Assembly (NCBI GenBank): GCA_048940645.1
Contig: JBHLOI010000001.1
Location: 64,001-128,000, forward strand
Source of the DNA: Promethearchaeota archaeon
GTDB taxonomy: Archaea > Asgardarchaeota > Lokiarchaeia > Sigyniarchaeales > SOKP01
Reading direction: 5' to 3'
Length of the DNA: 64,000 nucleotides
A model generated the notes under the pieces. The model did no database searches, was not told the origin of the DNA, and was given only the letters and a program-made list of their open reading frames with translations. Made by a program: the position numbers and the translations under genes. Every line of letters starts with the position of its first letter. Positions within the stretch are counted from its first letter, which is position 1. Shown here piece by piece: positions 1 to 64,000 of this stretch.

Positions 1-2
1 AG

Positions 3-539
3 GTTGTTTATGTTGGTAAATTTTCGGGACAAATAAGTCATGAAGTCGATAAACCCGGACTTAAAGAAGGAGATCAAGTCTCATGTGAAATCGATTGGGA
101 TCGCCGATACACATTTATGCGATATCATACTGCTTCTCATTTAATTTCTAATATTCTATTCCGAAGGGCTGATGCCAAAATTACTGGCAATCAAATTGAG
201 TTGGATAAAACCAGAATGGATTTCTCGATGAAAGATTATTCTCCTGAGAAATTGAAAGAATTTGTGGAAGAAGCAAACATGATTGTACAGCAAAATTTAC
301 CAATAACAATTGATTATATGTCAAGAGAGGAGGTTATGGGTAAACCAGAGCTTGCCAGGCTAGCCATGGGACTGCCTGAAAAACTTAAAGAATACCGAAT
401 TGTTAGAATAGGAGATATCGATGAACAAGTAGATGGGGGGACTCATATAAGGAGTCTAAAAGAAATTGGTGAAATAGAGGTTACTAAGACTGTCAATAAG
501 GGAAAAGATAACCGAAGAATTTATTTTATTGTCAAATAG
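3..539 (+). CDS. alaX: Alanyl-tRNA editing protein AlaX (AlaX-M type), 5'-partial
   Basis: Frame is open from the window start: ...IDWDRRYTFMRYHTASHL (HxxxH), ITGNQI, RMDF, and C-terminal DEQVDGGTH...EIG of the AlaRS editing/tRNA_SAD domain. Confidence 0.88.
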   Translation, partial: VVYVGKFSGQISHEVDKPGLKEGDQVSCEIDWDRRYTFMRYHTASHLISNILFRRADAKITGNQIELDKTRMDFSMKDYSPEKLKEFVEEANMIVQQNLPITIDYMSREEVMGKPELARLAMGLPEKLKEYRIVRIGDIDEQVDGGTHIRSLKEIGEIEVTKTVNKGKDNRRIYFIVK

Positions 540-597
540 TTAATTTGCTGTTTCTTAAGCCTATACTATCCTTTTATAGTAGTTTATTATTCTCTAC

Positions 598-654
598 AAA
601 AAAGTTAAATATAAGCTTATAATCAATTATCAATGATCGTCACTGATCATTGAT
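598..654 (+). promoter_or_regulatory. Putative BRE/TATA (aaaaaagttaaata) followed by a perfect 10-bp inverted repeat ATCAATGATC-N6-GATCATTGAT (629-654), a candidate operator
   Basis: Seen directly upstream of ORF 727..1644. Confidence 0.5.
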
Positions 655-726
655 CCAATAAAAAAGGTTGGAAACTGATAATTTTAACAAGAATCATGTT
701 TATAATCGATCAATAATCAGTTTAAG

Positions 727-1644
727 ATGATCAATTTGAGAAAAAAAAGTTGGCATAAAATGAATAGAATTAAAACAAAAAAATTAGCACTTCTTACCAC
801 TGTAGTAGTTTTAACCTTGTGTCTCTTACCAACAGCTCAAGCTTATGGCGGAAGTAGCTGCAGTTGTATAAAAATACGACCTATCGAGGATTGGCTCTAT
901 GCTGGTAATCCATTCGGTTCTGGACCCGGATTTCTGGATCCTGATAATATGTTAATACAGCGATTACTTGAGTTTGTCTTTGACGCAGAATCATATGAGG
1001 GTTCTATTGTTGAATGGTTGATGAAAAGTGGTTCGCTTCTTTATTATTTGTCTATAAAAGTAAAAGGTATATCCATAGCAATACGCGATGCTAATGCGAT
1101 TGGAACCCCCGAAGAGTGGATATTCGTAGGTGAAGTAGATTATACGTATAGAGCGATGTTTGTCCTCGAAAAGGAAATACCTGGAGGACCATTAATGGAT
1201 TGGGATTTTGGACCTCCAGTTCCTGATGAACATGGAAACCCTCAACCGCTTATTGTACCATTTGCGGAAATTCCAGAAGGTGAAAGAGGGCAAGGCGCTG
1301 ATCTTCCAGCATGGTGGGTACTTTATTTTTACGCGCGTGAACTTGGCGGTCATTTTAAGTGGCTTCACTTTAAATCTTATGGTTCTGGCTACTATATTGA
1401 GCCTGGATGGAATCCTCCATTCCAGGGGGGGACTGGGGATCCTATTAGTACAGGAGAAGAAGGAACGGTCGAAGTCAATCAAATGGCGTTTTACAGCTAT
1501 GGCCTTCCTCTGGATGATCCCGATGTATTTCAATTAACCGTATGGTCTGTGCCAGAGGGTGTATTTTATGAAGGAGGACCCGTAGTGCAATCTCCTTTAT
1601 GCATGCCTGAAACTTGGCCTATTGAATACGTTAAATTATACTGA
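727..1644 (+). CDS. Secreted hypothetical protein (signal peptide; Pro/Gly/aromatic-rich)
   Basis: Basic N-terminus, hydrophobic stretch and AQA cleavage site; true start probably ATG at 760; no family recognised. Confidence 0.75.
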   Translation: MINLRKKSWHKMNRIKTKKLALLTTVVVLTLCLLPTAQAYGGSSCSCIKIRPIEDWLYAGNPFGSGPGFLDPDNMLIQRLLEFVFDAESYEGSIVEWLMKSGSLLYYLSIKVKGISIAIRDANAIGTPEEWIFVGEVDYTYRAMFVLEKEIPGGPLMDWDFGPPVPDEHGNPQPLIVPFAEIPEGERGQGADLPAWWVLYFYARELGGHFKWLHFKSYGSGYYIEPGWNPPFQGGTGDPISTGEEGTVEVNQMAFYSYGLPLDDPDVFQLTVWSVPEGVFYEGGPVVQSPLCMPETWPIEYVKLY

Positions 1645-1690
1645 ATGACCTAAATATAAATAAACTAAAAGTAATAAATTTTAAAATAAA

Positions 1691-1788
1691 ATATAGAAAG
1701 CGGAGGAAATAGTTTAGATATACGGCATTGGGCATACCCTAACCTAAACCAAACATCCTCCTACTCTATATATCTTTTTTTTCTTTTT
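1691..1788 (+). terminator. 3' stem-loop (ATAG..GGAGGA...TCCTCC..CTAT) followed by U-tract
   Basis: GGAGGA 1702-1707 pairs with TCCTCC 1756-1761; inner GTTTAG/CTAAAC; T-run follows. Confidence 0.55.
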
Positions 1789-1960
1789 AAATTTTTGGCA
1801 AGAAGTTCATTAATAGTCAAAAAATTAAAACTGTAAATATGGGGAATTATAAATGTAAAATATATTTCATTCTCAAATAGTTCATTTACTTTTTCTTGAG
1901 CCATTTTCTTTACCCGGTTTTGCTTGTTTATCATAGAAATGATATTTACAAAAAGTTAAT

Positions 1961-1997
1961 ATTCGAACTTCGTGAAAAGTTTCGAAGCTAAATCTAA
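1961..1997 (+). promoter_or_regulatory. 37-bp conserved element with dyad TTCGAA-N13-TTCGAA, copy 1 (candidate operator)
   Basis: 36/37 identical to the reverse complement of 12947-12983; directly follows a BRE/TATA-like aaaaagttaata. Confidence 0.7.
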
Positions 1998-2104
1998 AAA
2001 TTACTTTATGTGATAAATTTTAGTTAGCACCAATTTAAAACACAAAATTGCTGCTATCATGAAATCTTATGTAAAAAAATCAAATAAAAAAATGGTCTAA
2101 AAAA

Positions 2105-3415
2105 ATGAAAATGAAAACAAAGGCAAGTCTATTAATCGGAATCTTTGCATTAGCAATGGTATTTGGAATATTTACTATGGTAATCGCACCAATTCGCGCT
2201 GATCCAGGTACTTTTATTGTATCTCCATCAGGTGGAGACGATACTGGAGCCATACAACAAGCATTCGAAGATGCCAAAGCAGCAGGTCCAGGAAGCACCG
2301 TTCAGCTAACTGCTGGACAATTTTATACAAATGCTACTTTTGTTGAAAATTTCTATGGTACATTTAAGGGAGCAGGCAAGGATCTTACTACAATTGATGT
2401 TCTTAAAGGAATATATCCTGAAGAGGGAGGAGTAGTTGGTCCTTATGGTAATCATCTATTTACGTTTGAAGGGGGCGATATATGCATTTCAGATTTAGGT
2501 TTTGAGATTACACCTGAAAAGCCTGCTGGATTATCATATGATGGTACTTACGATTTATTTACAATTTTAATAACAGGGGAAATAAATTCCCGAATTGAAC
2601 GTGTTAAATTAACTGGTCATGAAGGAGATCAATCAGGGTATCCAGTTGGGCATCCTCTTTCGGAAAAGACTTATAATGTGAGATTAGGAGTTGAATATAT
2701 GGCATGTCTAAATGGAAAACACACTTTTACTAAATGTGAATTTGACTCATTATGGTTAGGTATTACTGTGTGGATGGTAATGAATTGTGAATTGACAATT
2801 ACATCAAATTCAATTAAAGGAGGTGCTATTGGAATAATTAATGCGATAAATGACAACTCAAAATTTGAGATTTCTAGTAATTATATTGAGACAACTTATT
2901 TTGGTGGCATTTGGGCAATACAGGATCTTCCCGTGGAATCTGCTTCCCAGTGGCTTATAACTCATAATACTATAAAAGTATTATCTAGCGACTCCGATGG
3001 TATATTTTTGGCGGATTTTTTGTCGTTCAAATCACTTGAAGCAGTTGTTTCGAATAATGAAATTACTTTAGATGATGCAAATTGGGGCGGAATTTGGACA
3101 TTTGGGTTAGAGGATGCTTTTATCTATAGAAACGTCATTCGTGGTGCAGGCCTTTATGGGATTGGATGCGTTTTTATCAGTGATAGCTTGATTCTTAGCA
3201 ATAAAATATCAAATAGTGAAAATAATGGAATGAATTTTTTCCAAGCAAGCAATAACTTAATTCTAGGAAATTATATTAGAAACAATGGAGGCTGGGGGTT
3301 ATTTATGGCAGGAAGCAATGATAATTGCATAGCTGTGAATCTATTTTATAATAATGCTCTAGGCAACATTTATGATGACGGTATAAACAAGTACAAGTGG
3401 AATATACAATTTTAG
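2105..3415 (+). CDS. Secreted right-handed parallel beta-helix protein (pectin lyase-like/NosD-type repeats)
   Basis: Signal peptide, DDTGAIQQAF motif of pectate_lyase_3-like N-termini, many IxxNxI / NNxxxG repeats. Confidence 0.8.
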   Translation: MKMKTKASLLIGIFALAMVFGIFTMVIAPIRADPGTFIVSPSGGDDTGAIQQAFEDAKAAGPGSTVQLTAGQFYTNATFVENFYGTFKGAGKDLTTIDVLKGIYPEEGGVVGPYGNHLFTFEGGDICISDLGFEITPEKPAGLSYDGTYDLFTILITGEINSRIERVKLTGHEGDQSGYPVGHPLSEKTYNVRLGVEYMACLNGKHTFTKCEFDSLWLGITVWMVMNCELTITSNSIKGGAIGIINAINDNSKFEISSNYIETTYFGGIWAIQDLPVESASQWLITHNTIKVLSSDSDGIFLADFLSFKSLEAVVSNNEITLDDANWGGIWTFGLEDAFIYRNVIRGAGLYGIGCVFISDSLILSNKISNSENNGMNFFQASNNLILGNYIRNNGGWGLFMAGSNDNCIAVNLFYNNALGNIYDDGINKYKWNIQF

Positions 3416-3472
3416 AACAGGAAAGAACCACTAACGAGTAAATTTTTCATTTCCATATATTTGTAATGAAAT

Positions 3473-3530
3473 AATAGAGAATGGAGGAAAAGTAACAACC
3501 TTTTCCTCCTATTCTATTCCTTTTTTTTTT
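3473..3530 (+). terminator. 3' stem-loop GGAGGAAAAG/CTTTTCCTCC followed by T-tract
   Basis: Perfect 10-bp stem 3483-3492/3500-3509, outer AATAG/CTATT, poly-T. Confidence 0.65.
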
Positions 3531-3577
3531 AAACTTATCCGAGATAAGATAATTTTTTTTACACATCTTAGTTCATA

Positions 3578-3603
3578 AATGATCAAAAACCTTAATTATG
3601 AAT
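3578..3603 (+). promoter_or_regulatory. Promoter block duplicated upstream of both SBP genes (copy 1)
   Basis: AATGATCAAAAACCTTAATTATGAAT is identical at 6761-6786; BRE/TATA-like. Confidence 0.6.
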
Positions 3604-3702
3604 ATATCTAATTTTTATTCTATAGCATTTTTGTGAAATCTAAAAAAAGTATCTATTATAATAATCTTAATTAAATAAGAAATGACCGAAGTGTAGTTTA
3701 AG

Positions 3703-5523
3703 ATGAGTACAGATAATAAACCACCAAAGAAAAAAATACCTAAAAAGGAAGGCCGATTATTAACGAAAAAGCCAATTGTAGTTTTTGGTATAGTGGCTAT
3801 TGTAGCTACAGCAGGGATTTTTGGCGGTATATTTATCTTTATAAGCATACCAGAGGAAAAAGTACTATATGTCTCATATATGGGTGCAGCTGGAGGTATT
3901 GATCCTCTTCAAACATGGGCTCCAACAGATTATGAGATAATAAGTCAAGCTGCTGAAGGTTTATTCACTCATGATTCGGCTAACGAACAGTCCCAAATAA
4001 TCCATAACCTAGCTGTAAGTCATTCCTGGAATGTGAATGCGACAGAATTAACATGCCAGTTAAGAAGATTTGTCCGGTTCCATGATGGGACTCGTTTTGA
4101 TGCTGAGGCCGTTCAGTGGAATATTGATAGAATATACACTTTAATCGACAATTATCAAATGCATTGGACGAAGGCACAATATTGGATATTTCCCGATGGA
4201 AATCGAACGAACATGCATAAACATCATATTATAAACAAAACAGTTATTGATGGTGATTATAATGTGAAGTTTATATTAAATAGGCCCTATATATCCCTCA
4301 CTGCCTTATTAGCCTCTCATACTGCATTTATGTTATCTCCTGCTTCTACACCAAGTGATCTTTTTATTGATCGTGTAAATGGAACGATAATCGGAACGGG
4401 GCCATTTATTTATGATTCAGCTGACTTTATATACGAGCCAATTATAGACTTTTTTATTAACGTTAAGACCACATTCTCCTCCAATCCAAACTATTGGGGT
4501 GGCAAACCACAGATAGACAAATTAATTTTCAAGCGTTATCCAACTACTGAAGCTAGATATAATGCGATTTTATCAGGAGAACTTTCTGTTTTAAGTGGAT
4601 ATGTTGAATTACTTATGGATACAGATCAGGTTATTAATATCTACTATGATAATGACATCCTAGATACATTTATAAATCATCCCGATATTATAGTAGAAGA
4701 AGGGCCTCCTGCTACAACTTTTCTTTATCTTATAATGAACAACGAATTAATCAATGTAACTATGAGAAAAGCAATCTCATATGCTTTTAATTACTCAGCT
4801 TTTATTGATAAATGGTTAAACGGTCATGGAACAATACCAAAGTCCCCTATACCAGAGGGAGTATTATATTCAAATTCTACTGATATTGATATTCCTTATT
4901 ATAATATTTCAATAGCAAGACAAACGTTAAAAGATGTTAATTGGAGTGGATTAGCTGGAGCTTTAACCGTTGATAATAATGTTTCTACTGGTAACGAATG
5001 GGAAAAATTAGTAGATGATGGGACACCTCTAATTACATACAACTATACAACTCTTCCATCACCATTTTCTGATACACTTTTGGATATTTTGACGGAAAAT
5101 TTAAAACAAATAGGTATCAAAGTAGTAGATGCCAATGTAACAATTAATGAATATTTTTCTATATTTATGGAAATACCACCTTATCATTTGAACATGGTTG
5201 AACTTAGCTGGGTGAATTTTGTTCCTAAATTTAATGATCCTAGCAGTATTATCAACATTTTATGTTCAAATAATGCATTAGATTTAAATTATTGTCAGAT
5301 TAATGACAATTCTACTCAAGATTTAATGGAACTTGCTCTAGCAGAAACTAATGAGGTTGTAAGAGAACAACTATACTACCAAATTCAAAAGCGTTTAATT
5401 GAAGAGGTCTTTCCAATGTGTTATCTTTATAATAAACATTATTTTAACATATATCGATCCAATGTAAGGGGATTACAAGTTAATCATTTTTGTTCAACAT
5501 ATAAAAACGTGGATTTCATATAG
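3703..5523 (+). CDS. Family 5 (OppA/DppA-like) solute-binding protein, N-terminal TM anchor
   Basis: LAxSxSW...LRxxVRFHDGTRFDAEAV, IGTGPF, NPNYWG, RKAISYA, NLKQIGI; many N-x-S/T sequons. Confidence 0.9.
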   Translation: MSTDNKPPKKKIPKKEGRLLTKKPIVVFGIVAIVATAGIFGGIFIFISIPEEKVLYVSYMGAAGGIDPLQTWAPTDYEIISQAAEGLFTHDSANEQSQIIHNLAVSHSWNVNATELTCQLRRFVRFHDGTRFDAEAVQWNIDRIYTLIDNYQMHWTKAQYWIFPDGNRTNMHKHHIINKTVIDGDYNVKFILNRPYISLTALLASHTAFMLSPASTPSDLFIDRVNGTIIGTGPFIYDSADFIYEPIIDFFINVKTTFSSNPNYWGGKPQIDKLIFKRYPTTEARYNAILSGELSVLSGYVELLMDTDQVINIYYDNDILDTFINHPDIIVEEGPPATTFLYLIMNNELINVTMRKAISYAFNYSAFIDKWLNGHGTIPKSPIPEGVLYSNSTDIDIPYYNISIARQTLKDVNWSGLAGALTVDNNVSTGNEWEKLVDDGTPLITYNYTTLPSPFSDTLLDILTENLKQIGIKVVDANVTINEYFSIFMEIPPYHLNMVELSWVNFVPKFNDPSSIINILCSNNALDLNYCQINDNSTQDLMELALAETNEVVREQLYYQIQKRLIEEVFPMCYLYNKHYFNIYRSNVRGLQVNHFCSTYKNVDFI

Positions 5524-5576
5524 GGATTTGTTGTATACTAACCTTAATTTAAATCATATTTTTTTAAATTATCGAT

Positions 5577-6578
5577 TCAAATATTTTGGATATCGAGATC
5601 ATAATAGCCATTTGGTAAACTAAACGATAGATTATAATTATTTAATGCTGGATAATCATTAGAGTTTAGCGTATAAATATCAATCCCATCAACAACAACT
5701 AAATCTGGCTCTTCAAACCCTACAATCTGAGTAAGTTGTTGTTGGAACTGGGCATCATTTGGGTTTGGACATAATATAAAATGAGCACCAACATCAACAT
5801 TACTATCTAAATAAGCCAATCTATAATTTCCAATGTGCGTCATAACTGTACCAGTTATATTTGCACCCATAGTTATATGTTGATTGATTTCAATAACAAT
5901 GTTTCCAATATCAGTAGTAAAAGTCCATAAATTATTTTTCATGTATTCCACATTATTCGTTTCTAATTTTATATTCCCTGTTTCTTGGACAATTCCCGTT
6001 ATTTCTCCTTCCAATATACAATTTGAAAAGTAAAAATTTATATTACCTTTCGTAACATTACTTAAAATATCCCCAATAGAATGGTAATATGGAACTGTTA
6101 TCTTAACATCTCCCTCAATATTAACAATTACACTAATATCACAAAAAACATCTGCTTTAAGAGTTACAGTAATTTTAACATTCTTTATTACTGATAATAC
6201 TCTAGCGTGGTCTATACTTGTTTTTAACTCCACCGTAAAATTTACAATACCGCTAGTATTTTGCCAAATAATATTAAAATAATCAAAATATGATTTTTCA
6301 GCTAAACCTGAACCAAGCATTTCAAGATTGAGTTCTACTCTTGCAGAATAATCAACTGGTTCATAAATATAGCCTATTTCAATATCTCCTATATCTGTAT
6401 TGATATTCAACTCTTTCATAAAAGAAGAATTACTAGGGTTATAGTAGAAGGGAATTGACTCTTCAATTTTACCATAAGGCGCGAGAGTAGTTGATATAAT
6501 AAAGATAGGAATAGAAATAATTAGACTCATACCGAAAATTAAAGTTATGCTAATTGCTAATGTAATTTTATTTGCCAT
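5577..6578 (-). CDS. Membrane-anchored beta-rich hypothetical protein (DUF4097/adhesin-like repeats)
   Basis: N-terminal TM, repeated 'T..GDI.I' beta-solenoid-like units; paralog of 8735..9736. Confidence 0.65.
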   Translation of the reverse strand: MANKITLAISITLIFGMSLIISIPIFIISTTLAPYGKIEESIPFYYNPSNSSFMKELNINTDIGDIEIGYIYEPVDYSARVELNLEMLGSGLAEKSYFDYFNIIWQNTSGIVNFTVELKTSIDHARVLSVIKNVKITVTLKADVFCDISVIVNIEGDVKITVPYYHSIGDILSNVTKGNINFYFSNCILEGEITGIVQETGNIKLETNNVEYMKNNLWTFTTDIGNIVIEINQHITMGANITGTVMTHIGNYRLAYLDSNVDVGAHFILCPNPNDAQFQQQLTQIVGFEEPDLVVVDGIDIYTLNSNDYPALNNYNLSFSLPNGYYDLDIQNI

Positions 6579-6760
6579 CGTTGAATTTCCATGAGTAAAA
6601 TTATAGATTCTTTAATTAATTATATATATGATAATCTTATTTAAACTATTTCTTAAATTCGCACGCAAATCTTAAAAAACAAGATAAATCAGCATTAAAA
6701 TTCAAATTTTCCGTTAAAAATAGATTACTTCAAAGTAGAATGAAACGAAACTGGTCTATT

Positions 6761-6786
6761 AATGATCAAAAACCTTAATTATGAAT
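6761..6786 (+). promoter_or_regulatory. Promoter block duplicated upstream of both SBP genes (copy 2)
   Basis: Identical to 3578-3603. Confidence 0.6.
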
Positions 6787-6815
6787 CTACCTAGTTATTA
6801 TTTTGCATCACTATA

Positions 6816-8636
6816 GTGAAATCTAAAAGGGTTTTAATAGGAGTAATCAAGATGTATTTTAAGATGAATTCAGAAAATAAAGCACCAAAGAAAAAATTAC
6901 CGAAAAAGAAAGGCCGATTATTAAGAGAAAAACCAATAGTAGTTTTTGGAATAGTTGCTGCTGTGGCCATAGCAGGGCTTATTGGTGGAATAACTATCTT
7001 TATAAGCATACCAGAGGAAAAAATACTATATATCTCATATAAAGATTTAGCTTTTCTTGATCCACATCAAACCTGGGTTCCTGATGATTACGAGATAATT
7101 AATCAAGTTACTGAAGGTTTGTTTGCTCATAACTCGACTAATGGACAGTCCCAAATTATCCATAACCTAGCTGTAAGTCATTCCTGGAATGTTAATGCGA
7201 CAGAACTAACATGCCAGTTAAGAAGATTTGTTCGATTCCATGATGGAACTCGTTTTGATGCTGAGGCCGTTCAGTGGAATATTGATAGAATATACACTTT
7301 AATTGATAACGGTAAAATGCATTTTGGAATAGCTCAATACTGGTTATTTTCCGATGGAATGCATATTATAAACAAAACTGAAATTATAGATTATCATAAA
7401 ATAAAGTTTATTTTAAACAAACCCTATATCCCTCTCACTGCATTATTAGCTTCTGCAATTTCATTTATAGTCTCGCCTACTTCTACTCCTAAAGATGATT
7501 TTATTGATAAATATACAGGAGCTTTAATTGGTACTGGTCCTTTTATGTTCAAAGTTTATAAAGAATTTCATAGTACAATATTCGCTTCTAATCCAAATTA
7601 TTGGGGTGGAATCCCAAAGTTTGATAAATTAATTTTCAAATTCTATGTAACCCCTGAAGATAAATTTGAAGCAATTTTGTCTGGAGAATTGTCAATGTTA
7701 AGTGGCTATAATGAATTAAATTCTCATGGCTTTTATTGGGATTCCTATGGAATTTATGATAATGATGTCTTAGATTCATTTATAAATCATCCTGATATAA
7801 TAGTAGAAGAAGGCCCACCAACGACCAATTTTGATTACCTTTTAATGAATAACGAATTGATTAATATAACTATGAGAAAAGCAATATCCTATGCCTGTAA
7901 TTATTCAGCTTACATAGAAAGGTGGCTAGATGGTCATGGAACGAGACTTAGATCTCCTATTCCAGATGGATTTTTATACTCTAATACAACAGATATTAAT
8001 ATTCCTTATTATAATATTTCATTAGCGCGACAAACGTTAAAGGATGTGAATTGGAATGGATTGGCCGGTGCTTTAACAGCTGATGATAACATTTCTGCAG
8101 GTAATGAATGGGAAAAATTAGTAGATGATGGAACACCTCTTGCTACATATAACTTTACATATCTATTAGGTATGCTAAATGGCATTGTTTTTTTTAATAT
8201 AACAAAAGAAAATCTTAAACAAATTGGAATAAAGATAGAAGCTGTTAAATTAACTCCTGGAGTATTTATGCAAATTTTTTGGGAAATACCACCTTATCAC
8301 TTGAATATGGTTGAACTTTCTCATATGGGATATATCACACGATTTAATGATCCTAGCAGTATTATTAACATTTTATGTTCAAATAAAGCATTAGATAATA
8401 ATTATTGTCAAGTTAATGACAATTCGACTCAGGACTTAATGGAACTTGCTATAGCAGAAACTAATGAAGTTGTAAGAGAACAATTATACTATCAAATTCA
8501 AAAGCGACTAATTGAAGAAATCTTCCCAATGTGTTATCTTTTCGTAAGAAATCATTTTAAAATTTACCGATCGAATTTAAATGGATTAGATGTTAACCAT
8601 TTTAATCCTGTATATAAAGATATTTATTTTATTTGA
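6816..8636 (+). CDS. Family 5 (OppA/DppA-like) solute-binding protein, paralog 2
   Basis: Same motifs as 3703..5523; by alignment the true start is probably ATG at 6864 (MNSENK). Confidence 0.9.
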   Translation: MKSKRVLIGVIKMYFKMNSENKAPKKKLPKKKGRLLREKPIVVFGIVAAVAIAGLIGGITIFISIPEEKILYISYKDLAFLDPHQTWVPDDYEIINQVTEGLFAHNSTNGQSQIIHNLAVSHSWNVNATELTCQLRRFVRFHDGTRFDAEAVQWNIDRIYTLIDNGKMHFGIAQYWLFSDGMHIINKTEIIDYHKIKFILNKPYIPLTALLASAISFIVSPTSTPKDDFIDKYTGALIGTGPFMFKVYKEFHSTIFASNPNYWGGIPKFDKLIFKFYVTPEDKFEAILSGELSMLSGYNELNSHGFYWDSYGIYDNDVLDSFINHPDIIVEEGPPTTNFDYLLMNNELINITMRKAISYACNYSAYIERWLDGHGTRLRSPIPDGFLYSNTTDINIPYYNISLARQTLKDVNWNGLAGALTADDNISAGNEWEKLVDDGTPLATYNFTYLLGMLNGIVFFNITKENLKQIGIKIEAVKLTPGVFMQIFWEIPPYHLNMVELSHMGYITRFNDPSSIINILCSNKALDNNYCQVNDNSTQDLMELAIAETNEVVREQLYYQIQKRLIEEIFPMCYLFVRNHFKIYRSNLNGLDVNHFNPVYKDIYFI

Positions 8637-8734
8637 TACATCAAATAGCTAATAATTAGATAAATTGTTAAAATTAGATAAATCATTAAAATTTTTATAC
8701 TTAAAAGTGTAATTAAATAAAATCAGAGACTTCT

Positions 8735-9736
8735 CTAAGTGTTGTGAAGCTCTAGCTCTTCAAATATTCCAAATGGAAAATTAAACAACCAATTATAATT
8801 ATATTGTGAAGGATAATCGTCGGAAGTTATATGATAAACATCTGTATTGTTTACAGGTAATACAATATATGCAAACCCTGTAATCTCCGTAATCTTTTGA
8901 TTGATAGCATAATCATCTGGATGTACATGTAATATGAAATATGCACCAACATCATCAGTATTGTCCCTATAAATAAATAGGTAATTACCAGTAATTGTTG
9001 TAATAATACCAGTTATATTAGCATTCGCAGCTTCATTTTGATCGATTTCAATAAGGATATCGCCAATATTAGCATAAAGAGACCACATGCTATTTTGGTA
9101 ATATTCTACATTATAGCTTTTTATTTTTATATCCCCTCTATCTTGGATAATTCCAGTAATATTTCCCTTTAAAATGCAATTAATAAAATCGTATTGAATC
9201 CCACCTTTAGTAACGCTACTTAATATATTCCCAATAGAGTGAAAAGATGGAACTGTTATCTTTACGTTTCCTTCAAGATTAACGAGAATATTAATATCAC
9301 ATAATACATCTGCTTTGAGAAATACACTTATGTTTACATTTTTTATTTGGGATAATACTTCAACATAGTTTATACCTGTTTTTAACTCCATGGTCAAGTT
9401 TACAAGACCACTTGTATTTTGCCATAAAATATTAAAATAGTCTAAATATGTTTTTCCAGCTAAACCTAAACCGAGCATCTCAATCTCTATTTCTACTTTC
9501 GCACAATAATCAACTGGTTCATTAATATATTTTATATCAATCTCCCCTACATCTGCATTGATATTCAAGCTTTCCATAAAAGAACTATTACCAGGGTTAT
9601 AATAGAATAGAATTGACTCATCAATAATGCCATAAGGTAAAAGAGTAGTTGAGATTATTAAAGCAGGTATCGAAATAATTAGAGCGATTCCGAAAACGAT
9701 AATTATAATAATTATTATTCCAGTTTTATTCGCCAT
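8735..9736 (-). CDS. Membrane-anchored beta-rich hypothetical protein, paralog 2
   Basis: Colinear with 5577..6578. Confidence 0.65.
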   Translation of the reverse strand: MANKTGIIIIIIIVFGIALIISIPALIISTTLLPYGIIDESILFYYNPGNSSFMESLNINADVGEIDIKYINEPVDYCAKVEIEIEMLGLGLAGKTYLDYFNILWQNTSGLVNLTMELKTGINYVEVLSQIKNVNISVFLKADVLCDINILVNLEGNVKITVPSFHSIGNILSSVTKGGIQYDFINCILKGNITGIIQDRGDIKIKSYNVEYYQNSMWSLYANIGDILIEIDQNEAANANITGIITTITGNYLFIYRDNTDDVGAYFILHVHPDDYAINQKITEITGFAYIVLPVNNTDVYHITSDDYPSQYNYNWLFNFPFGIFEELELHNT

Positions 9737-9887
9737 CGTAAATCTCTATGAGCAGCATTAAAGTTTCTATATTTATTTATATAGATGATAATGGTATTTA
9801 AACTAATTCTTCAAAACAAAATTTTTTATACTGATATCTCTTATAAGCTAATTATTGTAAATTTCATTTTTTTTGTGATTCCAAACA

Positions 9888-10931
9888 ATTCTTCTTCAAA
9901 TCTTTGATCCTTTAGAGCGTTTCTTTTCTAGTGGGGCAATAATTATACTAATTGTTAGTAGCCTATTCTATATATCCCAAGGTCGCAAAAAGGAAACTTC
10001 GCATGAAAAAACCTTAATGTACGGGTTTGCATGTTTTTGGCTTAGTATTGCGGTGGTACGCGCTTTTTTTTATTTTTCTGATTATATCTTAGAAGGAACT
10101 TATACGGGTGATTTAAACGTAATAATTCTATCTTTTGATATTACAAGTTATATTCTTCTTTACTTTTATTTATATTTATTCATATATATTTTCATTAGTA
10201 TAATCTCTGTAAATTTATTGTTTATTTGGTTTTCTATAAGATCAAAAAAAGAATTTCAAGCAATATCATCGGTGGTAACTATCGGTTTTACTGTAGTTTT
10301 AATAGGATGGGCGTTTGAAACAATAGCTATAAAAGAATTGAATCTAATTTCTCCAATACTACCCCCAATATTCGTGATAGTAGGCACTATAATCGCGATA
10401 TTACCATTAATTTTAAATCTTGAGTTTTTTTCCAAAGCTTTAGCTAATTGGCTCGTTCTAATCTCAATTATTTTTATCTTAGTATTTTTAGGTTTGACTG
10501 TGTTCACAAATTTGCCATTATTTATTATAAGTCAAGTAATCATTTGGATTTCAACCTTTGTTTTGGTTTTGGTGATTATCTATATAATTTCCTACTTAGT
10601 TAAGAGAGGTAGAGCTCCAGAAACTTCTTTGGAGGATAAAAAATCTGAAATCAAGGATTTTATAAGGATATTTACTAAACCTTTGGATTTTAGTATGAAA
10701 GAAATAAAATTTTATAGAGATAGAGGATTATGTTTGGTATGCAAAAACGAGGTTTCTGGTCTGACCTATGTTTGCCCTAATTGTGACGCATGGTATTGTA
10801 TTAAATGTTCTAAAGCTTTAACTGAGTTAGAAAACGTTTGTTGGGGATGTGGAAAACCAATTAATCTATTTAGACTCTTAAAGTATGAAAAAGAGCACAG
10901 TAAAGAAATTATTAAAGAAAAAGACAAGTAA
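9888..10931 (+). CDS. Multi-pass membrane protein with C-terminal Cys8 RING-like zinc finger; probable ATT start at 9888
   Basis: About 7 TM segments; CLVC..CPNC..CIKC..CWGC; frame is open 43 codons upstream of ATG 10017 and encodes an extra TM. Confidence 0.75.
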   Translation: MLLQIFDPLERFFSSGAIIILIVSSLFYISQGRKKETSHEKTLMYGFACFWLSIAVVRAFFYFSDYILEGTYTGDLNVIILSFDITSYILLYFYLYLFIYIFISIISVNLLFIWFSIRSKKEFQAISSVVTIGFTVVLIGWAFETIAIKELNLISPILPPIFVIVGTIIAILPLILNLEFFSKALANWLVLISIIFILVFLGLTVFTNLPLFIISQVIIWISTFVLVLVIIYIISYLVKRGRAPETSLEDKKSEIKDFIRIFTKPLDFSMKEIKFYRDRGLCLVCKNEVSGLTYVCPNCDAWYCIKCSKALTELENVCWGCGKPINLFRLLKYEKEHSKEIIKEKDK

Positions 10932-10943
10932 ATCAACAACGAT

Positions 10944-11201
10944 GTGAAACATGTGATTGATTATTTTAAACCAATTGCTTTGATTAATGATATCTATTCT
11001 ATATTCAACTTACTTCTCTTAATTTTCATTATTATTCCAATTTTTTTCTTAATACTTATTTCGATTTGGGTTTATAAAGATGCTAAAAAAAAAGAAATGA
11101 ATGCTTTTGTTTGGATTTTGATAATTTGGTTAATACCATTTTTTGTTGGATTAATTGTTTATCTAAAAGTAAGAGATCAGTACTCTACTCCAAGAGAGTA
11201 A
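10944..11201 (+). CDS. Small membrane protein (PLDc_N-like)
   Basis: WVYKDA..WILII..PFFVGLIVYL pattern. Confidence 0.65.
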   Translation: MKHVIDYFKPIALINDIYSIFNLLLLIFIIIPIFFLILISIWVYKDAKKKEMNAFVWILIIWLIPFFVGLIVYLKVRDQYSTPRE

Positions 11202-11403
11202 TCAATTTTTTCTGCCATCTTTTTTTGATTTATCATCATTTTAATTAATAAGTGTATCTATAATTAAATATAGTGTAAATATAAAAAAGAAAAGCTAAAT
11301 TAAAACAAAAAATGCAAATTTTAGCTTCTCTATGAACCTCCGGCAATACTAAGAATATATAGATAACAACAGAACTTAAATCAAATCATCTAACATATTT
11401 AGA

Positions 11404-12633
11404 ATGGTGTTTAAATTAAAACCTCCTGAAATCTTATTAACGGGAGAAAAGGGAGTAGGTAAGTCGACAATATTAAATCTGCTCCCGGGTGAGAATATTT
11501 TAGAAATAGACCTAAATTTAAATGAAATTATAAAGAAACCAATCAATATTGAAAATCTAAAAGGAATAAATCAATGTGTTTTGAGAATTATTGATTTAAA
11601 TGATTTAGTTAGAAATCTGATATCGTATAGGGCTCTATTAGAATCAATTAATATTATTTGCATTATTATAGATTCAACTAAAACAAATTTAGAAAGTACT
11701 CAACAATTCTACTTGGAATTAAAACAACATGTGCAAAATCCTGATTATTATCTTATTGCTAATTTTCAAGATAATAAAAAAAATGCATTAAAAGCTGAGA
11801 AAATTGAGGAATTTTTCGGAATAAAAAGTTATGGATTTTCAGCGATTCAAAAAGATTCTCATGAAAAATTAAGTACCATTATTGAAGATGTCTTAAAATT
11901 ATCGATTATACAAAAAGAAGAAGCTGACGTGGTCGAACCAAAACAGGTATCAAATGATATTGGGATCGTTATACTAAAAGAAACATATTCAAATATTTGG
12001 TCAGAAATAGAAGAAGCTGCGATTTTAGGAAAACAAGGGGATCATATTTTAGCTGCCAAAAAATTTTCAAAAGCTGTCTTCCAACTTAAGGATTATAATG
12101 CAGAAACAGATTTAAAGGAAGAAAGGGAAAAAATTAACGTATTATCCAATCTATGTAAAGCATGGGAGAGCATGGAACTTGCTGAGGAATATAATGAACC
12201 TGATAAATATTTAGAAGCAGCGAATTTCTTTATCGAAGCTGGTAGTTTTACTAATGACAATAAATTACGATTATTCCTAATGGGAAATACTAAGTTTTGT
12301 AAGGCTCTACAATTAGGATTAGAATTTGATATTGTAAATGACATTGATTTTAAAGCAAAAAGTTACCATAAAATAAAAACGTTGATAAAAGAATCAGCTG
12401 ATTTATTCAAAGAGGGCGGGTTTAAAACGGAAGCAAAGTGGGTTTTAGCTACTGCATCTTATTTTAAGGCAATTTGGTATTTAATAAAAGCAGATATGGA
12501 ACACAATTTAGAAGTGAAGAAGAAAACACGAGATCAAGTTTCTCTACTTCTTAAATCAGCTGCTAATTTGTTTAGAGAGGCAGGTTATAAAGAAAAAGAA
12601 AAAGAAGTTTTGGATCAATTGAATTTGAACTAA
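11404..12633 (+). CDS. Ras-superfamily small GTPase-like domain fused to alpha-helical (TPR/SNAP-like) repeats
   Basis: G1 GEKGVGKST, degenerate G3 (IIDLND), G4 ANFQD, G5 SA; C-terminal A/Y/F-rich helical repeats. Confidence 0.75.
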   Translation: MVFKLKPPEILLTGEKGVGKSTILNLLPGENILEIDLNLNEIIKKPINIENLKGINQCVLRIIDLNDLVRNLISYRALLESINIICIIIDSTKTNLESTQQFYLELKQHVQNPDYYLIANFQDNKKNALKAEKIEEFFGIKSYGFSAIQKDSHEKLSTIIEDVLKLSIIQKEEADVVEPKQVSNDIGIVILKETYSNIWSEIEEAAILGKQGDHILAAKKFSKAVFQLKDYNAETDLKEEREKINVLSNLCKAWESMELAEEYNEPDKYLEAANFFIEAGSFTNDNKLRLFLMGNTKFCKALQLGLEFDIVNDIDFKAKSYHKIKTLIKESADLFKEGGFKTEAKWVLATASYFKAIWYLIKADMEHNLEVKKKTRDQVSLLLKSAANLFREAGYKEKEKEVLDQLNLN

Positions 12634-12652
12634 AAAAAATGTATATCCTCGC

Positions 12653-12907
12653 TTAACCTCCGATCACTTTAGCCCATAATTGTAATGTGTCATTTTCTTT
12701 TAAACCAAACTTTTCAATTGCATCCCTAATAGATATTGTATTAGGTAATTCCTTTCCATGATGAACTAATGTATAAGATCTTTGTTCAGAACTTATTACT
12801 CCCATGTGTTTTACAACTACATTTATGATACTTTCAATCTGATGTTTTTCATTTACATCTATTTTGATTACCTTGGATCTTCTCGTATCTTCAACAGATA
12901 ATATCAT
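12653..12907 (-). CDS. Ubiquitin-like beta-grasp protein with C-terminal Gly-Gly
   Basis: 84 aa; YTLVHHGKEL...GLKENDTLQLWAKVIGG resembles the Ub pattern 'LIF.GK.L...I...stL.LV...GG'. Confidence 0.75.
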   Translation of the reverse strand: MILSVEDTRRSKVIKIDVNEKHQIESIINVVVKHMGVISSEQRSYTLVHHGKELPNTISIRDAIEKFGLKENDTLQLWAKVIGG

Positions 12908-12946
12908 AATTTATTCATCAAAAAAATGATATTCTACTAACTTTTA

Positions 12947-12983
12947 TTAGATTTAGCTTCGAAACTTTTCACAAAGTTCGAAT
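12947..12983 (-). promoter_or_regulatory. 37-bp conserved element, copy 2 (upstream of Ubl gene)
   Basis: Reverse complement of 1961-1997 with one mismatch. Confidence 0.7.
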
Positions 12984-14329
12984 TATATGTGGGGATACTT
13001 TTTTTTAAATTCATTTAAAATTGCATATTTCGGGAAATCTTTTAAAATTGGTGTTATAGGTCTTCTTACGGGTGTCAATTTCTGAAAATCATCCAAATCT
13101 AATTCTAATAAATTTTTTAAAGCTAATCCTTTGAATTTATCAGATATATCGTCCAAATGAGCGCTTTTTTGAAATTTTGAGTATAAAAAGCGAGTATATT
13201 CCTGTAAAAAGACTAAAATTGAAGATTTTATTTTTTTGTTAAATAACTTATTAGTAATATCACTTAAAATATTCTCAAGTAAATTTATAGTTTGTATTTT
13301 CTTCTGTTCATCGGGAATATCTGGTTCTAATTTATTTAGATAGCTAAATTTCTCAATATTCTCATCTATAATTAAATATAACATCTTCTCAAACTTTTCT
13401 CCTTCTCGAAAGTAATAGACACCATTTCCATCGACTGAAAATTTGAAGAATTTTGTTGAATATAAATCCTCTTCTACAATATTTTGCACAATATAGTTGA
13501 TTGTTCCTAGTTTTGTATCATATTTTTGAGAAAAATCTTCAGGTAATATACATTCTGGATATTTATTTGGATGATTTAATGACAAGAATAATAGAATTTT
13601 ATAAAAATCCTCCTCTGATGGAAGTAAACTTTCAATTTTAGAATAATTTAAATGATTAATTAAATCTAAAAATATTAATTTAGTCTCATCATCATCAATT
13701 TCATATTTTTCAAAGAAATTTTTTGCATTTTTCTTGATATCTTCGATTCTTTCTACCTCTTCTTCCAAAATTGTTTGATAATCTAAATGATAATTTTTTA
13801 ACATTTTAGAATATTGTAATTCTCCGGGTTTAGTAACTCGATATTCCATGTTTTCGCTTTCTACAAAGCCCTTTTTTATTAGAAGATTTAGATTTTTAGA
13901 TAGAGAATGATGATTAATTGAAAGAGGCTTTTCAAGGAAATCTGACCATTTACAAAAATCATTATTACACAACATCCAAAGAATAGTATGATTATAATTT
14001 CTTTTATTTAAAATTATTTCTGGAGGGTATCTTAACTTCCTTTCAAATGAATCCTTAAACCTCAAGTCGAAGTAGCGTTTTCTCCCTTCAGATGTTACTG
14101 TATAAACTCCCTTACTTTTCTTTTCAGCATATCCATTTGTAATTAATATATTCATATATTTTGATAATGTTGCTAAACTAATTTCTAATGGTTCTTCTAA
14201 GAAATTAGACCAATTGCACTCTTCATTATTATTTAGCATCCACAGAATAATATATTCAAAGTCTTTCTTTTCAACTCCCACGGGATTTATTATTTCTTGT
14301 GGAGGGTAATTTAATTCTTTATGAGAAAT
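12983..14329 (-). CDS. Tandem winged-helix (MarR/ArsR-like) DNA-binding protein; probable ATT start at 14329
   Basis: Two repeats of YPP..I...ILWML.NN..C.WS.FLE.PL.I....LSK....LI..G..E....Y.VT..G; the first repeat begins upstream of the GTG at 14281. Confidence 0.75.
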   Translation of the reverse strand: MSHKELNYPPQEIINPVGVEKKDFEYIILWMLNNNEECNWSNFLEEPLEISLATLSKYMNILITNGYAEKKSKGVYTVTSEGRKRYFDLRFKDSFERKLRYPPEIILNKRNYNHTILWMLCNNDFCKWSDFLEKPLSINHHSLSKNLNLLIKKGFVESENMEYRVTKPGELQYSKMLKNYHLDYQTILEEEVERIEDIKKNAKNFFEKYEIDDDETKLIFLDLINHLNYSKIESLLPSEEDFYKILLFLSLNHPNKYPECILPEDFSQKYDTKLGTINYIVQNIVEEDLYSTKFFKFSVDGNGVYYFREGEKFEKMLYLIIDENIEKFSYLNKLEPDIPDEQKKIQTINLLENILSDITNKLFNKKIKSSILVFLQEYTRFLYSKFQKSAHLDDISDKFKGLALKNLLELDLDDFQKLTPVRRPITPILKDFPKYAILNEFKKKYPHI

Positions 14330-14450
14330 TTTATAGAAACACCTTAGGCTTAATTAATAATAAACATTAATTTTAACCTTCCTAAATCTTAAACTTATGC
14401 TATTTATATAAATTTATGTAAAAAGTGTTTAAATAGTTTAATTCTATTTC

Positions 14451-14483
14451 AATTCGAACTTTGTGCGAACTTTCAAAAGTAAA
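14451..14483 (+). promoter_or_regulatory. Partial third copy of the conserved element, upstream of the wHTH regulator
   Basis: AATTCGAACTTTGTG (14451-14465) matches copy 2 at 15/15; second half is degenerate. Confidence 0.55.
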
Positions 14484-14524
14484 TTATTTGAATATGGATC
14501 TAAGATGAACAATACTAAATCGTT

Positions 14525-15466
14525 CTAAATATTAAAGCCATCATCTAAATCATCATACTCCTCTTCAAATCTTTTTAATTCTTCCTCTTTAAGCTTCTTT
14601 TTAAGCTTTTTACGTTCCTTGTGAGTGTAATGCTCATCATAACGCTTAATGTACATTTTTTCATATCTCTCTCTGAGTTTCTCTACGCTTTCTACTTGTC
14701 CAATTTTATCTTGTAAATTATCTTCAAAAAACCAGTTTCTCTTAAACTCTTTTGCTGGAATACCTACATAAATCCATCCATACTTTAATTCTTGACCAAC
14801 CGTAGTGACTGAGTTTGCTGCTAATACACTACGCGTACCAATATGGGTACCTGGCATTACTATAGCATGGGACCCTATACGAACTTCATCTTCTATTATT
14901 GTTTTCCGAATAATAAGCAAATTTCCGATTATAACACTTGATTGGATAATAGCGCCTTGACCTACAACCACATTTTTTCCAAATTCCAAAAATTCCGTGT
15001 CACACCAGCCTTCAAATAAAGAATTAGAAAATTTTGTCTTAACTCCAAAAACCTTAAAACAAATATTATCTAAGAAGGGAAATGGAAATTTATGAGCTAG
15101 CCAAAAAGGAAACCTTTTTATGGTGCTTCTTATACTCCAATACCGATAATCTTTATCAGAAGGGTGCCTAAGAAATGTACCTTCGCGAGGTTTATGAATT
15201 GCATTCACAAATAAAAGAATGATTTTTGCAAAAAATATCGCTGAGAACACTGCTGTAACATACATTCCAAAACATAAAAGAGGTAAAAAGGTGTAAAAGT
15301 GAAGTGGTCTAATGTCATCCCATAACCATTGCCAATATGCCCAAAATATCAGTAAAAGTGGGATAATCGTCGCCCAAATAATTATTATATAAAAGATTAA
15401 ATATCTCTTTCTAACGAGAACCGTTGGTAAAAATGGTCCTACTCGCATAGTATTAGGTACAGACAT
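14525..15466 (-). CDS. 2-TM + LbH acyltransferase-like module, type C (Pls/PosA terminal-domain-like)
   Basis: TM hairpin, HKPREG...YWSIR, hexapeptide repeats (VVVGQGAII, IEDEVRIGSHAIVMPGTHIG), YVGIPA. Confidence 0.8.
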   Translation of the reverse strand: MSVPNTMRVGPFLPTVLVRKRYLIFYIIIIWATIIPLLLIFWAYWQWLWDDIRPLHFYTFLPLLCFGMYVTAVFSAIFFAKIILLFVNAIHKPREGTFLRHPSDKDYRYWSIRSTIKRFPFWLAHKFPFPFLDNICFKVFGVKTKFSNSLFEGWCDTEFLEFGKNVVVGQGAIIQSSVIIGNLLIIRKTIIEDEVRIGSHAIVMPGTHIGTRSVLAANSVTTVGQELKYGWIYVGIPAKEFKRNWFFEDNLQDKIGQVESVEKLRERYEKMYIKRYDEHYTHKERKKLKKKLKEEELKRFEEEYDDLDDGFNI

Positions 15467-15472
15467 GGTTAC

Positions 15473-17350
15473 TCACTCCTCTTTAGTTTTTACTAATTTC
15501 TTTTTCTCCTCTTCAATATTTACTTCATGTTCCATTTCAAACTTTGTGGACTCATCCACATCTCTTTTTATAATAAGATCCCTTCTTTCTTCAGCATACT
15601 TATTTTCTTTTAGTTTTATTGCAGGGATACCAAAATAAATCCAATTGGGTTCTAAAACTTGTTTGAATGCAGTAGTAGAGATTGCTCCCACTACAGAGTC
15701 GTGTCCCATAATTGTTCCTGGGGCAACTGTAGTATGCCCTCCTACTAGAACAAAATCATCAAACATCACCCTTTTTATTACCAAATATTTGCCCACAACC
15801 ATAGAAGACATAATTGTAGCTCCTTGACCTATCAAATTTTTCCTCCCAAAATCTATAAATTCTCCATCACACCATGCATCATTAAGATGACTCGAGAAAT
15901 CCATACTTATGCCAAACCATCTGAATGCTAATGCATCTATCCAAGGAAGCGGCGAATTTCTCAAGAGCCATAAAGTTATCTTTTTTAATTCAGTACGCAA
16001 CATCCAAAATTCATAATCGGTATCTCCAATTTGTGCTAAAAATGTACCCTCTTTGGGTTTATGAATAAGATTTACAAGGATTAATATTAATTTACTGAAA
16101 AGTAATATTCCTAAAATAAACAAATATAACATAGAAATAAGGGCGATAGGAAGAAATATAATAGAGCTCAGTTTTACACCCTCCATCGAATATCCATACC
16201 AATATATCGCAACAAGAAGACCACTTAACCAGAAAATTGGGAGATAAACCACTAAGAATTTTATATTAATTCTACTAATAGCACTACTCGTTGTAAAATC
16301 TAAAGCTAAATCTTCATTTGTTAAAGTTGACACATCCTTATATTCAATTTCTTCACTAATATCAATATCTTCCTCGATATCCTCTTCTTCTTCCTCCTTT
16401 TCTTCTTTTATTTCTTTTTCTTCATCATCCTCTTTTGCCTTACCTTTCTTCTTTTTTATATACATCTCTGGATTTTTATTTTTCCTTATATCTTCTTCAC
16501 TTAAACCTAGCCAACTCATTGTCTTTTTCTTAAAAATCTTACGCATAGGAATTCCAAAATAATAATTATGATTTCCTTTAATAACACTATGTTTGGTGCA
16601 AGAAGCTAGGGGTAGCATATAGGCTTCATTAGATATTTCAGATCCTGGACCAATCTGATTCATAGAAGCAAGAGTTACATTATTACCAAGATGAATCTTA
16701 AAATGATTAATATTTCCAAATATTCCAGTGAGAAGATGACTTGCTAAGGTAGAATTAACACCAATATAGCAATTTTTACCAACATCGATAAATTTATCAG
16801 AACCTACGGATTCTTCTATAGTAGTTCCTTTTCCTATTTTACTCGTTCCAATAAATTCATAGAACCAAGTTGATAACCAAGGAAATAAACCTTTAGAAAA
16901 CACATTTTTTCCATACTTTAATATAAAACTTCTTAAGTGGTAGTAATTAGCTGTTTTAGAACGAATATTTCTTGGAATAATTCCATCTTTAGACGGTGAG
17001 ATTTTTTCTGTTATTTTCCAGAAAATTTTAGTAATAATTCCAACAAGGAGTAATCTAACATAATATCCAATGATTAATACTAAAGGCATTGCAAATAATG
17101 CCATTAATGGCTTAATTTCAGTAAATATTGCGAAAAAATTTGTAATATCTAAAAAATAGGGTTTAAAAATGAGAAGTACATATGAGAAGAATATAAATCC
17201 AGGTATTAACCACGAACCATAATAAATTATAAAAAATAAAATAATGTATAGATGAAATTGGAGACTTTGTTCTTCCTTAACGAATTCTTCTCCAGTTTTA
17301 TTATCTGAATCTTCACTGTTTTTTGAATCTTCAGACATTTTTATCATCAA
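15473..17350 (-). CDS. Fusion of two TM+LbH modules (types A+B), Pls/PosA terminal-domain-like
   Basis: Two TM+hexapeptide units joined by a K/E/D-rich linker; each ends in YFGIP. Confidence 0.8.
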   Translation of the reverse strand: MMIKMSEDSKNSEDSDNKTGEEFVKEEQSLQFHLYIILFFIIYYGSWLIPGFIFFSYVLLIFKPYFLDITNFFAIFTEIKPLMALFAMPLVLIIGYYVRLLLVGIITKIFWKITEKISPSKDGIIPRNIRSKTANYYHLRSFILKYGKNVFSKGLFPWLSTWFYEFIGTSKIGKGTTIEESVGSDKFIDVGKNCYIGVNSTLASHLLTGIFGNINHFKIHLGNNVTLASMNQIGPGSEISNEAYMLPLASCTKHSVIKGNHNYYFGIPMRKIFKKKTMSWLGLSEEDIRKNKNPEMYIKKKKGKAKEDDEEKEIKEEKEEEEEDIEEDIDISEEIEYKDVSTLTNEDLALDFTTSSAISRINIKFLVVYLPIFWLSGLLVAIYWYGYSMEGVKLSSIIFLPIALISMLYLFILGILLFSKLILILVNLIHKPKEGTFLAQIGDTDYEFWMLRTELKKITLWLLRNSPLPWIDALAFRWFGISMDFSSHLNDAWCDGEFIDFGRKNLIGQGATIMSSMVVGKYLVIKRVMFDDFVLVGGHTTVAPGTIMGHDSVVGAISTTAFKQVLEPNWIYFGIPAIKLKENKYAEERRDLIIKRDVDESTKFEMEHEVNIEEEKKKLVKTKEE

Positions 17351-17464
17351 TTTATTATATTGCGATCTACTAGTAATAATGTTTTTAATCTTTACTTAAA
17401 ATTTCTATTTTATAGTTTTATAGATATATTTGTTATCTTTTAAAGTTATATTATTAACAATTTC

Positions 17465-17908
17465 ATGGATTTTTTTGTGTCTATAATTAAAATATCAGTA
17501 ATTATCATGAATAAAATAAAGCAAATTTGTAAAGATTGCGGAAAGTGTTGCCAAAAAACAGAAATGCTATTATCAGAACAAGATATTTATTTAATTGAAG
17601 AAAAAATTTCAAGTATAAGAAGAGATGAATTTACTGAATTGAATGAAAATGGGATTTATCAATTAAAAAATAGAAATAATCACTGCATATTCTTAGATAT
17701 TGCATCTAAATTATGTACTATATACAAATTCAGACCACAGGGCTGCAGATTCTATCCTATTATTTATGATAATGAGAAAGAAATTTGTATTTATGATGAA
17801 GAATGCCCCAGAGTCTCTTCTTTTTATTTAGTACTTAAAAAGTTTAAAAAAACATGTAATGATATTAAGAAATTTATCAAGATGGAACTAAAAATAGAAT
17901 TTTCCTGA
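17465..17908 (+). CDS. YkgJ-family CxxCxxCC cysteine-cluster protein
   Basis: CKDCGKCC...CIFLD...CTIY..RP..CRFYP; start probably at MNKIK. Confidence 0.85.
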   Translation: MDFFVSIIKISVIIMNKIKQICKDCGKCCQKTEMLLSEQDIYLIEEKISSIRRDEFTELNENGIYQLKNRNNHCIFLDIASKLCTIYKFRPQGCRFYPIIYDNEKEICIYDEECPRVSSFYLVLKKFKKTCNDIKKFIKMELKIEFS

Positions 17909-17911
17909 GAT

Positions 17912-18919
17912 TTAAAATGTCAGAATAGTTTTGATATGATCTTTACTATTTCTATATGAAGTAAAAGCTTCACTAATCCTTTCTAAAGGAAATTTTTTTG
18001 AGATTAAATCTTTTACTTGGATATTTCCTGATTTTAGGCCGTCTATTGCTTTGTTAAATGGACCACATCTACTAGTATATATTGTAATTTCCCGTACAAC
18101 CAAATCTGTGAGATTCACGGGAGTATCTAATCCATGGGTGCTTTTAATATGAATTTTTCCCCTAGTTCTACATGAAGCAATAATATCTGAAAATACATTC
18201 GGATTTCCAGTAGCATCCACAACGATATCTGCACCTAATCCCTTTGTAATTTCCTTAATTTTATTAGGAATATTCTTTACTTTTAGGCGATTTATCAAAT
18301 GTCTTGCACCAAATTTTTTAGCTAATTCAAGTTTTTTATTCGAACCATCTACTACTATTAAATCTAAACCCATTAATAGAGCAACTTGAACTATTAATAA
18401 ACCTAATTTTCCAACTCCAAAAATAACCATATTAGTATCATTATGACTAATAGGCATTGTCTCAAATATCTGATAAGCCGCAGCTAAAGGTTCAATAAAG
18501 GTAGCATCATTAAATGAAATCGAATCAGGTATCTCATGTATTAAGTATGACTCAGCAGTAAGAAATTCTGCGAATCCGCCATTGATATCAATACCTATTG
18601 CTTTTCTCGATAAACATTGAGTAAACATATCTCTCCTACAGTAATAACAATTAAAATCTATATTGCTGTTAATTTCAGACACAACTCTTCTTCCTAACCA
18701 TGAGTTTTCGACATCTTCTCCGACTTTTACAACCTCACCAGCTATTTCATGTCCCAAAATAAGTGGAGTTGGTATTGGAAGAATACCCTTGACAATAGCT
18801 AAATCTGTACCACATATTCCCGCAGCTTTAACCTTAATCAATACTTGAGATTTAGTAAGCTCTGGGATTGGAACTTCTTTCACATTAATCGCTTTTCCAT
18901 CAAATACAGCTGCTTTCAT
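17912..18919 (-). CDS. Zn-dependent medium-chain alcohol dehydrogenase
   Basis: GICGTD, GHE, GGFAE, EPLA, GVGKLG. Confidence 0.92.
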   Translation of the reverse strand: MKAAVFDGKAINVKEVPIPELTKSQVLIKVKAAGICGTDLAIVKGILPIPTPLILGHEIAGEVVKVGEDVENSWLGRRVVSEINSNIDFNCYYCRRDMFTQCLSRKAIGIDINGGFAEFLTAESYLIHEIPDSISFNDATFIEPLAAAYQIFETMPISHNDTNMVIFGVGKLGLLIVQVALLMGLDLIVVDGSNKKLELAKKFGARHLINRLKVKNIPNKIKEITKGLGADIVVDATGNPNVFSDIIASCRTRGKIHIKSTHGLDTPVNLTDLVVREITIYTSRCGPFNKAIDGLKSGNIQVKDLISKKFPLERISEAFTSYRNSKDHIKTILTF

Positions 18920-19136
18920 AAATAATATAAATAAATTTAGAATTTTTTAAATATTAATAAAACACAATGACATAAATATGCTCAACCAAAATCATAATTT
19001 TGAAATTATAAGATCCAAGTAATCTACTCAAATTATCAATAGCAATTTTACAAAAAAAATTTATGAGTCCTAACCAGTTTTAATATATTTCTTGGTTCCT
19101 TTAATTCAAGTAATAAATTAACAAATAAATTGTGAT

Positions 19137-19679
19137 TTGATGAATAAAAAAGTTTTAATTTGGGAGATTATCGGCATAGTTTTTATTATATTTCTAGGTT
19201 CATTCATGCATTTTCTTTTTGAATTAACAGGATCTTGGCCGCCTATTGGTGCTATAGCAGCAGTAAATGAAAGTACTTGGGAACACTTGAAATTAGGGTA
19301 TTGGCCCTTGATGTTCTTTGCTTTAATTGAATATAAGTTTATAAAAGAAGAGGTTAATAATTTTGCGCTCGCTAAATTTGTGGGCTCCTTATTGATTTTT
19401 GGAGTTATTATCATCTTTTTTTATTCTTATACAGCCATATTAGGAGAGGATTTATTAATACTTGACATATTTAGTTTTATACTTTCAATAATCATAGCTC
19501 AATTAGTAAGTTATAAAATTTTAACAATTAAAAGGCTAAAAAATAGTGTTTCTATCATATCATTGGTTGGACTCGTAATTCTGGGATTGTTATTCATACT
19601 ATTCACCTACTTTCCTCCACAGATATTCCTTTTTCAAGATCCTGTATCTGGTGGCTATGGAATAGTAGAACATCTCTAA
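19137..19679 (+). CDS. Membrane protein (DUF6512-like)
   Basis: MHFLFE...VNESTWEHLKL...FFYSYT...PP..LFQDP. Confidence 0.7.
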   Translation: MMNKKVLIWEIIGIVFIIFLGSFMHFLFELTGSWPPIGAIAAVNESTWEHLKLGYWPLMFFALIEYKFIKEEVNNFALAKFVGSLLIFGVIIIFFYSYTAILGEDLLILDIFSFILSIIIAQLVSYKILTIKRLKNSVSIISLVGLVILGLLFILFTYFPPQIFLFQDPVSGGYGIVEHL

Positions 19680-19793
19680 TTCAATTTAACTTTTTCTTCT
19701 TTTACTTTTTTTTAACTAAATAGTTATAAACTTAATTTATAAAATTCAAAAAATTAACATAATACAGGAAATTTATTTTAAAAAGTCGATTTT

Positions 19794-21449
19794 ATGAAAT
19801 GTTTTGATTTTGATGAAAGCGTTCAAAAAATATTAAATGATTCTTTTTCTGATATTGAACCTACAAACTGGAAGAGGTGGTTAGAAGTTTCATCCAGTGA
19901 AGAGTTTGAAGAATTATGTTTAAAAAACTCTGGATTATCTTCTATAAATGAAATTTTTAAAAGGGCAACTTCTGAAATTACAGATTCAAGAAGTTTTTCT
20001 ATTAATTTGGAAAATTTTCTTTCTGATTATAACCATTCTTATACTCCAATACTGTGTCATACATCAGGAACAACTGATAGTAAGATTTCAGCTCTTAAGT
20101 GGTTCTTTATGTCAAAAAGTGTAACTCAAAAAAATTGGGCTCCAGGTATGCAAGCTATATTCGAATCAAGCGGATTAGATTCTAAAACTTCTGCTGTAAT
20201 TTTTGTTCCTTCAAGGATTAAATTAGATGGTTTACAATATTTTGAAGGACAAGCATATATTTCACTTTATTCCTCTGAATTTTCTCAAAGAGTAATGCTT
20301 TCAATCATTAAACCAAAAAATTACTCTTTTTATGAATATAAAAATTCTAAAAGTATAGATGTAATCTCTAAAATTTTAGATTTGGATGATATTCGTGTTA
20401 TTTCTGCTCCTGCTTTAACAATTTTAGGATGGGCTGATTTAGAAAAGCTTAGATTGCGATTACAAAAAGCTCTTGATGATTTACCAGATTATAAAAATCC
20501 AATATTAGAGAATCTAATTTCGATAATTAAAAAAGAAGGTATACAAAAAGCATCAAAAATTATTCAAGAAAAACTTTCAGAAAAATTGTCTAAAGCTACA
20601 ATAATATTTAGCATAAGTTCCCTTTCAGAACAGAATTGGGATTTAATAAGGAGGTTTATGAAATGGGAAAAAGGAGAAGAAAGATTTACTAATCTTTATG
20701 TAGCATCTGAGATTGGACCTTTCGCATCTAGTATCTCTAAAGAAGACTTCGAAATATCACGTCAAAATAGGCTGTATGTTTTTCCTTTGACATTACCTGT
20801 TATAGAACACCATAACAAAAAAGAATTAATTTCTCGAGCTTCAAATCAAACAGGCAAGCTATTAGTGTCAAGAATGGATGGTTCTAACGCTCTAATTAAT
20901 ATTGATTTAGGTGATATTATTACTATAAAAGAAAATTATGGATTGCCGCAAATAGACGGAAAAATCATACGATCGAGCTTTAAATTAAAATATGACCTCA
21001 AGTTATCTGAAAAATTTACTATACCTTTCGATTATAGCATTTATGCTGGTGATTTTTTCTCTCTAAACGAATTTATAATTAATCAGCCAAGGAACTTAAT
21101 TAATTGCTTAAAAATTGCTTGTAATTTGGAAGTTGATGCGTTATTATTATTAAAGAATAATAAACAGTCTTGGGATCTAGTATTTCCATCTAATATTCAA
21201 GAAAATTGTAAAAGAAAAGAAAGATTAATAGAATTAATTTCTTCATGTCCGCATCAGGAGGAACTTACTCAAGTAATTATCAATAATTTAATCAATATCG
21301 ATTTTATTGATGATCAGCCAGTTGACTTCTTAGCTACGCGATCAGAAATATTAAATAAAGTTCGTGAAGGACAAGCACCTAAAGGCATATTGAAAAAATG
21401 GCCTTTATATGTAATTATTCCTGACAGCGATGAGAATACCCTTATATAA
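19794..21449 (+). CDS. Adenylate-forming enzyme, ANL superfamily (GH3/PaaK-like)
   Basis: P-loop HTSGTT..K, YVASEIG, and IDLGDII motifs. Confidence 0.65.
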   Translation: MKCFDFDESVQKILNDSFSDIEPTNWKRWLEVSSSEEFEELCLKNSGLSSINEIFKRATSEITDSRSFSINLENFLSDYNHSYTPILCHTSGTTDSKISALKWFFMSKSVTQKNWAPGMQAIFESSGLDSKTSAVIFVPSRIKLDGLQYFEGQAYISLYSSEFSQRVMLSIIKPKNYSFYEYKNSKSIDVISKILDLDDIRVISAPALTILGWADLEKLRLRLQKALDDLPDYKNPILENLISIIKKEGIQKASKIIQEKLSEKLSKATIIFSISSLSEQNWDLIRRFMKWEKGEERFTNLYVASEIGPFASSISKEDFEISRQNRLYVFPLTLPVIEHHNKKELISRASNQTGKLLVSRMDGSNALINIDLGDIITIKENYGLPQIDGKIIRSSFKLKYDLKLSEKFTIPFDYSIYAGDFFSLNEFIINQPRNLINCLKIACNLEVDALLLLKNNKQSWDLVFPSNIQENCKRKERLIELISSCPHQEELTQVIINNLINIDFIDDQPVDFLATRSEILNKVREGQAPKGILKKWPLYVIIPDSDENTLI

Positions 21450-21471
21450 GAAAAAGAAGGAAAAAATGAAT

Positions 21472-21873
21472 TTATTGCCAAACGGCTAGAATTAAACCTG
21501 CGATTATGAATCCAATCAAGTAAAACCCATATTCTAATAGAAAAAGCTTTACTCCTCTATCATTAAAATTATTTTGGTTAATTCCTATAGTTGCAACAAA
21601 TCCTACCCATAAAAGGAAACTTATTATTAAAGCTGATAAAATATCATTCATACCAGTGAGATCAATGATAACCTCAATCATTAGAACTGACACAAAACTC
21701 GTTGGAATCATTATAATAGTATCTCTAATAATTTTTGATTTGGGTTCACTCTCTTTACCAACTAATTTGAGCCATATGTTTCCAAACACAAATGGAAAAT
21801 ACCAGAAAAAGTGAATCAGAAAATAAATAATTGCAACCACGATAACAGCTAACCAATTAATCATCAAAGCCAT
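21472..21873 (-). CDS. DUF1761-family membrane protein
   Basis: INWLAVIV...FWY...FG..W. Confidence 0.75.
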   Translation of the reverse strand: MALMINWLAVIVVAIIYFLIHFFWYFPFVFGNIWLKLVGKESEPKSKIIRDTIIMIPTSFVSVLMIEVIIDLTGMNDILSALIISFLLWVGFVATIGINQNNFNDRGVKLFLLEYGFYLIGFIIAGLILAVWQ

Positions 21874-21977
21874 TTATTTTCACTTTTTAAATTATAATTT
21901 GTAATTAAAAGGAATATAAATGAACGATATTTATTTCTTATTTGTTTAAATTATAAATTACAATAAGTGGATTACAC

Positions 21978-22451
21978 ATGAAAGATAAATTTAATTTAGT
22001 GGGAACAAAAATAAAACCATTTAAATTACCAAACTCGAGAGGCGAAAGTAATAGCATTCAGGACTTTTTAGGTCATAGTGTAGTAATTGTTTTGTTCCGG
22101 AGTAAAAATTGACCCTATGCTAAAGCCCATGCAGGAAAACTCGGTGATGATTACGATAAATTCAAAGAATATAATGCAATATTATACACAATCTTACCAA
22201 ATGATCTTGAAAGTGCTAGGAATTTTGAAGCCAATTTTGCCAAAAAAAAATTTCCAATTTATTATGATGCCACAAAAAAGGTAAATAAAATGTTAAAACA
22301 GGAAGTAAAACCTTTAAAACTGGGTAGAATGCCAGCACTTCTCATAATCGACGAACAAGGGATTATTAGATATGCATATTACAGTGATTCGATGAGTGAT
22401 ATACCAGACAATGAGGAAATTTTTGAAGTTCTCAAAAGTTTTAGTAAATAA
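21978..22451 (+). CDS. Peroxiredoxin-like (AhpC/TSA, thioredoxin fold) protein with in-frame TGA at 22110-22112, probable selenocysteine
   Basis: Manual translation: MKDKFNLVGTKIKPFKLPNSRG...VVIVLFRSKN-U-PYAKAHAG...FPIYYD...MPALLIIDEQGIIRYAYYS...DIPDNEEI...*, 157 aa; the full-length ORF is absent from the ORF track. Confidence 0.8.
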
Positions 22452-22454
22452 ATC

Positions 22455-22527
22455 TGATTTGGTTCGAATAATATATGAAAAATGATTGAATTTTATTCGA
22501 TTAAGTTAGCCACACTTTACCAAATCA
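22455..22527 (+). other. 3'-UTR hairpin downstream of the Sec-candidate gene (candidate SECIS-type element)
   Basis: TGATTTGGT/ACCAAATCA outer stem, TCGAATAA/TTATTCGA inner stem, loop containing ATGA-AAAA-TGA. Confidence 0.35.
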
Positions 22528-22571
22528 ATCTATTTTTATTTATTTATATTTTGTCTTAGATGAATTACGGA

Positions 22572-24713
22572 TTAATATTTAAATTTTCTTCTGATGGGAA
22601 TCATGGAAATGAAACTTGCTATCGCAAGTAAAATGAATAGACTATTAATTATAATAATCGGAGCACTAATTTCTTTTATAACTGTAACCTCGGCAAAAGC
22701 AACATTACCTGCTTTATCTAATACATAAAATAAGATATTAATTGGACCATTTCCATATTTATTCCATTCAGTTTGGTCTATTGTTCCAGTGTTACTGAAT
22801 AATGGGATATTGGTTAATCCGTTATCTAATGTATACCATATTGAATCTAAATTCGATTCGATTATTGTAATTTCAAATATAGGAGGTTTATTTCCAAATA
22901 CTTCATTTTCATTAGGAGAAATAATAGTAACGGTTGGATTAATTAGATCTTTTATAACTGTTACTTCAGCAAAAGCAACATTACCTGCTTTATCTAATAC
23001 GTAAAATCTAAGATTGATTGTCCCATTACCATATTTATTCCATTCTGATTGGTCAATAATTCCATTAAGTAAACTATTTGATATATTCGTTATTCCATCA
23101 TCTAAAGTGTACCACATTAAATCAATATTAGATTCTATTACAGTGATATCAAATTCAGGAGATGTTTTACCGAACAATTCATTTTCAAGTGGAGAATTTA
23201 TTGTAATGAGTGGTTCTATTGTGTCTTTATTAATAGTAATTTCAGAATAACTTGAATTTCCCAATGTGTCATTAATATAAACTCGAAGATTCAGAGGGCC
23301 ATCCTCTTTTTTATCCCATTCTATTTGATCTATAGTTCCTGTTAGCCCTGAGAAAGTAATATTAGTAATTCCTCCATCAATAGTATACCAAGTAGTATCT
23401 ATTGAAGTTCCATAAATTGATATATCAAAATCGGGTGCAACATTACCAAAAACATCATTTTGAACAGGAGAATTTATCATAATTGTTGGCGTTAGCAAGC
23501 TTTTAACAACCAGCTCATATGGATATGGTTGATCATTGACATTAGGATCAAAATCGGAAGGAAGTCTCCTATACATAAGATATTGTCCATCAGGGGAATA
23601 AATTGGAAACTCATCGTTATATGGACCTATTTCTGTTAGTGGGACAATGCCAGTGCCATTCGTTTTTATCCTAAATAAATGCATATTGCCATCTAAACGG
23701 TTACTTGCCATTATCAGCTCCTTCCCATCGATAGGATTGTAATTCCACCGTCTGTTAAAGTATACATCATCAATAACTGTTCTTTCATTGCTCCCATCTA
23801 TATTAATTGCATATATACTCCCATTACTATGCCATATAACTGTATTTCCATCCGCTAATACTAGGGTCTGAGTTCTCTTCGAAAAAGATTTAATTGTATT
23901 CCGCTCTGAACCGTCTACATTGCATACCCTGAGAGTGGTAGGATTATTCCAATATGTTGCATGCCCCCATAAAAGCTTACTACCATTTGGGGCCATTCCT
24001 AATGTAAATGAATAATCGGGATAGGATCTGTCTTGCCAATTATCGGTACCGTCATCATTACAAACATATGATCTGTACCATCCATTACCGTTATGAGCAG
24101 AAAAATATACTAGATTTGTTCCTGGAATAAACATTCCAGTGTATACCGTTCCTTCATTTATCCATAAAGGATTCGATGATGTTGTTCTTATTCCATTAGT
24201 ATGAGTAAACGTAACCTGAGTGAGAGAGGTTCCATCAAATCTTATTTTCCAGAGTTCTCTCCTTCCATAGTACGAACTTGCGCTAGCTTCCTCAAATCTT
24301 ATTGAGAAAAGAATCCAATTATCTTTCCAATCATATAGACTATTATAAGCTGCCCCAGTATATATCAGTTGGTGGTTCGTGAGTTGTGCGCTGTTAGGAT
24401 TTTTGTCGGCAACCCAGAGTTCACAGTTCCATACCTGTTGATTTTGAGATTTTATATATGCTACTTTGGTTCCATCTGGTGACCAAATATGATCAGAAAT
24501 AGTCTCCCCAATTATGTATTCATTTGATCCCTTTACTTCTAAATTAGGATGAGTGCTAATATTTAGATTTCCTTGATCATTACTAAAGTCTATAATAAAA
24601 ATAAAGGAGAATCCTAAAATGATGCCTAAAATAGAAGAAATTATCTTCTTTTTTTGGTTAATTTTTCTCAATTTGGTTTGTTGAAAAATATGGATTATAA
24701 TATATTTTGTCAA
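22572..24713 (-). CDS. Cell-surface protein: TolB-like beta-propeller + three ~92-aa Ig-like repeats + C-terminal TM anchor
   Basis: WSPDG/YSPDG PD40 repeats; 3x P.I.I.SP..N..FG...P.F.I...WYT.D.G.TN..GN; hydrophobic tail + RRKFK. Confidence 0.85.
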   Translation of the reverse strand: MTKYIIIHIFQQTKLRKINQKKKIISSILGIILGFSFIFIIDFSNDQGNLNISTHPNLEVKGSNEYIIGETISDHIWSPDGTKVAYIKSQNQQVWNCELWVADKNPNSAQLTNHQLIYTGAAYNSLYDWKDNWILFSIRFEEASASSYYGRRELWKIRFDGTSLTQVTFTHTNGIRTTSSNPLWINEGTVYTGMFIPGTNLVYFSAHNGNGWYRSYVCNDDGTDNWQDRSYPDYSFTLGMAPNGSKLLWGHATYWNNPTTLRVCNVDGSERNTIKSFSKRTQTLVLADGNTVIWHSNGSIYAINIDGSNERTVIDDVYFNRRWNYNPIDGKELIMASNRLDGNMHLFRIKTNGTGIVPLTEIGPYNDEFPIYSPDGQYLMYRRLPSDFDPNVNDQPYPYELVVKSLLTPTIMINSPVQNDVFGNVAPDFDISIYGTSIDTTWYTIDGGITNITFSGLTGTIDQIEWDKKEDGPLNLRVYINDTLGNSSYSEITINKDTIEPLITINSPLENELFGKTSPEFDITVIESNIDLMWYTLDDGITNISNSLLNGIIDQSEWNKYGNGTINLRFYVLDKAGNVAFAEVTVIKDLINPTVTIISPNENEVFGNKPPIFEITIIESNLDSIWYTLDNGLTNIPLFSNTGTIDQTEWNKYGNGPINILFYVLDKAGNVAFAEVTVIKEISAPIIIINSLFILLAIASFISMIPIRRKFKY

Positions 24714-24809
24714 GTTAATATTTAAATTTACTTTCAGAAATAAAAAAGATTAGAGATTAGGAATTTCCTCTTGATGAGAAGTTGACTAAATATAACTATT
24801 TTTAATTTT

Positions 24810-25331
24810 TTAAGTGGATTTTAACCCTATTGACGGTCCTACTTGTATGAATTTATATATAAGTTGACCTTCCCCATTAAATACATCCCAACCTTTATTA
24901 CTTTCAAAACCATGTGCAGATAAAAAATTTGTTGAAAATTTGCTCCTTGCAGACTGTACCATTTGATTAATAACCTCTATTTTCATTTCTTTATTTTCAA
25001 CTAATTCCAATTTACCCTGCATTGAAATAAAATAATAACTGCTAAGATCTGGTTCAAATTTTTCTATTGAAATGCAAACATTAGGGTTATTTGAAAGAAT
25101 TTCCTTCTTTTTGCCATAATCAGTAAAATGAAAATATAAAATATCATCAATAAAAGCGTATTGGAAAGGTGAAATATATGGATATTCATTATCTATGAAA
25201 GCAATTCTACATAAATTTTGAGAATTGATTGCTTCTTTTATCTCTCGTTCATTCATTTTTGGTAATTTAATAATTCTAATACTTAACACCAATTTGATTT
25301 TAATGGGATAAAAAACGTGGATCATATTCAA
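24810..25331 (-). CDS. Pyridoxamine 5'-phosphate oxidase/NimA-like flavin-binding protein
   Basis: LCRIAF...YPYISP..Y...LYFH...GKK......NPNVC; true start lies downstream of the uvsE stop. Confidence 0.8.
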   Translation of the reverse strand: MNMIHVFYPIKIKLVLSIRIIKLPKMNEREIKEAINSQNLCRIAFIDNEYPYISPFQYAFIDDILYFHFTDYGKKKEILSNNPNVCISIEKFEPDLSSYYFISMQGKLELVENKEMKIEVINQMVQSARSKFSTNFLSAHGFESNKGWDVFNGEGQLIYKFIQVGPSIGLKST

Positions 25332-26196
25332 GAATTTTTTTTGCTTTTAAAGCACTCCGTTCTTTATCTTTTATTTCTAACATAAGGTCAAAATCATAAT
25401 TTTTTGTTTTATTAATAAAGGTTTTAAAATGCTCGATTTGAATATTATCAGCATGACTTGGATGTCCTTTTATTTTATGTTGAGAGCTATAGTGTACGAT
25501 AGGCAAGCCATCTCGTTTATTCCATGTTTGTGTGAATTTGCTGAATACATCTTCAAAAATCTCACCTGTATTTAAACATTCATGATGATAAACATCAAAA
25601 ACAATAGGAATAAAAATTTCTTCATAAATTTCTAGACAATCTGCTAAATTAAAACTTTTATCATCATTTTCAATAACATATCGATTTTTAATTTTAGCTG
25701 AAAGCTTATTATATCTCTCAATAAATCTTTCTTTACTTCCCTTTTTATCGCCATAAATCCCCCCAATATGGGTCATAATTTTAGCTGTACAATCTAAATT
25801 CATTAAATCTAAAACATCAACATGATATTCCAACTCCTTTATACTTTTCTTAACAACCTTATCGTTTTTAGAATTTAGTACCGTATATTGGCCAGGATGC
25901 ATAGAGATTCTCATATTATACTTCATAATAAATTTCCCTATTTCATTAAACTTTTCTTTGAAGTAATCTTGCCATTCAAATTTCATAATAGGATGAGATG
26001 CAAATGGTATTAAATCAGATGTAAGTCTAAAGAAAAAAATTTTGTTATTTTTATTATATTCAAGAATCTGTTGTAAACAGTTTAAATTTCCATTTACAGT
26101 TTCAATAAATCTTTCTTCGGAATAATTTTTCAAACGAAAAGTTCTACTACTTTTGCATGCTAATGTAAGGTTTATGCAAGGATAACCTATCTTCAT
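25300..26196 (-). CDS. uvsE: UV DNA damage endonuclease
   Basis: MKIGYPCIN, FFRLTSDLIPFASH, RISMHPGQY, IENDDK, VFDVYHH, HYS, HAD, MLEIKDKE. Confidence 0.95.
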   Translation of the reverse strand: MKIGYPCINLTLACKSSRTFRLKNYSEERFIETVNGNLNCLQQILEYNKNNKIFFFRLTSDLIPFASHPIMKFEWQDYFKEKFNEIGKFIMKYNMRISMHPGQYTVLNSKNDKVVKKSIKELEYHVDVLDLMNLDCTAKIMTHIGGIYGDKKGSKERFIERYNKLSAKIKNRYVIENDDKSFNLADCLEIYEEIFIPIVFDVYHHECLNTGEIFEDVFSKFTQTWNKRDGLPIVHYSSQHKIKGHPSHADNIQIEHFKTFINKTKNYDFDLMLEIKDKERSALKAKKILEYDPRFLSH

Positions 26197-26247
26197 TATA
26201 TCTCGATCTTAAAATTAAATAATTAAAATAGAAATTCTTTAATTCAT

Positions 26248-27090
26248 TCACACTTTTTTATCTTTTCGCCTTGTATAGAGTTCTTCATATTTCTTTCGTA
26301 ATTCCTCTATATCTTGCTCTTGTTCACTTATTATCTCTTCCAATCCATCTTCAAAGAACACATCTTCCTTATATTTTTTTGCCGGTGCGCCGAGATAAAC
26401 CCAACCTTCTTCTAATTCTTGACCAATGGTTGTGAGAGAACTAGCAGCAAGAACTGAATTCTTCTTCATATATGTTCCTGGCATTACAACTGAATGAGCA
26501 CCAATTCTAACATTATCTTCTATTATTGTTTTTCTAATTATAAAGAGATTTCCGATAATGACTGTAGATTGAATAACGCTAGCTTGGCCAACTACAATAT
26601 TCCTTCCAAAATCAATGAATTCAGTATCAACCCAGCCTTCAAATAGTGAGTTTGAAAATTTTGTTTTAACCCCAAACAATTTAAAGCAAATGTTATCTAA
26701 GAAAGGTAGGGGGAATTTATGTGCCATCCATGCGGGCCACTTTTTAATTGTATTTCTAATACTCCAATATCTATAGTCCTTATCGGATGGGTCTCTAAGG
26801 AAGATTCCTTCCCTTGGTTTGTGAAAGATATTCACAATAATGAGTAGAATTTTAGTAAAAAACAGAGATACAAATACTAAAGAGAGATATATTACAAATA
26901 TCAAAGCGGGAAGGAAAATTATGAAATGGATAAATTTACTGTTATATAAGAAGTTCCAATACCACCAAAATTCAAATTGGATAATAAAAATACTGATCCA
27001 AATCTGGAATATATAAAAAAGCAAATATTTTTTTTTTACTAATACATTAGATGTAAACGGCCCAGCTTTAAGATATGCAGGAACAGACAT
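26248..27090 (-). CDS. TM+LbH module, type C (paralog of 14525..15466)
   Basis: MSVP..GPF, HKPREG.FLR.PSDKDYRYWSIR, FGVKTKFSNSLFEGW.DTEF. Confidence 0.8.
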   Translation of the reverse strand: MSVPAYLKAGPFTSNVLVKKKYLLFYIFQIWISIFIIQFEFWWYWNFLYNSKFIHFIIFLPALIFVIYLSLVFVSLFFTKILLIIVNIFHKPREGIFLRDPSDKDYRYWSIRNTIKKWPAWMAHKFPLPFLDNICFKLFGVKTKFSNSLFEGWVDTEFIDFGRNIVVGQASVIQSTVIIGNLFIIRKTIIEDNVRIGAHSVVMPGTYMKKNSVLAASSLTTIGQELEEGWVYLGAPAKKYKEDVFFEDGLEEIISEQEQDIEELRKKYEELYTRRKDKKV

Positions 27091-27995
27091 TATAATTCTT
27101 CCTCCTTATTGTTATTTACTAGTTCTTTCTTATCATCGTCTATATTAACCTCATGTTTAATTTCATATGTAATTTCTTCTTCAACATCCTTGATAGTTAT
27201 TTTATCACGTCTTTGTTCTGCATATTTATTTGGTTTATATTTCATGGCAGGGAGACCAACATATATCCAGCCTGGCTCAATAAAATGGTTAAAATTTGTA
27301 TTAGTAAATGCACCCGTTACCGATTCGGCTCCCAAAAATGTACCTGGTGCTATATTAGAAACACCTCCAGCAACGGTATAATCTCCAAATATGACCTTTT
27401 TTATTATTAAATATTTCCCAACAACCATTGAACTCATCACTACGCAACCTTGACCAATCGTAACATTTCTTCCAAAATCAATGAAATCAGTATCTACCCA
27501 TGCATCTTGAAGGTGGCTTGAGAAATCTATTTTAACTCCAAACCATCTAAATCCCCACATAACAATCCAAGGTAATGGGCTATTATTCATAAGCCATAAT
27601 GCCAACTTCTTTAATTCGACTCGTAGTCTCCAAAACTCAAAATCTTTATCTCCTTTTTCCGCCCTAAAAACACCTTGCCGAGGTTTATGTACCATATTAA
27701 CGATTAATAGAAATGCCTTGCTAAAAATAGCAACTCCAAAGATAAATATAAAATATAAAATAAATAACCAAAATGGTAGTAGAAACATAGTTATAATCCA
27801 ATTGTCAATAAGAGTAGCTACATCAAAAAAAACAGCAACTGCCATATATCCACTAACCCATAGAATTGGAATATATATAGCTAGAAATTTGATGCTAATT
27901 CTGCTAATAGCACTACTAGTTATAAAATCTATAGTATAGTCCTTCTTATTAACTTGAAGATCTTTGCTTTTTTCTGTTGGATTGCTACTAGTCAT
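27090..27995 (-). CDS. TM+LbH module, type B (stand-alone)
   Basis: DF.TSSAISRI.IKFL, DFEFW.LR.ELKK, MSSMVVGKYL; equals the C-terminal half of the AB fusions. Confidence 0.8.
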   Translation of the reverse strand: MTSSNPTEKSKDLQVNKKDYTIDFITSSAISRISIKFLAIYIPILWVSGYMAVAVFFDVATLIDNWIITMFLLPFWLFILYFIFIFGVAIFSKAFLLIVNMVHKPRQGVFRAEKGDKDFEFWRLRVELKKLALWLMNNSPLPWIVMWGFRWFGVKIDFSSHLQDAWVDTDFIDFGRNVTIGQGCVVMSSMVVGKYLIIKKVIFGDYTVAGGVSNIAPGTFLGAESVTGAFTNTNFNHFIEPGWIYVGLPAMKYKPNKYAEQRRDKITIKDVEEEITYEIKHEVNIDDDKKELVNNNKEEEL

Positions 27996-28890
27996 TTACT
28001 CTCCCTCTTTGTTTTGAATTTTTCTCAATTTTTTTAATTTTAAGCTTTTCTGCTCTCTCAAGATCTTTTTCAGACACTTTTAAGTAATCCATCAATCGTT
28101 TTTTAAAAATCCGTCTTAATGGTGCTCCAAAATAGTAATTATTACCTTTTAAGAAGTTATGTTTAGTTGCACCTGTTATAGGTAAAAACCAAGAATTATC
28201 ATTTACTTCACTACCAGGGCCAATACAATTGAAAGCCGCTGTAGTGACATTATTTCCAATCTTTACTTTAAAATAAGTTATATTTCCAAAAATTCCTTCA
28301 ACAGCATGGGAACTGAAAGCGCCATTTACCCCAAAATAACAATTATTTCCTATTGAAATATATCTATCTGCACCAACATTCTCTTCGAGGGTTGTTCCCT
28401 TTCCTATCCAATTAGCTCCTATGAAATTATAAAGCCAATTTATTAGCCATGGAAAAGGTCCTCTTATAACAGCGTTTTTCGGATATTTAATTACAAAACT
28501 ACGTATATGATAGAAATTTAAAGTTTTACTGGGAACATTTCGAGGGATTATACCATCTTTGGATGGTGATATTTTTTCAGTGGTCCTCCAAATCCATCTT
28601 GTAATCAGCCCTACAAACAAAATATGAATTAAATAACATGACACTATTATTAAAGGCATAAAAATTGAAGCTAAAAGAGGTTCTAATTGTGTGAAGAGTA
28701 ATATAAAATTGCTGATATCTAAAAAATTTGGTAAATAAAAAAGCATGACATATACCATAAATATAATCGCGGGGATTAGAAAAGACCCGAAATAAATAAT
28801 GAAAAATAAAAATAAATACCAATGAAACTGTAAATTGATTTCTTCTTTTATGATTTCGTTATTGGTACTACTTTCAGATGAATTTTCCAT
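27988..28890 (-). CDS. TM+LbH module, type A (stand-alone)
   Basis: SPSKDGIIPRN, IGKGTT.EE.VG, GVN...SSH..GIFGNI; equals the N-terminal half of the AB fusions. Confidence 0.8.
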   Translation of the reverse strand: MENSSESSTNNEIIKEEINLQFHWYLFLFFIIYFGSFLIPAIIFMVYVMLFYLPNFLDISNFILLFTQLEPLLASIFMPLIIVSCYLIHILFVGLITRWIWRTTEKISPSKDGIIPRNVPSKTLNFYHIRSFVIKYPKNAVIRGPFPWLINWLYNFIGANWIGKGTTLEENVGADRYISIGNNCYFGVNGAFSSHAVEGIFGNITYFKVKIGNNVTTAAFNCIGPGSEVNDNSWFLPITGATKHNFLKGNNYYFGAPLRRIFKKRLMDYLKVSEKDLERAEKLKIKKIEKNSKQRGRVND

Positions 28891-29074
28891 CTTCTATTTC
28901 ATTAATGCTTATTTAGTTAAAATGTAATAAGTAGAATTACTTTTGTTATTTTCAGTGGTTCTTTAATTATTATGACTATTGAATTTAAAGATTATCAAAC
29001 ACTTGATTTTAGGAATAATATAAATATAAAAAATAAAAGTTTAAATATTATTTTTTATTAATTTTTAAAATTCA

Positions 29075-29920
29075 TTATGATTTCTTTTCTTTTTTAGGAA
29101 ACCAAGGGATAAATGAGCTAGTTCTTCTTTTATATTCAGCATATTCTTCATTACCTTCAAATCTTTTATCTAGAAGTTTTACACCAGATACATTTATTAT
29201 TTGAAATGTAATATAAGCTGGTCCTATAAAGGTTAAAAAGCCAAATGGAACTGCCAAAGCAATTATAAAAAGACCCCACCATTGAGTTACTTCTCCAAAA
29301 TAGTTTGGATGCATAGAATATTTCCATACGCTCTTCGTCATAATTTTTCCTTGATTTGCTGGATCCTTTAAGAATTTATAAAGAGAAAAGTCTGCTATAG
29401 TTTCAAAGAAAAATCCTATCAGCCATATAATGGCTCCTAACCATAAAGTTATTCCTCCAAAGTCTAATAGGCTGACTACAGGAGGATTTTCACTTATGTT
29501 TGTAAACCAAACTGGAATATCAACTAAAAAAACAATAATTCCTTGAAACATATATACTTTGAAGAAACTTTTCAAAGCTACATTTGTTTTCCATCTTTCT
29601 CGCATTGCTTTATAACGATAATCTTCAGGTTTTCCCCTATTCCTAATATATACATAGCTTGCTAATCTTATTGCCCAAACTAAAACTAGGCTAGTTGCTA
29701 TAATTTGCCGAATACAAAAAGATGATGTTAGTATTATATTAAGGATTAAACTCGTTATAGACACCACAAAATAAGCAGGACCATAAAAAATATCCATAAT
29801 TGCATTATTCTTCTTTACGGTTCCTACAATGAAAGCAATAAATATGTAAATAAAAAGAGCTATAGCTGAATAACCAATTATTAATAACATAGTCTCAATA
29901 TTTGTCATAATAAAGCACAA
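29075..29920 (-). CDS. DUF1295 / steroid 5-alpha-reductase-like membrane protein
   Basis: EDYRY, FQG, ETIAD..L..F, WKYS.HPNYFGE...WWG, Y..Y...TS.FIPW.P. Confidence 0.88.
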   Translation of the reverse strand: MCFIMTNIETMLLIIGYSAIALFIYIFIAFIVGTVKKNNAIMDIFYGPAYFVVSITSLILNIILTSSFCIRQIIATSLVLVWAIRLASYVYIRNRGKPEDYRYKAMRERWKTNVALKSFFKVYMFQGIIVFLVDIPVWFTNISENPPVVSLLDFGGITLWLGAIIWLIGFFFETIADFSLYKFLKDPANQGKIMTKSVWKYSMHPNYFGEVTQWWGLFIIALAVPFGFLTFIGPAYITFQIINVSGVKLLDKRFEGNEEYAEYKRRTSSFIPWFPKKEKKS

Positions 29921-30008
29921 TTAAACTGTAAGATTATAATAACTAGTCAGAAAATACGAGAATATTTATAGTTTGTATTTATTAATTAAAGATTTTTATA
30001 AATAGGTT

Positions 30009-31829
30009 CTAAAGCTTTTCCTTTTTATCTTCTTCAATATTTACTTCATGCTCTACCTTAAATTTAACCTCTTCGTCAACATTTTTTTTCATGATAATAT
30101 CTCTTCGGGATTCAGCATATTTATTTGGCTTTAATTTAATTGCAGGAATTCCTATATAAATAAAGCCAGGTTCCAAAATTTGGTTATAAGTTGTGGTTGA
30201 GATGGCTCCTACCATTGTATCTTTTCCAACAATAGTACCTGGAGCAATAGTGGTATGTCCTCCAACAAGAGCATAATCATCAAGAAATATTTTTGAAATT
30301 ACGAGATATTTCCCTACAACCATTGAACTCATCAAGGTTGCACCCTGACCCACAACAACCTTTCTCCCTAAGTATAAAAATTCTCCATCACACCATGCAT
30401 CATATAAATAGCTCGAGAAATCCATTTTTATTCCAAACCATTTGAAAGCAATGACATCTGCCCATGGAATGGGGCTATTTCTCATGAGCCATAAAACAAT
30501 TTTTTTTAATTCAGTACGCAACATCCAAAATTCATAATCAGTATCTCCTATCTCAGCCAGAAACGTACCCTCTTTGGGTTTATGAATTAAATTAACCAAA
30601 AGTAGAAAAAGCTTGCTATATAAGAAACATCCAAGGATAAAAATAAAATATAATGCAAATAATATAACTGGTAAAAAAAAAGTAAACATAATCAGATTTT
30701 TAACGAAAAATGTGTAGGTATAAAATAACACTGCTACTTGTAACCCGCTTATCCAAAAAATGGGTAGATAAACTGCTAAAAATTTTATATTTATTCGACT
30801 TATAGCTGAGCTAGTTGTAAAATCAAGATTATAATCTACATTTTCATATTCAATTGCATTTTGTTCATTCACTTTTGGTTGGTTTGAATCTACTTCTTTT
30901 TTCTCTTGCTTTCTTTTAGTTTTTTTATTCTTATTTTTAGACTTCTTAACTTCGATATTTTCTAAAAGAATTTTATTTTTCTCTAAATCCTCAGGAGTTA
31001 AATCTAAATATCTCATAACTTTTTTATCAAAGATTTTCCTTAAAGGAATACCAAAATAATAATGATGATCTCCCTTTACAACATTGTGTTTAGTAGCGGA
31101 CGCTAAAGGTAAGAGATATGAATTACTATGAATCATTGTACCAGGTCCAATTTGATTATTTCCCGCAATAGTAATATTATCACCAGCTTGTATTTGAAAA
31201 TATGAAATATTCCCCCATACTCCGTCTATTAAATGTGTAGCTAATGTAGAATTAACTCCGATATAACAATTTTTTCCGACAATTGCGAACTTTTCGTTAC
31301 CAACAGATTCTTCAAAAGTGGTCCCTTTTCCAATAACCATTGAACCTACATAATTATATAACCAATTTGATAACCATGGAAATAATCCTTTAACAAATGT
31401 ATTTTTAGGATACTTCATAAGGAATGATCTTATATGATAATATTTCTCAGTTTTGCTTTTAATATTCCGGGGGATTATTCCATTTTTAGATGGTGATTTA
31501 CTTTCAGTATAAGCCCATATTATACGTGTGATTAAAGCAATGAAATATAATCGAATAAGATAACATACAATTAAAACGAGTGGCATTGTAAGTAAAGCCA
31601 TCAAGGGTTCGATTTCTGTAAAAATTGCTATAAAATTAGAAATTTCAAGGAAGTTAGGTAAAAAATATAAGAAAAAGTATAACATAAAAACTGTGATTGG
31701 TACTAAAAATGAACCTAGATAATTTGTTAATAATATCATAAATGATAATATCAGGGAATAACTCATTTCTTCCCTTTGAACTTCAGGTTTTAAAATTTTG
31801 GATGCTTTGCTTTTTTTTTTCGAATCCAT
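30009..31829 (-). CDS. Fusion of two TM+LbH modules (types A+B), second copy
   Basis: Colinear with 15473..17350, Lys-rich linker. Confidence 0.8.
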   Translation of the reverse strand: MDSKKKSKASKILKPEVQREEMSYSLILSFMILLTNYLGSFLVPITVFMLYFFLYFLPNFLEISNFIAIFTEIEPLMALLTMPLVLIVCYLIRLYFIALITRIIWAYTESKSPSKNGIIPRNIKSKTEKYYHIRSFLMKYPKNTFVKGLFPWLSNWLYNYVGSMVIGKGTTFEESVGNEKFAIVGKNCYIGVNSTLATHLIDGVWGNISYFQIQAGDNITIAGNNQIGPGTMIHSNSYLLPLASATKHNVVKGDHHYYFGIPLRKIFDKKVMRYLDLTPEDLEKNKILLENIEVKKSKNKNKKTKRKQEKKEVDSNQPKVNEQNAIEYENVDYNLDFTTSSAISRINIKFLAVYLPIFWISGLQVAVLFYTYTFFVKNLIMFTFFLPVILFALYFIFILGCFLYSKLFLLLVNLIHKPKEGTFLAEIGDTDYEFWMLRTELKKIVLWLMRNSPIPWADVIAFKWFGIKMDFSSYLYDAWCDGEFLYLGRKVVVGQGATLMSSMVVGKYLVISKIFLDDYALVGGHTTIAPGTIVGKDTMVGAISTTTYNQILEPGFIYIGIPAIKLKPNKYAESRRDIIMKKNVDEEVKFKVEHEVNIEEDKKEKL

Positions 31830-32283
31830 TTGGAATAAAATCCTTTTGTAACTTTATTACTTAATTAAGATGCTATACAATTTGTATTTTTAGAATGTTT
31901 TTATCATTTTTTAAATTACTATGAATCGTATAATAATTATTATAAATTAAAAATCTTTTTTACAATTTTTCTTTAAATATTTTGTATCTATATCGAAATA
32001 TGATTACTTACGACAAAATTGCGACAAAATCATAAGCAAAACTTAAATTATAAAACAGTTAAAAATTAAAGGCTTGAATACAATGTATATCATAGAATTC
32101 TTAAAGCAGTTTATATCAAGAACCACAAAATTTAATCAATCTCTTAATAAAAACTATACCATAATTTTATATTACATTAAATCATTAAGTTCTAGTTAGG
32201 TTAAGGCAGAATAAACTAAAATGTTATAATTAAAGCCGATAAAATTTAGTTAATAATGTTTTTCATAATAATGGAGGATTAGA

Positions 32284-34518
32284 ATGACAGAAAATTCTTT
32301 TTCATTGATAGATTTGTATCCAAAATATGTAATCAATTCTAAAGGTGAAAAGAAAAAATTTGATGAAACAAATATTGCCAAAGTTTTAAATAAGGAAACC
32401 GGGCTTGATATGCATATTGCTGAGAAAGTTGCTGAAGATGTAATTAGAAAAATAATTGGTCTCGGAATACATGAAATTAGAACTAACTATATTAGGGAAT
32501 TGGTTTGTGTAGAATTAACCCAACGTGGATTAAATAAATATAGGAATCTATTTGCGCGCGCAATTAATTTAGAAAATATATCTTTCAAACTTGATGAAAA
32601 ATTCATTTTTCAATTTAAGGGAAAACAACCTAATTGGGGACCTTTAGGCTATATCACCTATAAAAGGACTTATGCCCGAATTATAGAAAAGGAAAATCGA
32701 AAAGAAGAATTTTGGGAAACAATTCAAAGAGTTGTTGAGGGTTGTTATTCTATCCAAAAAGAACATTGTATCAAATTAAGTTTGCCATGGAGTGATGAAA
32801 AAGCTCAGAAATCAGCCCAGAAAATGTTCGAAAAGATTTGGCATTTTAAATTCTTACCCCCTGGGCGCGGTTTATGGATGATGGGCACAGAATTTATTGC
32901 AAGGCATGGCTCTATGTCGTTAAACAATTGTGGTTTTGCGTCTACAGAAGATATCAATCGAAAATATTCGAAAGCTTTCGAATTTGTTATGGATGCTCTA
33001 ATGTTGGGAGTTGGAGTTGGATTTGATACAAAGGGTGCGGCAAAGATTACAATTAAGAAACCAAAAGAAAATCATTTTACCTTTCAAATACCTGATAGTA
33101 GAGAAGGATGGGTTGAGGCGCTTAAATTGACCTTGGAGGCATATTTTCTAGGAAAACAAATACCCAATTATGACTTCTCTCTTGTTCGTCCATCCGGAGA
33201 GCCTATACGAGGTTTTGGAGGAGTAGCATCAGGTCCTAATCCCCTAAAACAAATGTTAGAGGATATACGAAAAATATTAGATAATAGAGTGAACCAACCA
33301 ATAACTTCTGTTGATATTGTAGATATTATGAACCTTATTGGGAAATGTGTAGTCGCCGGAAATGTTAGAAGATCTGCAGAAATCGCTTTAGGAGATCCTA
33401 CAGATTTAAAATTTATCACTTGTAAACAAGATGAAAAAAAATTATATTCTCATAGATGGGCAAGCAATAACAGTATCTTTGCTGTAAAAGGGCTAGATTA
33501 TTCCTTTATTGCCGATCAAATAGTTGTAAATGGAGAACCTGGAGTTTTTTGGTTAGAAAATGCAAAAGCGTATGGAAGGATGGGAGACCCTCCAAATTAT
33601 AAAGATAAAAAGGCAGCAGGAGTAAATCCTTGCGGAGAACAAACATTAGAGTCATTCGAACTGTGCTGTCTTGTAGAAACATTTCCTTCGAACCATAATT
33701 CTTATGAAGAGTTCCAAGAAACCTTAAAATATGCCTATCTTTATTCTAAATCAGTAACATTAGTAAATACACACTGGCCTGAAACTAATGCTGTTATGCT
33801 TAAAAATAGACGTATGGGAATCTCTCAAACAGGAATAATTGAGGCTTTTGTAAAACATGGAAGGAGAAAGGTGCTTGATTGGAGCGAACGCGCTTATAAA
33901 TATTTAAAAAATTTAGACGAGGAGTATTCTAATTGGTTATGTATACCAAAATCAATTAAATTAACAACTGTTAAACCAAGTGGCACTGTGAGCTTACTAC
34001 CAGGAGTGACTCCGGGAATTCATTATCCACATTCAGAATATTATATCCGCAGAATACGGATATCAAAAAACTCTGATTTAATTGAGCATATTAAAAATGC
34101 CGGATATAAAGTAGAAGATGATTCCTATTCTCCCAATACAGTAGTTGCAGAATTTCCTGTCCATGAAGAATATTTTGATCGTTCTAAAAAAGAGGTTTCA
34201 ATTTGGGAGCAAGTAGCTAATGCTATAGACTATCAAAGATATTGGTCTGATAACCAAGTATCTATAACGATTACTTTCAAACCTGAAGAAAAAAATGAAC
34301 TTAAACGTGTATTGGAATTTTGTGAAGATAAATTAAAAAGTGCTAGTTTTCTACCATTAAAAGAACACGGATATAAACAACCTCCATACGAAGAGATTAC
34401 AGAAGAGAAATATGAACAATTAGTAGTAAATATAAAGCCACTTGATTTAGACGAAACAAAAGATCGTGCCATAGGAGAAAAGTTTTGTGACAGTGAACTT
34501 TGTGAAGTTCGCTTTTAG
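32284..34518 (+). CDS. nrdJ: Class II (adenosylcobalamin-dependent) ribonucleotide reductase, RTPR/monomeric-type, with N-terminal ATP cone
   Basis: ATP cone (V.NSKG....FD...I...IRELVCVEL), YKRTYAR, PPGRGLW, NNC, GNVRRSAEI, NPCGEQ, TTVKPSGT, C-terminal CDSELC. Confidence 0.92.
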   Translation: MTENSFSLIDLYPKYVINSKGEKKKFDETNIAKVLNKETGLDMHIAEKVAEDVIRKIIGLGIHEIRTNYIRELVCVELTQRGLNKYRNLFARAINLENISFKLDEKFIFQFKGKQPNWGPLGYITYKRTYARIIEKENRKEEFWETIQRVVEGCYSIQKEHCIKLSLPWSDEKAQKSAQKMFEKIWHFKFLPPGRGLWMMGTEFIARHGSMSLNNCGFASTEDINRKYSKAFEFVMDALMLGVGVGFDTKGAAKITIKKPKENHFTFQIPDSREGWVEALKLTLEAYFLGKQIPNYDFSLVRPSGEPIRGFGGVASGPNPLKQMLEDIRKILDNRVNQPITSVDIVDIMNLIGKCVVAGNVRRSAEIALGDPTDLKFITCKQDEKKLYSHRWASNNSIFAVKGLDYSFIADQIVVNGEPGVFWLENAKAYGRMGDPPNYKDKKAAGVNPCGEQTLESFELCCLVETFPSNHNSYEEFQETLKYAYLYSKSVTLVNTHWPETNAVMLKNRRMGISQTGIIEAFVKHGRRKVLDWSERAYKYLKNLDEEYSNWLCIPKSIKLTTVKPSGTVSLLPGVTPGIHYPHSEYYIRRIRISKNSDLIEHIKNAGYKVEDDSYSPNTVVAEFPVHEEYFDRSKKEVSIWEQVANAIDYQRYWSDNQVSITITFKPEEKNELKRVLEFCEDKLKSASFLPLKEHGYKQPPYEEITEEKYEQLVVNIKPLDLDETKDRAIGEKFCDSELCEVRF

Positions 34519-34681
34519 ATTAATAGGTTGAATAAGTTTACTTCAAAGAATAAAATTTTAAATTAAAAATAACTTCTTTTGATTAATAAGAATTTAAAGA
34601 AAAAATTAAAAGCAATCCAAGAAAATTTATTTTTATCAATAAAGAATTTTTACAACAAATTTTCAAAATATGTGATTTTTA

Positions 34682-35614
34682 ATGGCTGAAGAAGATCCAG
34701 TTGAAGAAATAGAAAAAATGGCAGAAAAGAAGTCAAAAAAGCCTCGAACTCAAGCTAGATCTATTCCAAAAGGGAAAAAAAAAGCAACTAAAGAAAAAAA
34801 AGCTGCAGAAGTCCCTGCTGAACCAACCCAAATTGTATTTAAAAAGTTTAAAGTAAATTTTTGGAGAACACGTTTACATGATGAGGAAATAGGAGTGCAT
34901 CAACAACTTAAATACCAAGCAAAGACTCGCTGGTTCAGTAAGAATTTTGACATTGAGGGAGTAATAGAAGAAGATGATGAAAAGAAGTATATAATAGCAT
35001 TTAATAAAGAACAGTGGGAAGAAAGCCCTGTAGAAGAGAGGAGACTCGTATGTCGTTATTTTACAATTATGGAAGAGAGTATGGATGCTACACCTAAAGG
35101 AGGGAATTTCAAAGGTGGTGTTGAATTAAGCGTTGCCCATTCTTTGATCCAGAGTTATGAAATTAAACATGCAGCACCAGTATTTTTCTTTCAAATACCC
35201 GGTACAATCAATCTAGTACGATGTAATAGAGGGTGGAGATTAGTAGGTACGCGTTGGACTTTTCCACTACTTCCTGAACAAAAAGAGGATGAATTACAAG
35301 TAGTTCATGCTAAAGGTGTTGTTGGACCTGGAAGAAATTATAAGATATATATAGGTAAAAAACTCATTGCGAGAGTGGATGGAAAGCCAATTCAAAAAGA
35401 ATTTGAAATAGAATTCTTTGATCAAGCCTACGCAAAAGATAAAACTTTTCAGAGATATATGATTTTATTTGGGTGTGCCTGTAATTTTATGGACGGTGCT
35501 AGGAAAACAATTAAACGACTCTACAGAAAAATGAAAAATACAGGAAGTTCGCCATATAAACCACCGAAACAAGAGTTAGATTTATTTAGAAATCCTAGAA
35601 TGATGCGTAGATAA
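34682..35614 (+). CDS. Hypothetical protein, possibly tubby C-terminal/LURP-one/scramblase-like
   Basis: Beta-strand-rich repeats (NYKIYIGKKLIARVDGK...FEIEF) ending in a hydrophobic helix; Lys-rich N-terminus. Confidence 0.5.
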   Translation: MAEEDPVEEIEKMAEKKSKKPRTQARSIPKGKKKATKEKKAAEVPAEPTQIVFKKFKVNFWRTRLHDEEIGVHQQLKYQAKTRWFSKNFDIEGVIEEDDEKKYIIAFNKEQWEESPVEERRLVCRYFTIMEESMDATPKGGNFKGGVELSVAHSLIQSYEIKHAAPVFFFQIPGTINLVRCNRGWRLVGTRWTFPLLPEQKEDELQVVHAKGVVGPGRNYKIYIGKKLIARVDGKPIQKEFEIEFFDQAYAKDKTFQRYMILFGCACNFMDGARKTIKRLYRKMKNTGSSPYKPPKQELDLFRNPRMMRR

Positions 35615-35664
35615 AATAACAGGAAAATTATTAAAAAAATTTTTTTATTTTTATTTTTTAAAAA

Positions 35665-36432
35665 TTAACTTAGCATTTTCTGTTTCCAAGCTGTATATCC
35701 CTTAGTTTCTTTTCCTCTGTAAATCGCCTTTTTACCAGTTTGTTTTTTATAGATTGTTTGGAGTGTTTCTTCATCAGCTGCTTTTAGTTCTTCTTTTTTA
35801 ATTTCTTCTTCAATCTCATATTCTTCTTCTATTCGTTTGACTCTTTTCAATACTGCAAATACAGCATGGTTCCAAAGTACAAATCCTAAATAAATCACAC
35901 CTATTATTACGAGCATTAAGATCCCAATAAATAATACCCATTCTCCAGGATTGAATCGAAGGACATATGCCCATAATTGTGCAACCCAATTCCATAAAAA
36001 TGAAGGAATGATAACCACGACAAGGGTTATGAGAAAAATGTAAACACTTATCAAAGCTACAGCAACTAGTAATCTAAGAGTCGCATAATCTTCATACTTT
36101 TTGGCCAGCACTCTATCTTTGAACATTCGTTGGCATAATCTTAATATTCCTCCTCGGAATAATATATAGAACAATACCAACAGAAAAAGATGGCCAACAA
36201 CAATCCCTACGATGATAAGGGCTACAACTCCCGGTCCCAAATTAGCAATTTCTTCCCAAATTCCTTCTTCAATTAACCAAAATATAATCATTAACCATAT
36301 ACCAAGGATTGTTATAACAGCACCTATTATTATGGCGTAATAAATCATTTTAGCAATACGTAAATCCCACGTACTATATTCATCTAATGGATCAGGCGCT
36401 CTCAATGGTGCTTTTCTGGCTTTTCGTGGCAT
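35665..36432 (-). CDS. Four-TM hypothetical membrane protein
   Basis: Hydrophobic segments, charged C-terminal tail. Confidence 0.75.
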   Translation of the reverse strand: MPRKARKAPLRAPDPLDEYSTWDLRIAKMIYYAIIIGAVITILGIWLMIIFWLIEEGIWEEIANLGPGVVALIIVGIVVGHLFLLVLFYILFRGGILRLCQRMFKDRVLAKKYEDYATLRLLVAVALISVYIFLITLVVVIIPSFLWNWVAQLWAYVLRFNPGEWVLFIGILMLVIIGVIYLGFVLWNHAVFAVLKRVKRIEEEYEIEEEIKKEELKAADEETLQTIYKKQTGKKAIYRGKETKGYTAWKQKMLS

Positions 36433-36555
36433 TATTTTCTCAACTTAAATTATTTTTACATTTTAAATTAGAAATTCAAAATTATATTATTTTATATTTT
36501 ATTTTAGTTTATTTGAATATTTTTCCTATTTAAATATTATAGGATTGATAAGTTG

Positions 36556-37011
36556 TTATTTTTCATAGGGGGCTTTTAATGCACTATGGCAATAAGGACA
36601 CCGATTAGCATCAGGATCAATATCTTCTCCACAATAAGGACAGAAGGTTTTATCAGAAGGCACTTTTTCTTCGCCTTCTTCTTCGATTTTTACCTTTTCT
36701 TCCTTCTTTCTTCGCTTAATTTCCTTTCCCGCTTTTTTAAGCACTTTTTCTTTAGCTGTTAAGGGAATAGCCTCTTCTTCTTTTTCTTCTTCTGATACAA
36801 ATGGTTCCTTTGAAAACTTTAACTGCGAGAAACATGTTGGGCAGTGGGTTTTTGGTCTATTAGCATAATAAATTGCGTAAATAAGAGCCGCTATTCCTAC
36901 TGTTGCAACAATTACTATAATCCAAACTGTTTTTTTAGATGTTTCCAATGGTTTACGTACAGGATGATCTATTTCTTTTTTACAGACGTTACAATATGCA
37001 TATCGAGTCAT
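36556..37011 (-). CDS. LITAF-like zinc domain plus C-terminal zinc ribbon
   Basis: CNVC - hydrophobic segment - HCPTC; then CPYC..CPYC. Confidence 0.65.
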   Translation of the reverse strand: MTRYAYCNVCKKEIDHPVRKPLETSKKTVWIIVIVATVGIAALIYAIYYANRPKTHCPTCFSQLKFSKEPFVSEEEKEEEAIPLTAKEKVLKKAGKEIKRRKKEEKVKIEEEGEEKVPSDKTFCPYCGEDIDPDANRCPYCHSALKAPYEK

Positions 37012-37139
37012 ATTATTTCATCTCAAAAATTTCGAGCATGTTATTTTAAATAATAGATTATTTTAATTAAAAAAGTCTTTTAAACCTATAATATATTGCT
37101 CTATAAAATATGATTTAATTAACTCAAAATGAACTGAAT

Positions 37140-38456
37140 TTGGAACGAAATAAATTTTATATCGAGACGTATGGATGTACTTCAAATAAAGCAGATTCTT
37201 ACATTATTACAAATCTATTAAATAAATCAAATTATGTAAGTTCAACCTTAGATGATGCTAATTTCATTATTATTAATTCTTGTGGCGTAAAACAACAAAC
37301 AGAAAATAAGATCAAAACGCGCTTAAAATCTTTATATAACCTTTTTAGGAAGAATTCAGAAAAATTTATTATAATTACTGGTTGCCTACCTTTTATTGAT
37401 TATTCATATATAGATGTGATTAGAAAGATCGTGCCTAATTTTTCAGCTATTATTGATTTAGATAACATTCACGAATTTCCAAAAATTTTGGAGCAAATAA
37501 AAAAGGGTAAAACAAATTTAATAATCAAATCTCAAGAAATAATAGATAAATCGGAATTTTTAATTGATTTTGCTTCAGGAAAGATTACTGGGATTGTTCC
37601 TATTTCCGAAGGGTGTCTTGGAGCTTGTACTTACTGTTGTGTAAAGAATGCTAGGGGGCGTCTAAACTGCTATCAGCCCAAGAATATAATTAAAAATGTA
37701 AAATATCAATTAAAGCAGGGAATTAAACAGATTTATTTAACTTCTCAAGATTGTAGCACCTATAAGTATAATAACACACAATTATTAGATTTAATAAAGC
37801 ATATCATTGATTTGGACTTTAAATTCTTTTTAAGAATAGGAATGCTAAACCCAAGATTTCTAATTGATAATTTAGATCAATTAATTACCATTTTTAACTT
37901 TAAAAATGTATATCAATTTTTACATATTCCAATTCAATCTGGAAGTGATAATATTTTAGAAAAAATGAATAGATCCTATAGAATTTCAGAAATTATTGAT
38001 AAAATTGAAATTTTGAAAAAAAACTTCCCACACTTAACAATATCTACTGATATAATATGCGGCTTCCCCGGAGAAACTGAAGCTGATTTTATAAAAACGG
38101 TTGAATTGATAAAATGGCTTAAACCAGAGATTCTTAATATCTCGAAATTTACCCCGCGTCCTGGTACTAAAGCAAAAGTAATGAAACAAATTGATAGTAA
38201 AATTATAAAAGAAAGATCAAATCGCCTTTCGAAAATATTTAGGCAAAATTTATCTAATTTAAATAAAGGGTGGGAAAACTGGAAGGGCGAAGTTTTAATA
38301 CTCCATGAAGGAGAAGATAAAAACCAAGTTTTTGGAAGAAATTTTGCCTATAAAAATATATTCATTTATAATTATAATGGTCAATTTGGTTCTTTTGTTA
38401 AGGCTAAAATAAATAAAGTTGATGGATTCAATCTTTTTGGAGAGGTCATTGATTGA
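37140..38456 (+). CDS. tRNA t6A37 methylthiotransferase (archaeal/eukaryotic MtaB, CDKAL1-like), radical SAM
   Basis: ETYGCTSN, NSCGVK, GC, EGCLGACTYC, HIPIQSGSD, TDIICGFPGET, TRAM C-terminus. Confidence 0.9.
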   Translation: MERNKFYIETYGCTSNKADSYIITNLLNKSNYVSSTLDDANFIIINSCGVKQQTENKIKTRLKSLYNLFRKNSEKFIIITGCLPFIDYSYIDVIRKIVPNFSAIIDLDNIHEFPKILEQIKKGKTNLIIKSQEIIDKSEFLIDFASGKITGIVPISEGCLGACTYCCVKNARGRLNCYQPKNIIKNVKYQLKQGIKQIYLTSQDCSTYKYNNTQLLDLIKHIIDLDFKFFLRIGMLNPRFLIDNLDQLITIFNFKNVYQFLHIPIQSGSDNILEKMNRSYRISEIIDKIEILKKNFPHLTISTDIICGFPGETEADFIKTVELIKWLKPEILNISKFTPRPGTKAKVMKQIDSKIIKERSNRLSKIFRQNLSNLNKGWENWKGEVLILHEGEDKNQVFGRNFAYKNIFIYNYNGQFGSFVKAKINKVDGFNLFGEVID

Positions 38457-38475
38457 AGTCGTCTACAAAAGTTAA

Positions 38476-39381
38476 TTAAAGTGAGTTTAGATTAAATTGA
38501 TGTAATGCTTTTTGAGCAACTATATCTCCCCACTCTTGCACAAAATGACCTGCTTCTTTCATTAGAAAAGGTTTTGGACAACCATGAATCACTTTCCTTA
38601 AATACTTCATTACAGGTAATCCTAAAACAGGATCTTGCATACCTACTACCATAAAAGTTTCTCCAGACCATTCATCTCTTAAATAAACTCTCGCTTCCCT
38701 TGAAATTTCAGCTCCAGGAGCATTAAAATTATCAGGTACTATATTTGGAAATCTGCGAATCCCTGCCTTATATTTGGTATCTGGAAAAGGAGCACGATAA
38801 GCTGCTTTTTCTTCATCTGTTAAATGAGGACATAGGCGTCCTAATAATCTACCTGGGTCCAAATCAGGATGATTATTGTTCCAATCTCTCCAAGCTATAA
38901 ATCCTTTTGACAATGGTATATCGCCTGTCGCTAGGGCAGTATTCATTAATACAAGTCTAATAAACTTTTTAGGCATCTCCATTGGTAATGTAAGGCCTAT
39001 AAGTCCACCCCAATCTTGACAAACTAACGTGATATTATCAAGATTTAATTTTTTTATGAATTCTAGTATGGAATTACGATGAAAATCGAAAGTGTATACT
39101 TCTTCATTTATTGGTTTATCAGATCTACCAAACCCATAGTAATCCGGAGCAATAACGCGAATTCCTACTTTAAGAAATATAGGAATCATTTTTCGATATA
39201 AATAACTCCAAGTTGGTTGACCATGTAAACATAAAAATATTTCATTAGAATCTTTTGGTCCAACATCAATATAATGTATTCTCAAATTATCATATCCCTT
39301 TAAATTTTCTAAATAATTAGGTTTATAAGGGAAATCAGGAAGTGTTTTAAACCTCTGTTCAGGAGTTCTAAGAAATTCCAG
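38476..39381 (-). CDS. Haloalkane dehalogenase (alpha/beta hydrolase); probable CTG start at 39381
   Basis: (M)EFLRTPEQRF.TLPDFPY, HGQPTWSYLYRKMIP, QDWGG, AGHFVQE. Confidence 0.9.
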   Translation of the reverse strand: MEFLRTPEQRFKTLPDFPYKPNYLENLKGYDNLRIHYIDVGPKDSNEIFLCLHGQPTWSYLYRKMIPIFLKVGIRVIAPDYYGFGRSDKPINEEVYTFDFHRNSILEFIKKLNLDNITLVCQDWGGLIGLTLPMEMPKKFIRLVLMNTALATGDIPLSKGFIAWRDWNNNHPDLDPGRLLGRLCPHLTDEEKAAYRAPFPDTKYKAGIRRFPNIVPDNFNAPGAEISREARVYLRDEWSGETFMVVGMQDPVLGLPVMKYLRKVIHGCPKPFLMKEAGHFVQEWGDIVAQKALHQFNLNSL

Positions 39382-39497
39382 TTTTACTCACAATCTTGTT
39401 TTGAATTTAATATAGTCCTTATTATTTTATAATATTTTTGAAACTTTAAATTTGAAGAAAAATTTACACAAATGGAAAAAATAAAAATTGAAATCCA

Positions 39498-40106
39498 ATG
39501 ATTTTCATCAATAGAAAGACTGGAATTATTTTTGGTTCTTTCTCATGGACAATAGCACTTTGTTTATTTGCTACTGCAATTAGGCTATATAATAGAGTAA
39601 ATCCATCATTTAGTGGACTTACGCATCAATTAAGCGATTTAGGCGCAGGAAAAAACTTTTCTAACGTAGTCTTTATTATAGGTCTGGCTTTTACAGAAAT
39701 TTTTCAAATTCCATTTTATATCTCTATTGGAATGACATTAAAGCAAAAAAAAGGCAATTGGAATTTAATTAGATTTGCTTTGGGTGCTTCTATAATTTCT
39801 AGTTTATGTCTAGTTTTAATAATTCCCTTTTTGTCAGATCCTAAAAACCCTATATCTTATACTATGCATGGAATTCTAGGATTTACGCATTTTGGTGCTA
39901 TGGCAGTAGCATATATTTTTTACAGCATAATAGAACTTTCAAATCCTGAAATTTCAAAAGTTTTTGGTTTGGTATCAATCTATTCTGCATTATTTTACAG
40001 TTTGACCATTACTTTCTTCACTTACGGCATAATTTATTGGTTCGCTATTTCTGGAATATTTCTATGGGTATTTATGCATACAATATTCCTTATTAGAGCT
40101 AAATAA
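39498..40106 (+). CDS. DUF998/Frag1-like membrane protein
   Basis: QLSDLG, MHGILGF.HF; paralog of the next gene. Confidence 0.65.
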   Translation: MIFINRKTGIIFGSFSWTIALCLFATAIRLYNRVNPSFSGLTHQLSDLGAGKNFSNVVFIIGLAFTEIFQIPFYISIGMTLKQKKGNWNLIRFALGASIISSLCLVLIIPFLSDPKNPISYTMHGILGFTHFGAMAVAYIFYSIIELSNPEISKVFGLVSIYSALFYSLTITFFTYGIIYWFAISGIFLWVFMHTIFLIRAK

Positions 40107-40194
40107 TAGAATTTCTTTTACTTAAAAGCTGGTTTTATAAATAAATTTTTAAATGATGATGGGTTTTTTTTTCATCACTCTATACAATTAACAG

Positions 40195-40947
40195 ATGGTT
40201 AATAGAGGGCTCATAGAATCTATAGAATATTTTTTAAAAATATCTATCAAGGCAATGTCAAACTTAAATAAAGAATTCTATAAAATCAGCGGTTCAATAT
40301 GTGGAATTATGGCATGGATTATTGGGTTGTTATCTTTTACTATTGCCATAATTTTGCGGAGCAATGTTGATTCTACCTTTAGTTTAAATTCACATTATTT
40401 GTGTGATTTAGGGATAGAAAAATATGATACACATATTGTTTTTTCTATAGGATTTATTCTTAATAAGAGCTTTTTAATTCCATTCTATATCTCATTTGGA
40501 TTTCTTTTACAAAAAAAAATCTATAAGAGTTATTTAATTAGGGTAGCAATCGTTACATCTATTATTTCTATGCTTAGTCTAATAATTCTTCCTCCCTTTC
40601 TATTAAACCCATATAATCAATTCTTTTGTAGCATGCATGGTATTCTAGGTTTTATCCATTTTAGCTCAGCAACTTTTGCTTTTACCTTGTATGGTATAAT
40701 TGAACTTTCAAATCCTAGAATTTCAAGTTTTTATGCAATAGTCTCATTTATAACAGCATTCATGCATGGCTTCTTTTTGATTTTCTCTTCTATACACCTA
40801 ATTGAATGGTTTACTATCAGTAGTGATTTTATATGGGTGTTAATCCATACAATTTTTTTATTTAAAAGTGATCAAACCCAAGTACAAAATATCGTAATAT
40901 TTGAGTTAGATTATCTATTAAAATATAATCGAAGAGTTGAAAAATAG
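40195..40947 (+). CDS. DUF998/Frag1-like membrane protein, tandem paralog
   Basis: YLCDLG, MHGILGFIHF, IIELSNP.IS shared with the previous gene. Confidence 0.65.
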   Translation: MVNRGLIESIEYFLKISIKAMSNLNKEFYKISGSICGIMAWIIGLLSFTIAIILRSNVDSTFSLNSHYLCDLGIEKYDTHIVFSIGFILNKSFLIPFYISFGFLLQKKIYKSYLIRVAIVTSIISMLSLIILPPFLLNPYNQFFCSMHGILGFIHFSSATFAFTLYGIIELSNPRISSFYAIVSFITAFMHGFFLIFSSIHLIEWFTISSDFIWVLIHTIFLFKSDQTQVQNIVIFELDYLLKYNRRVEK

Positions 40948-40989
40948 ATTTTATATTGTTTTTTATCTAAAAAAATTAGTAGTTATAAT

Positions 40990-41877
40990 TTATTTAAGAC
41001 TATATTTTTCTAATAAACTGGTCAACCTAGCCCGGTGAAATTTCAATCCAAGTTCATCTGGAGGATACCCAAATGCTAATGCAAATAATTCGGTCAAATA
41101 GAGAATTGGTATATCAAAAGTGTTATTAGATTGAGTTCCTGCTTTTTTTTGATTCGTATCCATTTGTTGAAAACATGCAGGACATATTACGATAAATGCT
41201 TCTGCACCAGCATTAATAGCACTATTAAATTTATTTGCTAATACTTGCATTGAAGGTTCCTCCTCAGCATTTCCCACTCCTGATCCACAGCAAAGTATTT
41301 CTTCGGTATAATCAACTGGTGTTGCTCCTGTTGCAGCTACTAGTTCTCTTAGTTTTATTGGTTCCATTGGATCGTCTGTTTGCATAATTTCAGAGGGGCG
41401 ATTATAGTGGCATCCTGTATGGCAGGCTACTTTTAAACCTGAAAAATCATTTTTCACGTGCTCCTTTATTTTTTCAATACCTAAATCATGTAACACTTCT
41501 ACAAAATGCTTAACATTAACACTACCCTTAAACTTTTTATTGACTGATTTTAATATTTCATTAATTTTTCCTTTTTCATGATCATCATGCTGTAATTCAT
41601 GCTTGACCGCTTTTAAGGTTTGAAAGCAACCATTACATAACGAAACAATGTCCTTTCCTTCTTCTTCGGCAATTGCAAGATTTCTTGCTCCCATTGCCAA
41701 CCAGCTTGTATGATCTATAGCATGAAAACCTACTGGATCAGGACAACATGCAAAAGGAGCATCAGTAGTTTTTATTCCGAGAGTATCGAAAACTTTTCGA
41801 GCTGAAGCCTCAATAAAAGGGATTCTGTTTCCTATGGTACAACCTTGAAACATTTTATATTCTTCAACTTTTGCCAT
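40990..41877 (-). CDS. hdrB: Heterodisulfide reductase subunit B
   Basis: FQGC, CCPDP, CNGCF, HTGCH..RP, CCG, CPACF.Q.D (two CCG domains). Confidence 0.92.
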   Translation of the reverse strand: MAKVEEYKMFQGCTIGNRIPFIEASARKVFDTLGIKTTDAPFACCPDPVGFHAIDHTSWLAMGARNLAIAEEEGKDIVSLCNGCFQTLKAVKHELQHDDHEKGKINEILKSVNKKFKGSVNVKHFVEVLHDLGIEKIKEHVKNDFSGLKVACHTGCHYNRPSEIMQTDDPMEPIKLRELVAATGATPVDYTEEILCCGSGVGNAEEEPSMQVLANKFNSAINAGAEAFIVICPACFQQMDTNQKKAGTQSNNTFDIPILYLTELFALAFGYPPDELGLKFHRARLTSLLEKYSLK

Positions 41878-41998
41878 GACAAAAAATTCCTCTTTATTTT
41901 TTAAGATAATTATATTTGGTTTAATACTAAATTAATTAAAAAATTTGTTAAATCAAATAATAAGGACATTAGAATAAAATAAAAAAATAATTAATAAT

Positions 41999-42625
41999 TT
42001 AATCAAAAACTTTTCCACAATTACTACAAAAATTGGAAAAGACTGGCAGTTCTGTTCCACATTCGGGACAAAATTTCTTTTCTAAAGGCTCTGTTGTCTT
42101 AGTCTCTTCTACTTCTTCAACTTTAACCTCTTCCGCAGGTAATTCTTCCTCTTCCTCAACTTTCTTTGGTTTTACCCTTCTTACAAATGCTCGTCCTATT
42201 ATAGCAATAACTACTCCAGCAAATCCTAATCCTGAACCATACGTGAATCGATTATAAAGTTCTTCTAAATAATATAATATCGTTGGATCTGTTATCACTC
42301 CTGTAAGACGAACTATCTGAGTTGTTATCCATATAATTAAAGCTAATGTTCCAAAAGCTAAACCAATCCAGATAATAAATTTCCCTAGCCTTACTTGCCC
42401 GATTACTACTAGAATCGCTCCAGCAATTACAGCAACGCCTCCTAAATCTGCTATCCACCTAAAAATTACATTAACAATTACATTGAAAATCGGTTCGTAT
42501 TCTGGCCATTCATTCGAAGCTAAAGTATAAAGTGTCTCAAATATTTGAATACTTCCTTCTACAGCGCTAATGATCATTAATGTTCCGCCAATAATTAATA
42601 AAATAAATCCTGTTTTATGCTTCAT
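41999..42625 (-). CDS. Membrane protein with C-terminal zinc ribbon
   Basis: About 4 TM; FCPECG...FCSNCG. Confidence 0.75.
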   Translation of the reverse strand: MKHKTGFILLIIGGTLMIISAVEGSIQIFETLYTLASNEWPEYEPIFNVIVNVIFRWIADLGGVAVIAGAILVVIGQVRLGKFIIWIGLAFGTLALIIWITTQIVRLTGVITDPTILYYLEELYNRFTYGSGLGFAGVVIAIIGRAFVRRVKPKKVEEEEELPAEEVKVEEVEETKTTEPLEKKFCPECGTELPVFSNFCSNCGKVFD

Positions 42626-42764
42626 AAAATTTCTTCCTCAATTAACTTTATATCTTTAAAGTGACCTAAAACAATTATTACCTTTAATTGTTTACAATAT
42701 TTTTTATAATTTACAAAATTATTTGATTAATCAATTTGACAAAAAAATAATCGTTAGGTTAAAC

Positions 42765-43589
42765 TCAAGTTGAAGTAATTCGATTAGGATGTGTATAGAT
42801 ATTCATTCTTTTCCCTCTAACAAATCCTATTAAAGTAATGCCGTAAGCGAATGCTAATCTTACACCAGATTCGATAGGCGCGGATAATGAAGCAACTATT
42901 GGAATTCTTGCCCTAATTGCTTTTAAAATTGAGTCTCCTGTTAATCTACCAGTAGAAGTTAAAAAAACATTATCAAAGTCATGATTATTCATTAGCATTT
43001 CACCAATAACTTTATCTATTGCATTATGCCTCCCAATATCCTCTTTTACACTAATCAAATTCCCATCATAATCAAAAATTGCAGCCCCATGACACCCTCC
43101 AGTTTCTTTGAATAATTTAGTTTCACTTTGCATTTTAACAATCGATGAAAAAATAATTTCAGGGGAAATTTTATTTATTTTTTTAGAGGTAATCGCTTCT
43201 TTTGACTCATCAATTTTCTCTTTAATAAATTTCCGCCATGGTGAAGGAATTCCACAGGTAGTATCAATTACTCTACTAACTGGATTCATATCAAAATCGT
43301 TTAATTTAAAGTCTAATGAATCAACTAAATCAATATGAATATTTCCTTCTATCTCATCGACCTTAATTTGTTTAATATCCTTATGAGTATTAATAATTCC
43401 TATAGAATAAATGAAACCAACGGCTAATTCCTTTAAGCTATTAGGTAAACAAATGATATTAACTAAAGGTTCAGAGTTTATAAAAATATCTACAGGGCTT
43501 TCTATTAAGATAAAATCAATATCTTCTGAGATTTCATTTTTTTTAATTCTTGTAATATTTACTTTTCTTTTAAACAAAATGAAAACCAA
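42765..43589 (-). CDS. fdhD: Formate dehydrogenase accessory sulfurtransferase
   Basis: ELAVGF, TCG, TGGCHGAA, EDIGRHNAIDKVIG, TGR, ITLIGFVR. Confidence 0.93.
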   Translation of the reverse strand: MVFILFKRKVNITRIKKNEISEDIDFILIESPVDIFINSEPLVNIICLPNSLKELAVGFIYSIGIINTHKDIKQIKVDEIEGNIHIDLVDSLDFKLNDFDMNPVSRVIDTTCGIPSPWRKFIKEKIDESKEAITSKKINKISPEIIFSSIVKMQSETKLFKETGGCHGAAIFDYDGNLISVKEDIGRHNAIDKVIGEMLMNNHDFDNVFLTSTGRLTGDSILKAIRARIPIVASLSAPIESGVRLAFAYGITLIGFVRGKRMNIYTHPNRITST

Positions 43590-43697
43590 ATAAATCTATT
43601 TAGATTACAAAATATTCAATAGGGCATATTATTTAAAGAAATTTCTATTCTAACTTATAAGCTTATAAGAGTATCAGATAAAAATTAATAATTTTAT

Positions 43698-44549
43698 CTA
43701 AGCAGCAACATATAGTCTGCCATTAGAACTTTTCGATATTTCTCCAGTTTTTTTATCAATTTTAGAATGATTTTTTGCAACAGAGTGATCACCACTATAT
43801 TCAATAAATTTTCCTGTAAGAGTTTCTCCATTTGGTAATTCTACTTCAGTTACTTCTCCGATCTTCTTATAGGAAGGAAGAATTTTCGTAACTTTGCCTT
43901 TAATTACGATTGCTCCCCTGACTTGGTCTGCTCCAGCACATCGATCGCAATCACCTTCAACAATAATAATGCCACCATGACTATGGATCCCTAAGAAAGC
44001 TCCAGCACTACCACAGATTAATTTTGGAAACCTTTTTCCGGGTTTAGAGCCATTTACCCATGCTAATGTTTCATTTCCTACTTTTCCTTTTACTTTTATT
44101 ATTCCATTTTTCATTCCCTGCCAAAAGCCTCTATATGCTGCTCCTACATAATGACCTGCATCTCCATTTATTTCTAATTCTCCTCCTTGAAGCATCGCTC
44201 CTGCCCAATCATCAGCATTTCCATTAACCGTTATTTTTCCACCCTTCATCTGGCTTCCAACATGCATTCCAACACTACCATTTATAACTATTTCGCCACC
44301 GCTCATATTCTCTCCGATGCGTTTTACGTTTGAGAAATCTCCATCAAGGATAATTTTAGTATCATTTTTATCAGTTGATTTTCCTGAAATATCAAAAAAA
44401 TTCCCTAATTTAACTACTTCTTTTCCATAATATAATTCTAATTTTTTAATGTCTGCTATAGTTTTACCAGCAAAATTGTCTGGGGTTATGATATCTGCTT
44501 CTAAGGGAAGTTCTGGTTTTTTCTTTAATTTTAATTTGATTTCTCCCAT
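43698..44549 (-). CDS. fwdC: Formylmethanofuran dehydrogenase subunit C
   Basis: PLEADIITPD, GXGXG beta-helix repeats, VGAAYRG.W.GM. Confidence 0.92.
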   Translation of the reverse strand: MGEIKLKLKKKPELPLEADIITPDNFAGKTIADIKKLELYYGKEVVKLGNFFDISGKSTDKNDTKIILDGDFSNVKRIGENMSGGEIVINGSVGMHVGSQMKGGKITVNGNADDWAGAMLQGGELEINGDAGHYVGAAYRGFWQGMKNGIIKVKGKVGNETLAWVNGSKPGKRFPKLICGSAGAFLGIHSHGGIIIVEGDCDRCAGADQVRGAIVIKGKVTKILPSYKKIGEVTEVELPNGETLTGKFIEYSGDHSVAKNHSKIDKKTGEISKSSNGRLYVAA

Positions 44550-44552
44550 AAT

Positions 44553-45881
44553 TTACTCACCAAGCTTTTCTTTTACTTTTTCAATTAGTTTTTCTAATAT
44601 TTCTTTGTCAGAGAGAGATTCACCTGGAGCATCTTTTACTTTTCTTAGTCTCAATGGAACTTTATCCATGCGATACGCTGTACCTTCACATTCTATTCCC
44701 GCAAACGCAGCAGGTAAAACTACATCTGCAAATGCGGAAGTAGGTGTTTCATGAGGGTCAATAGAAATCAAGGGATGTTTAAATAAGTTTTTTACTGCTG
44801 CTGCGGGGAAATTACTTGCGGGATCAGAAGCTACAATTAATGAAGAATCAACTTCATTTCTAATAAGTAAATCAACTGAGGAAAACTCTCCTGGATTATA
44901 TCGAGGATATCCCCTCGAAAAATCAATTGAATAAGCATATCCAGTATTCCACGTAAATACTTGATTTGCTCCAGTAACATTATAGTGCCCTCGCATTGGT
45001 TCTAATAGAAATTTTGTATGATCATTTAATTCTCTTGTCAAACAAATTGCTGCATCAATATTTCGGTGGTGAGCTAAAGTTTGTGTTAGTCCCATTCCGA
45101 AAAATATAACTCCAAAATTGCATAATTTCAACATTTCAACTAATTCTTTTACTTTTTCGATAGGGACTCCCGAAACTTCCTTTACATCTAATTCAACACC
45201 TCTAAGCACCGCTCTTATCGCATTTATTAATTCATAATCTTCATTAGGATTAACTTGAACAAATAGATCAGCAATTTGAGCAGTATGAGTATTCCTTGGA
45301 TCCACAACTATAATAAATCTGTCATTTCTTCCATCTTTTCTAAAATATCCCCTAACAAATTCACTATATCTCCCTAAATGCCTTGGATGGGCATGTACTG
45401 GATTGCACCCCCAGAAGATTACTAAATCAGCTCGATTCTTATACTCTCCTAGTGTAGACAAAGGAGCACCTACATCTTGTATTGCTAATAATGATGGACC
45501 ATGACAAACTGAGGCAGTATTATCTAAAATAGCCCCTAAAATTTCTGCTAATTCGACTCCTTTACTCTGTGCTTCACATTCAGTTGATGAAAATCCATAT
45601 AGTAGTGGTCGCTTTGCTTTTACTAAAATATCCGCTGCCACATCTAGCGCCTTATCCCATGATACTTCCTTATATTCTCCATTTACTTTTATTCTTGGTT
45701 TTAAATACCTGTGACCACCTGGATTTGAAGAGAAAAATTTTTTTGTACCAATTTGACAACCATTTCTAACTTCTATAACTGAATCTTCTTTAATATCGAT
45801 ATCTACTTCAAGATCGTCGCATAATGTCCCACAGAATGGGCAAACTACATCATAAACTGTTTTTATTTTTCTTTCTACCAT
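44553..45881 (-). CDS. fwdB: Formylmethanofuran dehydrogenase subunit B (Cys form)
   Basis: VCPFCGTLCDD, DNTASVCHGPS, KNRADL, HAHPRH, PMRGHYNV, GTAYRMD. Confidence 0.95.
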   Translation of the reverse strand: MVERKIKTVYDVVCPFCGTLCDDLEVDIDIKEDSVIEVRNGCQIGTKKFFSSNPGGHRYLKPRIKVNGEYKEVSWDKALDVAADILVKAKRPLLYGFSSTECEAQSKGVELAEILGAILDNTASVCHGPSLLAIQDVGAPLSTLGEYKNRADLVIFWGCNPVHAHPRHLGRYSEFVRGYFRKDGRNDRFIIVVDPRNTHTAQIADLFVQVNPNEDYELINAIRAVLRGVELDVKEVSGVPIEKVKELVEMLKLCNFGVIFFGMGLTQTLAHHRNIDAAICLTRELNDHTKFLLEPMRGHYNVTGANQVFTWNTGYAYSIDFSRGYPRYNPGEFSSVDLLIRNEVDSSLIVASDPASNFPAAAVKNLFKHPLISIDPHETPTSAFADVVLPAAFAGIECEGTAYRMDKVPLRLRKVKDAPGESLSDKEILEKLIEKVKEKLGE

Positions 45882-45884
45882 CTA

Positions 45885-46280
45885 TTATGCCTCTTGTAAT
45901 TGTTTCATTAATTCTAATGCATCTAACACCCTTCCACTTCTCATAACCTCAACTTTAGCCTTCATTCCCTTATAAGTGGGAGTTCCACACGCTTGAGAAT
46001 CAGGATTAACTAGCTGATTTGCCCAAGGACCCATTGGAATAAAAATTATACCTGGATGTGGACCTTCTTCCGAAATAGTTGAATAAACTACTACTTCACC
46101 ATGATCGGTAATAACCTTAACTGGAGTACCAACCAAACAATCTAATTTTTTAAAATCATCTTTATCAAAAGCACAAATGGCTGCAGCTCGAACATTCTCT
46201 TTTGTAGTTTTACCCCCTTCTAGAGCTACTCCTTGATTAATAGTCCTTCCAGTTAATAAAATTAAATTATTTAAGCTCAT
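45885..46280 (-). CDS. fwdD: Formylmethanofuran dehydrogenase subunit D
   Basis: TGRTINQG, IFIPMGPWAN, GTPTYKG. Confidence 0.92.
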   Translation of the reverse strand: MSLNNLILLTGRTINQGVALEGGKTTKENVRAAAICAFDKDDFKKLDCLVGTPVKVITDHGEVVVYSTISEEGPHPGIIFIPMGPWANQLVNPDSQACGTPTYKGMKAKVEVMRSGRVLDALELMKQLQEA

Positions 46281-47002
46281 TCTTCTTGCTCCTCTTTTTC
46301 ATTCCATCTTAAAGTCTTTAACCGTTCTAATAAAGGTTCCCAAAACATTTCGCTAAATTCCCCAGATGTTTTAACATCAGTAATTTTTAATTTTATTGCT
46401 CCCGTAGGACAACCATTGTCGCATGCACCACAAAATATGCAAGAATCTTTATCTACAACCACATTTGGGACAGTCTCCCATCCTTTATCCGACTTTTTCG
46501 GAACAGATATAGCTCCGGATGGACATACCTCATAGCAGGTTTGACACCCACCAGGACATTCTTCATCGACAATACTAATTTCTCCATCAGTGTATTGTTT
46601 AGCAACCCTTTCAATCTCATTATAACTAGTAATCTTCTTAGCTTCAAACTCTAATTTTGGGACAACATGCTCTTTTACTATTTGAATATCTTCTAACTCG
46701 ATAATATTTCCATCCTTTTTAAGAGTTAGAGCACTAAAAGGGCAAAAATATACACAAGTTCCACAAAATACACATTTTTCTGGATCATATACTTCTGGGA
46801 TAATATCTTCAAGTGTGGGAAATCTACGTGATGTTCCTACAGGTCCACGGGAAATAGCATCCTTCGGACACACTCTGGCACATGTTCCGCAACCAACACA
46901 TTTGGTTTTATCTAAAATTAGTTCTAAACTTTCAGTTAAGAATTGAATTTTTACATGTTCAATATCTTTACTTATTGATCTTGATATTTTTGGAAAAGAA
47001 AT
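46277..47002 (-). CDS. Polyferredoxin (FwdF/FwdG-like); probable ATT start at 47002
   Basis: Four Cys motifs incl. CVGCGTCARVCP (cut by the ORF-track GTG start), CVFCGTCVYFCP, CPGGCQTCYEVCP, CIFCGACDNGCP. Confidence 0.85.
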   Translation of the reverse strand: MSFPKISRSISKDIEHVKIQFLTESLELILDKTKCVGCGTCARVCPKDAISRGPVGTSRRFPTLEDIIPEVYDPEKCVFCGTCVYFCPFSALTLKKDGNIIELEDIQIVKEHVVPKLEFEAKKITSYNEIERVAKQYTDGEISIVDEECPGGCQTCYEVCPSGAISVPKKSDKGWETVPNVVVDKDSCIFCGACDNGCPTGAIKLKITDVKTSGEFSEMFWEPLLERLKTLRWNEKEEQEE

Positions 47003-47012
47003 TTTCTACACC

Positions 47013-47270
47013 TCATTCAACTTTTAGTAATTCTAATTTTATGGCATTTGCAGGACAAAATTTAACACAAACGCCACATCCATCACAGTTATAGGTTCTT
47101 TCACTTTTATAGATATCATAAGCCATCCCATTTTTGACTAAAATTACAGCATTTTCCTGAGTTAAATAGCCCATTTGTTTTAATTGATTAAAATTTATTG
47201 GACATGAAGTTACACAAATGTTACATCCTATACAGTCGTTATTATTTATTTTTAATCGATAAACTTGCAT
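47013..47270 (-). CDS. 2[4Fe-4S] ferredoxin (FwdG/FwdH-like)
   Basis: CIGCNICVTSCP, CDGCGVCVKFCP. Confidence 0.88.
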   Translation of the reverse strand: MQVYRLKINNNDCIGCNICVTSCPINFNQLKQMGYLTQENAVILVKNGMAYDIYKSERTYNCDGCGVCVKFCPANAIKLELLKVE

Positions 47271-47470
47271 AATTTATGCCTCTTTTCTGATTGGTTTTGA
47301 CACACCAGTTATAATATCCTATGGAAAATATGTAATAAACTTAATTTTTAGAAAGTACTGTATTTTAAAAAATTTAGTATATCAATTATTAAGTCGTAGA
47401 TTTTAAAATCACTCAATTAATTAAAAAAAATCCAAATTATTTTAAAATCTAGGTGAAAATAAAAAAAATC

Positions 47471-48052
47471 TCAAAGCTTTATCATTTTTGGCTCTATCCA
47501 CTCTTCTCTAAGTATACTGAAAAGTAAACAATTTATCCATTCTCCTTTAACAAACATCATTTTACGGATTAATCCTTCTTTAGTAAAGCCTGTTTTTTCA
47601 AGAACTCTCTGAGTGGCAATATTTCTTTCATCTGTAATAGCTTGAATGCGTTCGATTTCTTTAGAAAGAAATAAGAAATCTAGAAATATATTGACAGCTT
47701 CTGAACAATAACCTTTCTTACGTTCAGAAGGAGTTAGAAAAAATCCAATTTCTAATAGTTCATATGGATATGCTTTCACTATAAAATTTGATATGGCTCC
47801 AATCTTAGTTCTATCTTTTTTCTCGATAATAAAAATTTGAAGATCATCACTAAATTTACTAATTCTTTTTTGTAATTGATCATTTGAAATTTGTACTAAA
47901 CGACTATACCTTCCAAAATAAGGATTATTAATCACATCACAATAAAATGGAACATCTTCACTTTCCATAACCCGTAAATTAATATTATTTCCTTCGAGCA
48001 TATTATCTCGCATCATTATATTTTTAGATCTTTCTATTACTAAAACTCTCAA
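47471..48052 (-). CDS. GNAT N-acetyltransferase (RimJ/RimL type)
   Basis: LEIG...ERKKGYCSEAV...N.A..RVLEK.GF..EG..R. Confidence 0.9.
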   Translation of the reverse strand: MRVLVIERSKNIMMRDNMLEGNNINLRVMESEDVPFYCDVINNPYFGRYSRLVQISNDQLQKRISKFSDDLQIFIIEKKDRTKIGAISNFIVKAYPYELLEIGFFLTPSERKKGYCSEAVNIFLDFLFLSKEIERIQAITDERNIATQRVLEKTGFTKEGLIRKMMFVKGEWINCLLFSILREEWIEPKMIKL

Positions 48053-48183
48053 GTATTTAAATCTTAAGAATTAAGTTAGTATAATTTTTCACTTAAAATG
48101 TTTTAAGTGTGCAACACAATTTTTTACTAAGAAATGTTATAATTATAATTTAGAAAATAAGTTTCAAGATGCATATCAGAGGC

Positions 48184-48717
48184 TTAAATCTTTAAAAGTT
48201 TAGGCTCTTTCCAATCATCTCTAAGAATACTGAATAGAGAAAGATCTACACGCTCTCCTTTCATGAATAACGCTTTACGCATTATACCTTCTTCTATGAA
48301 TCCCGCTTTTTCAAGAACTCTCTTAGAAGCTTTATTTCTATCATCCGTAGTTGCTTGTATTCTTTCTATTGCTTGTAAAAGAAATAAAAAATCCACGAAA
48401 AGTTTAACAGCCTCGGTACAATAACCTTTCTTACGTTCAGAAAAGATCATATAATAACCTATCTCTAACAGATTATGGGGTCCTCCCTTAACCATAAAAT
48501 AAAAAATAAGTCCAATTTCACTTCCATCTTTTTTTTCTATGATAAACCTTTTTTGGTCATCAGGCATCTCAGTAAACCTTTTTTTCATTTCTTCCTTTGA
48601 TCTTTGTATCATTGGAGAATATCTACCTTGGAAATTAACATTGTTGAGCCAATCACTTAGAAGAGAAATATCTTCTGGCTCCATAGCCCGTAAATTAATA
48701 TTAATTCCTTCAAGCAT
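48184..48717 (-). CDS. GNAT N-acetyltransferase (RimJ/RimL type), tandem paralog
   Basis: Same motifs; shared DNA stretch acaataacctttcttacgttcagaa. Confidence 0.9.
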   Translation of the reverse strand: MLEGININLRAMEPEDISLLSDWLNNVNFQGRYSPMIQRSKEEMKKRFTEMPDDQKRFIIEKKDGSEIGLIFYFMVKGGPHNLLEIGYYMIFSERKKGYCTEAVKLFVDFLFLLQAIERIQATTDDRNKASKRVLEKAGFIEEGIMRKALFMKGERVDLSLFSILRDDWKEPKLLKI

Positions 48718-48822
48718 AATATTTAATTTTATAATCCATATATTTAAATAATTTAGGGCAAAATCAAATATTAATCTGATAAGTAGAGATTTTATTGGGA
48801 ATTGATAGAGGATTAAAGAGAA

Positions 48823-50484
48823 ATGAATTCAAATGTATTTACTTTTCTTGTTGGCGGAAAAGCTGGTGAGGGTGTAAAAAAGGCAGGTTCTGTTGCTGCA
48901 CATATCTTTTCTAACCTAGGTTGTCATGTATTCCAAATGGATGATTATATGAGTTTAATAAGAGGAGGTCATAACTTTTCTGTTGTAAGTACAGCACCTA
49001 GATGGATTAGCAGTCATTATATGAAAGCGAATTTGGTAGTAAATTTTGATAAAAGGAGTTGTGAGACCCATACAAATGATATTGCAGAAAATGGGATTAT
49101 TGTGTTTAATTCAGATGAACAAGAACTCGATAATGGCATTGGAATACCTTTAACTTCTGAAGCGAATAAATATCCAATGAAAAAGTTAATGTATGGCGTC
49201 GGTGCTGTTGCGATACTAGCGGCAACAATTGGATTTGAAAAAGAAGAGATGAATCAAATTATTAAAGATGAATATCCAAGAGGGATTGAAGACAATATTG
49301 CTTTTGCAGATTCAATTTATGATATCGTATATCCTGAATGTGGAAAGAAATTTACCTTGGAGAAGGGAGATAAAATAAGACCTATTATTACAGGAAATGA
49401 AGCAATTAGTTTAGGAGCTATAGCAGGAGGATTAGATGTATATTATGGCTATCCAATGACTCCCGCATCAACAATCCTACACACTCTTGCTCGTGAAACT
49501 GAAAATTTTGGTTTAGCAGTTGTTCATGCTGAAAGTGAAATAGCAGTTATAAATATGGCAATTGGTTCGGCTTTCACCGGAGCAAAAGCTATGGTTGGTA
49601 CGAGTGGAGGTGGCTTTTCTCTTATGACCGAAGGCTTCTCTTTAGCAGGTATGACGGAGACACCTGTATTAATTATATTATCACAAAGACCCGGACCAGC
49701 AACAGGAGTCCCCACATATACAGAACAAGCTGACTTAGCCTTTGCCTTAACTGCAGGTCATGGAGATTTCATAAGAATAGTCGCTTCTCCTCGAACAATT
49801 AGAGAAGCGTATTATCTTACCGCTGAAATGTTGGATTTAGTATGGAAATTTCAAACACCAGGGATATTACTAACTGAAAAACACCTTTCAGAGAGTAGTA
49901 TGACGGTTGAAATTGATTTAGAAAAATCCAAGTGGGCAGAGCCAAAAAATCACAAAGATGGTGATTATAAACGTTATTTAGATACTAACGATGGAATTTC
50001 TCCTCTGTTATTTCCACCATCAAAACAGACAATAAAATGGAATAGTTATGAACACGATGAATTTGGTATTACGACGGAAAATGCTGAAAAGATATCATTC
50101 ATGCATGATAAGAGAAATAAAAAGTTAAAAACGCTTTTAGATTATTTAAAGGGACAAGATACTGTTAAAATAATTCAAGGGAAGAAATCATCTAATATTT
50201 TCACCTATGGCTCTACTTATATGAGCGTTTTAGAAGCTCTTCAATATGAGAATTTAAATCCTACTATTATTGCGCCAATATATTTAAGTCCATTACCCGT
50301 CTGGATATTAGAAGAATTTAAAAATCAGAATAATATTGTTGTCGAACAAAACTCTACCGGACAATTTACAAAACTCTTAAAAGAAAAAGCAGGATTAAAG
50401 ATTAGAAGTACCATTAAACAATATAATGGTCGGCCATTTGACCCGATTGATTTAGCAAATAAAATAAAGGAGGTGCTTGATTAA
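48823..50484 (+). CDS. korA: 2-oxoacid:ferredoxin oxidoreductase alpha subunit (gamma-alpha fusion)
   Basis: GGKAGEG, SLIRGGHN, GNEA, YPMTP, ESEIA, TSGGGFSLM, QRPGPATG.PT..EQ.D. Confidence 0.9.
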   Translation: MNSNVFTFLVGGKAGEGVKKAGSVAAHIFSNLGCHVFQMDDYMSLIRGGHNFSVVSTAPRWISSHYMKANLVVNFDKRSCETHTNDIAENGIIVFNSDEQELDNGIGIPLTSEANKYPMKKLMYGVGAVAILAATIGFEKEEMNQIIKDEYPRGIEDNIAFADSIYDIVYPECGKKFTLEKGDKIRPIITGNEAISLGAIAGGLDVYYGYPMTPASTILHTLARETENFGLAVVHAESEIAVINMAIGSAFTGAKAMVGTSGGGFSLMTEGFSLAGMTETPVLIILSQRPGPATGVPTYTEQADLAFALTAGHGDFIRIVASPRTIREAYYLTAEMLDLVWKFQTPGILLTEKHLSESSMTVEIDLEKSKWAEPKNHKDGDYKRYLDTNDGISPLLFPPSKQTIKWNSYEHDEFGITTENAEKISFMHDKRNKKLKTLLDYLKGQDTVKIIQGKKSSNIFTYGSTYMSVLEALQYENLNPTIIAPIYLSPLPVWILEEFKNQNNIVVEQNSTGQFTKLLKEKAGLKIRSTIKQYNGRPFDPIDLANKIKEVLD

Positions 50485-51325
50485 AATGGAAGATCTTAAA
50501 ACTGAAGCTGAAATTACATGGTGTCCAGGTTGTGGTAATTTTGGGATATTTACAGCTATGAGAAATGCAATTCCTATACTAGAACAAAAAGGAATTTCCA
50601 GAGAAAATATAATTATGACCGCTGGAATAGGATGTCATGCTAAAATTTTTGATTATCTTAATTTAAGTGGTTTTTATGGGTTACATGGACGAAACTGTTC
50701 GAATTCTGAAGGTATAAAAATTGCAAATCCAGATTTAAAAATAATTAACTTTTCTGGAGATGCTAATGGTTTAGCGGAAGGATTGGCACATACTATGTTC
50801 GCTGCGAAAAGAAATCAAGATATAACATTTATTTTACACAATAATAGCGTGTATGCTCTCACAACAGGTCAATTCTCTCCTTTAGCAGAAAAGGGTTGGA
50901 AAGGTCCGTCTACTCCCAGAGGAAGTTATGAGGAACCATTTAATCCAATGTCTTTAATGATCGAAGTGGGTGCTACTTTCGTTGCAAGAGGTTTTGCTGG
51001 AGATATAAAACATCTCACTGATCTTATAGTACAAGGAGTAGAACACGAAGGTTTCGCTTTCATAGAAGTTTTGCAACCTGCTGTTCCTTACCATAAGTGG
51101 GAGGAATACAGAGAACGAGTTGAATACCTTGAAAAGGAACCAAAAACTTATTTTGAAGCTATTAATGTTGCCAAGGAAAAACATAAGTTTACATTAGGAG
51201 TATTTTATAGAACTACAAGACCAGTATATCATAAAGAGTTATATGGAGATCATAATCCAGTTACCAAAAGGATGTCGAGGGAAATACGAATAGGAAAAAT
51301 CCGAATAATTCTTGGATCTAAATAA
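50477..51325 (+). CDS. korB: 2-oxoacid:ferredoxin oxidoreductase beta subunit
   Basis: WCPGCG, GIGC, LHGR, SGD, NN.VY.LT.GQ.SP. Confidence 0.9.
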   Translation: MIKMEDLKTEAEITWCPGCGNFGIFTAMRNAIPILEQKGISRENIIMTAGIGCHAKIFDYLNLSGFYGLHGRNCSNSEGIKIANPDLKIINFSGDANGLAEGLAHTMFAAKRNQDITFILHNNSVYALTTGQFSPLAEKGWKGPSTPRGSYEEPFNPMSLMIEVGATFVARGFAGDIKHLTDLIVQGVEHEGFAFIEVLQPAVPYHKWEEYRERVEYLEKEPKTYFEAINVAKEKHKFTLGVFYRTTRPVYHKELYGDHNPVTKRMSREIRIGKIRIILGSK

Positions 51326-51602
51326 GAAATAAGTTTTATTTTTTATAATTGTTAGATATCCACATTATAAAAAACTAAAAAATCCAACTATTTTTAGTGG
51401 TATTCAGATGATTTACAATTAAGTAAATTTAGGCTAAATCAAATATTAAAGATTAAATAACTTTTATTTAAAATAATCAATATAAAGAAAAAAATCCTAA
51501 GTATTAACTAACTATTTTAAGAGAAATTTTTTCAATCTAGCATAAAAAATTATTAATTTAATAATAACTTAGAAAATTAATTGAATTATTGGGTCGATTT
51601 GT

Positions 51603-51857
51603 ATGAAAAAGTGGACAGCATTTACTATTGGAATAATTCTCGTTGTTATTTTTATAGTGACAATGTTTGTATTACCTCCGTTATTAGGGTGGGATTTTCC
51701 TAATATTACCAATTGGCAGGAGTTTGTAGAGGCTATTAATACACCAGAAAAGTTTGTTATAGGAATCATCATTGAGGTGATTCCGATTATATGTGTAACA
51801 ATCGGAGCTATATTTATTATATTTTTTGTGATTAAATTAATTCGAGGCAAGGAATAA
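51603..51857 (+). CDS. Small two-TM membrane protein
   Basis: Two hydrophobic segments; isolated ORF with ATG start. Confidence 0.6.
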   Translation: MKKWTAFTIGIILVVIFIVTMFVLPPLLGWDFPNITNWQEFVEAINTPEKFVIGIIIEVIPIICVTIGAIFIIFFVIKLIRGKE

Positions 51858-52010
51858 ATAAATAAAATTTTTTTTTAATTTCTTCTTGAAAGAAGGATAT
51901 AATTACTTATATTGAATAATATATATTGTATATTAGGTATTATTACATAAGAAGATACCATTTTTTATATTCTAATATTTTAACGGTAGTATCATTTTGA
52001 GATTTTCAGC

Positions 52011-53090
52011 ATGGAAATAACTAAAAGCGAAGATTGTCTCATTTTCTATGGTTTCACACCAAAAATTTCGAAAAAAAAACTAATCCATAATGGATTATTA
52101 GAATTTATGAAAGAAAAGCAAGCAATTGATCCTTCAGATAGATTTAACTTAATAGTTTTCAATAAGGATGGCCCCAATTATTTGGAACATTTCACTTTTG
52201 ATCCTTTTCTTATTTTAAAAACGTTAAAATCATTAGAACGTTCTATAGTTAAAGCAAATATAGCAAGCGGGATTTTTGTGGCTACAACATTTATCATAGA
52301 GGTATTTAAACGAATAACTGAAAAAATCTTTCGGCTGTTAATTTTAATTGATCACGATATAGAAGATGTTCCTTCCCAACTTATGCCTGTCTTAGAAAAC
52401 TTAATAGAAAAAGTAAAGGATTTACCTTTCTTTATTGATGTTATATACTTATATGAACAAGATACCAACTCAAAACCGAATTTATTGAAATTAGTTAAAA
52501 ATTATCACGGTGAATTTTATCAAATAGAGAAGAAGAAGTTTTTAGAAACAATCTTAACAAAAGTTGCTAAAAAAAAATACATCAAAAATGAATTTTATGG
52601 ACAAAATAATTTGGTAATAACTGAAGAAAATAAACCATTTTTTATAAACCTCGCAGACGATCCACCTAATTTTGATAAGGTAGCGACATGTTCCATCTGT
52701 TTTCAAAGAGACAATCAAGGTTTGGTCGAATGCACTGCCTGTGGAACGGTAACCCATAAAACTTGTTGGTCTCAATGGGCAAAAACATCAAATTTTGGAA
52801 TCCCTTATGTATTTAGGTGCCACAATTGCTTTAATATATTGAAACTTGATAAAGATTTTGTACTTGATGTGCAAGCAGGTAGAATGCCTATATCTCCAGA
52901 AATAAAACAAGTAGAAAAGAAAAATATCGTTGAATACTTACGAGAAATTGAATCAAAAACTCAGCCGAAAGTCGTTCATACTGACGACCCTTTTGCCCCA
53001 AAAACAAAAATTTTGATTTGCCCTAACTGTAGTAAAATCATAAAAACTGAAAAAAGAAATTGCCCATCTTGTGGTTTTTTATTATATTAA
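52011..53090 (+). CDS. vWA-like domain + C4HC3 (PHD/RING-v) finger + zinc ribbon
   Basis: DPSDRFNLIVF, RLLILID, FFIDVI (vWA strands); CSIC..CTAC..H..C..CHNC; CPNC..CPSC. Confidence 0.65.
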   Translation: MEITKSEDCLIFYGFTPKISKKKLIHNGLLEFMKEKQAIDPSDRFNLIVFNKDGPNYLEHFTFDPFLILKTLKSLERSIVKANIASGIFVATTFIIEVFKRITEKIFRLLILIDHDIEDVPSQLMPVLENLIEKVKDLPFFIDVIYLYEQDTNSKPNLLKLVKNYHGEFYQIEKKKFLETILTKVAKKKYIKNEFYGQNNLVITEENKPFFINLADDPPNFDKVATCSICFQRDNQGLVECTACGTVTHKTCWSQWAKTSNFGIPYVFRCHNCFNILKLDKDFVLDVQAGRMPISPEIKQVEKKNIVEYLREIESKTQPKVVHTDDPFAPKTKILICPNCSKIIKTEKRNCPSCGFLLY

Positions 53091-53115
53091 GTGAATAATT
53101 TCAAGATAGTAGCGA

Positions 53116-53646
53116 TCATTCAATCAAAAAAATTGATATGATATTTTGAAAATAAATTCCAAATCCTATTAAGAAAGTTAGTAAATTTGCTGTAATAACC
53201 ATTGAAGTGGTCTTTTTTAACCCAGGGTATTCTAAATATCTAGTATTAAAATCTTTAAATAAGTGATTTATTAGAATACATTCTACAGTAATTGGTATTA
53301 TTTCTATTAAGAAATATATGATTAAAAAATAAAATAAAGTTATGAATGTAAGAGATGTGACCATAATTTGAGTAATGGGAAAAGTGAACAAATTAACAAT
53401 TAAAACCGTTTTATAAATTTTTGAATCATCAAATATTTTTCCCCTTAAAAAAAGATACACTACCAGAAATTCAGCATTAAATGTAAAGAAAAACATAAGT
53501 GGTAATTCAAAAAAAAAGTAATATAATATACCTTTAGTATCGTAAAGAGATTCTAATACAATGGGATTAGCCTTTACATTTGGGATACTAAAAATGAAAA
53601 AAATTAGTAATAACCATACTATTGATGTATTCCTAGATTTCATCAA
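53116..53646 (-). CDS. Signal peptide + multi-TM hypothetical protein
   Basis: VKA|NP cleavage-like motif; TFNAEFLVVY, N.FTFPITQ, EIIPI..EC, TANL.TF.IG. Confidence 0.75.
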   Translation of the reverse strand: MMKSRNTSIVWLLLIFFIFSIPNVKANPIVLESLYDTKGILYYFFFELPLMFFFTFNAEFLVVYLFLRGKIFDDSKIYKTVLIVNLFTFPITQIMVTSLTFITLFYFLIIYFLIEIIPITVECILINHLFKDFNTRYLEYPGLKKTTSMVITANLLTFLIGFGIYFQNIISIFLIE

Positions 53647-53701
53647 GAACTAAATGGATAAGTAAATTTAAATATCTTTGGGATAACAATTAATCACTTT
53701 C

Positions 53702-55489
53702 TCATGATTGTTCCCAGTAACAGGGATAAAAGTAGGCAAGATCCATTACGTTGCTTGGGAATCCCCGTAAATGCTTATCCCATGCATCATAATTCTTCTC
53801 AACATAAAGCCACGCATGGGGTCGAAGGTCCTCAACTAAATACCGTTGAATCTCATCATAGATCGCTTCTCTTGTAGGATCGGTTTCTGCAACGCCTTGT
53901 TCGAGTAAAGTTTGGAGATAGGGATCATTTACTTGTGCGGCATTATAGGTTGATATATTGGAGAATAAAGTATTGAGATAATTAGATGGATCATTTAAAT
54001 CAGGTATCCACCACCAATAGTATAATTGTAAGGCATCCCATCCGGCACTTTTTATCCTTAGATTGTATAATCTGTCTTTAAGATCATCCCACGGCATACC
54101 AGCATAACCAAGATAAATTCCAATGTGAGCTAAGTTATCTTCTAACGTAATAAATATTACATCACTGATGGTAACAGAACCTCCAACATTATAAGTTAAG
54201 TTTAAAGTTCGAAAATTTGCCGATTGCCATTGAGTTTCATGATTACCAGGGAAGGAGGGATCCCAACCTACACCAAACCCCATACTTTGCATTATTTCTC
54301 TTGCTTTAGTAATGTTGAATTTAGGATAATTAAATGACCAGTTGGCATATAATACCCCCTCTGGAATGGGAGATTTTAATCTAGTAGTCCTAACTGGGTT
54401 TATAGTATATGTAGCAAACTCATTTTTTTGTATACGATCAATTATAGAGCTATAATTGATAGCATAAGAGATTGCATTTCTCCAAGTTACATTAATCTGT
54501 TTGTTATTGAATCCTAAGTATTGGGTTATGGCTTTATATTCAGCTTCATATAAAAGTACTGCCCCCTCAGCTTCCATTGCGGGGAAGTAGGAGGCGAAAG
54601 GATCTGCTATAATATCTATGGCACCAGAAAGTACTGCCATATTTCTGGCTTCATCATCTTGGATTTTGACATGTACTAAGACATCAAAACCAATTCTTGG
54701 TCGATGGTAATCTTCAAATGCGGTGAATCTCACTTCATAAGCTTCAAGCTTTTGTATTACCATAGGACCAGTTCCAACACAGATACCTGTATCAACTAAA
54801 GCAGGATTAATATAATCTAGTTGTGGTGTAGATGTAGGAGACATGATAACTGATGCAGGGAATGCTAATAGAGCGCGAAAGGGACCATAGGGCTGACTTA
54901 AAGTAAACCTCACTTGCCTTGGAGTAATTGCTTCAACCTTTTGAATAATTGGAACTCCCTGGACATAATATAATGAATCGACAATAGTGGGGATGTTATA
55001 AAAACAGGTCTCAGGTAAAGGGCCCCAAGGATGAGGAGCTCCATTCCATGTAGTGTTCATCAAATAATGTAATCTCTGAAAACTCCATACAACAGTATCG
55101 GCATTAAAATCGGTGCCATCATGAAATTTTACCCCTTGTTTAAGGTTAAAGGTCAATTCTGTTCCTGTTGGATCGTAAGTACCCAAATCAGTTGCCAATA
55201 ATGGATAAAGGGCCATTTCAGGGTGACTCAAATTAAGTGCAAGCAACCCTTCCCACGTCATAATGATAGCATCAAAGGAAGCATCATCCCAGGCGTATTG
55301 AGGGTCGATATCCTTAGCTATATTCATGCTCCCAAAATAAATTCGGGAATAAGGAGGTGGTGGTGGATAAGGATAATATCGATATTGATAAAGATAAATA
55401 AATGGTAAAACATTAAAAACAATAATATTTAGAATAATTCCTATTGTAATCAAATTTTTTAATAAAGTATTTCCATCTTCTTCTCTCAT
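53702..55489 (-). CDS. Family 5 solute-binding protein
   Basis: IDP..AWD, LA, V.FHDGT.F.AD.V, GTGP, RNAISYAINY. Confidence 0.9.
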   Translation of the reverse strand: MREEDGNTLLKNLITIGIILNIIVFNVLPFIYLYQYRYYPYPPPPPYSRIYFGSMNIAKDIDPQYAWDDASFDAIIMTWEGLLALNLSHPEMALYPLLATDLGTYDPTGTELTFNLKQGVKFHDGTDFNADTVVWSFQRLHYLMNTTWNGAPHPWGPLPETCFYNIPTIVDSLYYVQGVPIIQKVEAITPRQVRFTLSQPYGPFRALLAFPASVIMSPTSTPQLDYINPALVDTGICVGTGPMVIQKLEAYEVRFTAFEDYHRPRIGFDVLVHVKIQDDEARNMAVLSGAIDIIADPFASYFPAMEAEGAVLLYEAEYKAITQYLGFNNKQINVTWRNAISYAINYSSIIDRIQKNEFATYTINPVRTTRLKSPIPEGVLYANWSFNYPKFNITKAREIMQSMGFGVGWDPSFPGNHETQWQSANFRTLNLTYNVGGSVTISDVIFITLEDNLAHIGIYLGYAGMPWDDLKDRLYNLRIKSAGWDALQLYYWWWIPDLNDPSNYLNTLFSNISTYNAAQVNDPYLQTLLEQGVAETDPTREAIYDEIQRYLVEDLRPHAWLYVEKNYDAWDKHLRGFPSNVMDLAYFYPCYWEQS

Positions 55490-55729
55490 AGCAGAGAACT
55501 TTTCTATACTTTTTTGTCTTAATATAATTGATAATAAGTAAACTTAAAAATCTTTCATCTCAAACTTGAAATGGCTCATAATATAAGACCAATTTTAATA
55601 ATTTTAATTTAATATTAGCATATAACAAATTTTATGAGCTTAGATTATAATTAGTACAATTCTTTTACTAAATAGGTAATTTCATTAAAATAAAATATTT
55701 TTCTTCCATCTATGAGATAGTAGCACTCA

Positions 55730-56266
55730 TCAAATCAAAATTTTTGATATAATGTTTGGAAAATAAACTCCAAACCCAATTAAGAAAGTTATTAGATTTG
55801 CTGTGATAACCATGGAGGTTGTTTTTTTTAATCCGGGGTATTCTACATATCTTTCATTGAAATTCATAAATAAATAATTTATAAGAAAACACTCTAAACT
55901 AATGGGTATAATTTCTATTAAGAAATAAATAATTAAAAAATAAAATGAAGTGACTAGTAGAAGAATTGAAGCAATAATTTGAGTAATGGGAAATGTAAAA
56001 AAATTTACTATAAAAATTAATTTATAAATTTTTGACTCATTAAGAATTTTTTTTTTCTTCAAAAAAATATAAACAACTAAAAATTCAGCATTGAATGTAA
56101 TGAAAAACATAAGCGGCATTTCAATAAAGAAGTAATATAGACCACTAACAGTATCAAATAGAGGTATCCTTTCTACTGGAATGGGATTAGCTTTTACATT
56201 TAATATATTAAAAATGAAAAAAATTAGAAATATCCATATAATTGATACATTCCTAGATTTCATCAA
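55730..56266 (-). CDS. Signal peptide + multi-TM hypothetical protein, paralog
   Basis: Colinear with 53116..53646. Confidence 0.75.
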   Translation of the reverse strand: MMKSRNVSIIWIFLIFFIFNILNVKANPIPVERIPLFDTVSGLYYFFIEMPLMFFITFNAEFLVVYIFLKKKKILNESKIYKLIFIVNFFTFPITQIIASILLLVTSFYFLIIYFLIEIIPISLECFLINYLFMNFNERYVEYPGLKKTTSMVITANLITFLIGFGVYFPNIISKILI

Positions 56267-56321
56267 GAACTAAATGGATAAGTAAATTTAAATATTTTTG
56301 GAAATAGAATTAACCATTTTC

Positions 56322-58109
56322 TTAAGAATAATCCCAGTAACAGGGATAAAAGTAGGCACGATCCATTGCGTTGCTTGGGAATCCCCGTAAATCCTTATCC
56401 CACACGTCATAATTTTTATAAACATAAAGCCACGCATGTGGTCTAAGTTCCTCAACTAAATACCGTTGAATCTCATCATAGATCGCTTCTCTTGTAGGAT
56501 CGGTTTCTGCCATGCCTTGCTCGAGTAACTTTTGGAGATAGGGATCATTTACCTGTGCGGAATTAAAGGTTGATGTATTGTAGAACATAGGATTGAGATA
56601 ATCAGATGGATCATTCAAATCCGGGATCCACGCCCTAGGGTATAATTGTAAGGCGTCCCATCCTGCACTTAATAATCTCTTATTGTATAATCTGTCCTTA
56701 AAATCATCCCATGCCATACCAGCATCACCAAGATATATTCCAATGTAATCTAAATTATCTTCTAATATATCAAATATTACATCCCAGTATGTAACAGAAC
56801 TTACGCTAAGAAATGTTAAGTTTAAAGTTCGGAAATTTGCTGATGTCCATTGAATTTCATTACTGCCAGGGAACGTAACATCCCATCCTACACCAAAACC
56901 CATACTTTGCATTATTTTTCTTGCTTTAGTAATATTAAACTCAGGATAATTAAATGACCAATTGGCATGAAGTACTCCTTCTGGAAGTGGTGATTTTAAT
57001 CGTGTAGTCTTAGGGGGGAATATCGAATATATATCAAATTTTTTATTATCAATTATAGAGCTATAATTGATTGCATAAGAAATTGCATTTCTCCAAGTGA
57101 TATTAATCTGTTTGTTATTAAATCCCAGATATTGGACAAGATCTTTATGACCAGCCTCAATTAAAGAGATTTCCGCCTCAGCTTCCATATCATCTAGATA
57201 TTTTGATGAGGGATCTACTATAATATCAACCGCACCAGAAAGGACTGCCATGTTTCTGGCATCACCATCAATGATTTTGGCATGTACTAAAATGTCAAGA
57301 TCTATTCTTGGTCGATGGTAATCTTCAAATGCGGTGAATCTTACCTCATAAGTTTCAAGTTTTAGTATTTCCATAGGACCAGTTCCAATACACGGTCCAT
57401 ATCCATAGGGACCTGAAACATCAACATTAGCTGGATTAATATAATCTAATTGTGGGGTAGAGGTAGGGGACATGATGACAGACCCTGTAAATGCTAATAA
57501 AGCGCGAAAAGGACCATAGGGCTGACTTAAAGTAAATTTTACTTGGGTTGGAGTAATGGCTTCAACATTTTGAATAATTGGATTACCTTCAATAAAATAT
57601 AACGGATTAATAATAGTAGCGATGTTATAATAGACTGTACTAGTTAGAAGGCCCCAAGGATGAGGAGCTCCATTCCAAGTAGTATTCATTAAATAATGTA
57701 ATCTCATAAAACTCCATACGACCGCATCGGCATCAAAATAGGTACCATCGTGGAATCTAACCCCTGATTTAAGATTAAAGGTCAATTCTGTTCCTGTCAC
57801 ATCGTAAGTACCCAAATCAGTTGCCAATAATGGATAAAGCGCCATTTCAGGGTGACTCCAGTTACTTGCAAGCAAACCCTCCCACACCATGATGATAGCA
57901 TCAAAAGAAGCAGAATCCCAGGCATATTGAGGGTCAATATCTTCAGATATATACATACTCCCAAATTTTAAAATTTGCATTCCACGCCCAGTTTCGATTT
58001 TATATTGAGAAAAGTAAACAATTGGTAATATTCCAAATAAAAAAATATTAAGAATAATTCCTATTCTAATAAAATTTTTTAATAAAGTATTTCCATCTTT
58101 TTCTCTCAT
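56322..58109 (-). CDS. Family 5 solute-binding protein, paralog
   Basis: Colinear with 53702..55489. Confidence 0.9.
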   Translation of the reverse strand: MREKDGNTLLKNFIRIGIILNIFLFGILPIVYFSQYKIETGRGMQILKFGSMYISEDIDPQYAWDSASFDAIIMVWEGLLASNWSHPEMALYPLLATDLGTYDVTGTELTFNLKSGVRFHDGTYFDADAVVWSFMRLHYLMNTTWNGAPHPWGLLTSTVYYNIATIINPLYFIEGNPIIQNVEAITPTQVKFTLSQPYGPFRALLAFTGSVIMSPTSTPQLDYINPANVDVSGPYGYGPCIGTGPMEILKLETYEVRFTAFEDYHRPRIDLDILVHAKIIDGDARNMAVLSGAVDIIVDPSSKYLDDMEAEAEISLIEAGHKDLVQYLGFNNKQINITWRNAISYAINYSSIIDNKKFDIYSIFPPKTTRLKSPLPEGVLHANWSFNYPEFNITKARKIMQSMGFGVGWDVTFPGSNEIQWTSANFRTLNLTFLSVSSVTYWDVIFDILEDNLDYIGIYLGDAGMAWDDFKDRLYNKRLLSAGWDALQLYPRAWIPDLNDPSDYLNPMFYNTSTFNSAQVNDPYLQKLLEQGMAETDPTREAIYDEIQRYLVEELRPHAWLYVYKNYDVWDKDLRGFPSNAMDRAYFYPCYWDYS

Positions 58110-58193
58110 AGTGGAGAACTTTTATAATTTTTTGTCTTGTTAAAATTGATAACAAGTAAACTTAAAAATATATCATCTAAATATTTATTAAAT

Positions 58194-59108
58194 TCATAAT
58201 CGAAGACTCTTCTTTCCTTTCTTGACTTTAAAATTGACAATAAATATCATAGCTACACTGAGATTTCCGATCCCGAATAAGCCAAGGATAATTAAAAATA
58301 AATTATTTTCTGGAACTGAAGTATAGCCAATTCCTACTAAATCATATTCAATAGTTTCATTATTCCATTCCCAACTAAAGCATTTATCATAATATTTACT
58401 AAGAAATGGTATTTTAGCATGATTTAGATCAGAAATAATGCAATCTTCTTCATGATAACAATAATCTGGTAAATGACCATACACTTTAAATTCTACTTTT
58501 TCAGTTATATTGCCATTCCAGACCCTAGCCGTTCCTACATCATAAATAATTTCACAATATCCATAATCTTTTATAATATTTTTAACACTTATTTCTATAG
58601 ATTCACACAAGAAACTAATTAACACAGAATCGTTTGCAGGAATAGTTATATTAAAGAGATAAAATATTCTACCATCATTAATATCTTCTATATATTTATT
58701 CCAGATTTCTGAAATATTACTTGCATAATTTATAACAATTGCATCATAAATGAGAGCTGGGTTATTATCTATGGTTAGTGAATAATTATATATAGGAGCA
58801 GGGAGATTAAAAGGTATTGCTATAGAGACATTTATTGTTTCATCTGGGTTGAATATCGTATAATTACTTTTAAAGTTCCAACTTAAATAATTCGGAAAGT
58901 TTAAAGTATTGATTTCAAATAAAACTTCAGCATTTACTAATGAGAGAGTTAAATTTTCTTTCGGTAATATCCCACCTAATCCAGTACTCACTGGAGCGAA
59001 ATTTGATTTAACAAAATCAGTATTATTTATTTGATTTAGTTGGATCATTAATAAAATAAGAATAAATAAGTAAATTTTCCTTTTATTCAACTTCTGTCTC
59101 ATATTCAA
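58194..59108 (-). CDS. Secreted, C-terminally anchored protein (DUF4424-like)
   Basis: Signal peptide, YTIFN..IAIP, YDVGTARVWNGNI, C-terminal TM + basic tail. Confidence 0.65.
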   Translation of the reverse strand: MNMRQKLNKRKIYLFILILLMIQLNQINNTDFVKSNFAPVSTGLGGILPKENLTLSLVNAEVLFEINTLNFPNYLSWNFKSNYTIFNPDETINVSIAIPFNLPAPIYNYSLTIDNNPALIYDAIVINYASNISEIWNKYIEDINDGRIFYLFNITIPANDSVLISFLCESIEISVKNIIKDYGYCEIIYDVGTARVWNGNITEKVEFKVYGHLPDYCYHEEDCIISDLNHAKIPFLSKYYDKCFSWEWNNETIEYDLVGIGYTSVPENNLFLIILGLFGIGNLSVAMIFIVNFKVKKGKKSLRL

Positions 59109-59156
59109 GATACAAAAAAGTCAAAATAACTTTTATTTTTTTCCTACAAATGTAAT

Positions 59157-60092
59157 TTATTTATTTTTCCTGTTACTAATTTTAAAGCTTATTATAATTA
59201 CCATTGCTGCAATGACATTTACTAATCCGAAGAAACTAAAACTAACCAAAACTAATTTACTTTCTGGTATAGAAGTATAGACAATTCCAACTAAATTATA
59301 TTCAATTATTTCATTATTCCATTCCCAACTATAACATTTACTACCATATTTATCAAGAAATTTATCAATAAATGGTATTTTAACTTGATTTAAATCAGAG
59401 ATAAGGCAATCTTCTTCATAATAGCAGTAATCTGGTAAGACACCATATACTTTAAATTCTACTTTTTCAGTTATATTGCCATTCCAGACCCTTGCAGTTC
59501 CCACATCATAAATAATTTCGCAAGATCCAAAATTTTCAATCATATATTTAACACTACTTTCTTTAGAATCAAATGAGAAATTGATTAAAACAGAATCGTT
59601 CGCAGGAATAGTTACATTAAAAATGTAAAACTTTCTACCATCTTCAATATTGTCTAGATATTTACTCCAGATTTCTGAAATGTTTGGATTTACCTGTCCT
59701 TGAGAAATCGTATTATAGATGAGTGCTGGATTATTATCTATGGTTAATGAATAATTGTATATGGAAGTACCCCGCCCTAAAGGCATTCCTATAGTGATAT
59801 TTATCGTCTCATCTGGGTTAAATATCGTATAATTACTTTTACATTTCCACCTTAGACCGAAAAAGTCCCGGTTGTTTATCGGGAAATATCGAGCATTTAT
59901 TTCAAATAAAACTTCAGCATTAAGTAATGAAAGAGATGAATTTTCTTTAGGTAATATCCCACATATCGTGCTCACTGGACTAGGATTTGCTTTTACAAAA
60001 TCTGTAGTATTTATTTGATTGAGCTGGATCGTCAATAAAATAAGAATGAATAAATAAATTTTCCTTTTATTCAACTTCTGTCTCATATTCAA
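59157..60092 (-). CDS. Secreted, C-terminally anchored protein (DUF4424-like), tandem paralog
   Basis: Near-identical N-terminus and upstream sequence to 58194..59108. Confidence 0.65.
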   Translation of the reverse strand: MNMRQKLNKRKIYLFILILLTIQLNQINTTDFVKANPSPVSTICGILPKENSSLSLLNAEVLFEINARYFPINNRDFFGLRWKCKSNYTIFNPDETINITIGMPLGRGTSIYNYSLTIDNNPALIYNTISQGQVNPNISEIWSKYLDNIEDGRKFYIFNVTIPANDSVLINFSFDSKESSVKYMIENFGSCEIIYDVGTARVWNGNITEKVEFKVYGVLPDYCYYEEDCLISDLNQVKIPFIDKFLDKYGSKCYSWEWNNEIIEYNLVGIVYTSIPESKLVLVSFSFFGLVNVIAAMVIIISFKISNRKNK

Positions 60093-60144
60093 GATACAAA
60101 AAAGTCAAGTAAACTTTTAATTTTTTTCTATAGATGTATGCTAT

Positions 60145-61509
60145 TTACTTTAATTCAATTCGACCAATTGCTCTAAATGGTAAATTCTTGCTAAACTCAT
60201 TATAATCAAATATTCTCCTTCCATCTATTAGATTTGGTGTTTTCATAAGTCTTTTTAAATCATTTGGTTTTAATTTTCGGAACTCATCCCATTCTGTAAT
60301 CAGTAAAGCACATTCAGAACCTTTTAAAGCCTCTTCGATTGAACCAGCATACTTAATTTTATCTTTCAGTTCAATTTTAGCGGTTTCGATTGCTTGAGGA
60401 TCGTATCCTATAATATCTGTTATATTTCTCCTTAATAATTCATTCACTACCCTAACACTTGCAGCTCCTCGCATGTCATCGGTACCAGGTTTAAATGCAA
60501 GGCCTAATAAAGTAATTTTTTTACCCTTTAACCCTCCAGTTAATTCTTCGGCAATTTCTACAATATGTATAGCTTGGTCATCATTAATATCAAGAACCGC
60601 TTCTAATAATTTCGATTTATATCCCTTACTCTCTGACCATGCCTTTATTGCATTAACATCCTTATGAAAACAAGCCCCTCCGAAACCTACACCTGCGCCT
60701 AAAAATTTTGGATTTATTCTATAATCTAAGCCTACACCTTTCATCACTTCTACAATATCAACATTGGGAACTAATTCTGCAAAGTTAGCAAATTCATTTG
60801 CATAACTAATTTTAGTGGATAAAAGACAGTTATTTCCATACTTAACTAATTCTGCGCTTTCTAAGTTCATTCGGAGAACAGGACAATTTTTCAGATGATT
60901 ACCATAAAAATATTCATAAAATTCTTGTAGCATAACTCCGCTTTTTTCATCAAATTCTCCAATAATAATTCTATCTGGATACAATGTATCTTGAATTGAA
61001 CGTCCTTCTGCTAAAAATTCTGGTTGCATGCATAATCCATAATCCTTCCCTGGATCTTTTCCTGAAACCTTAGAGATAATCTTTCCTACTAAATTGCGTG
61101 TTGTACCAGGGACTACAGTTGATCTAACAACTACTAAATGATATTTATCTTTAGTTTTTAATGCGTCTCCAATTTCTTTTGCCGTACTTTCAATAAAACT
61201 TAAATCAATACTTTTATCCTCTCTCATTGGAGTTCCTTGGGTAATCATGGATATATCTGTCTCAGTTATTGCTTTTACTGGATCAGTTAAACACTTTAAA
61301 AGATCGGGTTTAAATTTTTTAATATTATCCATTATTTGTTGTAAACCAGTTTCATAAAAGGGAGCTTTACCCTCATTAATCATATTTGCCTTTTTTTCAT
61401 TATGGGTTGATGCTAAAACTTGTATATCTTTATTCGCAAAGCAAGCTGCTGAGCATAACCCTATAAAGCCAGTTCCTAAAATTGACACTTTATATTTGAA
61501 CATTTTCAA
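60145..61509 (-). CDS. UDP-glucose/GDP-mannose 6-dehydrogenase family protein
   Basis: GTGFIG, STVVPGTT, PEFL.EG, SAELVKY, GFGGACF.KD, LGLAFKPGTDD.R, DGR. Confidence 0.93.
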   Translation of the reverse strand: MKMFKYKVSILGTGFIGLCSAACFANKDIQVLASTHNEKKANMINEGKAPFYETGLQQIMDNIKKFKPDLLKCLTDPVKAITETDISMITQGTPMREDKSIDLSFIESTAKEIGDALKTKDKYHLVVVRSTVVPGTTRNLVGKIISKVSGKDPGKDYGLCMQPEFLAEGRSIQDTLYPDRIIIGEFDEKSGVMLQEFYEYFYGNHLKNCPVLRMNLESAELVKYGNNCLLSTKISYANEFANFAELVPNVDIVEVMKGVGLDYRINPKFLGAGVGFGGACFHKDVNAIKAWSESKGYKSKLLEAVLDINDDQAIHIVEIAEELTGGLKGKKITLLGLAFKPGTDDMRGAASVRVVNELLRRNITDIIGYDPQAIETAKIELKDKIKYAGSIEEALKGSECALLITEWDEFRKLKPNDLKRLMKTPNLIDGRRIFDYNEFSKNLPFRAIGRIELK

Positions 61510-61706
61510 GGATCTACTCTTATTATTTTTATATTTCTAAGATATTTGGAATTATAATTAAAGCTTTTGATGAGTTTTAAATAAATTTAAAATAAAGTGA
61601 ATCTAATATTACATTTATGGTTTCTTTTTGAAATATTAGATTCATGGAAATACCATGGGTAGAATATTTCTAAGTGTAATTAAAATATAGAGGTAATAAT
61701 AAAAAA

Positions 61707-62993
61707 ATGAATGACTTAAGGAAAAAGCTAAAAATTTCAGATAAGGCGTTAAAGGCAGTAAATGATTTTCTTTTAGATGGAAGTAATCCACTACTTAACA
61801 ACTTATTAGAATTGGTAGATAACTATGGTGGTGTTGAGGAAATTAACAAGAAGGCTAATGAGGCTGGAAAAATTGAAAATTTAATGCAAAAATTAGAAAA
61901 GAAGAATCCTGATTACATAAAGGATCTTGAATGGTTAATAGATCAGAGAGAAAATGATGCTTTTATCAGCATACCTGAATATCGAAAGAAAATTCTTGGA
62001 GAGAAAGCATCAGAAGTAAAATTCAAGGAGAATTTTGCCGTAACTTTAGAGTTATCCGCATGTCAATATTTTCCATTTCTTATTGATATTGCTAAAGATG
62101 CCATTGATACTCAACAATTAGTTCCTGGAAGGATTATTCGGGTTAGAAATATGAAGGAACAGGAGGAAGATGGAGATTTAATAGCAATGGCAGCAGCAAT
62201 GCAAATAATTGGTTCTACGTGGGTTGAGACATTAGATACAAAAGGAACCGCTCCAGGGCCAGATGGGCTTCCTGTAAATGTACATTTAGGAGGACCTGAA
62301 ACCATAACCGGATATTTTGGGGGTGTGGGGCAACCTAATGATTTTGCTTTGAAATGGATCGATGAATTCCTTTATTACTATACTAATTATGGAATAAAGC
62401 AAGCGCTTAATGTAAATCCCGGTACTGTTTTACTTGGATATTTCATCTATAAATTGGGAATTAATAACGAATTTAAAATTAGTGTTTATATGGGTAATGA
62501 CAACCCATATGCTTGTCTTTGGACTCTATTAACAGCAAAATTATTTGCACGTGAAGATGGTTCAAGTCCTCTCATTGGCTTTAATCTCGCTAACTCAGTT
62601 AATAATGAAACTATTGAACTATCGGCATATATTCGTAAAAATTTTGATTTTGAAGATGTGATTAGATTAGAACATCATATAACTGAAACTTGGAAGAGTA
62701 TAGTAAGGCAACCTTATGATCGAAGAGAGGAATTATTAGAATTAGCGGCAAAAGTTAAGAATGTAAGTGCTAAACATGAAGGAGGCGATATAGAAGTTGA
62801 AAAAAGCAGGGAACACCCTACTGATATTCTTGAATATTTTATGCCTAAAGAAGAATTGATAAAAGCAGGATTATGGGATTTTCTACGAATAAATCATCTA
62901 GATAGATATAGAGCAGTGAATCATACTGCTAAGGCTCTTACCGAAAAAGGTCTTAGCTTTATTGCTGCGAGTAATTTACATAAATCGATTTAA
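61707..62993 (+). CDS. Conserved-looking hypothetical protein
   Basis: Long ORF with SD (gaggt) and Gly/His-containing motifs (VHLGGPETITGYFGG, EHHITE, KHEGG); function not recognised. Confidence 0.75.
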   Translation: MNDLRKKLKISDKALKAVNDFLLDGSNPLLNNLLELVDNYGGVEEINKKANEAGKIENLMQKLEKKNPDYIKDLEWLIDQRENDAFISIPEYRKKILGEKASEVKFKENFAVTLELSACQYFPFLIDIAKDAIDTQQLVPGRIIRVRNMKEQEEDGDLIAMAAAMQIIGSTWVETLDTKGTAPGPDGLPVNVHLGGPETITGYFGGVGQPNDFALKWIDEFLYYYTNYGIKQALNVNPGTVLLGYFIYKLGINNEFKISVYMGNDNPYACLWTLLTAKLFAREDGSSPLIGFNLANSVNNETIELSAYIRKNFDFEDVIRLEHHITETWKSIVRQPYDRREELLELAAKVKNVSAKHEGGDIEVEKSREHPTDILEYFMPKEELIKAGLWDFLRINHLDRYRAVNHTAKALTEKGLSFIAASNLHKSI

Positions 62994-63013
62994 AATTAAG
63001 AGGTTAATATAAA

Positions 63014-64000
63014 ATGGGAATGTTTGATTTTCGTCCAACTGGAGTCATGCCAGCTATGGTTACTCCTTTCAATAAAGATGAATCAATTAACGAGGAAATG
63101 TTAAGGAATTTAGTTAATCATCTAATTGAACAAGGGGTCACAGGTTTAGTGCCTTCTGGAACAACAGGGGAATTTGTAAATATGACTTTTGAAGAAAGAT
63201 TAAAAGTGATAGAGATTGTTGTGGATGAAACTAATGGTAGGGTTCCTGTTATTGCAGGTACAGGAGAAACTGGCACTAAATTAGTAATTGATGCAACTAA
63301 ATCGGCAACAGATATTGGAGCAGATGCAGTATTAATTGTTACTCCTTATTACTTAAAACCTAAAGCTAAAGGTCTTTACGATCATTATTTTACAATAGCA
63401 GAAAAAACAGAAATTCCTATTGTTCTTTATAATATTCCTGTTTGTACTGGAGTAGAGTTACCATGGACAGTGGTTGAAGACCTTGTAGAAATTGAGAATA
63501 TCGTTGGAATTAAAGATTCTAGTGGAGATTATAAATATTTTTCTGCCCTATTAGAAAAAGTAAGTGATATAATTTCTGTCATGATTGGATGGGATGAAAA
63601 TGTCCTTGGTGCTTTAGCGGGAGGTGCCGCTGGATGTATTTTAGGTTCTGCAAATGTATTTCCTAAAATTTGGCTTGAAATTTATAACCATATAAAAAGC
63701 AATCGTTTAGAAGAAGCACAAGTACTTCAAAAGCGAGTCCAGAAGTTAGCCAGACTTTTAATAAATTCAGGAGCATTAGGTGTTAAATCTTGTTTAAATA
63801 TGATGAAGATTCCAGTAGGTAAAACCCGACAACCACTTGTTTTAGGTGATGCTCTCTCTTATGAAATAAAAGATGAGTTGCGAGTCGAGCTTGAAAAGTT
63901 AGATTTAATTCAAAAGACAGAATTACAGTTTGAATTTGGAGAAAAACCACTTACAAGCCGATTTTATAGTGTTGGAATTACACCCAAGAAAATTACAGAT
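63014..64000 (+). CDS. dapA: Dihydrodipicolinate synthase family protein with C-terminal extension, 3'-partial
   Basis: PAMVTPF, GTTGE, VPVIAGTG, TPYY, LYNIP, GIKDSSGD; frame still open at window end. Confidence 0.85.
   Translation, partial: MGMFDFRPTGVMPAMVTPFNKDESINEEMLRNLVNHLIEQGVTGLVPSGTTGEFVNMTFEERLKVIEIVVDETNGRVPVIAGTGETGTKLVIDATKSATDIGADAVLIVTPYYLKPKAKGLYDHYFTIAEKTEIPIVLYNIPVCTGVELPWTVVEDLVEIENIVGIKDSSGDYKYFSALLEKVSDIISVMIGWDENVLGALAGGAAGCILGSANVFPKIWLEIYNHIKSNRLEEAQVLQKRVQKLARLLINSGALGVKSCLNMMKIPVGKTRQPLVLGDALSYEIKDELRVELEKLDLIQKTELQFEFGEKPLTSRFYSVGITPKKITD

Follow-up and report, generated by a model that had tools for sequence, protein, structure and literature searches.

What do six genes of a Loki-type Asgard archaeon encode together, when each of them is built from one or two copies of the same TM-hairpin and LbH unit? 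They could specify one enzyme, several separate enzymes or a polymer synthase. In the window, i.e. the whole stretch of 64,000 nucleotides that was analysed, these genes and one further membrane-protein gene are arranged as follows:

14525-15466, minus strand: type-C unit, 313 aa (524 bits with our own C HMM)
15473-17350, minus strand: AB fusion, 625 aa (own HMMs: A 472 bits, B 497 bits)
26248-27090, minus strand: separate type-C unit, 280 aa, with Ser/Thr at the catalytic His position
27090-27995, minus strand: separate type-B unit, 301 aa, with Ser at the His position
27988-28890, minus strand: separate type-A unit, 300 aa, with the invariant H195
29075-29920, minus strand: DUF1295 membrane protein (PF06966, E 9e-61; PF02544, E 7e-8)
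30009-31829, minus strand: second AB fusion, 606 aa (BLASTP, own HMMs, AF2 model)

On translation, all seven ORFs (the six unit genes and the DUF1295 gene) were found to be open throughout at these coordinates. The 625-aa fusion begins with TTG, with an ATG a few codons downstream, and joins a type-A unit through a charged linker to a type-B unit. The gene for the 313-aa C unit, which carries a long charged C-terminal tail, lies 6 nt downstream of it, and the pair represents the '(AB)n-C' operon class. The 606-aa fusion is without a type-C gene of its own and lies upstream of a DUF1295-A-B-C set. The DUF1295 protein, placed on the same strand between this fusion and the split A-B-C genes, belongs to the steroid-5-alpha-reductase/ICMT-like superfamily and matches PF06966 over profile positions 1-235 of 235 (205.8 bits, cut-off 20.4). 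The overlapping stop and start codons noticed earlier in the split genes are indeed present: the B start overlaps the A stop by 8 nt (ATGACTAG), and the C start overlaps the B stop by 1 nt (TAATG). A sigma-70 promoter scan gave matches not above chance, a sigma-70 model not being meaningful for an archaeon.

The sequence-only reading had counted eight units of three types in the six genes, and the ORF coordinates, the translations and an all-against-all BLASTP of the eight units bear this out. Within a type, identity is 51-58% (A-A), 52-68% (B-B) and 61% (C-C). Between types, it is 35-39% for B-C and 18-24% for A against B or C (E 1e-9 to 1e-17). As judged by these comparisons, the similarities are far beyond chance. 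Hexapeptide matches were also obtained with Pfam in each unit-bearing protein. The units had further been said to stand always in the order A-B-C. The window conforms to this, and so do 48 of 48 related loci (32 + 16) if the order is taken as cyclic. A caveat is that the same genome contains a fourth set as well, dispersed and more divergent: contig C47 carries two B/C-like units side by side, and contig C60 a single A-like unit.

The fold of the unit was approached by AF2 modelling of the 606-aa fusion, and the input alignment mattered. With 41 close homologues, the pLDDT was 57 and the A-type LbH remained unfolded, while a deeper block-wise alignment gave a pLDDT of 84.8 and a pTM of 0.80. 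The latter values imply a fixed arrangement of A and B. In the modelled secondary structure, a pair of long TM helices is followed in each unit by short helices and an LbH domain, and, judging by the K+R counts, both flanks of the hairpin lie inside. Residues 414-573 of the fusion match the maltose/galactoside O-acetyltransferases (MAT/GAT) with a Z of 12.5. The VIA matches to this group have a Z of 12.2-12.5, with 150 residues aligned at an rmsd of 2.9-3.1 over chain residues 1-185, and Foldseek found the same type at E 2e-6. Both the LbH fold and the N-terminal helical element of the MAT/GAT type are present in the modelled soluble part. In the PDB, no solved chain matching the TM hairpin and LbH as a whole was found, nor was any structure of a Pls/PosA terminal domain.

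The likeness extends to the catalytic residue. In the galactoside acetyltransferase of E. coli (LacA), His115 is catalytic. When the A profile was aligned to the LacA structure 1kqa, the invariant His of type A (H195 in the separate type-A unit) fell on H115. This His and its neighbouring residues are invariant in type-A units of all classes. The column is lost in all B and C units, which have Ser, Thr or Gly there, and also in all 'X' units of the sister family f2. LacA and Maa are soluble and homotrimeric; their three active sites lie at the subunit interfaces, and a CoA thioester is the donor. In contrast, the Asgard units carry a TM hairpin and come in three differing types, two of them without the His. 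Since family f2 possesses only type A and a single B/C-like type, and some basal units of the family retain the His, stoichiometry and active-site number may differ between sets.

The window is thus read by us, with a fair degree of confidence, as encoding the subunits of a heterotrimeric membrane-anchored LbH acyltransferase with one active site per trimer. Each unit would start with two long TM helices forming an N-in/C-in hairpin, followed by two short helices, a strand and a cytoplasmic MAT/GAT-like LbH domain. From the patterns described here we infer a 1:1:1 assembly, in which one unit of each type would be arranged around a pseudo-threefold axis, like LbH trimers and the C1-C2-C3 model of PosA, where three LbH domains are packed on six bent helices (PMC10522769). 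Such packing would create a six-helix bundle in the membrane. A alone would supply the catalytic His, with B and C as non-catalytic partners, and hence a single active site per trimer is expected. The AB fusions without their own C gene would be completed by a C subunit from a gene in the vicinity. As the fold family and the failure to detect a carrier protein suggest, acetyl- or acyl-CoA is the most likely acyl donor. The acceptor is probably membrane-associated, such as a lipid or a lipid-linked glycan, or something that passes through the helix bundle.

How close does this assembly come to the terminal region of Pls/PosA, to which it had been supposed equivalent? The model of that region, TIGR02353, ranks first or close to first among the NCBIfam matches of the B and C units. 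The aligned part spans positions 7-226, the TM part included (E 1e-9 to 1e-11). The best scores are 42.4 bits in the window and 51.5 bits in the genome, both far under the curated cut-off of 423.1 bits. On these profile matches, the Asgard units are true but remote homologues of the Pls/PosA terminal modules, but with such scores the equivalence is not supported in the form proposed. There are further likenesses: the unit of a TM hairpin, short helices and LbH, three differing units per assembly (in the Asgard case, a putative assembly), a catalytic side that is cytoplasmic, and one of three units with the catalytic-position His. In Pls, module 3 alone keeps this His, in the motif LQTHL, in 9 of 9 sequences. 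The Asgard genes differ in being archaeal and multi-copy, in lacking adenylation and thiolation domains and in having the units spread over two or three genes rather than one chain. A single-chain arrangement of three modules does not occur in the window (AB + C; A, B and C separate); a natural CAB is found in relatives only.

Nor do A, B and C correspond one to one with C1, C2 and C3. A third lineage was of help here, that of bacterial stand-alone proteins with three TM-hairpin and LbH modules (among them MBK8576353.1 of Elusimicrobiota, i.e. P0246, as well as P0200, P0207 and P0227). Like the Asgard units, they have no amino-acid adenylation domain and have the His in one module (M2); unlike them, they are single polypeptides. 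They are nearer TIGR02353 (157-184 bits) than the Asgard units, and their modules are much nearer to each other (hhalign 380-420) than to any Asgard type. In general, hhalign finds modules closer within a lineage than across lineages. The tree splits the Asgard units from the Pls and bacterial modules with 100% support, and in the AU test (37 rows, LG+G4) a grouping of the His-bearing modules into one clade is rejected (p 2.7e-10). Because the modules group by lineage, A, B and C are, on this evidence, not orthologues of C1, C2 and C3. Together, the profile comparisons, the tree and the AU test show that the differentiation into three kinds took place independently in the Asgard archaea, in Pls and in the bacterial stand-alone proteins.

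These relationships bear on the first rival explanation, namely that the ABC ring is a Pls-like polymer synthase, which would polymerise an activated monomer (an aminoacyl or hydroxyacyl thioester) provided in trans, the polyamide or polyester being exported via the six-helix bundle. Its layout, with one His-bearing module of three, would be that of the Pls/PosA terminal domain. The absence of orthology with C1-C3 speaks against it, as do the closest folds, which are those of small-molecule O-acetyltransferases. That the system is without A and T domains had been stated earlier, correctly: none was found in or adjoining the genes, and neither AMP-binding nor PP-binding domains were detected among the seven proteins (Pfam, NCBIfam). 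A carrier protein and a PPTase, looked for elsewhere in the 89.6%-complete genome, were not found either; PF00550 (PP-binding) and PF01648 (ACPS) gave no hit, with controls positive, though in an incomplete genome the absence of a carrier protein is provisional.

A conserved 551-aa protein encoded between the two clusters, which has a TSGTT..K-like motif and is syntenic in 15 loci, could be taken as favouring a polymerase, as one language-model lead points to a cluster with 24% GH3 and 14% AMP-binding members. Searches of Pfam, NCBIfam and the PDB gave nothing for it at E<=1, and its distribution is patchy: it occurs in 25 of 40 f1 genomes, in 0 of 3 f2 genomes and, in a family without the LbH system, in 3 of 6 genomes. 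With no database match and a mismatched phyletic pattern, it was rejected as an obligate partner or 'missing A domain'. As no carrier protein or PPTase was found and the 551-aa protein is not co-distributed, we prefer a heterotrimeric membrane acyltransferase that depends on acyl-CoA to a Pls-like polymerase, which we consider unlikely. Between the two functions offered by the sequence-only reading, the acyltransferase fits better, and the polymer synthase is left without support. Another proposal, to which we give similarly little credence, is that ABC rings form an Asgard-specific family of membrane machines that either polymerise and export or modify lipids. With CoA-activated monomers and no carrier protein, they would build or decorate a cell-surface or membrane component restricted to this order of the Lokiarchaeia, with the several AB/C combinations giving product diversity.

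The favoured heterotrimeric acyltransferase presupposes that the three types work together. They could instead be three independent enzymes, forming separate membrane homotrimers and merely co-located. LbH enzymes are mostly homotrimeric, and basal relatives that keep the His in every unit may be homo-oligomers. The genomic arrangement argues otherwise. Among the relatives, three operon classes were recognised (DUF1295-A-B-C, (AB)n-C and [CA]-B), and the cyclic order A>B>C is unbroken in every related locus. Natural fusions are solely AB (at least 39), CA (at least 12) and CAB (P0130, P0133). By unit census, two 100%-complete genomes have 4A:4B:4C; if a genome carries an additional AB fusion, A equals B and C is one fewer. 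In the tree, the A, B and C clades have the same internal subclades, from which it follows that whole sets were duplicated. The three types are co-inherited, and the cyclic order, the fusions, the 1:1:1 census and the parallel subtrees support the view of A, B and C as obligate partners within a single complex, as had been supposed for this locus. In addition, B and C are without the catalytic His in every sequence examined, and the AB fusion joins two differing units in one chain, modelled with the pTM given above. Independent homotrimers are, therefore, quite improbable.

As regards the neighbourhood, the DUF1295 gene stands ahead of the split A-B-C genes in 10 of 32 related loci. The conserved neighbours of the [CA]-B operons are a nitroreductase and proteins of no recognisable function, which give no functional hint.

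A ring of partly degenerate LbH subunits is not without precedent. The gamma-carbonic-anhydrase/CAL subunits of mitochondrial complex I form a membrane-attached heterotrimeric LbH ring with partly degenerate active sites. The zinc hydratase chemistry of these subunits is unrelated, they have no TM hairpin of their own, and the similarity is that of LbH domains generally. A non-enzymatic membrane scaffold, channel or sensor built on such a ring, like the gamma-CA-like heterotrimer on the membrane arm of plant complex I, would agree with the loss of the catalytic His in two of three units and with PDB sequence matches of the C unit that include CA/CAL (E about 1e-7). It is likewise quite improbable, for the type-A His and its neighbouring residues are invariant across all classes, and active acetyltransferases give the best matches by fold and by profile.

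All 43 genomes sampled from one Asgard order contained the system, with three to six sets per genome, and none of the 158 sampled from other families did. Being in every sampled genome of the order and in none of the other Asgard families sampled, it is a lineage-defining predicted membrane enzyme of that order, within the archaeal group closest to eukaryotes. Each of the three lineages has ended with one His-bearing module. It appears that, on at least three separate occasions (in the Asgard archaea, in Pls/PosA and in the bacterial stand-alone proteins), a homotrimeric TM-hairpin LbH acyltransferase has given rise to an asymmetric assembly in which one active site is left, via gene splitting in one case and via fusion in the others. 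The split Asgard version offers separately expressible subunits for the study of the structurally unsolved Pls-type polymerisation domain. A literature search found no paper describing such stand-alone systems. Among the bacterial three-module proteins, fusions also occur with an SDR (P0223) and with a FAAL-carrier (P0127).

Seven genes of the region run in the same direction on the minus strand, and six of them encode eight units of the same plan. In each, two hydrophobic helices come before a K-P/S-x-(E/D)-G motif, which is followed by a helical stretch and by hexapeptide repeats with a terminal Y-x-G-x-P. All-against-all BLASTP of the eight units sorts them into three types, A, B and C. Identity is 51-58% between A units, 52-68% between B units and 61% between C units; B and C share 35-39%, and A shares 18-24% with B or C (E 1e-9 to 1e-17). 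In profile-profile comparison, the homology of A with B and C covers TM2 to the beta-helix inclusive (probability 98.7-99%). The genes are laid out as follows:

17350-14525, minus strand: AB fusion, then C
31829-26248, minus strand: AB fusion, DUF1295 gene, then A, B and C

Stop and start codons overlap at both the A/B and the B/C junctions. The BLASTP types, the profile-profile homology, the layout and the overlapping junctions thus confirm how the sequence-only reading had described the genes, units, types and gene order.

When the AB fusion was modelled by AlphaFold2 with 41 close homologues, the pLDDT was 57. With an alignment of 118 rows, in which single A, B and C units were added block-wise, it was 84.8, with a pTM of 0.80. 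Such a pTM for a two-unit chain implies that A and B would be mutually fixed in position; the linker between them is disordered in the model. Each modelled unit contains, besides the beta-helix, two long helices (36-39 residues), two short ones and a strand. The Lys/Arg clusters, found at the N-terminal flank and after TM2, place the beta-helices on the cytoplasmic side. The B unit's soluble part can be superposed on whole maltose/galactoside O-acetyltransferases (VIA: Z 12.2-12.5, 150 aligned residues, rmsd about 3 Å; Foldseek: E 2e-6). The structure search returned no solved chain matching hairpin and beta-helix as one whole; of Pls, only the adenylation domain is in the PDB.

When all units are aligned, the loop after the third coil begins with (S/T/N)-H in every A-type unit, with H195 invariant. 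This position is Ser, Thr, Gly or Cys in all B and C units, and in the B/C-like type (X) of the sister family. The His of the A profile aligns (HMMER) to His115 of the E. coli galactoside acetyltransferase LacA (1kqa), the catalytic base of that enzyme. With the His restricted to A, a putative ABC ring would contain just one competent site, the one contributed by A. Nine Pls/PosA-family proteins have the His in module 3 only (LQTHL), and the bacterial stand-alone three-module proteins in module 2 only. In basal Asgard relatives, it is still present in B/C-like units. Among these is the first unit on contig C47 of the same genome, where a further (fourth) set, divergent and dispersed, lies outside the window:

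contig C47, 23487-25166: two adjacent B/C-like genes, the first with the catalytic-position His, the second without
contig C60, 44255-45067: lone A-like gene

As per the genome census, this arrangement is also present in other genomes of the family.

The A, B, C set had been read as equivalent to the terminal region of Pls and PosA, the bacterial poly(amino acid) synthetases. In an AlphaFold model of PosA, three beta-helices pack like sugar-nucleotide acyltransferase trimers, alongside six bent helices (PMC10522769); the Asgard units have the same architecture. Moreover, the terminal-domain profile TIGR02353 is the first or nearly first NCBIfam match of the B and C units, spanning profile positions 7-226, TM part included. 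These matches, however, reach only 22-42 bits, where the cut-off is 423, and type A alone has no TIGR02353 match at E<=1. The hhalign scores are 158-197 among Pls modules, 379-424 among bacterial modules and 118-442 among Asgard types, and 57-99 between Asgard and Pls; modules are much nearer within one lineage than across lineages. In the tree, all the Asgard units fall on one side of a split with 100% support and all the Pls and bacterial modules on the other, and the AU test (LG+G4, 37 rows) rejects a clade of His-bearing modules (delta lnL 116, p 2.7e-10). Together, hhalign, tree and AU test show that both the threefold differentiation and the loss of all but one His arose independently. 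The Asgard system is alike in layout to the Pls terminal domain but is not a member of its family, and the equivalence holds for the architecture and a remote profile match only.

A C-type query returned more than 700 protein matches; the named ones all come from Asgard metagenome bins, annotated as 'hypothetical' or 'DapH/DapD/GlmU-related' and nothing else. The order A, B, C is constant in 32 of 32 loci from species-representative genomes, and no operon examined departs from the cyclic order A>B>C>A, so that the synteny to be checked across Asgard genomes was borne out. In one recurrent operon class, DUF1295-A-B-C, the genes are separate and C is short; in another, one to three AB fusions precede a lone C with a long tail. 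The B profile was also searched against 1.84 billion representative proteins, the matches being typed with purpose-built A/B/C HMMs. This search brought out a third class, in which B is a separate gene behind a CA fusion (about 540 aa) and which was confirmed in ten further loci; natural triple fusions among the matches have the order C-A-B (P0130, 797 aa; P0133). Among the confidently typed units of this search and related loci, the fusions are AB, CA and CAB only; BA, AC or CB was not seen. The cyclic order and the fusion types are those expected of a ring built from three unlike subunits, since the end of each unit adjoins the start of the next.

A CxxCxxCC gene (PF03692, YkgJ-like; 17465-17908, plus strand) lies divergent to the AB-C cluster; in 22 of 48 related loci it adjoins such a cluster. 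Synteny extends to its Zn-ADH, DUF6512 and DUF1761 neighbours, and this neighbourhood may be nothing beyond inherited synteny.

Whole genomes scanned with the three profiles gave 4A:4B:4C, that is, four sets, in two 100%-complete genomes, 4:4:3 in the window's genome and one congener, and 6:6:5 in one other. The C shortfall is always matched by one AB fusion in excess. The same subclades recur within each of the A, B and C clades in a maximum-likelihood tree of 75 units; whole sets were thus duplicated together. The C profile matches 40/40 sampled genomes of the window's family and 3/3 of its sister family in the same order, and none of 158 genomes in 25 other families of the phylum (E<=1e-20). 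Distant single- or double-unit relatives bear Asgard names too, e.g., 'Helarchaeota'. In the sister family, loci L043 and L044 have A and then one B/C-like gene (two unit types), and this type X forms a trichotomy with B and C in the tree. The two-type set suggests a path from a homotrimer through A + X to A + B + C, and A + 2X as the ancestor of the ABC ring.

As to function, a polymer synthase and an acyltransferase had both been proposed. The nearest folds are CoA-dependent O-acetyltransferases, and the top NCBIfam match of the A unit is heptaprenylglyceryl phosphate O-acetyltransferase (E 8e-14, AB fusion). Relatives carry the three-module TM+LbH domain fused to a fatty-acyl-AMP ligase and a carrier (P0127, 2251 aa, Centaurea solstitialis assembly) or to a short-chain dehydrogenase (P0223, 960 aa, metagenome), so the domain is not confined to amino-acid polymerases. 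These lines favour a thioester (CoA)-dependent transfer of acyl groups to an acceptor associated with the membrane over the polymerisation of amino acids. The DUF1295 gene, of a steroid/polyprenol-reductase-like superfamily, fits an isoprenoid-lipid context; it lies within one operon class, and only about one locus in three has it. The suggested search for a carrier protein and its PPTase elsewhere in the genome (89.6% complete) found neither a PP-binding domain nor a phosphopantetheinyl transferase, while control genomes were positive. Full-text searches of the literature gave no account of systems of this kind, stand-alone or split. From sequence and models, the Asgard system would be an LbH acyltransferase of Pls-like architecture, new in being split, heterotrimeric, carrier-less and archaeal.

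The genome has 11 AMP-binding genes, none near these genes. Within the window, one candidate for a missing adenylating enzyme was considered:

19794-21449, plus strand: conserved 551-aa protein with a TSGTT..K-like motif

One language-model lead connects it to a cluster with GH3 in 24% and AMP-binding in 14% of members, and the protein may belong, as a very divergent member, to the adenylate-forming enzymes. It has no match in Pfam, NCBIfam or the PDB, and is present in 25/40 genomes of the window's family, 0/3 of the sister family and 3/6 of an unrelated Asgard family without the LbH system. This patchy, mismatched distribution and the lack of a family match led to its rejection as an obligate partner.

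Elsewhere in the window, a gene pair is tandemly duplicated at 3703-9736: each copy combines a plus-strand gene for a family-5 solute-binding protein (SBP_bac_5, 606 aa) with a following minus-strand ORF of 333 aa that has no Pfam match. At 53702-58109 on the minus strand lie two paralogous ORFs of 595 aa, and an ORF of about 177 aa follows each of them.

Follow-up and report, generated by a model that had tools for sequence, protein, structure and literature searches.

A Probable AUU Start Codon in a Short FwdF/FmdF-Type Polyferredoxin Gene and Signs of Recurrent Near-Cognate Initiation in a Lokiarchaeial Lineage

Introduction

Translation initiation at AUU is known from bacteria, where the Escherichia coli infC and pcnB genes start at AUU behind a Shine–Dalgarno (SD) sequence, and NCBI translation table 11 lists ATT, ATC, ATA, and CTG as initiators. 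Bacterial genomes hold a handful of AUU-start genes each, and the infC case is regulatory. In archaea, AUG, GUG, and UUG are regarded as the only codons that aIF1, aIF1A, and aIF2 accept in start selection.

The archaeal factor aIF1 destabilises non-AUG complexes (PMC6237735), and, according to work cited there, the poor start context of the eIF1 gene itself leads to autoregulation in eukaryotic near-cognate initiation. Among Asgard archaea, a single "rare ATT start codon" has been reported, for AtubA in a Heimdall-group (Kariarchaeaceae) metagenome-assembled genome (MAG) (PMC13394414). A literature search found no systematic, genome-wide, or comparative account of Asgard ATT starts.

The present analysis concerns a window of 64,000 nucleotides, that is, the whole stretch of DNA analysed (G000:C11:64001-128000), from a MAG of 3.83 Mb in 126 contigs, 89.6% complete and with 29.8% GC, whose near relatives are labelled Promethearchaeota, i.e., Loki-type Asgard archaea. 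The window contains a polyferredoxin gene in which an ATT stands at the place of the canonical start codon.

Layout of the Polyferredoxin Gene and Its Start Site

The polyferredoxin gene (46277–47002, minus strand; 241 codons plus stop) encodes a short FwdF/FmdF-type protein with four [4Fe-4S] motifs and sits inside an fwdG-F-D-B-C operon, all of it on the minus strand. It is preceded by a gene for an 85-aa, FwdG-like 2x[4Fe-4S] ferredoxin (47013–47270), which has an ATG start, lies in another frame, and aligns over its full length with 5t5i_G and 9sfi_U. It is followed by a fwdD-like gene (45885–46280; NCBIfam FwdD, E 3.6e-33), which overlaps the polyferredoxin stop, and by the genes for formylmethanofuran dehydrogenase subunits B (44553–45881; TIGR03129, 611 bits) and C (43698–44549; TIGR03122, 252 bits), both over their cut-offs.

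Read 5' to 3' on the minus strand, the polyferredoxin frame is shut by an in-frame TAG (47008–47006), two codons before the proposed initiation codon, and continues with AAA and the ATT (47002–47000), from which it remains open to 46277. There is no ATG, GTG, or TTG over 43 codons from the ATT, and the first in-frame NTG is a GTG (46873–46871, minus strand) that encodes a Val within the first cluster motif, CVGCGTCARVCP (CX2CX2CX3CP; 46865–46900, minus strand), so that a start at this GTG would cost three of the four Cys of the motif. No SD was found before GTG 46873 in a scan of the window. Upstream of the ATT, at a distance of 6 nt, lies the SD GAGGTG (47009–47014, minus strand), which overlaps the TGA stop of the 85-aa ferredoxin gene (47015–47013), itself 10 nt 5' of the ATT. 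GAGGTG is complementary to the 16S 3' end of this genome, ...GGATCACCTCC, from which the SD was defined as GGAGGTGATC, with spacers counted from the G of GGTG, and its 6-nt spacer falls within the peak of 6–8 nt that ATG starts display over the whole genome. The preliminary description of this DNA had placed the TAG, the SD, the ATT, and the GTG with its loss of three ligands exactly as found here.

Identity of the Polyferredoxin

The NCBIfam FwdF model (NF042909) matches the polyferredoxin with 121 bits, under its cut-off of 375 bits. The best solved relative is 7bkb_K, FmdF of the Methanospirillum Fdh-Hdr-Fmd complex (E 4e-45), followed by 5t5i_F (FwdF; E 1e-37). Residues 4–100 correspond to 7bkb_K 5–100 and residues 138–240 to 7bkb_K 269–374. 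Compared with FwdF/FmdF (PDB 5T5I chain F, 7BKB chain K), the window protein shares the CX2CX2CX3CP clusters, the N-terminal FPK... segment, and operon neighbours of the fwdG, D, B, and C kind, but corresponds only to the outer ferredoxin domains of FmdF (388 aa), the first and the last, and lacks the middle two. Thus, four CX2CX2CX3CP-type motifs were counted instead of the eight clusters in four domains of FwdF/FmdF, whereas the homology, including the N-terminus, and the fwd operon context are both present. Judged from its sequence, the polyferredoxin is a short four-cluster FwdF/FmdF. 7bkb_K has four residues ahead of FPKYSK and the window protein, if read from the ATT, two ahead of FPKISR, so that a solved structure fixes the N-terminus of the polyferredoxin to within a few residues.

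A split or frameshifted FwdF was considered because the NCBIfam FwdF model hit the 85-aa ORF with its N-terminal part and the 242-aa ORF with its C-terminal part. This was rejected, since all of the approximately 120 listed relatives, from a search covering 133–424 aa, are separate genes for proteins of about 240 aa, and no single frameshift can lead from the upstream ORF into the polyferredoxin frame, as the stop of that ORF comes 5' of the TAG that shuts this frame.

Ortholog and Evolutionary Evidence for the Proposed ATT Start

Homologs were searched among proteins of 133–424 aa, and the listed relatives have 211–259 aa. Nearly all of these approximately 120 homologs (64–86% identity, about 240 aa) begin with MSFPKISR, and their Met1 lands on the window ATT, so that the alignment of orthologs, which had been put forward as a check on the proposed start, agrees with it. 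Among same-genus genomes, 19 have ATG (one GTG) where the window has ATT, and the four closest genomes all have ATT. Across 40 distinct gene copies, taken from same-genus genomes, metagenome contigs, and named species genomes, the start codon is ATT in 12, ATG in 27, and GTG in 1. The ATG orthologs have the layout TGAGGTG-N6-ATG, with the SD and the spacing matching those of the window ATT. The ATT is kept in 12 independent assemblies, which rules out a consensus error.

The sequence immediately 5' of the ATT varies among these copies. A TAG is found at codon -2 in the window, G019, L227, L228, and L232, and a TAA at the same position in L238; in L237 a TAA directly precedes the ATT; in G022 and G013 one extra A (5 A) shifts the frame 5' of the ATT; and in L031 the preceding codon is GAG. 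These variable stops, the indel, and the GAG indicate that the stretch before the ATT is not coding, whereas the SD and a spacing of 6–7 nt are preserved across the 12 ATT copies despite the differing upstream sequence. Five ATT copies have a possible canonical start, namely, an in-frame ATG over the upstream stop (G022, G013) or an in-frame GTG inside the SD (L031, L233, L235). Gene callers accordingly choose the GTG inside the SD in L031, giving MEKI..., and the ATG overlapping the upstream stop in G022 and G013, giving MRCRKI.... As the aligned copies are read here, the frame can be opened only by the ATT or, in some copies, by the AAA that precedes it.

This variation bears on the possibility that the real start is an ATG or GTG overlapping the upstream stop. 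In the copies with 4 A, the window included, tRNA-Lys would then slip by -1 on A-AAA to regain the frame, or an A would be missing through an assembly error. The two copies with 5 A do provide an in-frame ATG-AGG-TGT-AGA-AAA-ATT, and a -1 slip on AAA would yield the same peptide. Nevertheless, the 4-A state is found in at least six independent assemblies (the window, G019, L227, L228, and L232 with TAG, and L238 with TAA), the TAA of L237 abuts the ATT, and the upstream sequences of L233 and L235 differ. Moreover, the MRCRK extension occurs in no ATG ortholog, their ATG standing exactly at the ATT position with the same SD spacing; neither a heptameric slippery site nor a stimulator was found at the locus; and sister species would need a different mechanism. 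An upstream start of this kind is therefore highly improbable.

The codons that follow the ATT change in the same way as those further downstream, mostly synonymously and at third positions. Over codons 2–43, the differences among ATT copies are distributed 28:13:114 over the three codon positions, with 102 synonymous versus 27 non-synonymous changes, and over the remainder of the gene 204:71:765, with 658 versus 212, which indicates that protein constraint starts at the codon after the ATT. This constraint speaks against a lost start codon, by which the gene would be silent or decaying, or an N-truncated protein would be made from GTG 46873. No canonical start is present, as such a loss would have it, and model bacteria usually initiate poorly at ATT; however, purifying selection acts on the 42 N-terminal codons, and on the gene as a whole, in 12 lineages with ATT, GTG 46873 has no SD and would sacrifice three Cys of cluster 1, and the N-terminus matches that of solved FmdF. 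We give hardly any credence to a lost start.

Recoding was also weighed, either as read-through of TAG (pyrrolysine) from GTG 47011 or as read-through of TGA (selenocysteine) fusing the 85-aa ORF to the polyferredoxin. The genome does contain a tRNA-Sec gene, and a GTG directly precedes the TAG; against this, no PylD was found in the genome (25.8 bits versus a cut-off of 150 bits), TAG is common as a stop (344 TAG versus 309 TGA), the upstream ORF lies in another frame with an offset of 7 nt, read-through of its TGA meets a TAA after 14 codons, and the relatives show the indel and the TAA variants. The "tRNA-Pyl" reported by aragorn is probably a miscalled intron-containing tRNA, and the probability of recoding at this locus is practically negligible.

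The marks of a near-cognate, SD-led start are, thus, found together at this codon: no upstream NTG, the Met1 of orthologs on the codon, an SD spacing typical of the genome, conservation of the codon across species, and coding constraint after but not before it. It is very likely, from this comparative evidence, that the polyferredoxin is translated from AUU at 47002. In the gene tree, a single clade holds the 12 ATT copies together with 3 ATG copies, and no fewer than 3–4 switches between ATT and ATG are required; the ATT thus appears to be long-lived but toggling, and the repeated return to ATG suggests that it may be suboptimal.

The polyferredoxin genes of L226, L229, L235, and L241 are 77–91% identical to that of the window, and the genomes that contain them carry conflicting phylum labels (Odinarchaeota, Hodarchaeota, and Promethearchaeota).

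Three Further Sites in the Window

A scan of the window for near-cognate codons that have an SD and precede the first NTG by 10 codons or more returned exactly four sites, 9888, 14329, 39381, and 47002, among 57 ORFs. The three sites other than the polyferredoxin had also been named in the preliminary description, and each of them passes comparison with its orthologs.

The first is an ATT (9888–9890, plus strand), the probable start of a membrane protein gene that runs to 10931. The ATT occurs in five genomes, in each of which an in-frame TGA lies three codons upstream within GGTGAT, and conservation extends over the 43 codons ahead of the first NTG, with FDPLERF and a membrane helix. An ATC at 9900 is an alternative start, since distant orthologs have ATG there. 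The exact codon is therefore uncertain; ATT 9888 is favoured over ATC 9900 by the SD spacing, and a canonical start is absent either way.

The second is an ATT (14327–14329, minus strand), the probable start of a 448-aa gene ending at 12983. This codon is ATT in four genomes (G000, G046, G019, and G022) and ATC in two (G018 and G010), and in all six it is preceded by GGTG at a distance of 10 nt; a conserved NYPP motif precedes the first NTG, and the Met of paralogs lies two residues further in. This 448-aa gene (12983–14329) is a short form of a large paralog family with 2–8 copies per genome, the other members having mostly 630–1010 aa and an N-terminal NYPPxE segment in common.

The third is a CTG (39379–39381, minus strand) at the Met1 position of a haloalkane-dehalogenase-like hydrolase gene running to 38476, with a TGA two codons upstream. 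The window genome alone has CTG at this codon, where G046 has GTG, G019 has TTG, and more distant orthologs have ATG.

These sites help to weigh translational coupling, according to which ribosomes that end at the upstream TGA would simply reinitiate at the nearest near-cognate codon, with no relaxation across the lineage. The layout of the polyferredoxin gene would suit such a mechanism, as its SD overlaps the upstream stop (TGAGGTG), the gap to the ATT is 10 nt, and the gene is internal to the fwdG-F-D-B-C operon. However, the ATG orthologs share the same layout, and the genome-wide enrichment described below follows the SD and not upstream stops. Moreover, 9888 and 39381 each open the first gene after a divergent neighbour, and 14329 lies approximately 195 nt past the previous gene; none of the three is operon-internal and, therefore, coupling is not required. 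Coupling may aid the polyferredoxin gene, but is not the general reason, and as the sole explanation it is unlikely.

Other features of the window were noted in passing. An open frame of 112 codons (22113–22448, plus strand) reaches its first NTG only after 59 codons, and neither an SD nor a near-cognate candidate was found in it; it may be no gene at all. A tandem two-gene unit is present twice at 3703–9736, with 606-aa ORFs on the plus strand (3703–5523 and 6816–8636) and 333-aa ORFs on the minus strand (5577–6578 and 8735–9736). A second tandem duplication (53116–58109, minus strand) comprises 176/178-aa and 595-aa ORFs, 53116–53646 with 53702–55489 and 55730–56266 with 56322–58109.

Probable Near-Cognate Starts across the Genome

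The genome set comprised 3251 stop-to-stop ORFs, none of them nested and each with 100 codons or more. In 86 of them, at least 40 codons precede any NTG, against approximately 16 expected from base composition (29.8% GC). This difference, together with the same ATT in twelve assemblies, excludes chance. A 5-mer SD lies 5–10 nt before ATT, ATA, ATC, ACG, or CTG in 32 of these 86 NTG-poor ORFs, mostly at most five codons from the upstream stop.

When in-frame codons at or before the first NTG were counted at a spacer of 6–8 nt from a 5-mer SD, ATG was found 148 times, TTG 47, ATT 34, ATA 24, GTG 16, and ATC 10, whereas a control spacer of 15–17 nt gave ATG 12, ATT 11, and ATA 4. A correctly spaced SD accompanies 83 of 3067 near-cognates versus 133 of 13578 other codons (odds ratio 2.8, p 5e-12). 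A looser test used a 4-mer SD and was confined to codons that lie no more than 12 codons from the stop and precede the first NTG by 10 codons or more. AUH codons (ATT, ATA, and ATC) had an SD in 95 of 799 cases, against 95 of 1358 for the composition-matched permuted codons that served as reference (p 1.5e-4); CTG and ACG had one in 14 of 49 (p 8e-6 versus permuted codons), and AAG and AGG, with 13 of 148, were not enriched.

A conservative estimate puts the excess at about 50 genes, at least 1.5% of ORFs, leaving out starts closely trailed by an NTG and starts with no clear SD. Extrapolation from the tail of NTG-less ORFs would give about 360 genes, or about 10%, as a loose upper bound, frameshifted fragments giving the same tail. 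The frequent non-canonical initiation proposed in the preliminary description is in line with this SD-spaced enrichment of AUH, CUG, and ACG, which does not extend to AAG/AGG or to composition-matched codons; its figure of about 4 of 55 genes starting at ATT or CTG stands as regards the window cases, but is a local rate, 4 of 57 in the window being above the genome-wide floor of at least 1.5%. Recurrent near-cognate initiation in the lineage is, on these counts, supported.

The ratio of AUH to NTG codons at SD spacers of 6–8 nt was also compared across Asgard genomes, in 400-kb samples except for the window genome, which was taken whole. It was 68:211 in the window genome and 7:26 in G032 (GC 31%), a member of the same order but of a different family, versus 4:43, 3:50, and 4:53 in G058, G084, and G047, from other Asgard families. 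The first two differ from the three outgroups with p 2e-6, and the outgroups lie near their own permuted-codon background. The habit, therefore, looks strong in the order of the window genome and weak or absent elsewhere, as judged from small samples of differing GC.

aIF1 and Initiator tRNA

The aIF1 (SUI1) gene of the window genome (G000:C43:35930-36271, minus strand) has no ATG, GTG, or TTG for 43 codons, and an ATT stands at the expected N-terminus, ahead of the CPxC knuckle, in eight of the nine genomes of its family (family f1) examined (loci L136–L144). In most other Asgard families, the aIF1 start is ATG. Eight columns that hardly vary among 21 other Asgard aIF1s are altered in the f1 aIF1, for example, with F for the G of TVIEG and S for the C of CACGG. 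We infer that weakened discrimination through a/eIF1 may be the cause of the near-cognate starts. The aIF1 start codon does not cleanly explain the habit across the order, since codons are mixed within it, a TTG being possible in G032, an ATA likely in G030, and ATG present in G038 and G027.

An infC-type autoregulatory AUU was considered for the polyferredoxin gene and set aside, its product being an Fe-S electron carrier and not an initiation factor; such autoregulation could apply to the f1-family aIF1. Outside the family of the window genome, the aIF1 loci L157 (G053) and L159 (G115) are also without a canonical start, with an ATA behind AGGAGG in G053 and, in G115, a CTG where its relative G051 has GTG.

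An initiator tRNA was not found in the 89.6%-complete MAG by aragorn with and without introns, by an Rfam tRNA scan, or with an initiator anticodon-stem pattern. The only Met tRNA in these scans is an elongator-type tRNA-Met(CAT), among approximately 30 tRNAs in all, many of them with long introns. An unusual initiator tRNA could, alternatively, account for the starts. Both aragorn and Rfam report a tRNA-Sec (TCA) gene (G000:C101:14409-14501, plus strand), by which the MAG probably encodes selenoproteins.

Proposed Mechanism and Significance

At the polyferredoxin gene, the 30S subunit would be placed by the strong GAGGTG 6 nt upstream, as at the ATG orthologs, the initiator tRNA would presumably pair with AUU through a third-position mismatch, and initiation would be adequately efficient. 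The product would be the full-length, 241-residue short FwdF/FmdF, which retains its first Fe-S cluster. The mechanism would not be gene-specific: AUU, AUA, and AUC, and more rarely CUG and ACG, would serve as starts behind good SDs in at least about 1.5% of genes in the Lokiarchaeial genus of the window genome, and probably in its order. Under AT pressure (29.8% GC), ATG may mutate to ATT or ATA, be tolerated, and toggle back.

A broader proposal is offered tentatively, as one that we regard as nearly, though not quite, an even prospect. It holds that third-position discrimination is relaxed in Lokiarchaeial archaea, at least in the family of the window genome and probably in its order; that 2–10% of their proteins, including aIF1, start at AUU, AUA, or AUC; that Asgard proteomes are, as a result, N-terminally truncated; and that aIF1, as the factor that sets stringency, may control its own synthesis through its AUU start.

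For annotation, callers of the Prodigal/PGAP type, which accept only ATG, GTG, and TTG, cut 43 residues and one Fe-S cluster from the polyferredoxin, and in relatives they choose spurious upstream starts, such as those giving MEKI... and MRCRKI.... Each Lokiarchaeial genome would be expected to have dozens of genes miscalled in the same way, among them genes for proteins on which studies of eukaryogenesis draw, and, if the proposal is true, Asgard eukaryotic signature proteins would also be systematically truncated at the N-terminus. This would then be the first archaeal lineage known with routine near-cognate starts, and one that adjoins the eukaryotic stem. A lineage that routinely accepts AUH would be a natural system for the study of the factor residues that set start-codon stringency.

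Comparison with Known Systems

The proposed starts resemble the AUU starts of bacteria in having a codon with a third-position mismatch, a strong SD at normal spacing, and, presumably, an initiator tRNA, and in being missed by gene callers. They differ in number, with at least about 50 genes in the window genome, and in the host, which is an archaeon with eukaryote-type aIF1, aIF1A, and aIF2; moreover, ordinary metabolic genes are among the cases, and nothing points to a regulation particular to single genes. AtubA is similar in that its deposited N-terminus is too short and an upstream ATT, with a ribosome-binding site at a plausible distance, restores the fold, but it is a single gene whose start was called rare (PMC13394414). 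With the eukaryotic eIF1 system, finally, the lineage shares an aIF1 gene that is itself, in family f1, without a canonical start, whereas it uses placement by the SD instead of scanning and prefers AUH, as in bacteria, and not CUG or GUG.
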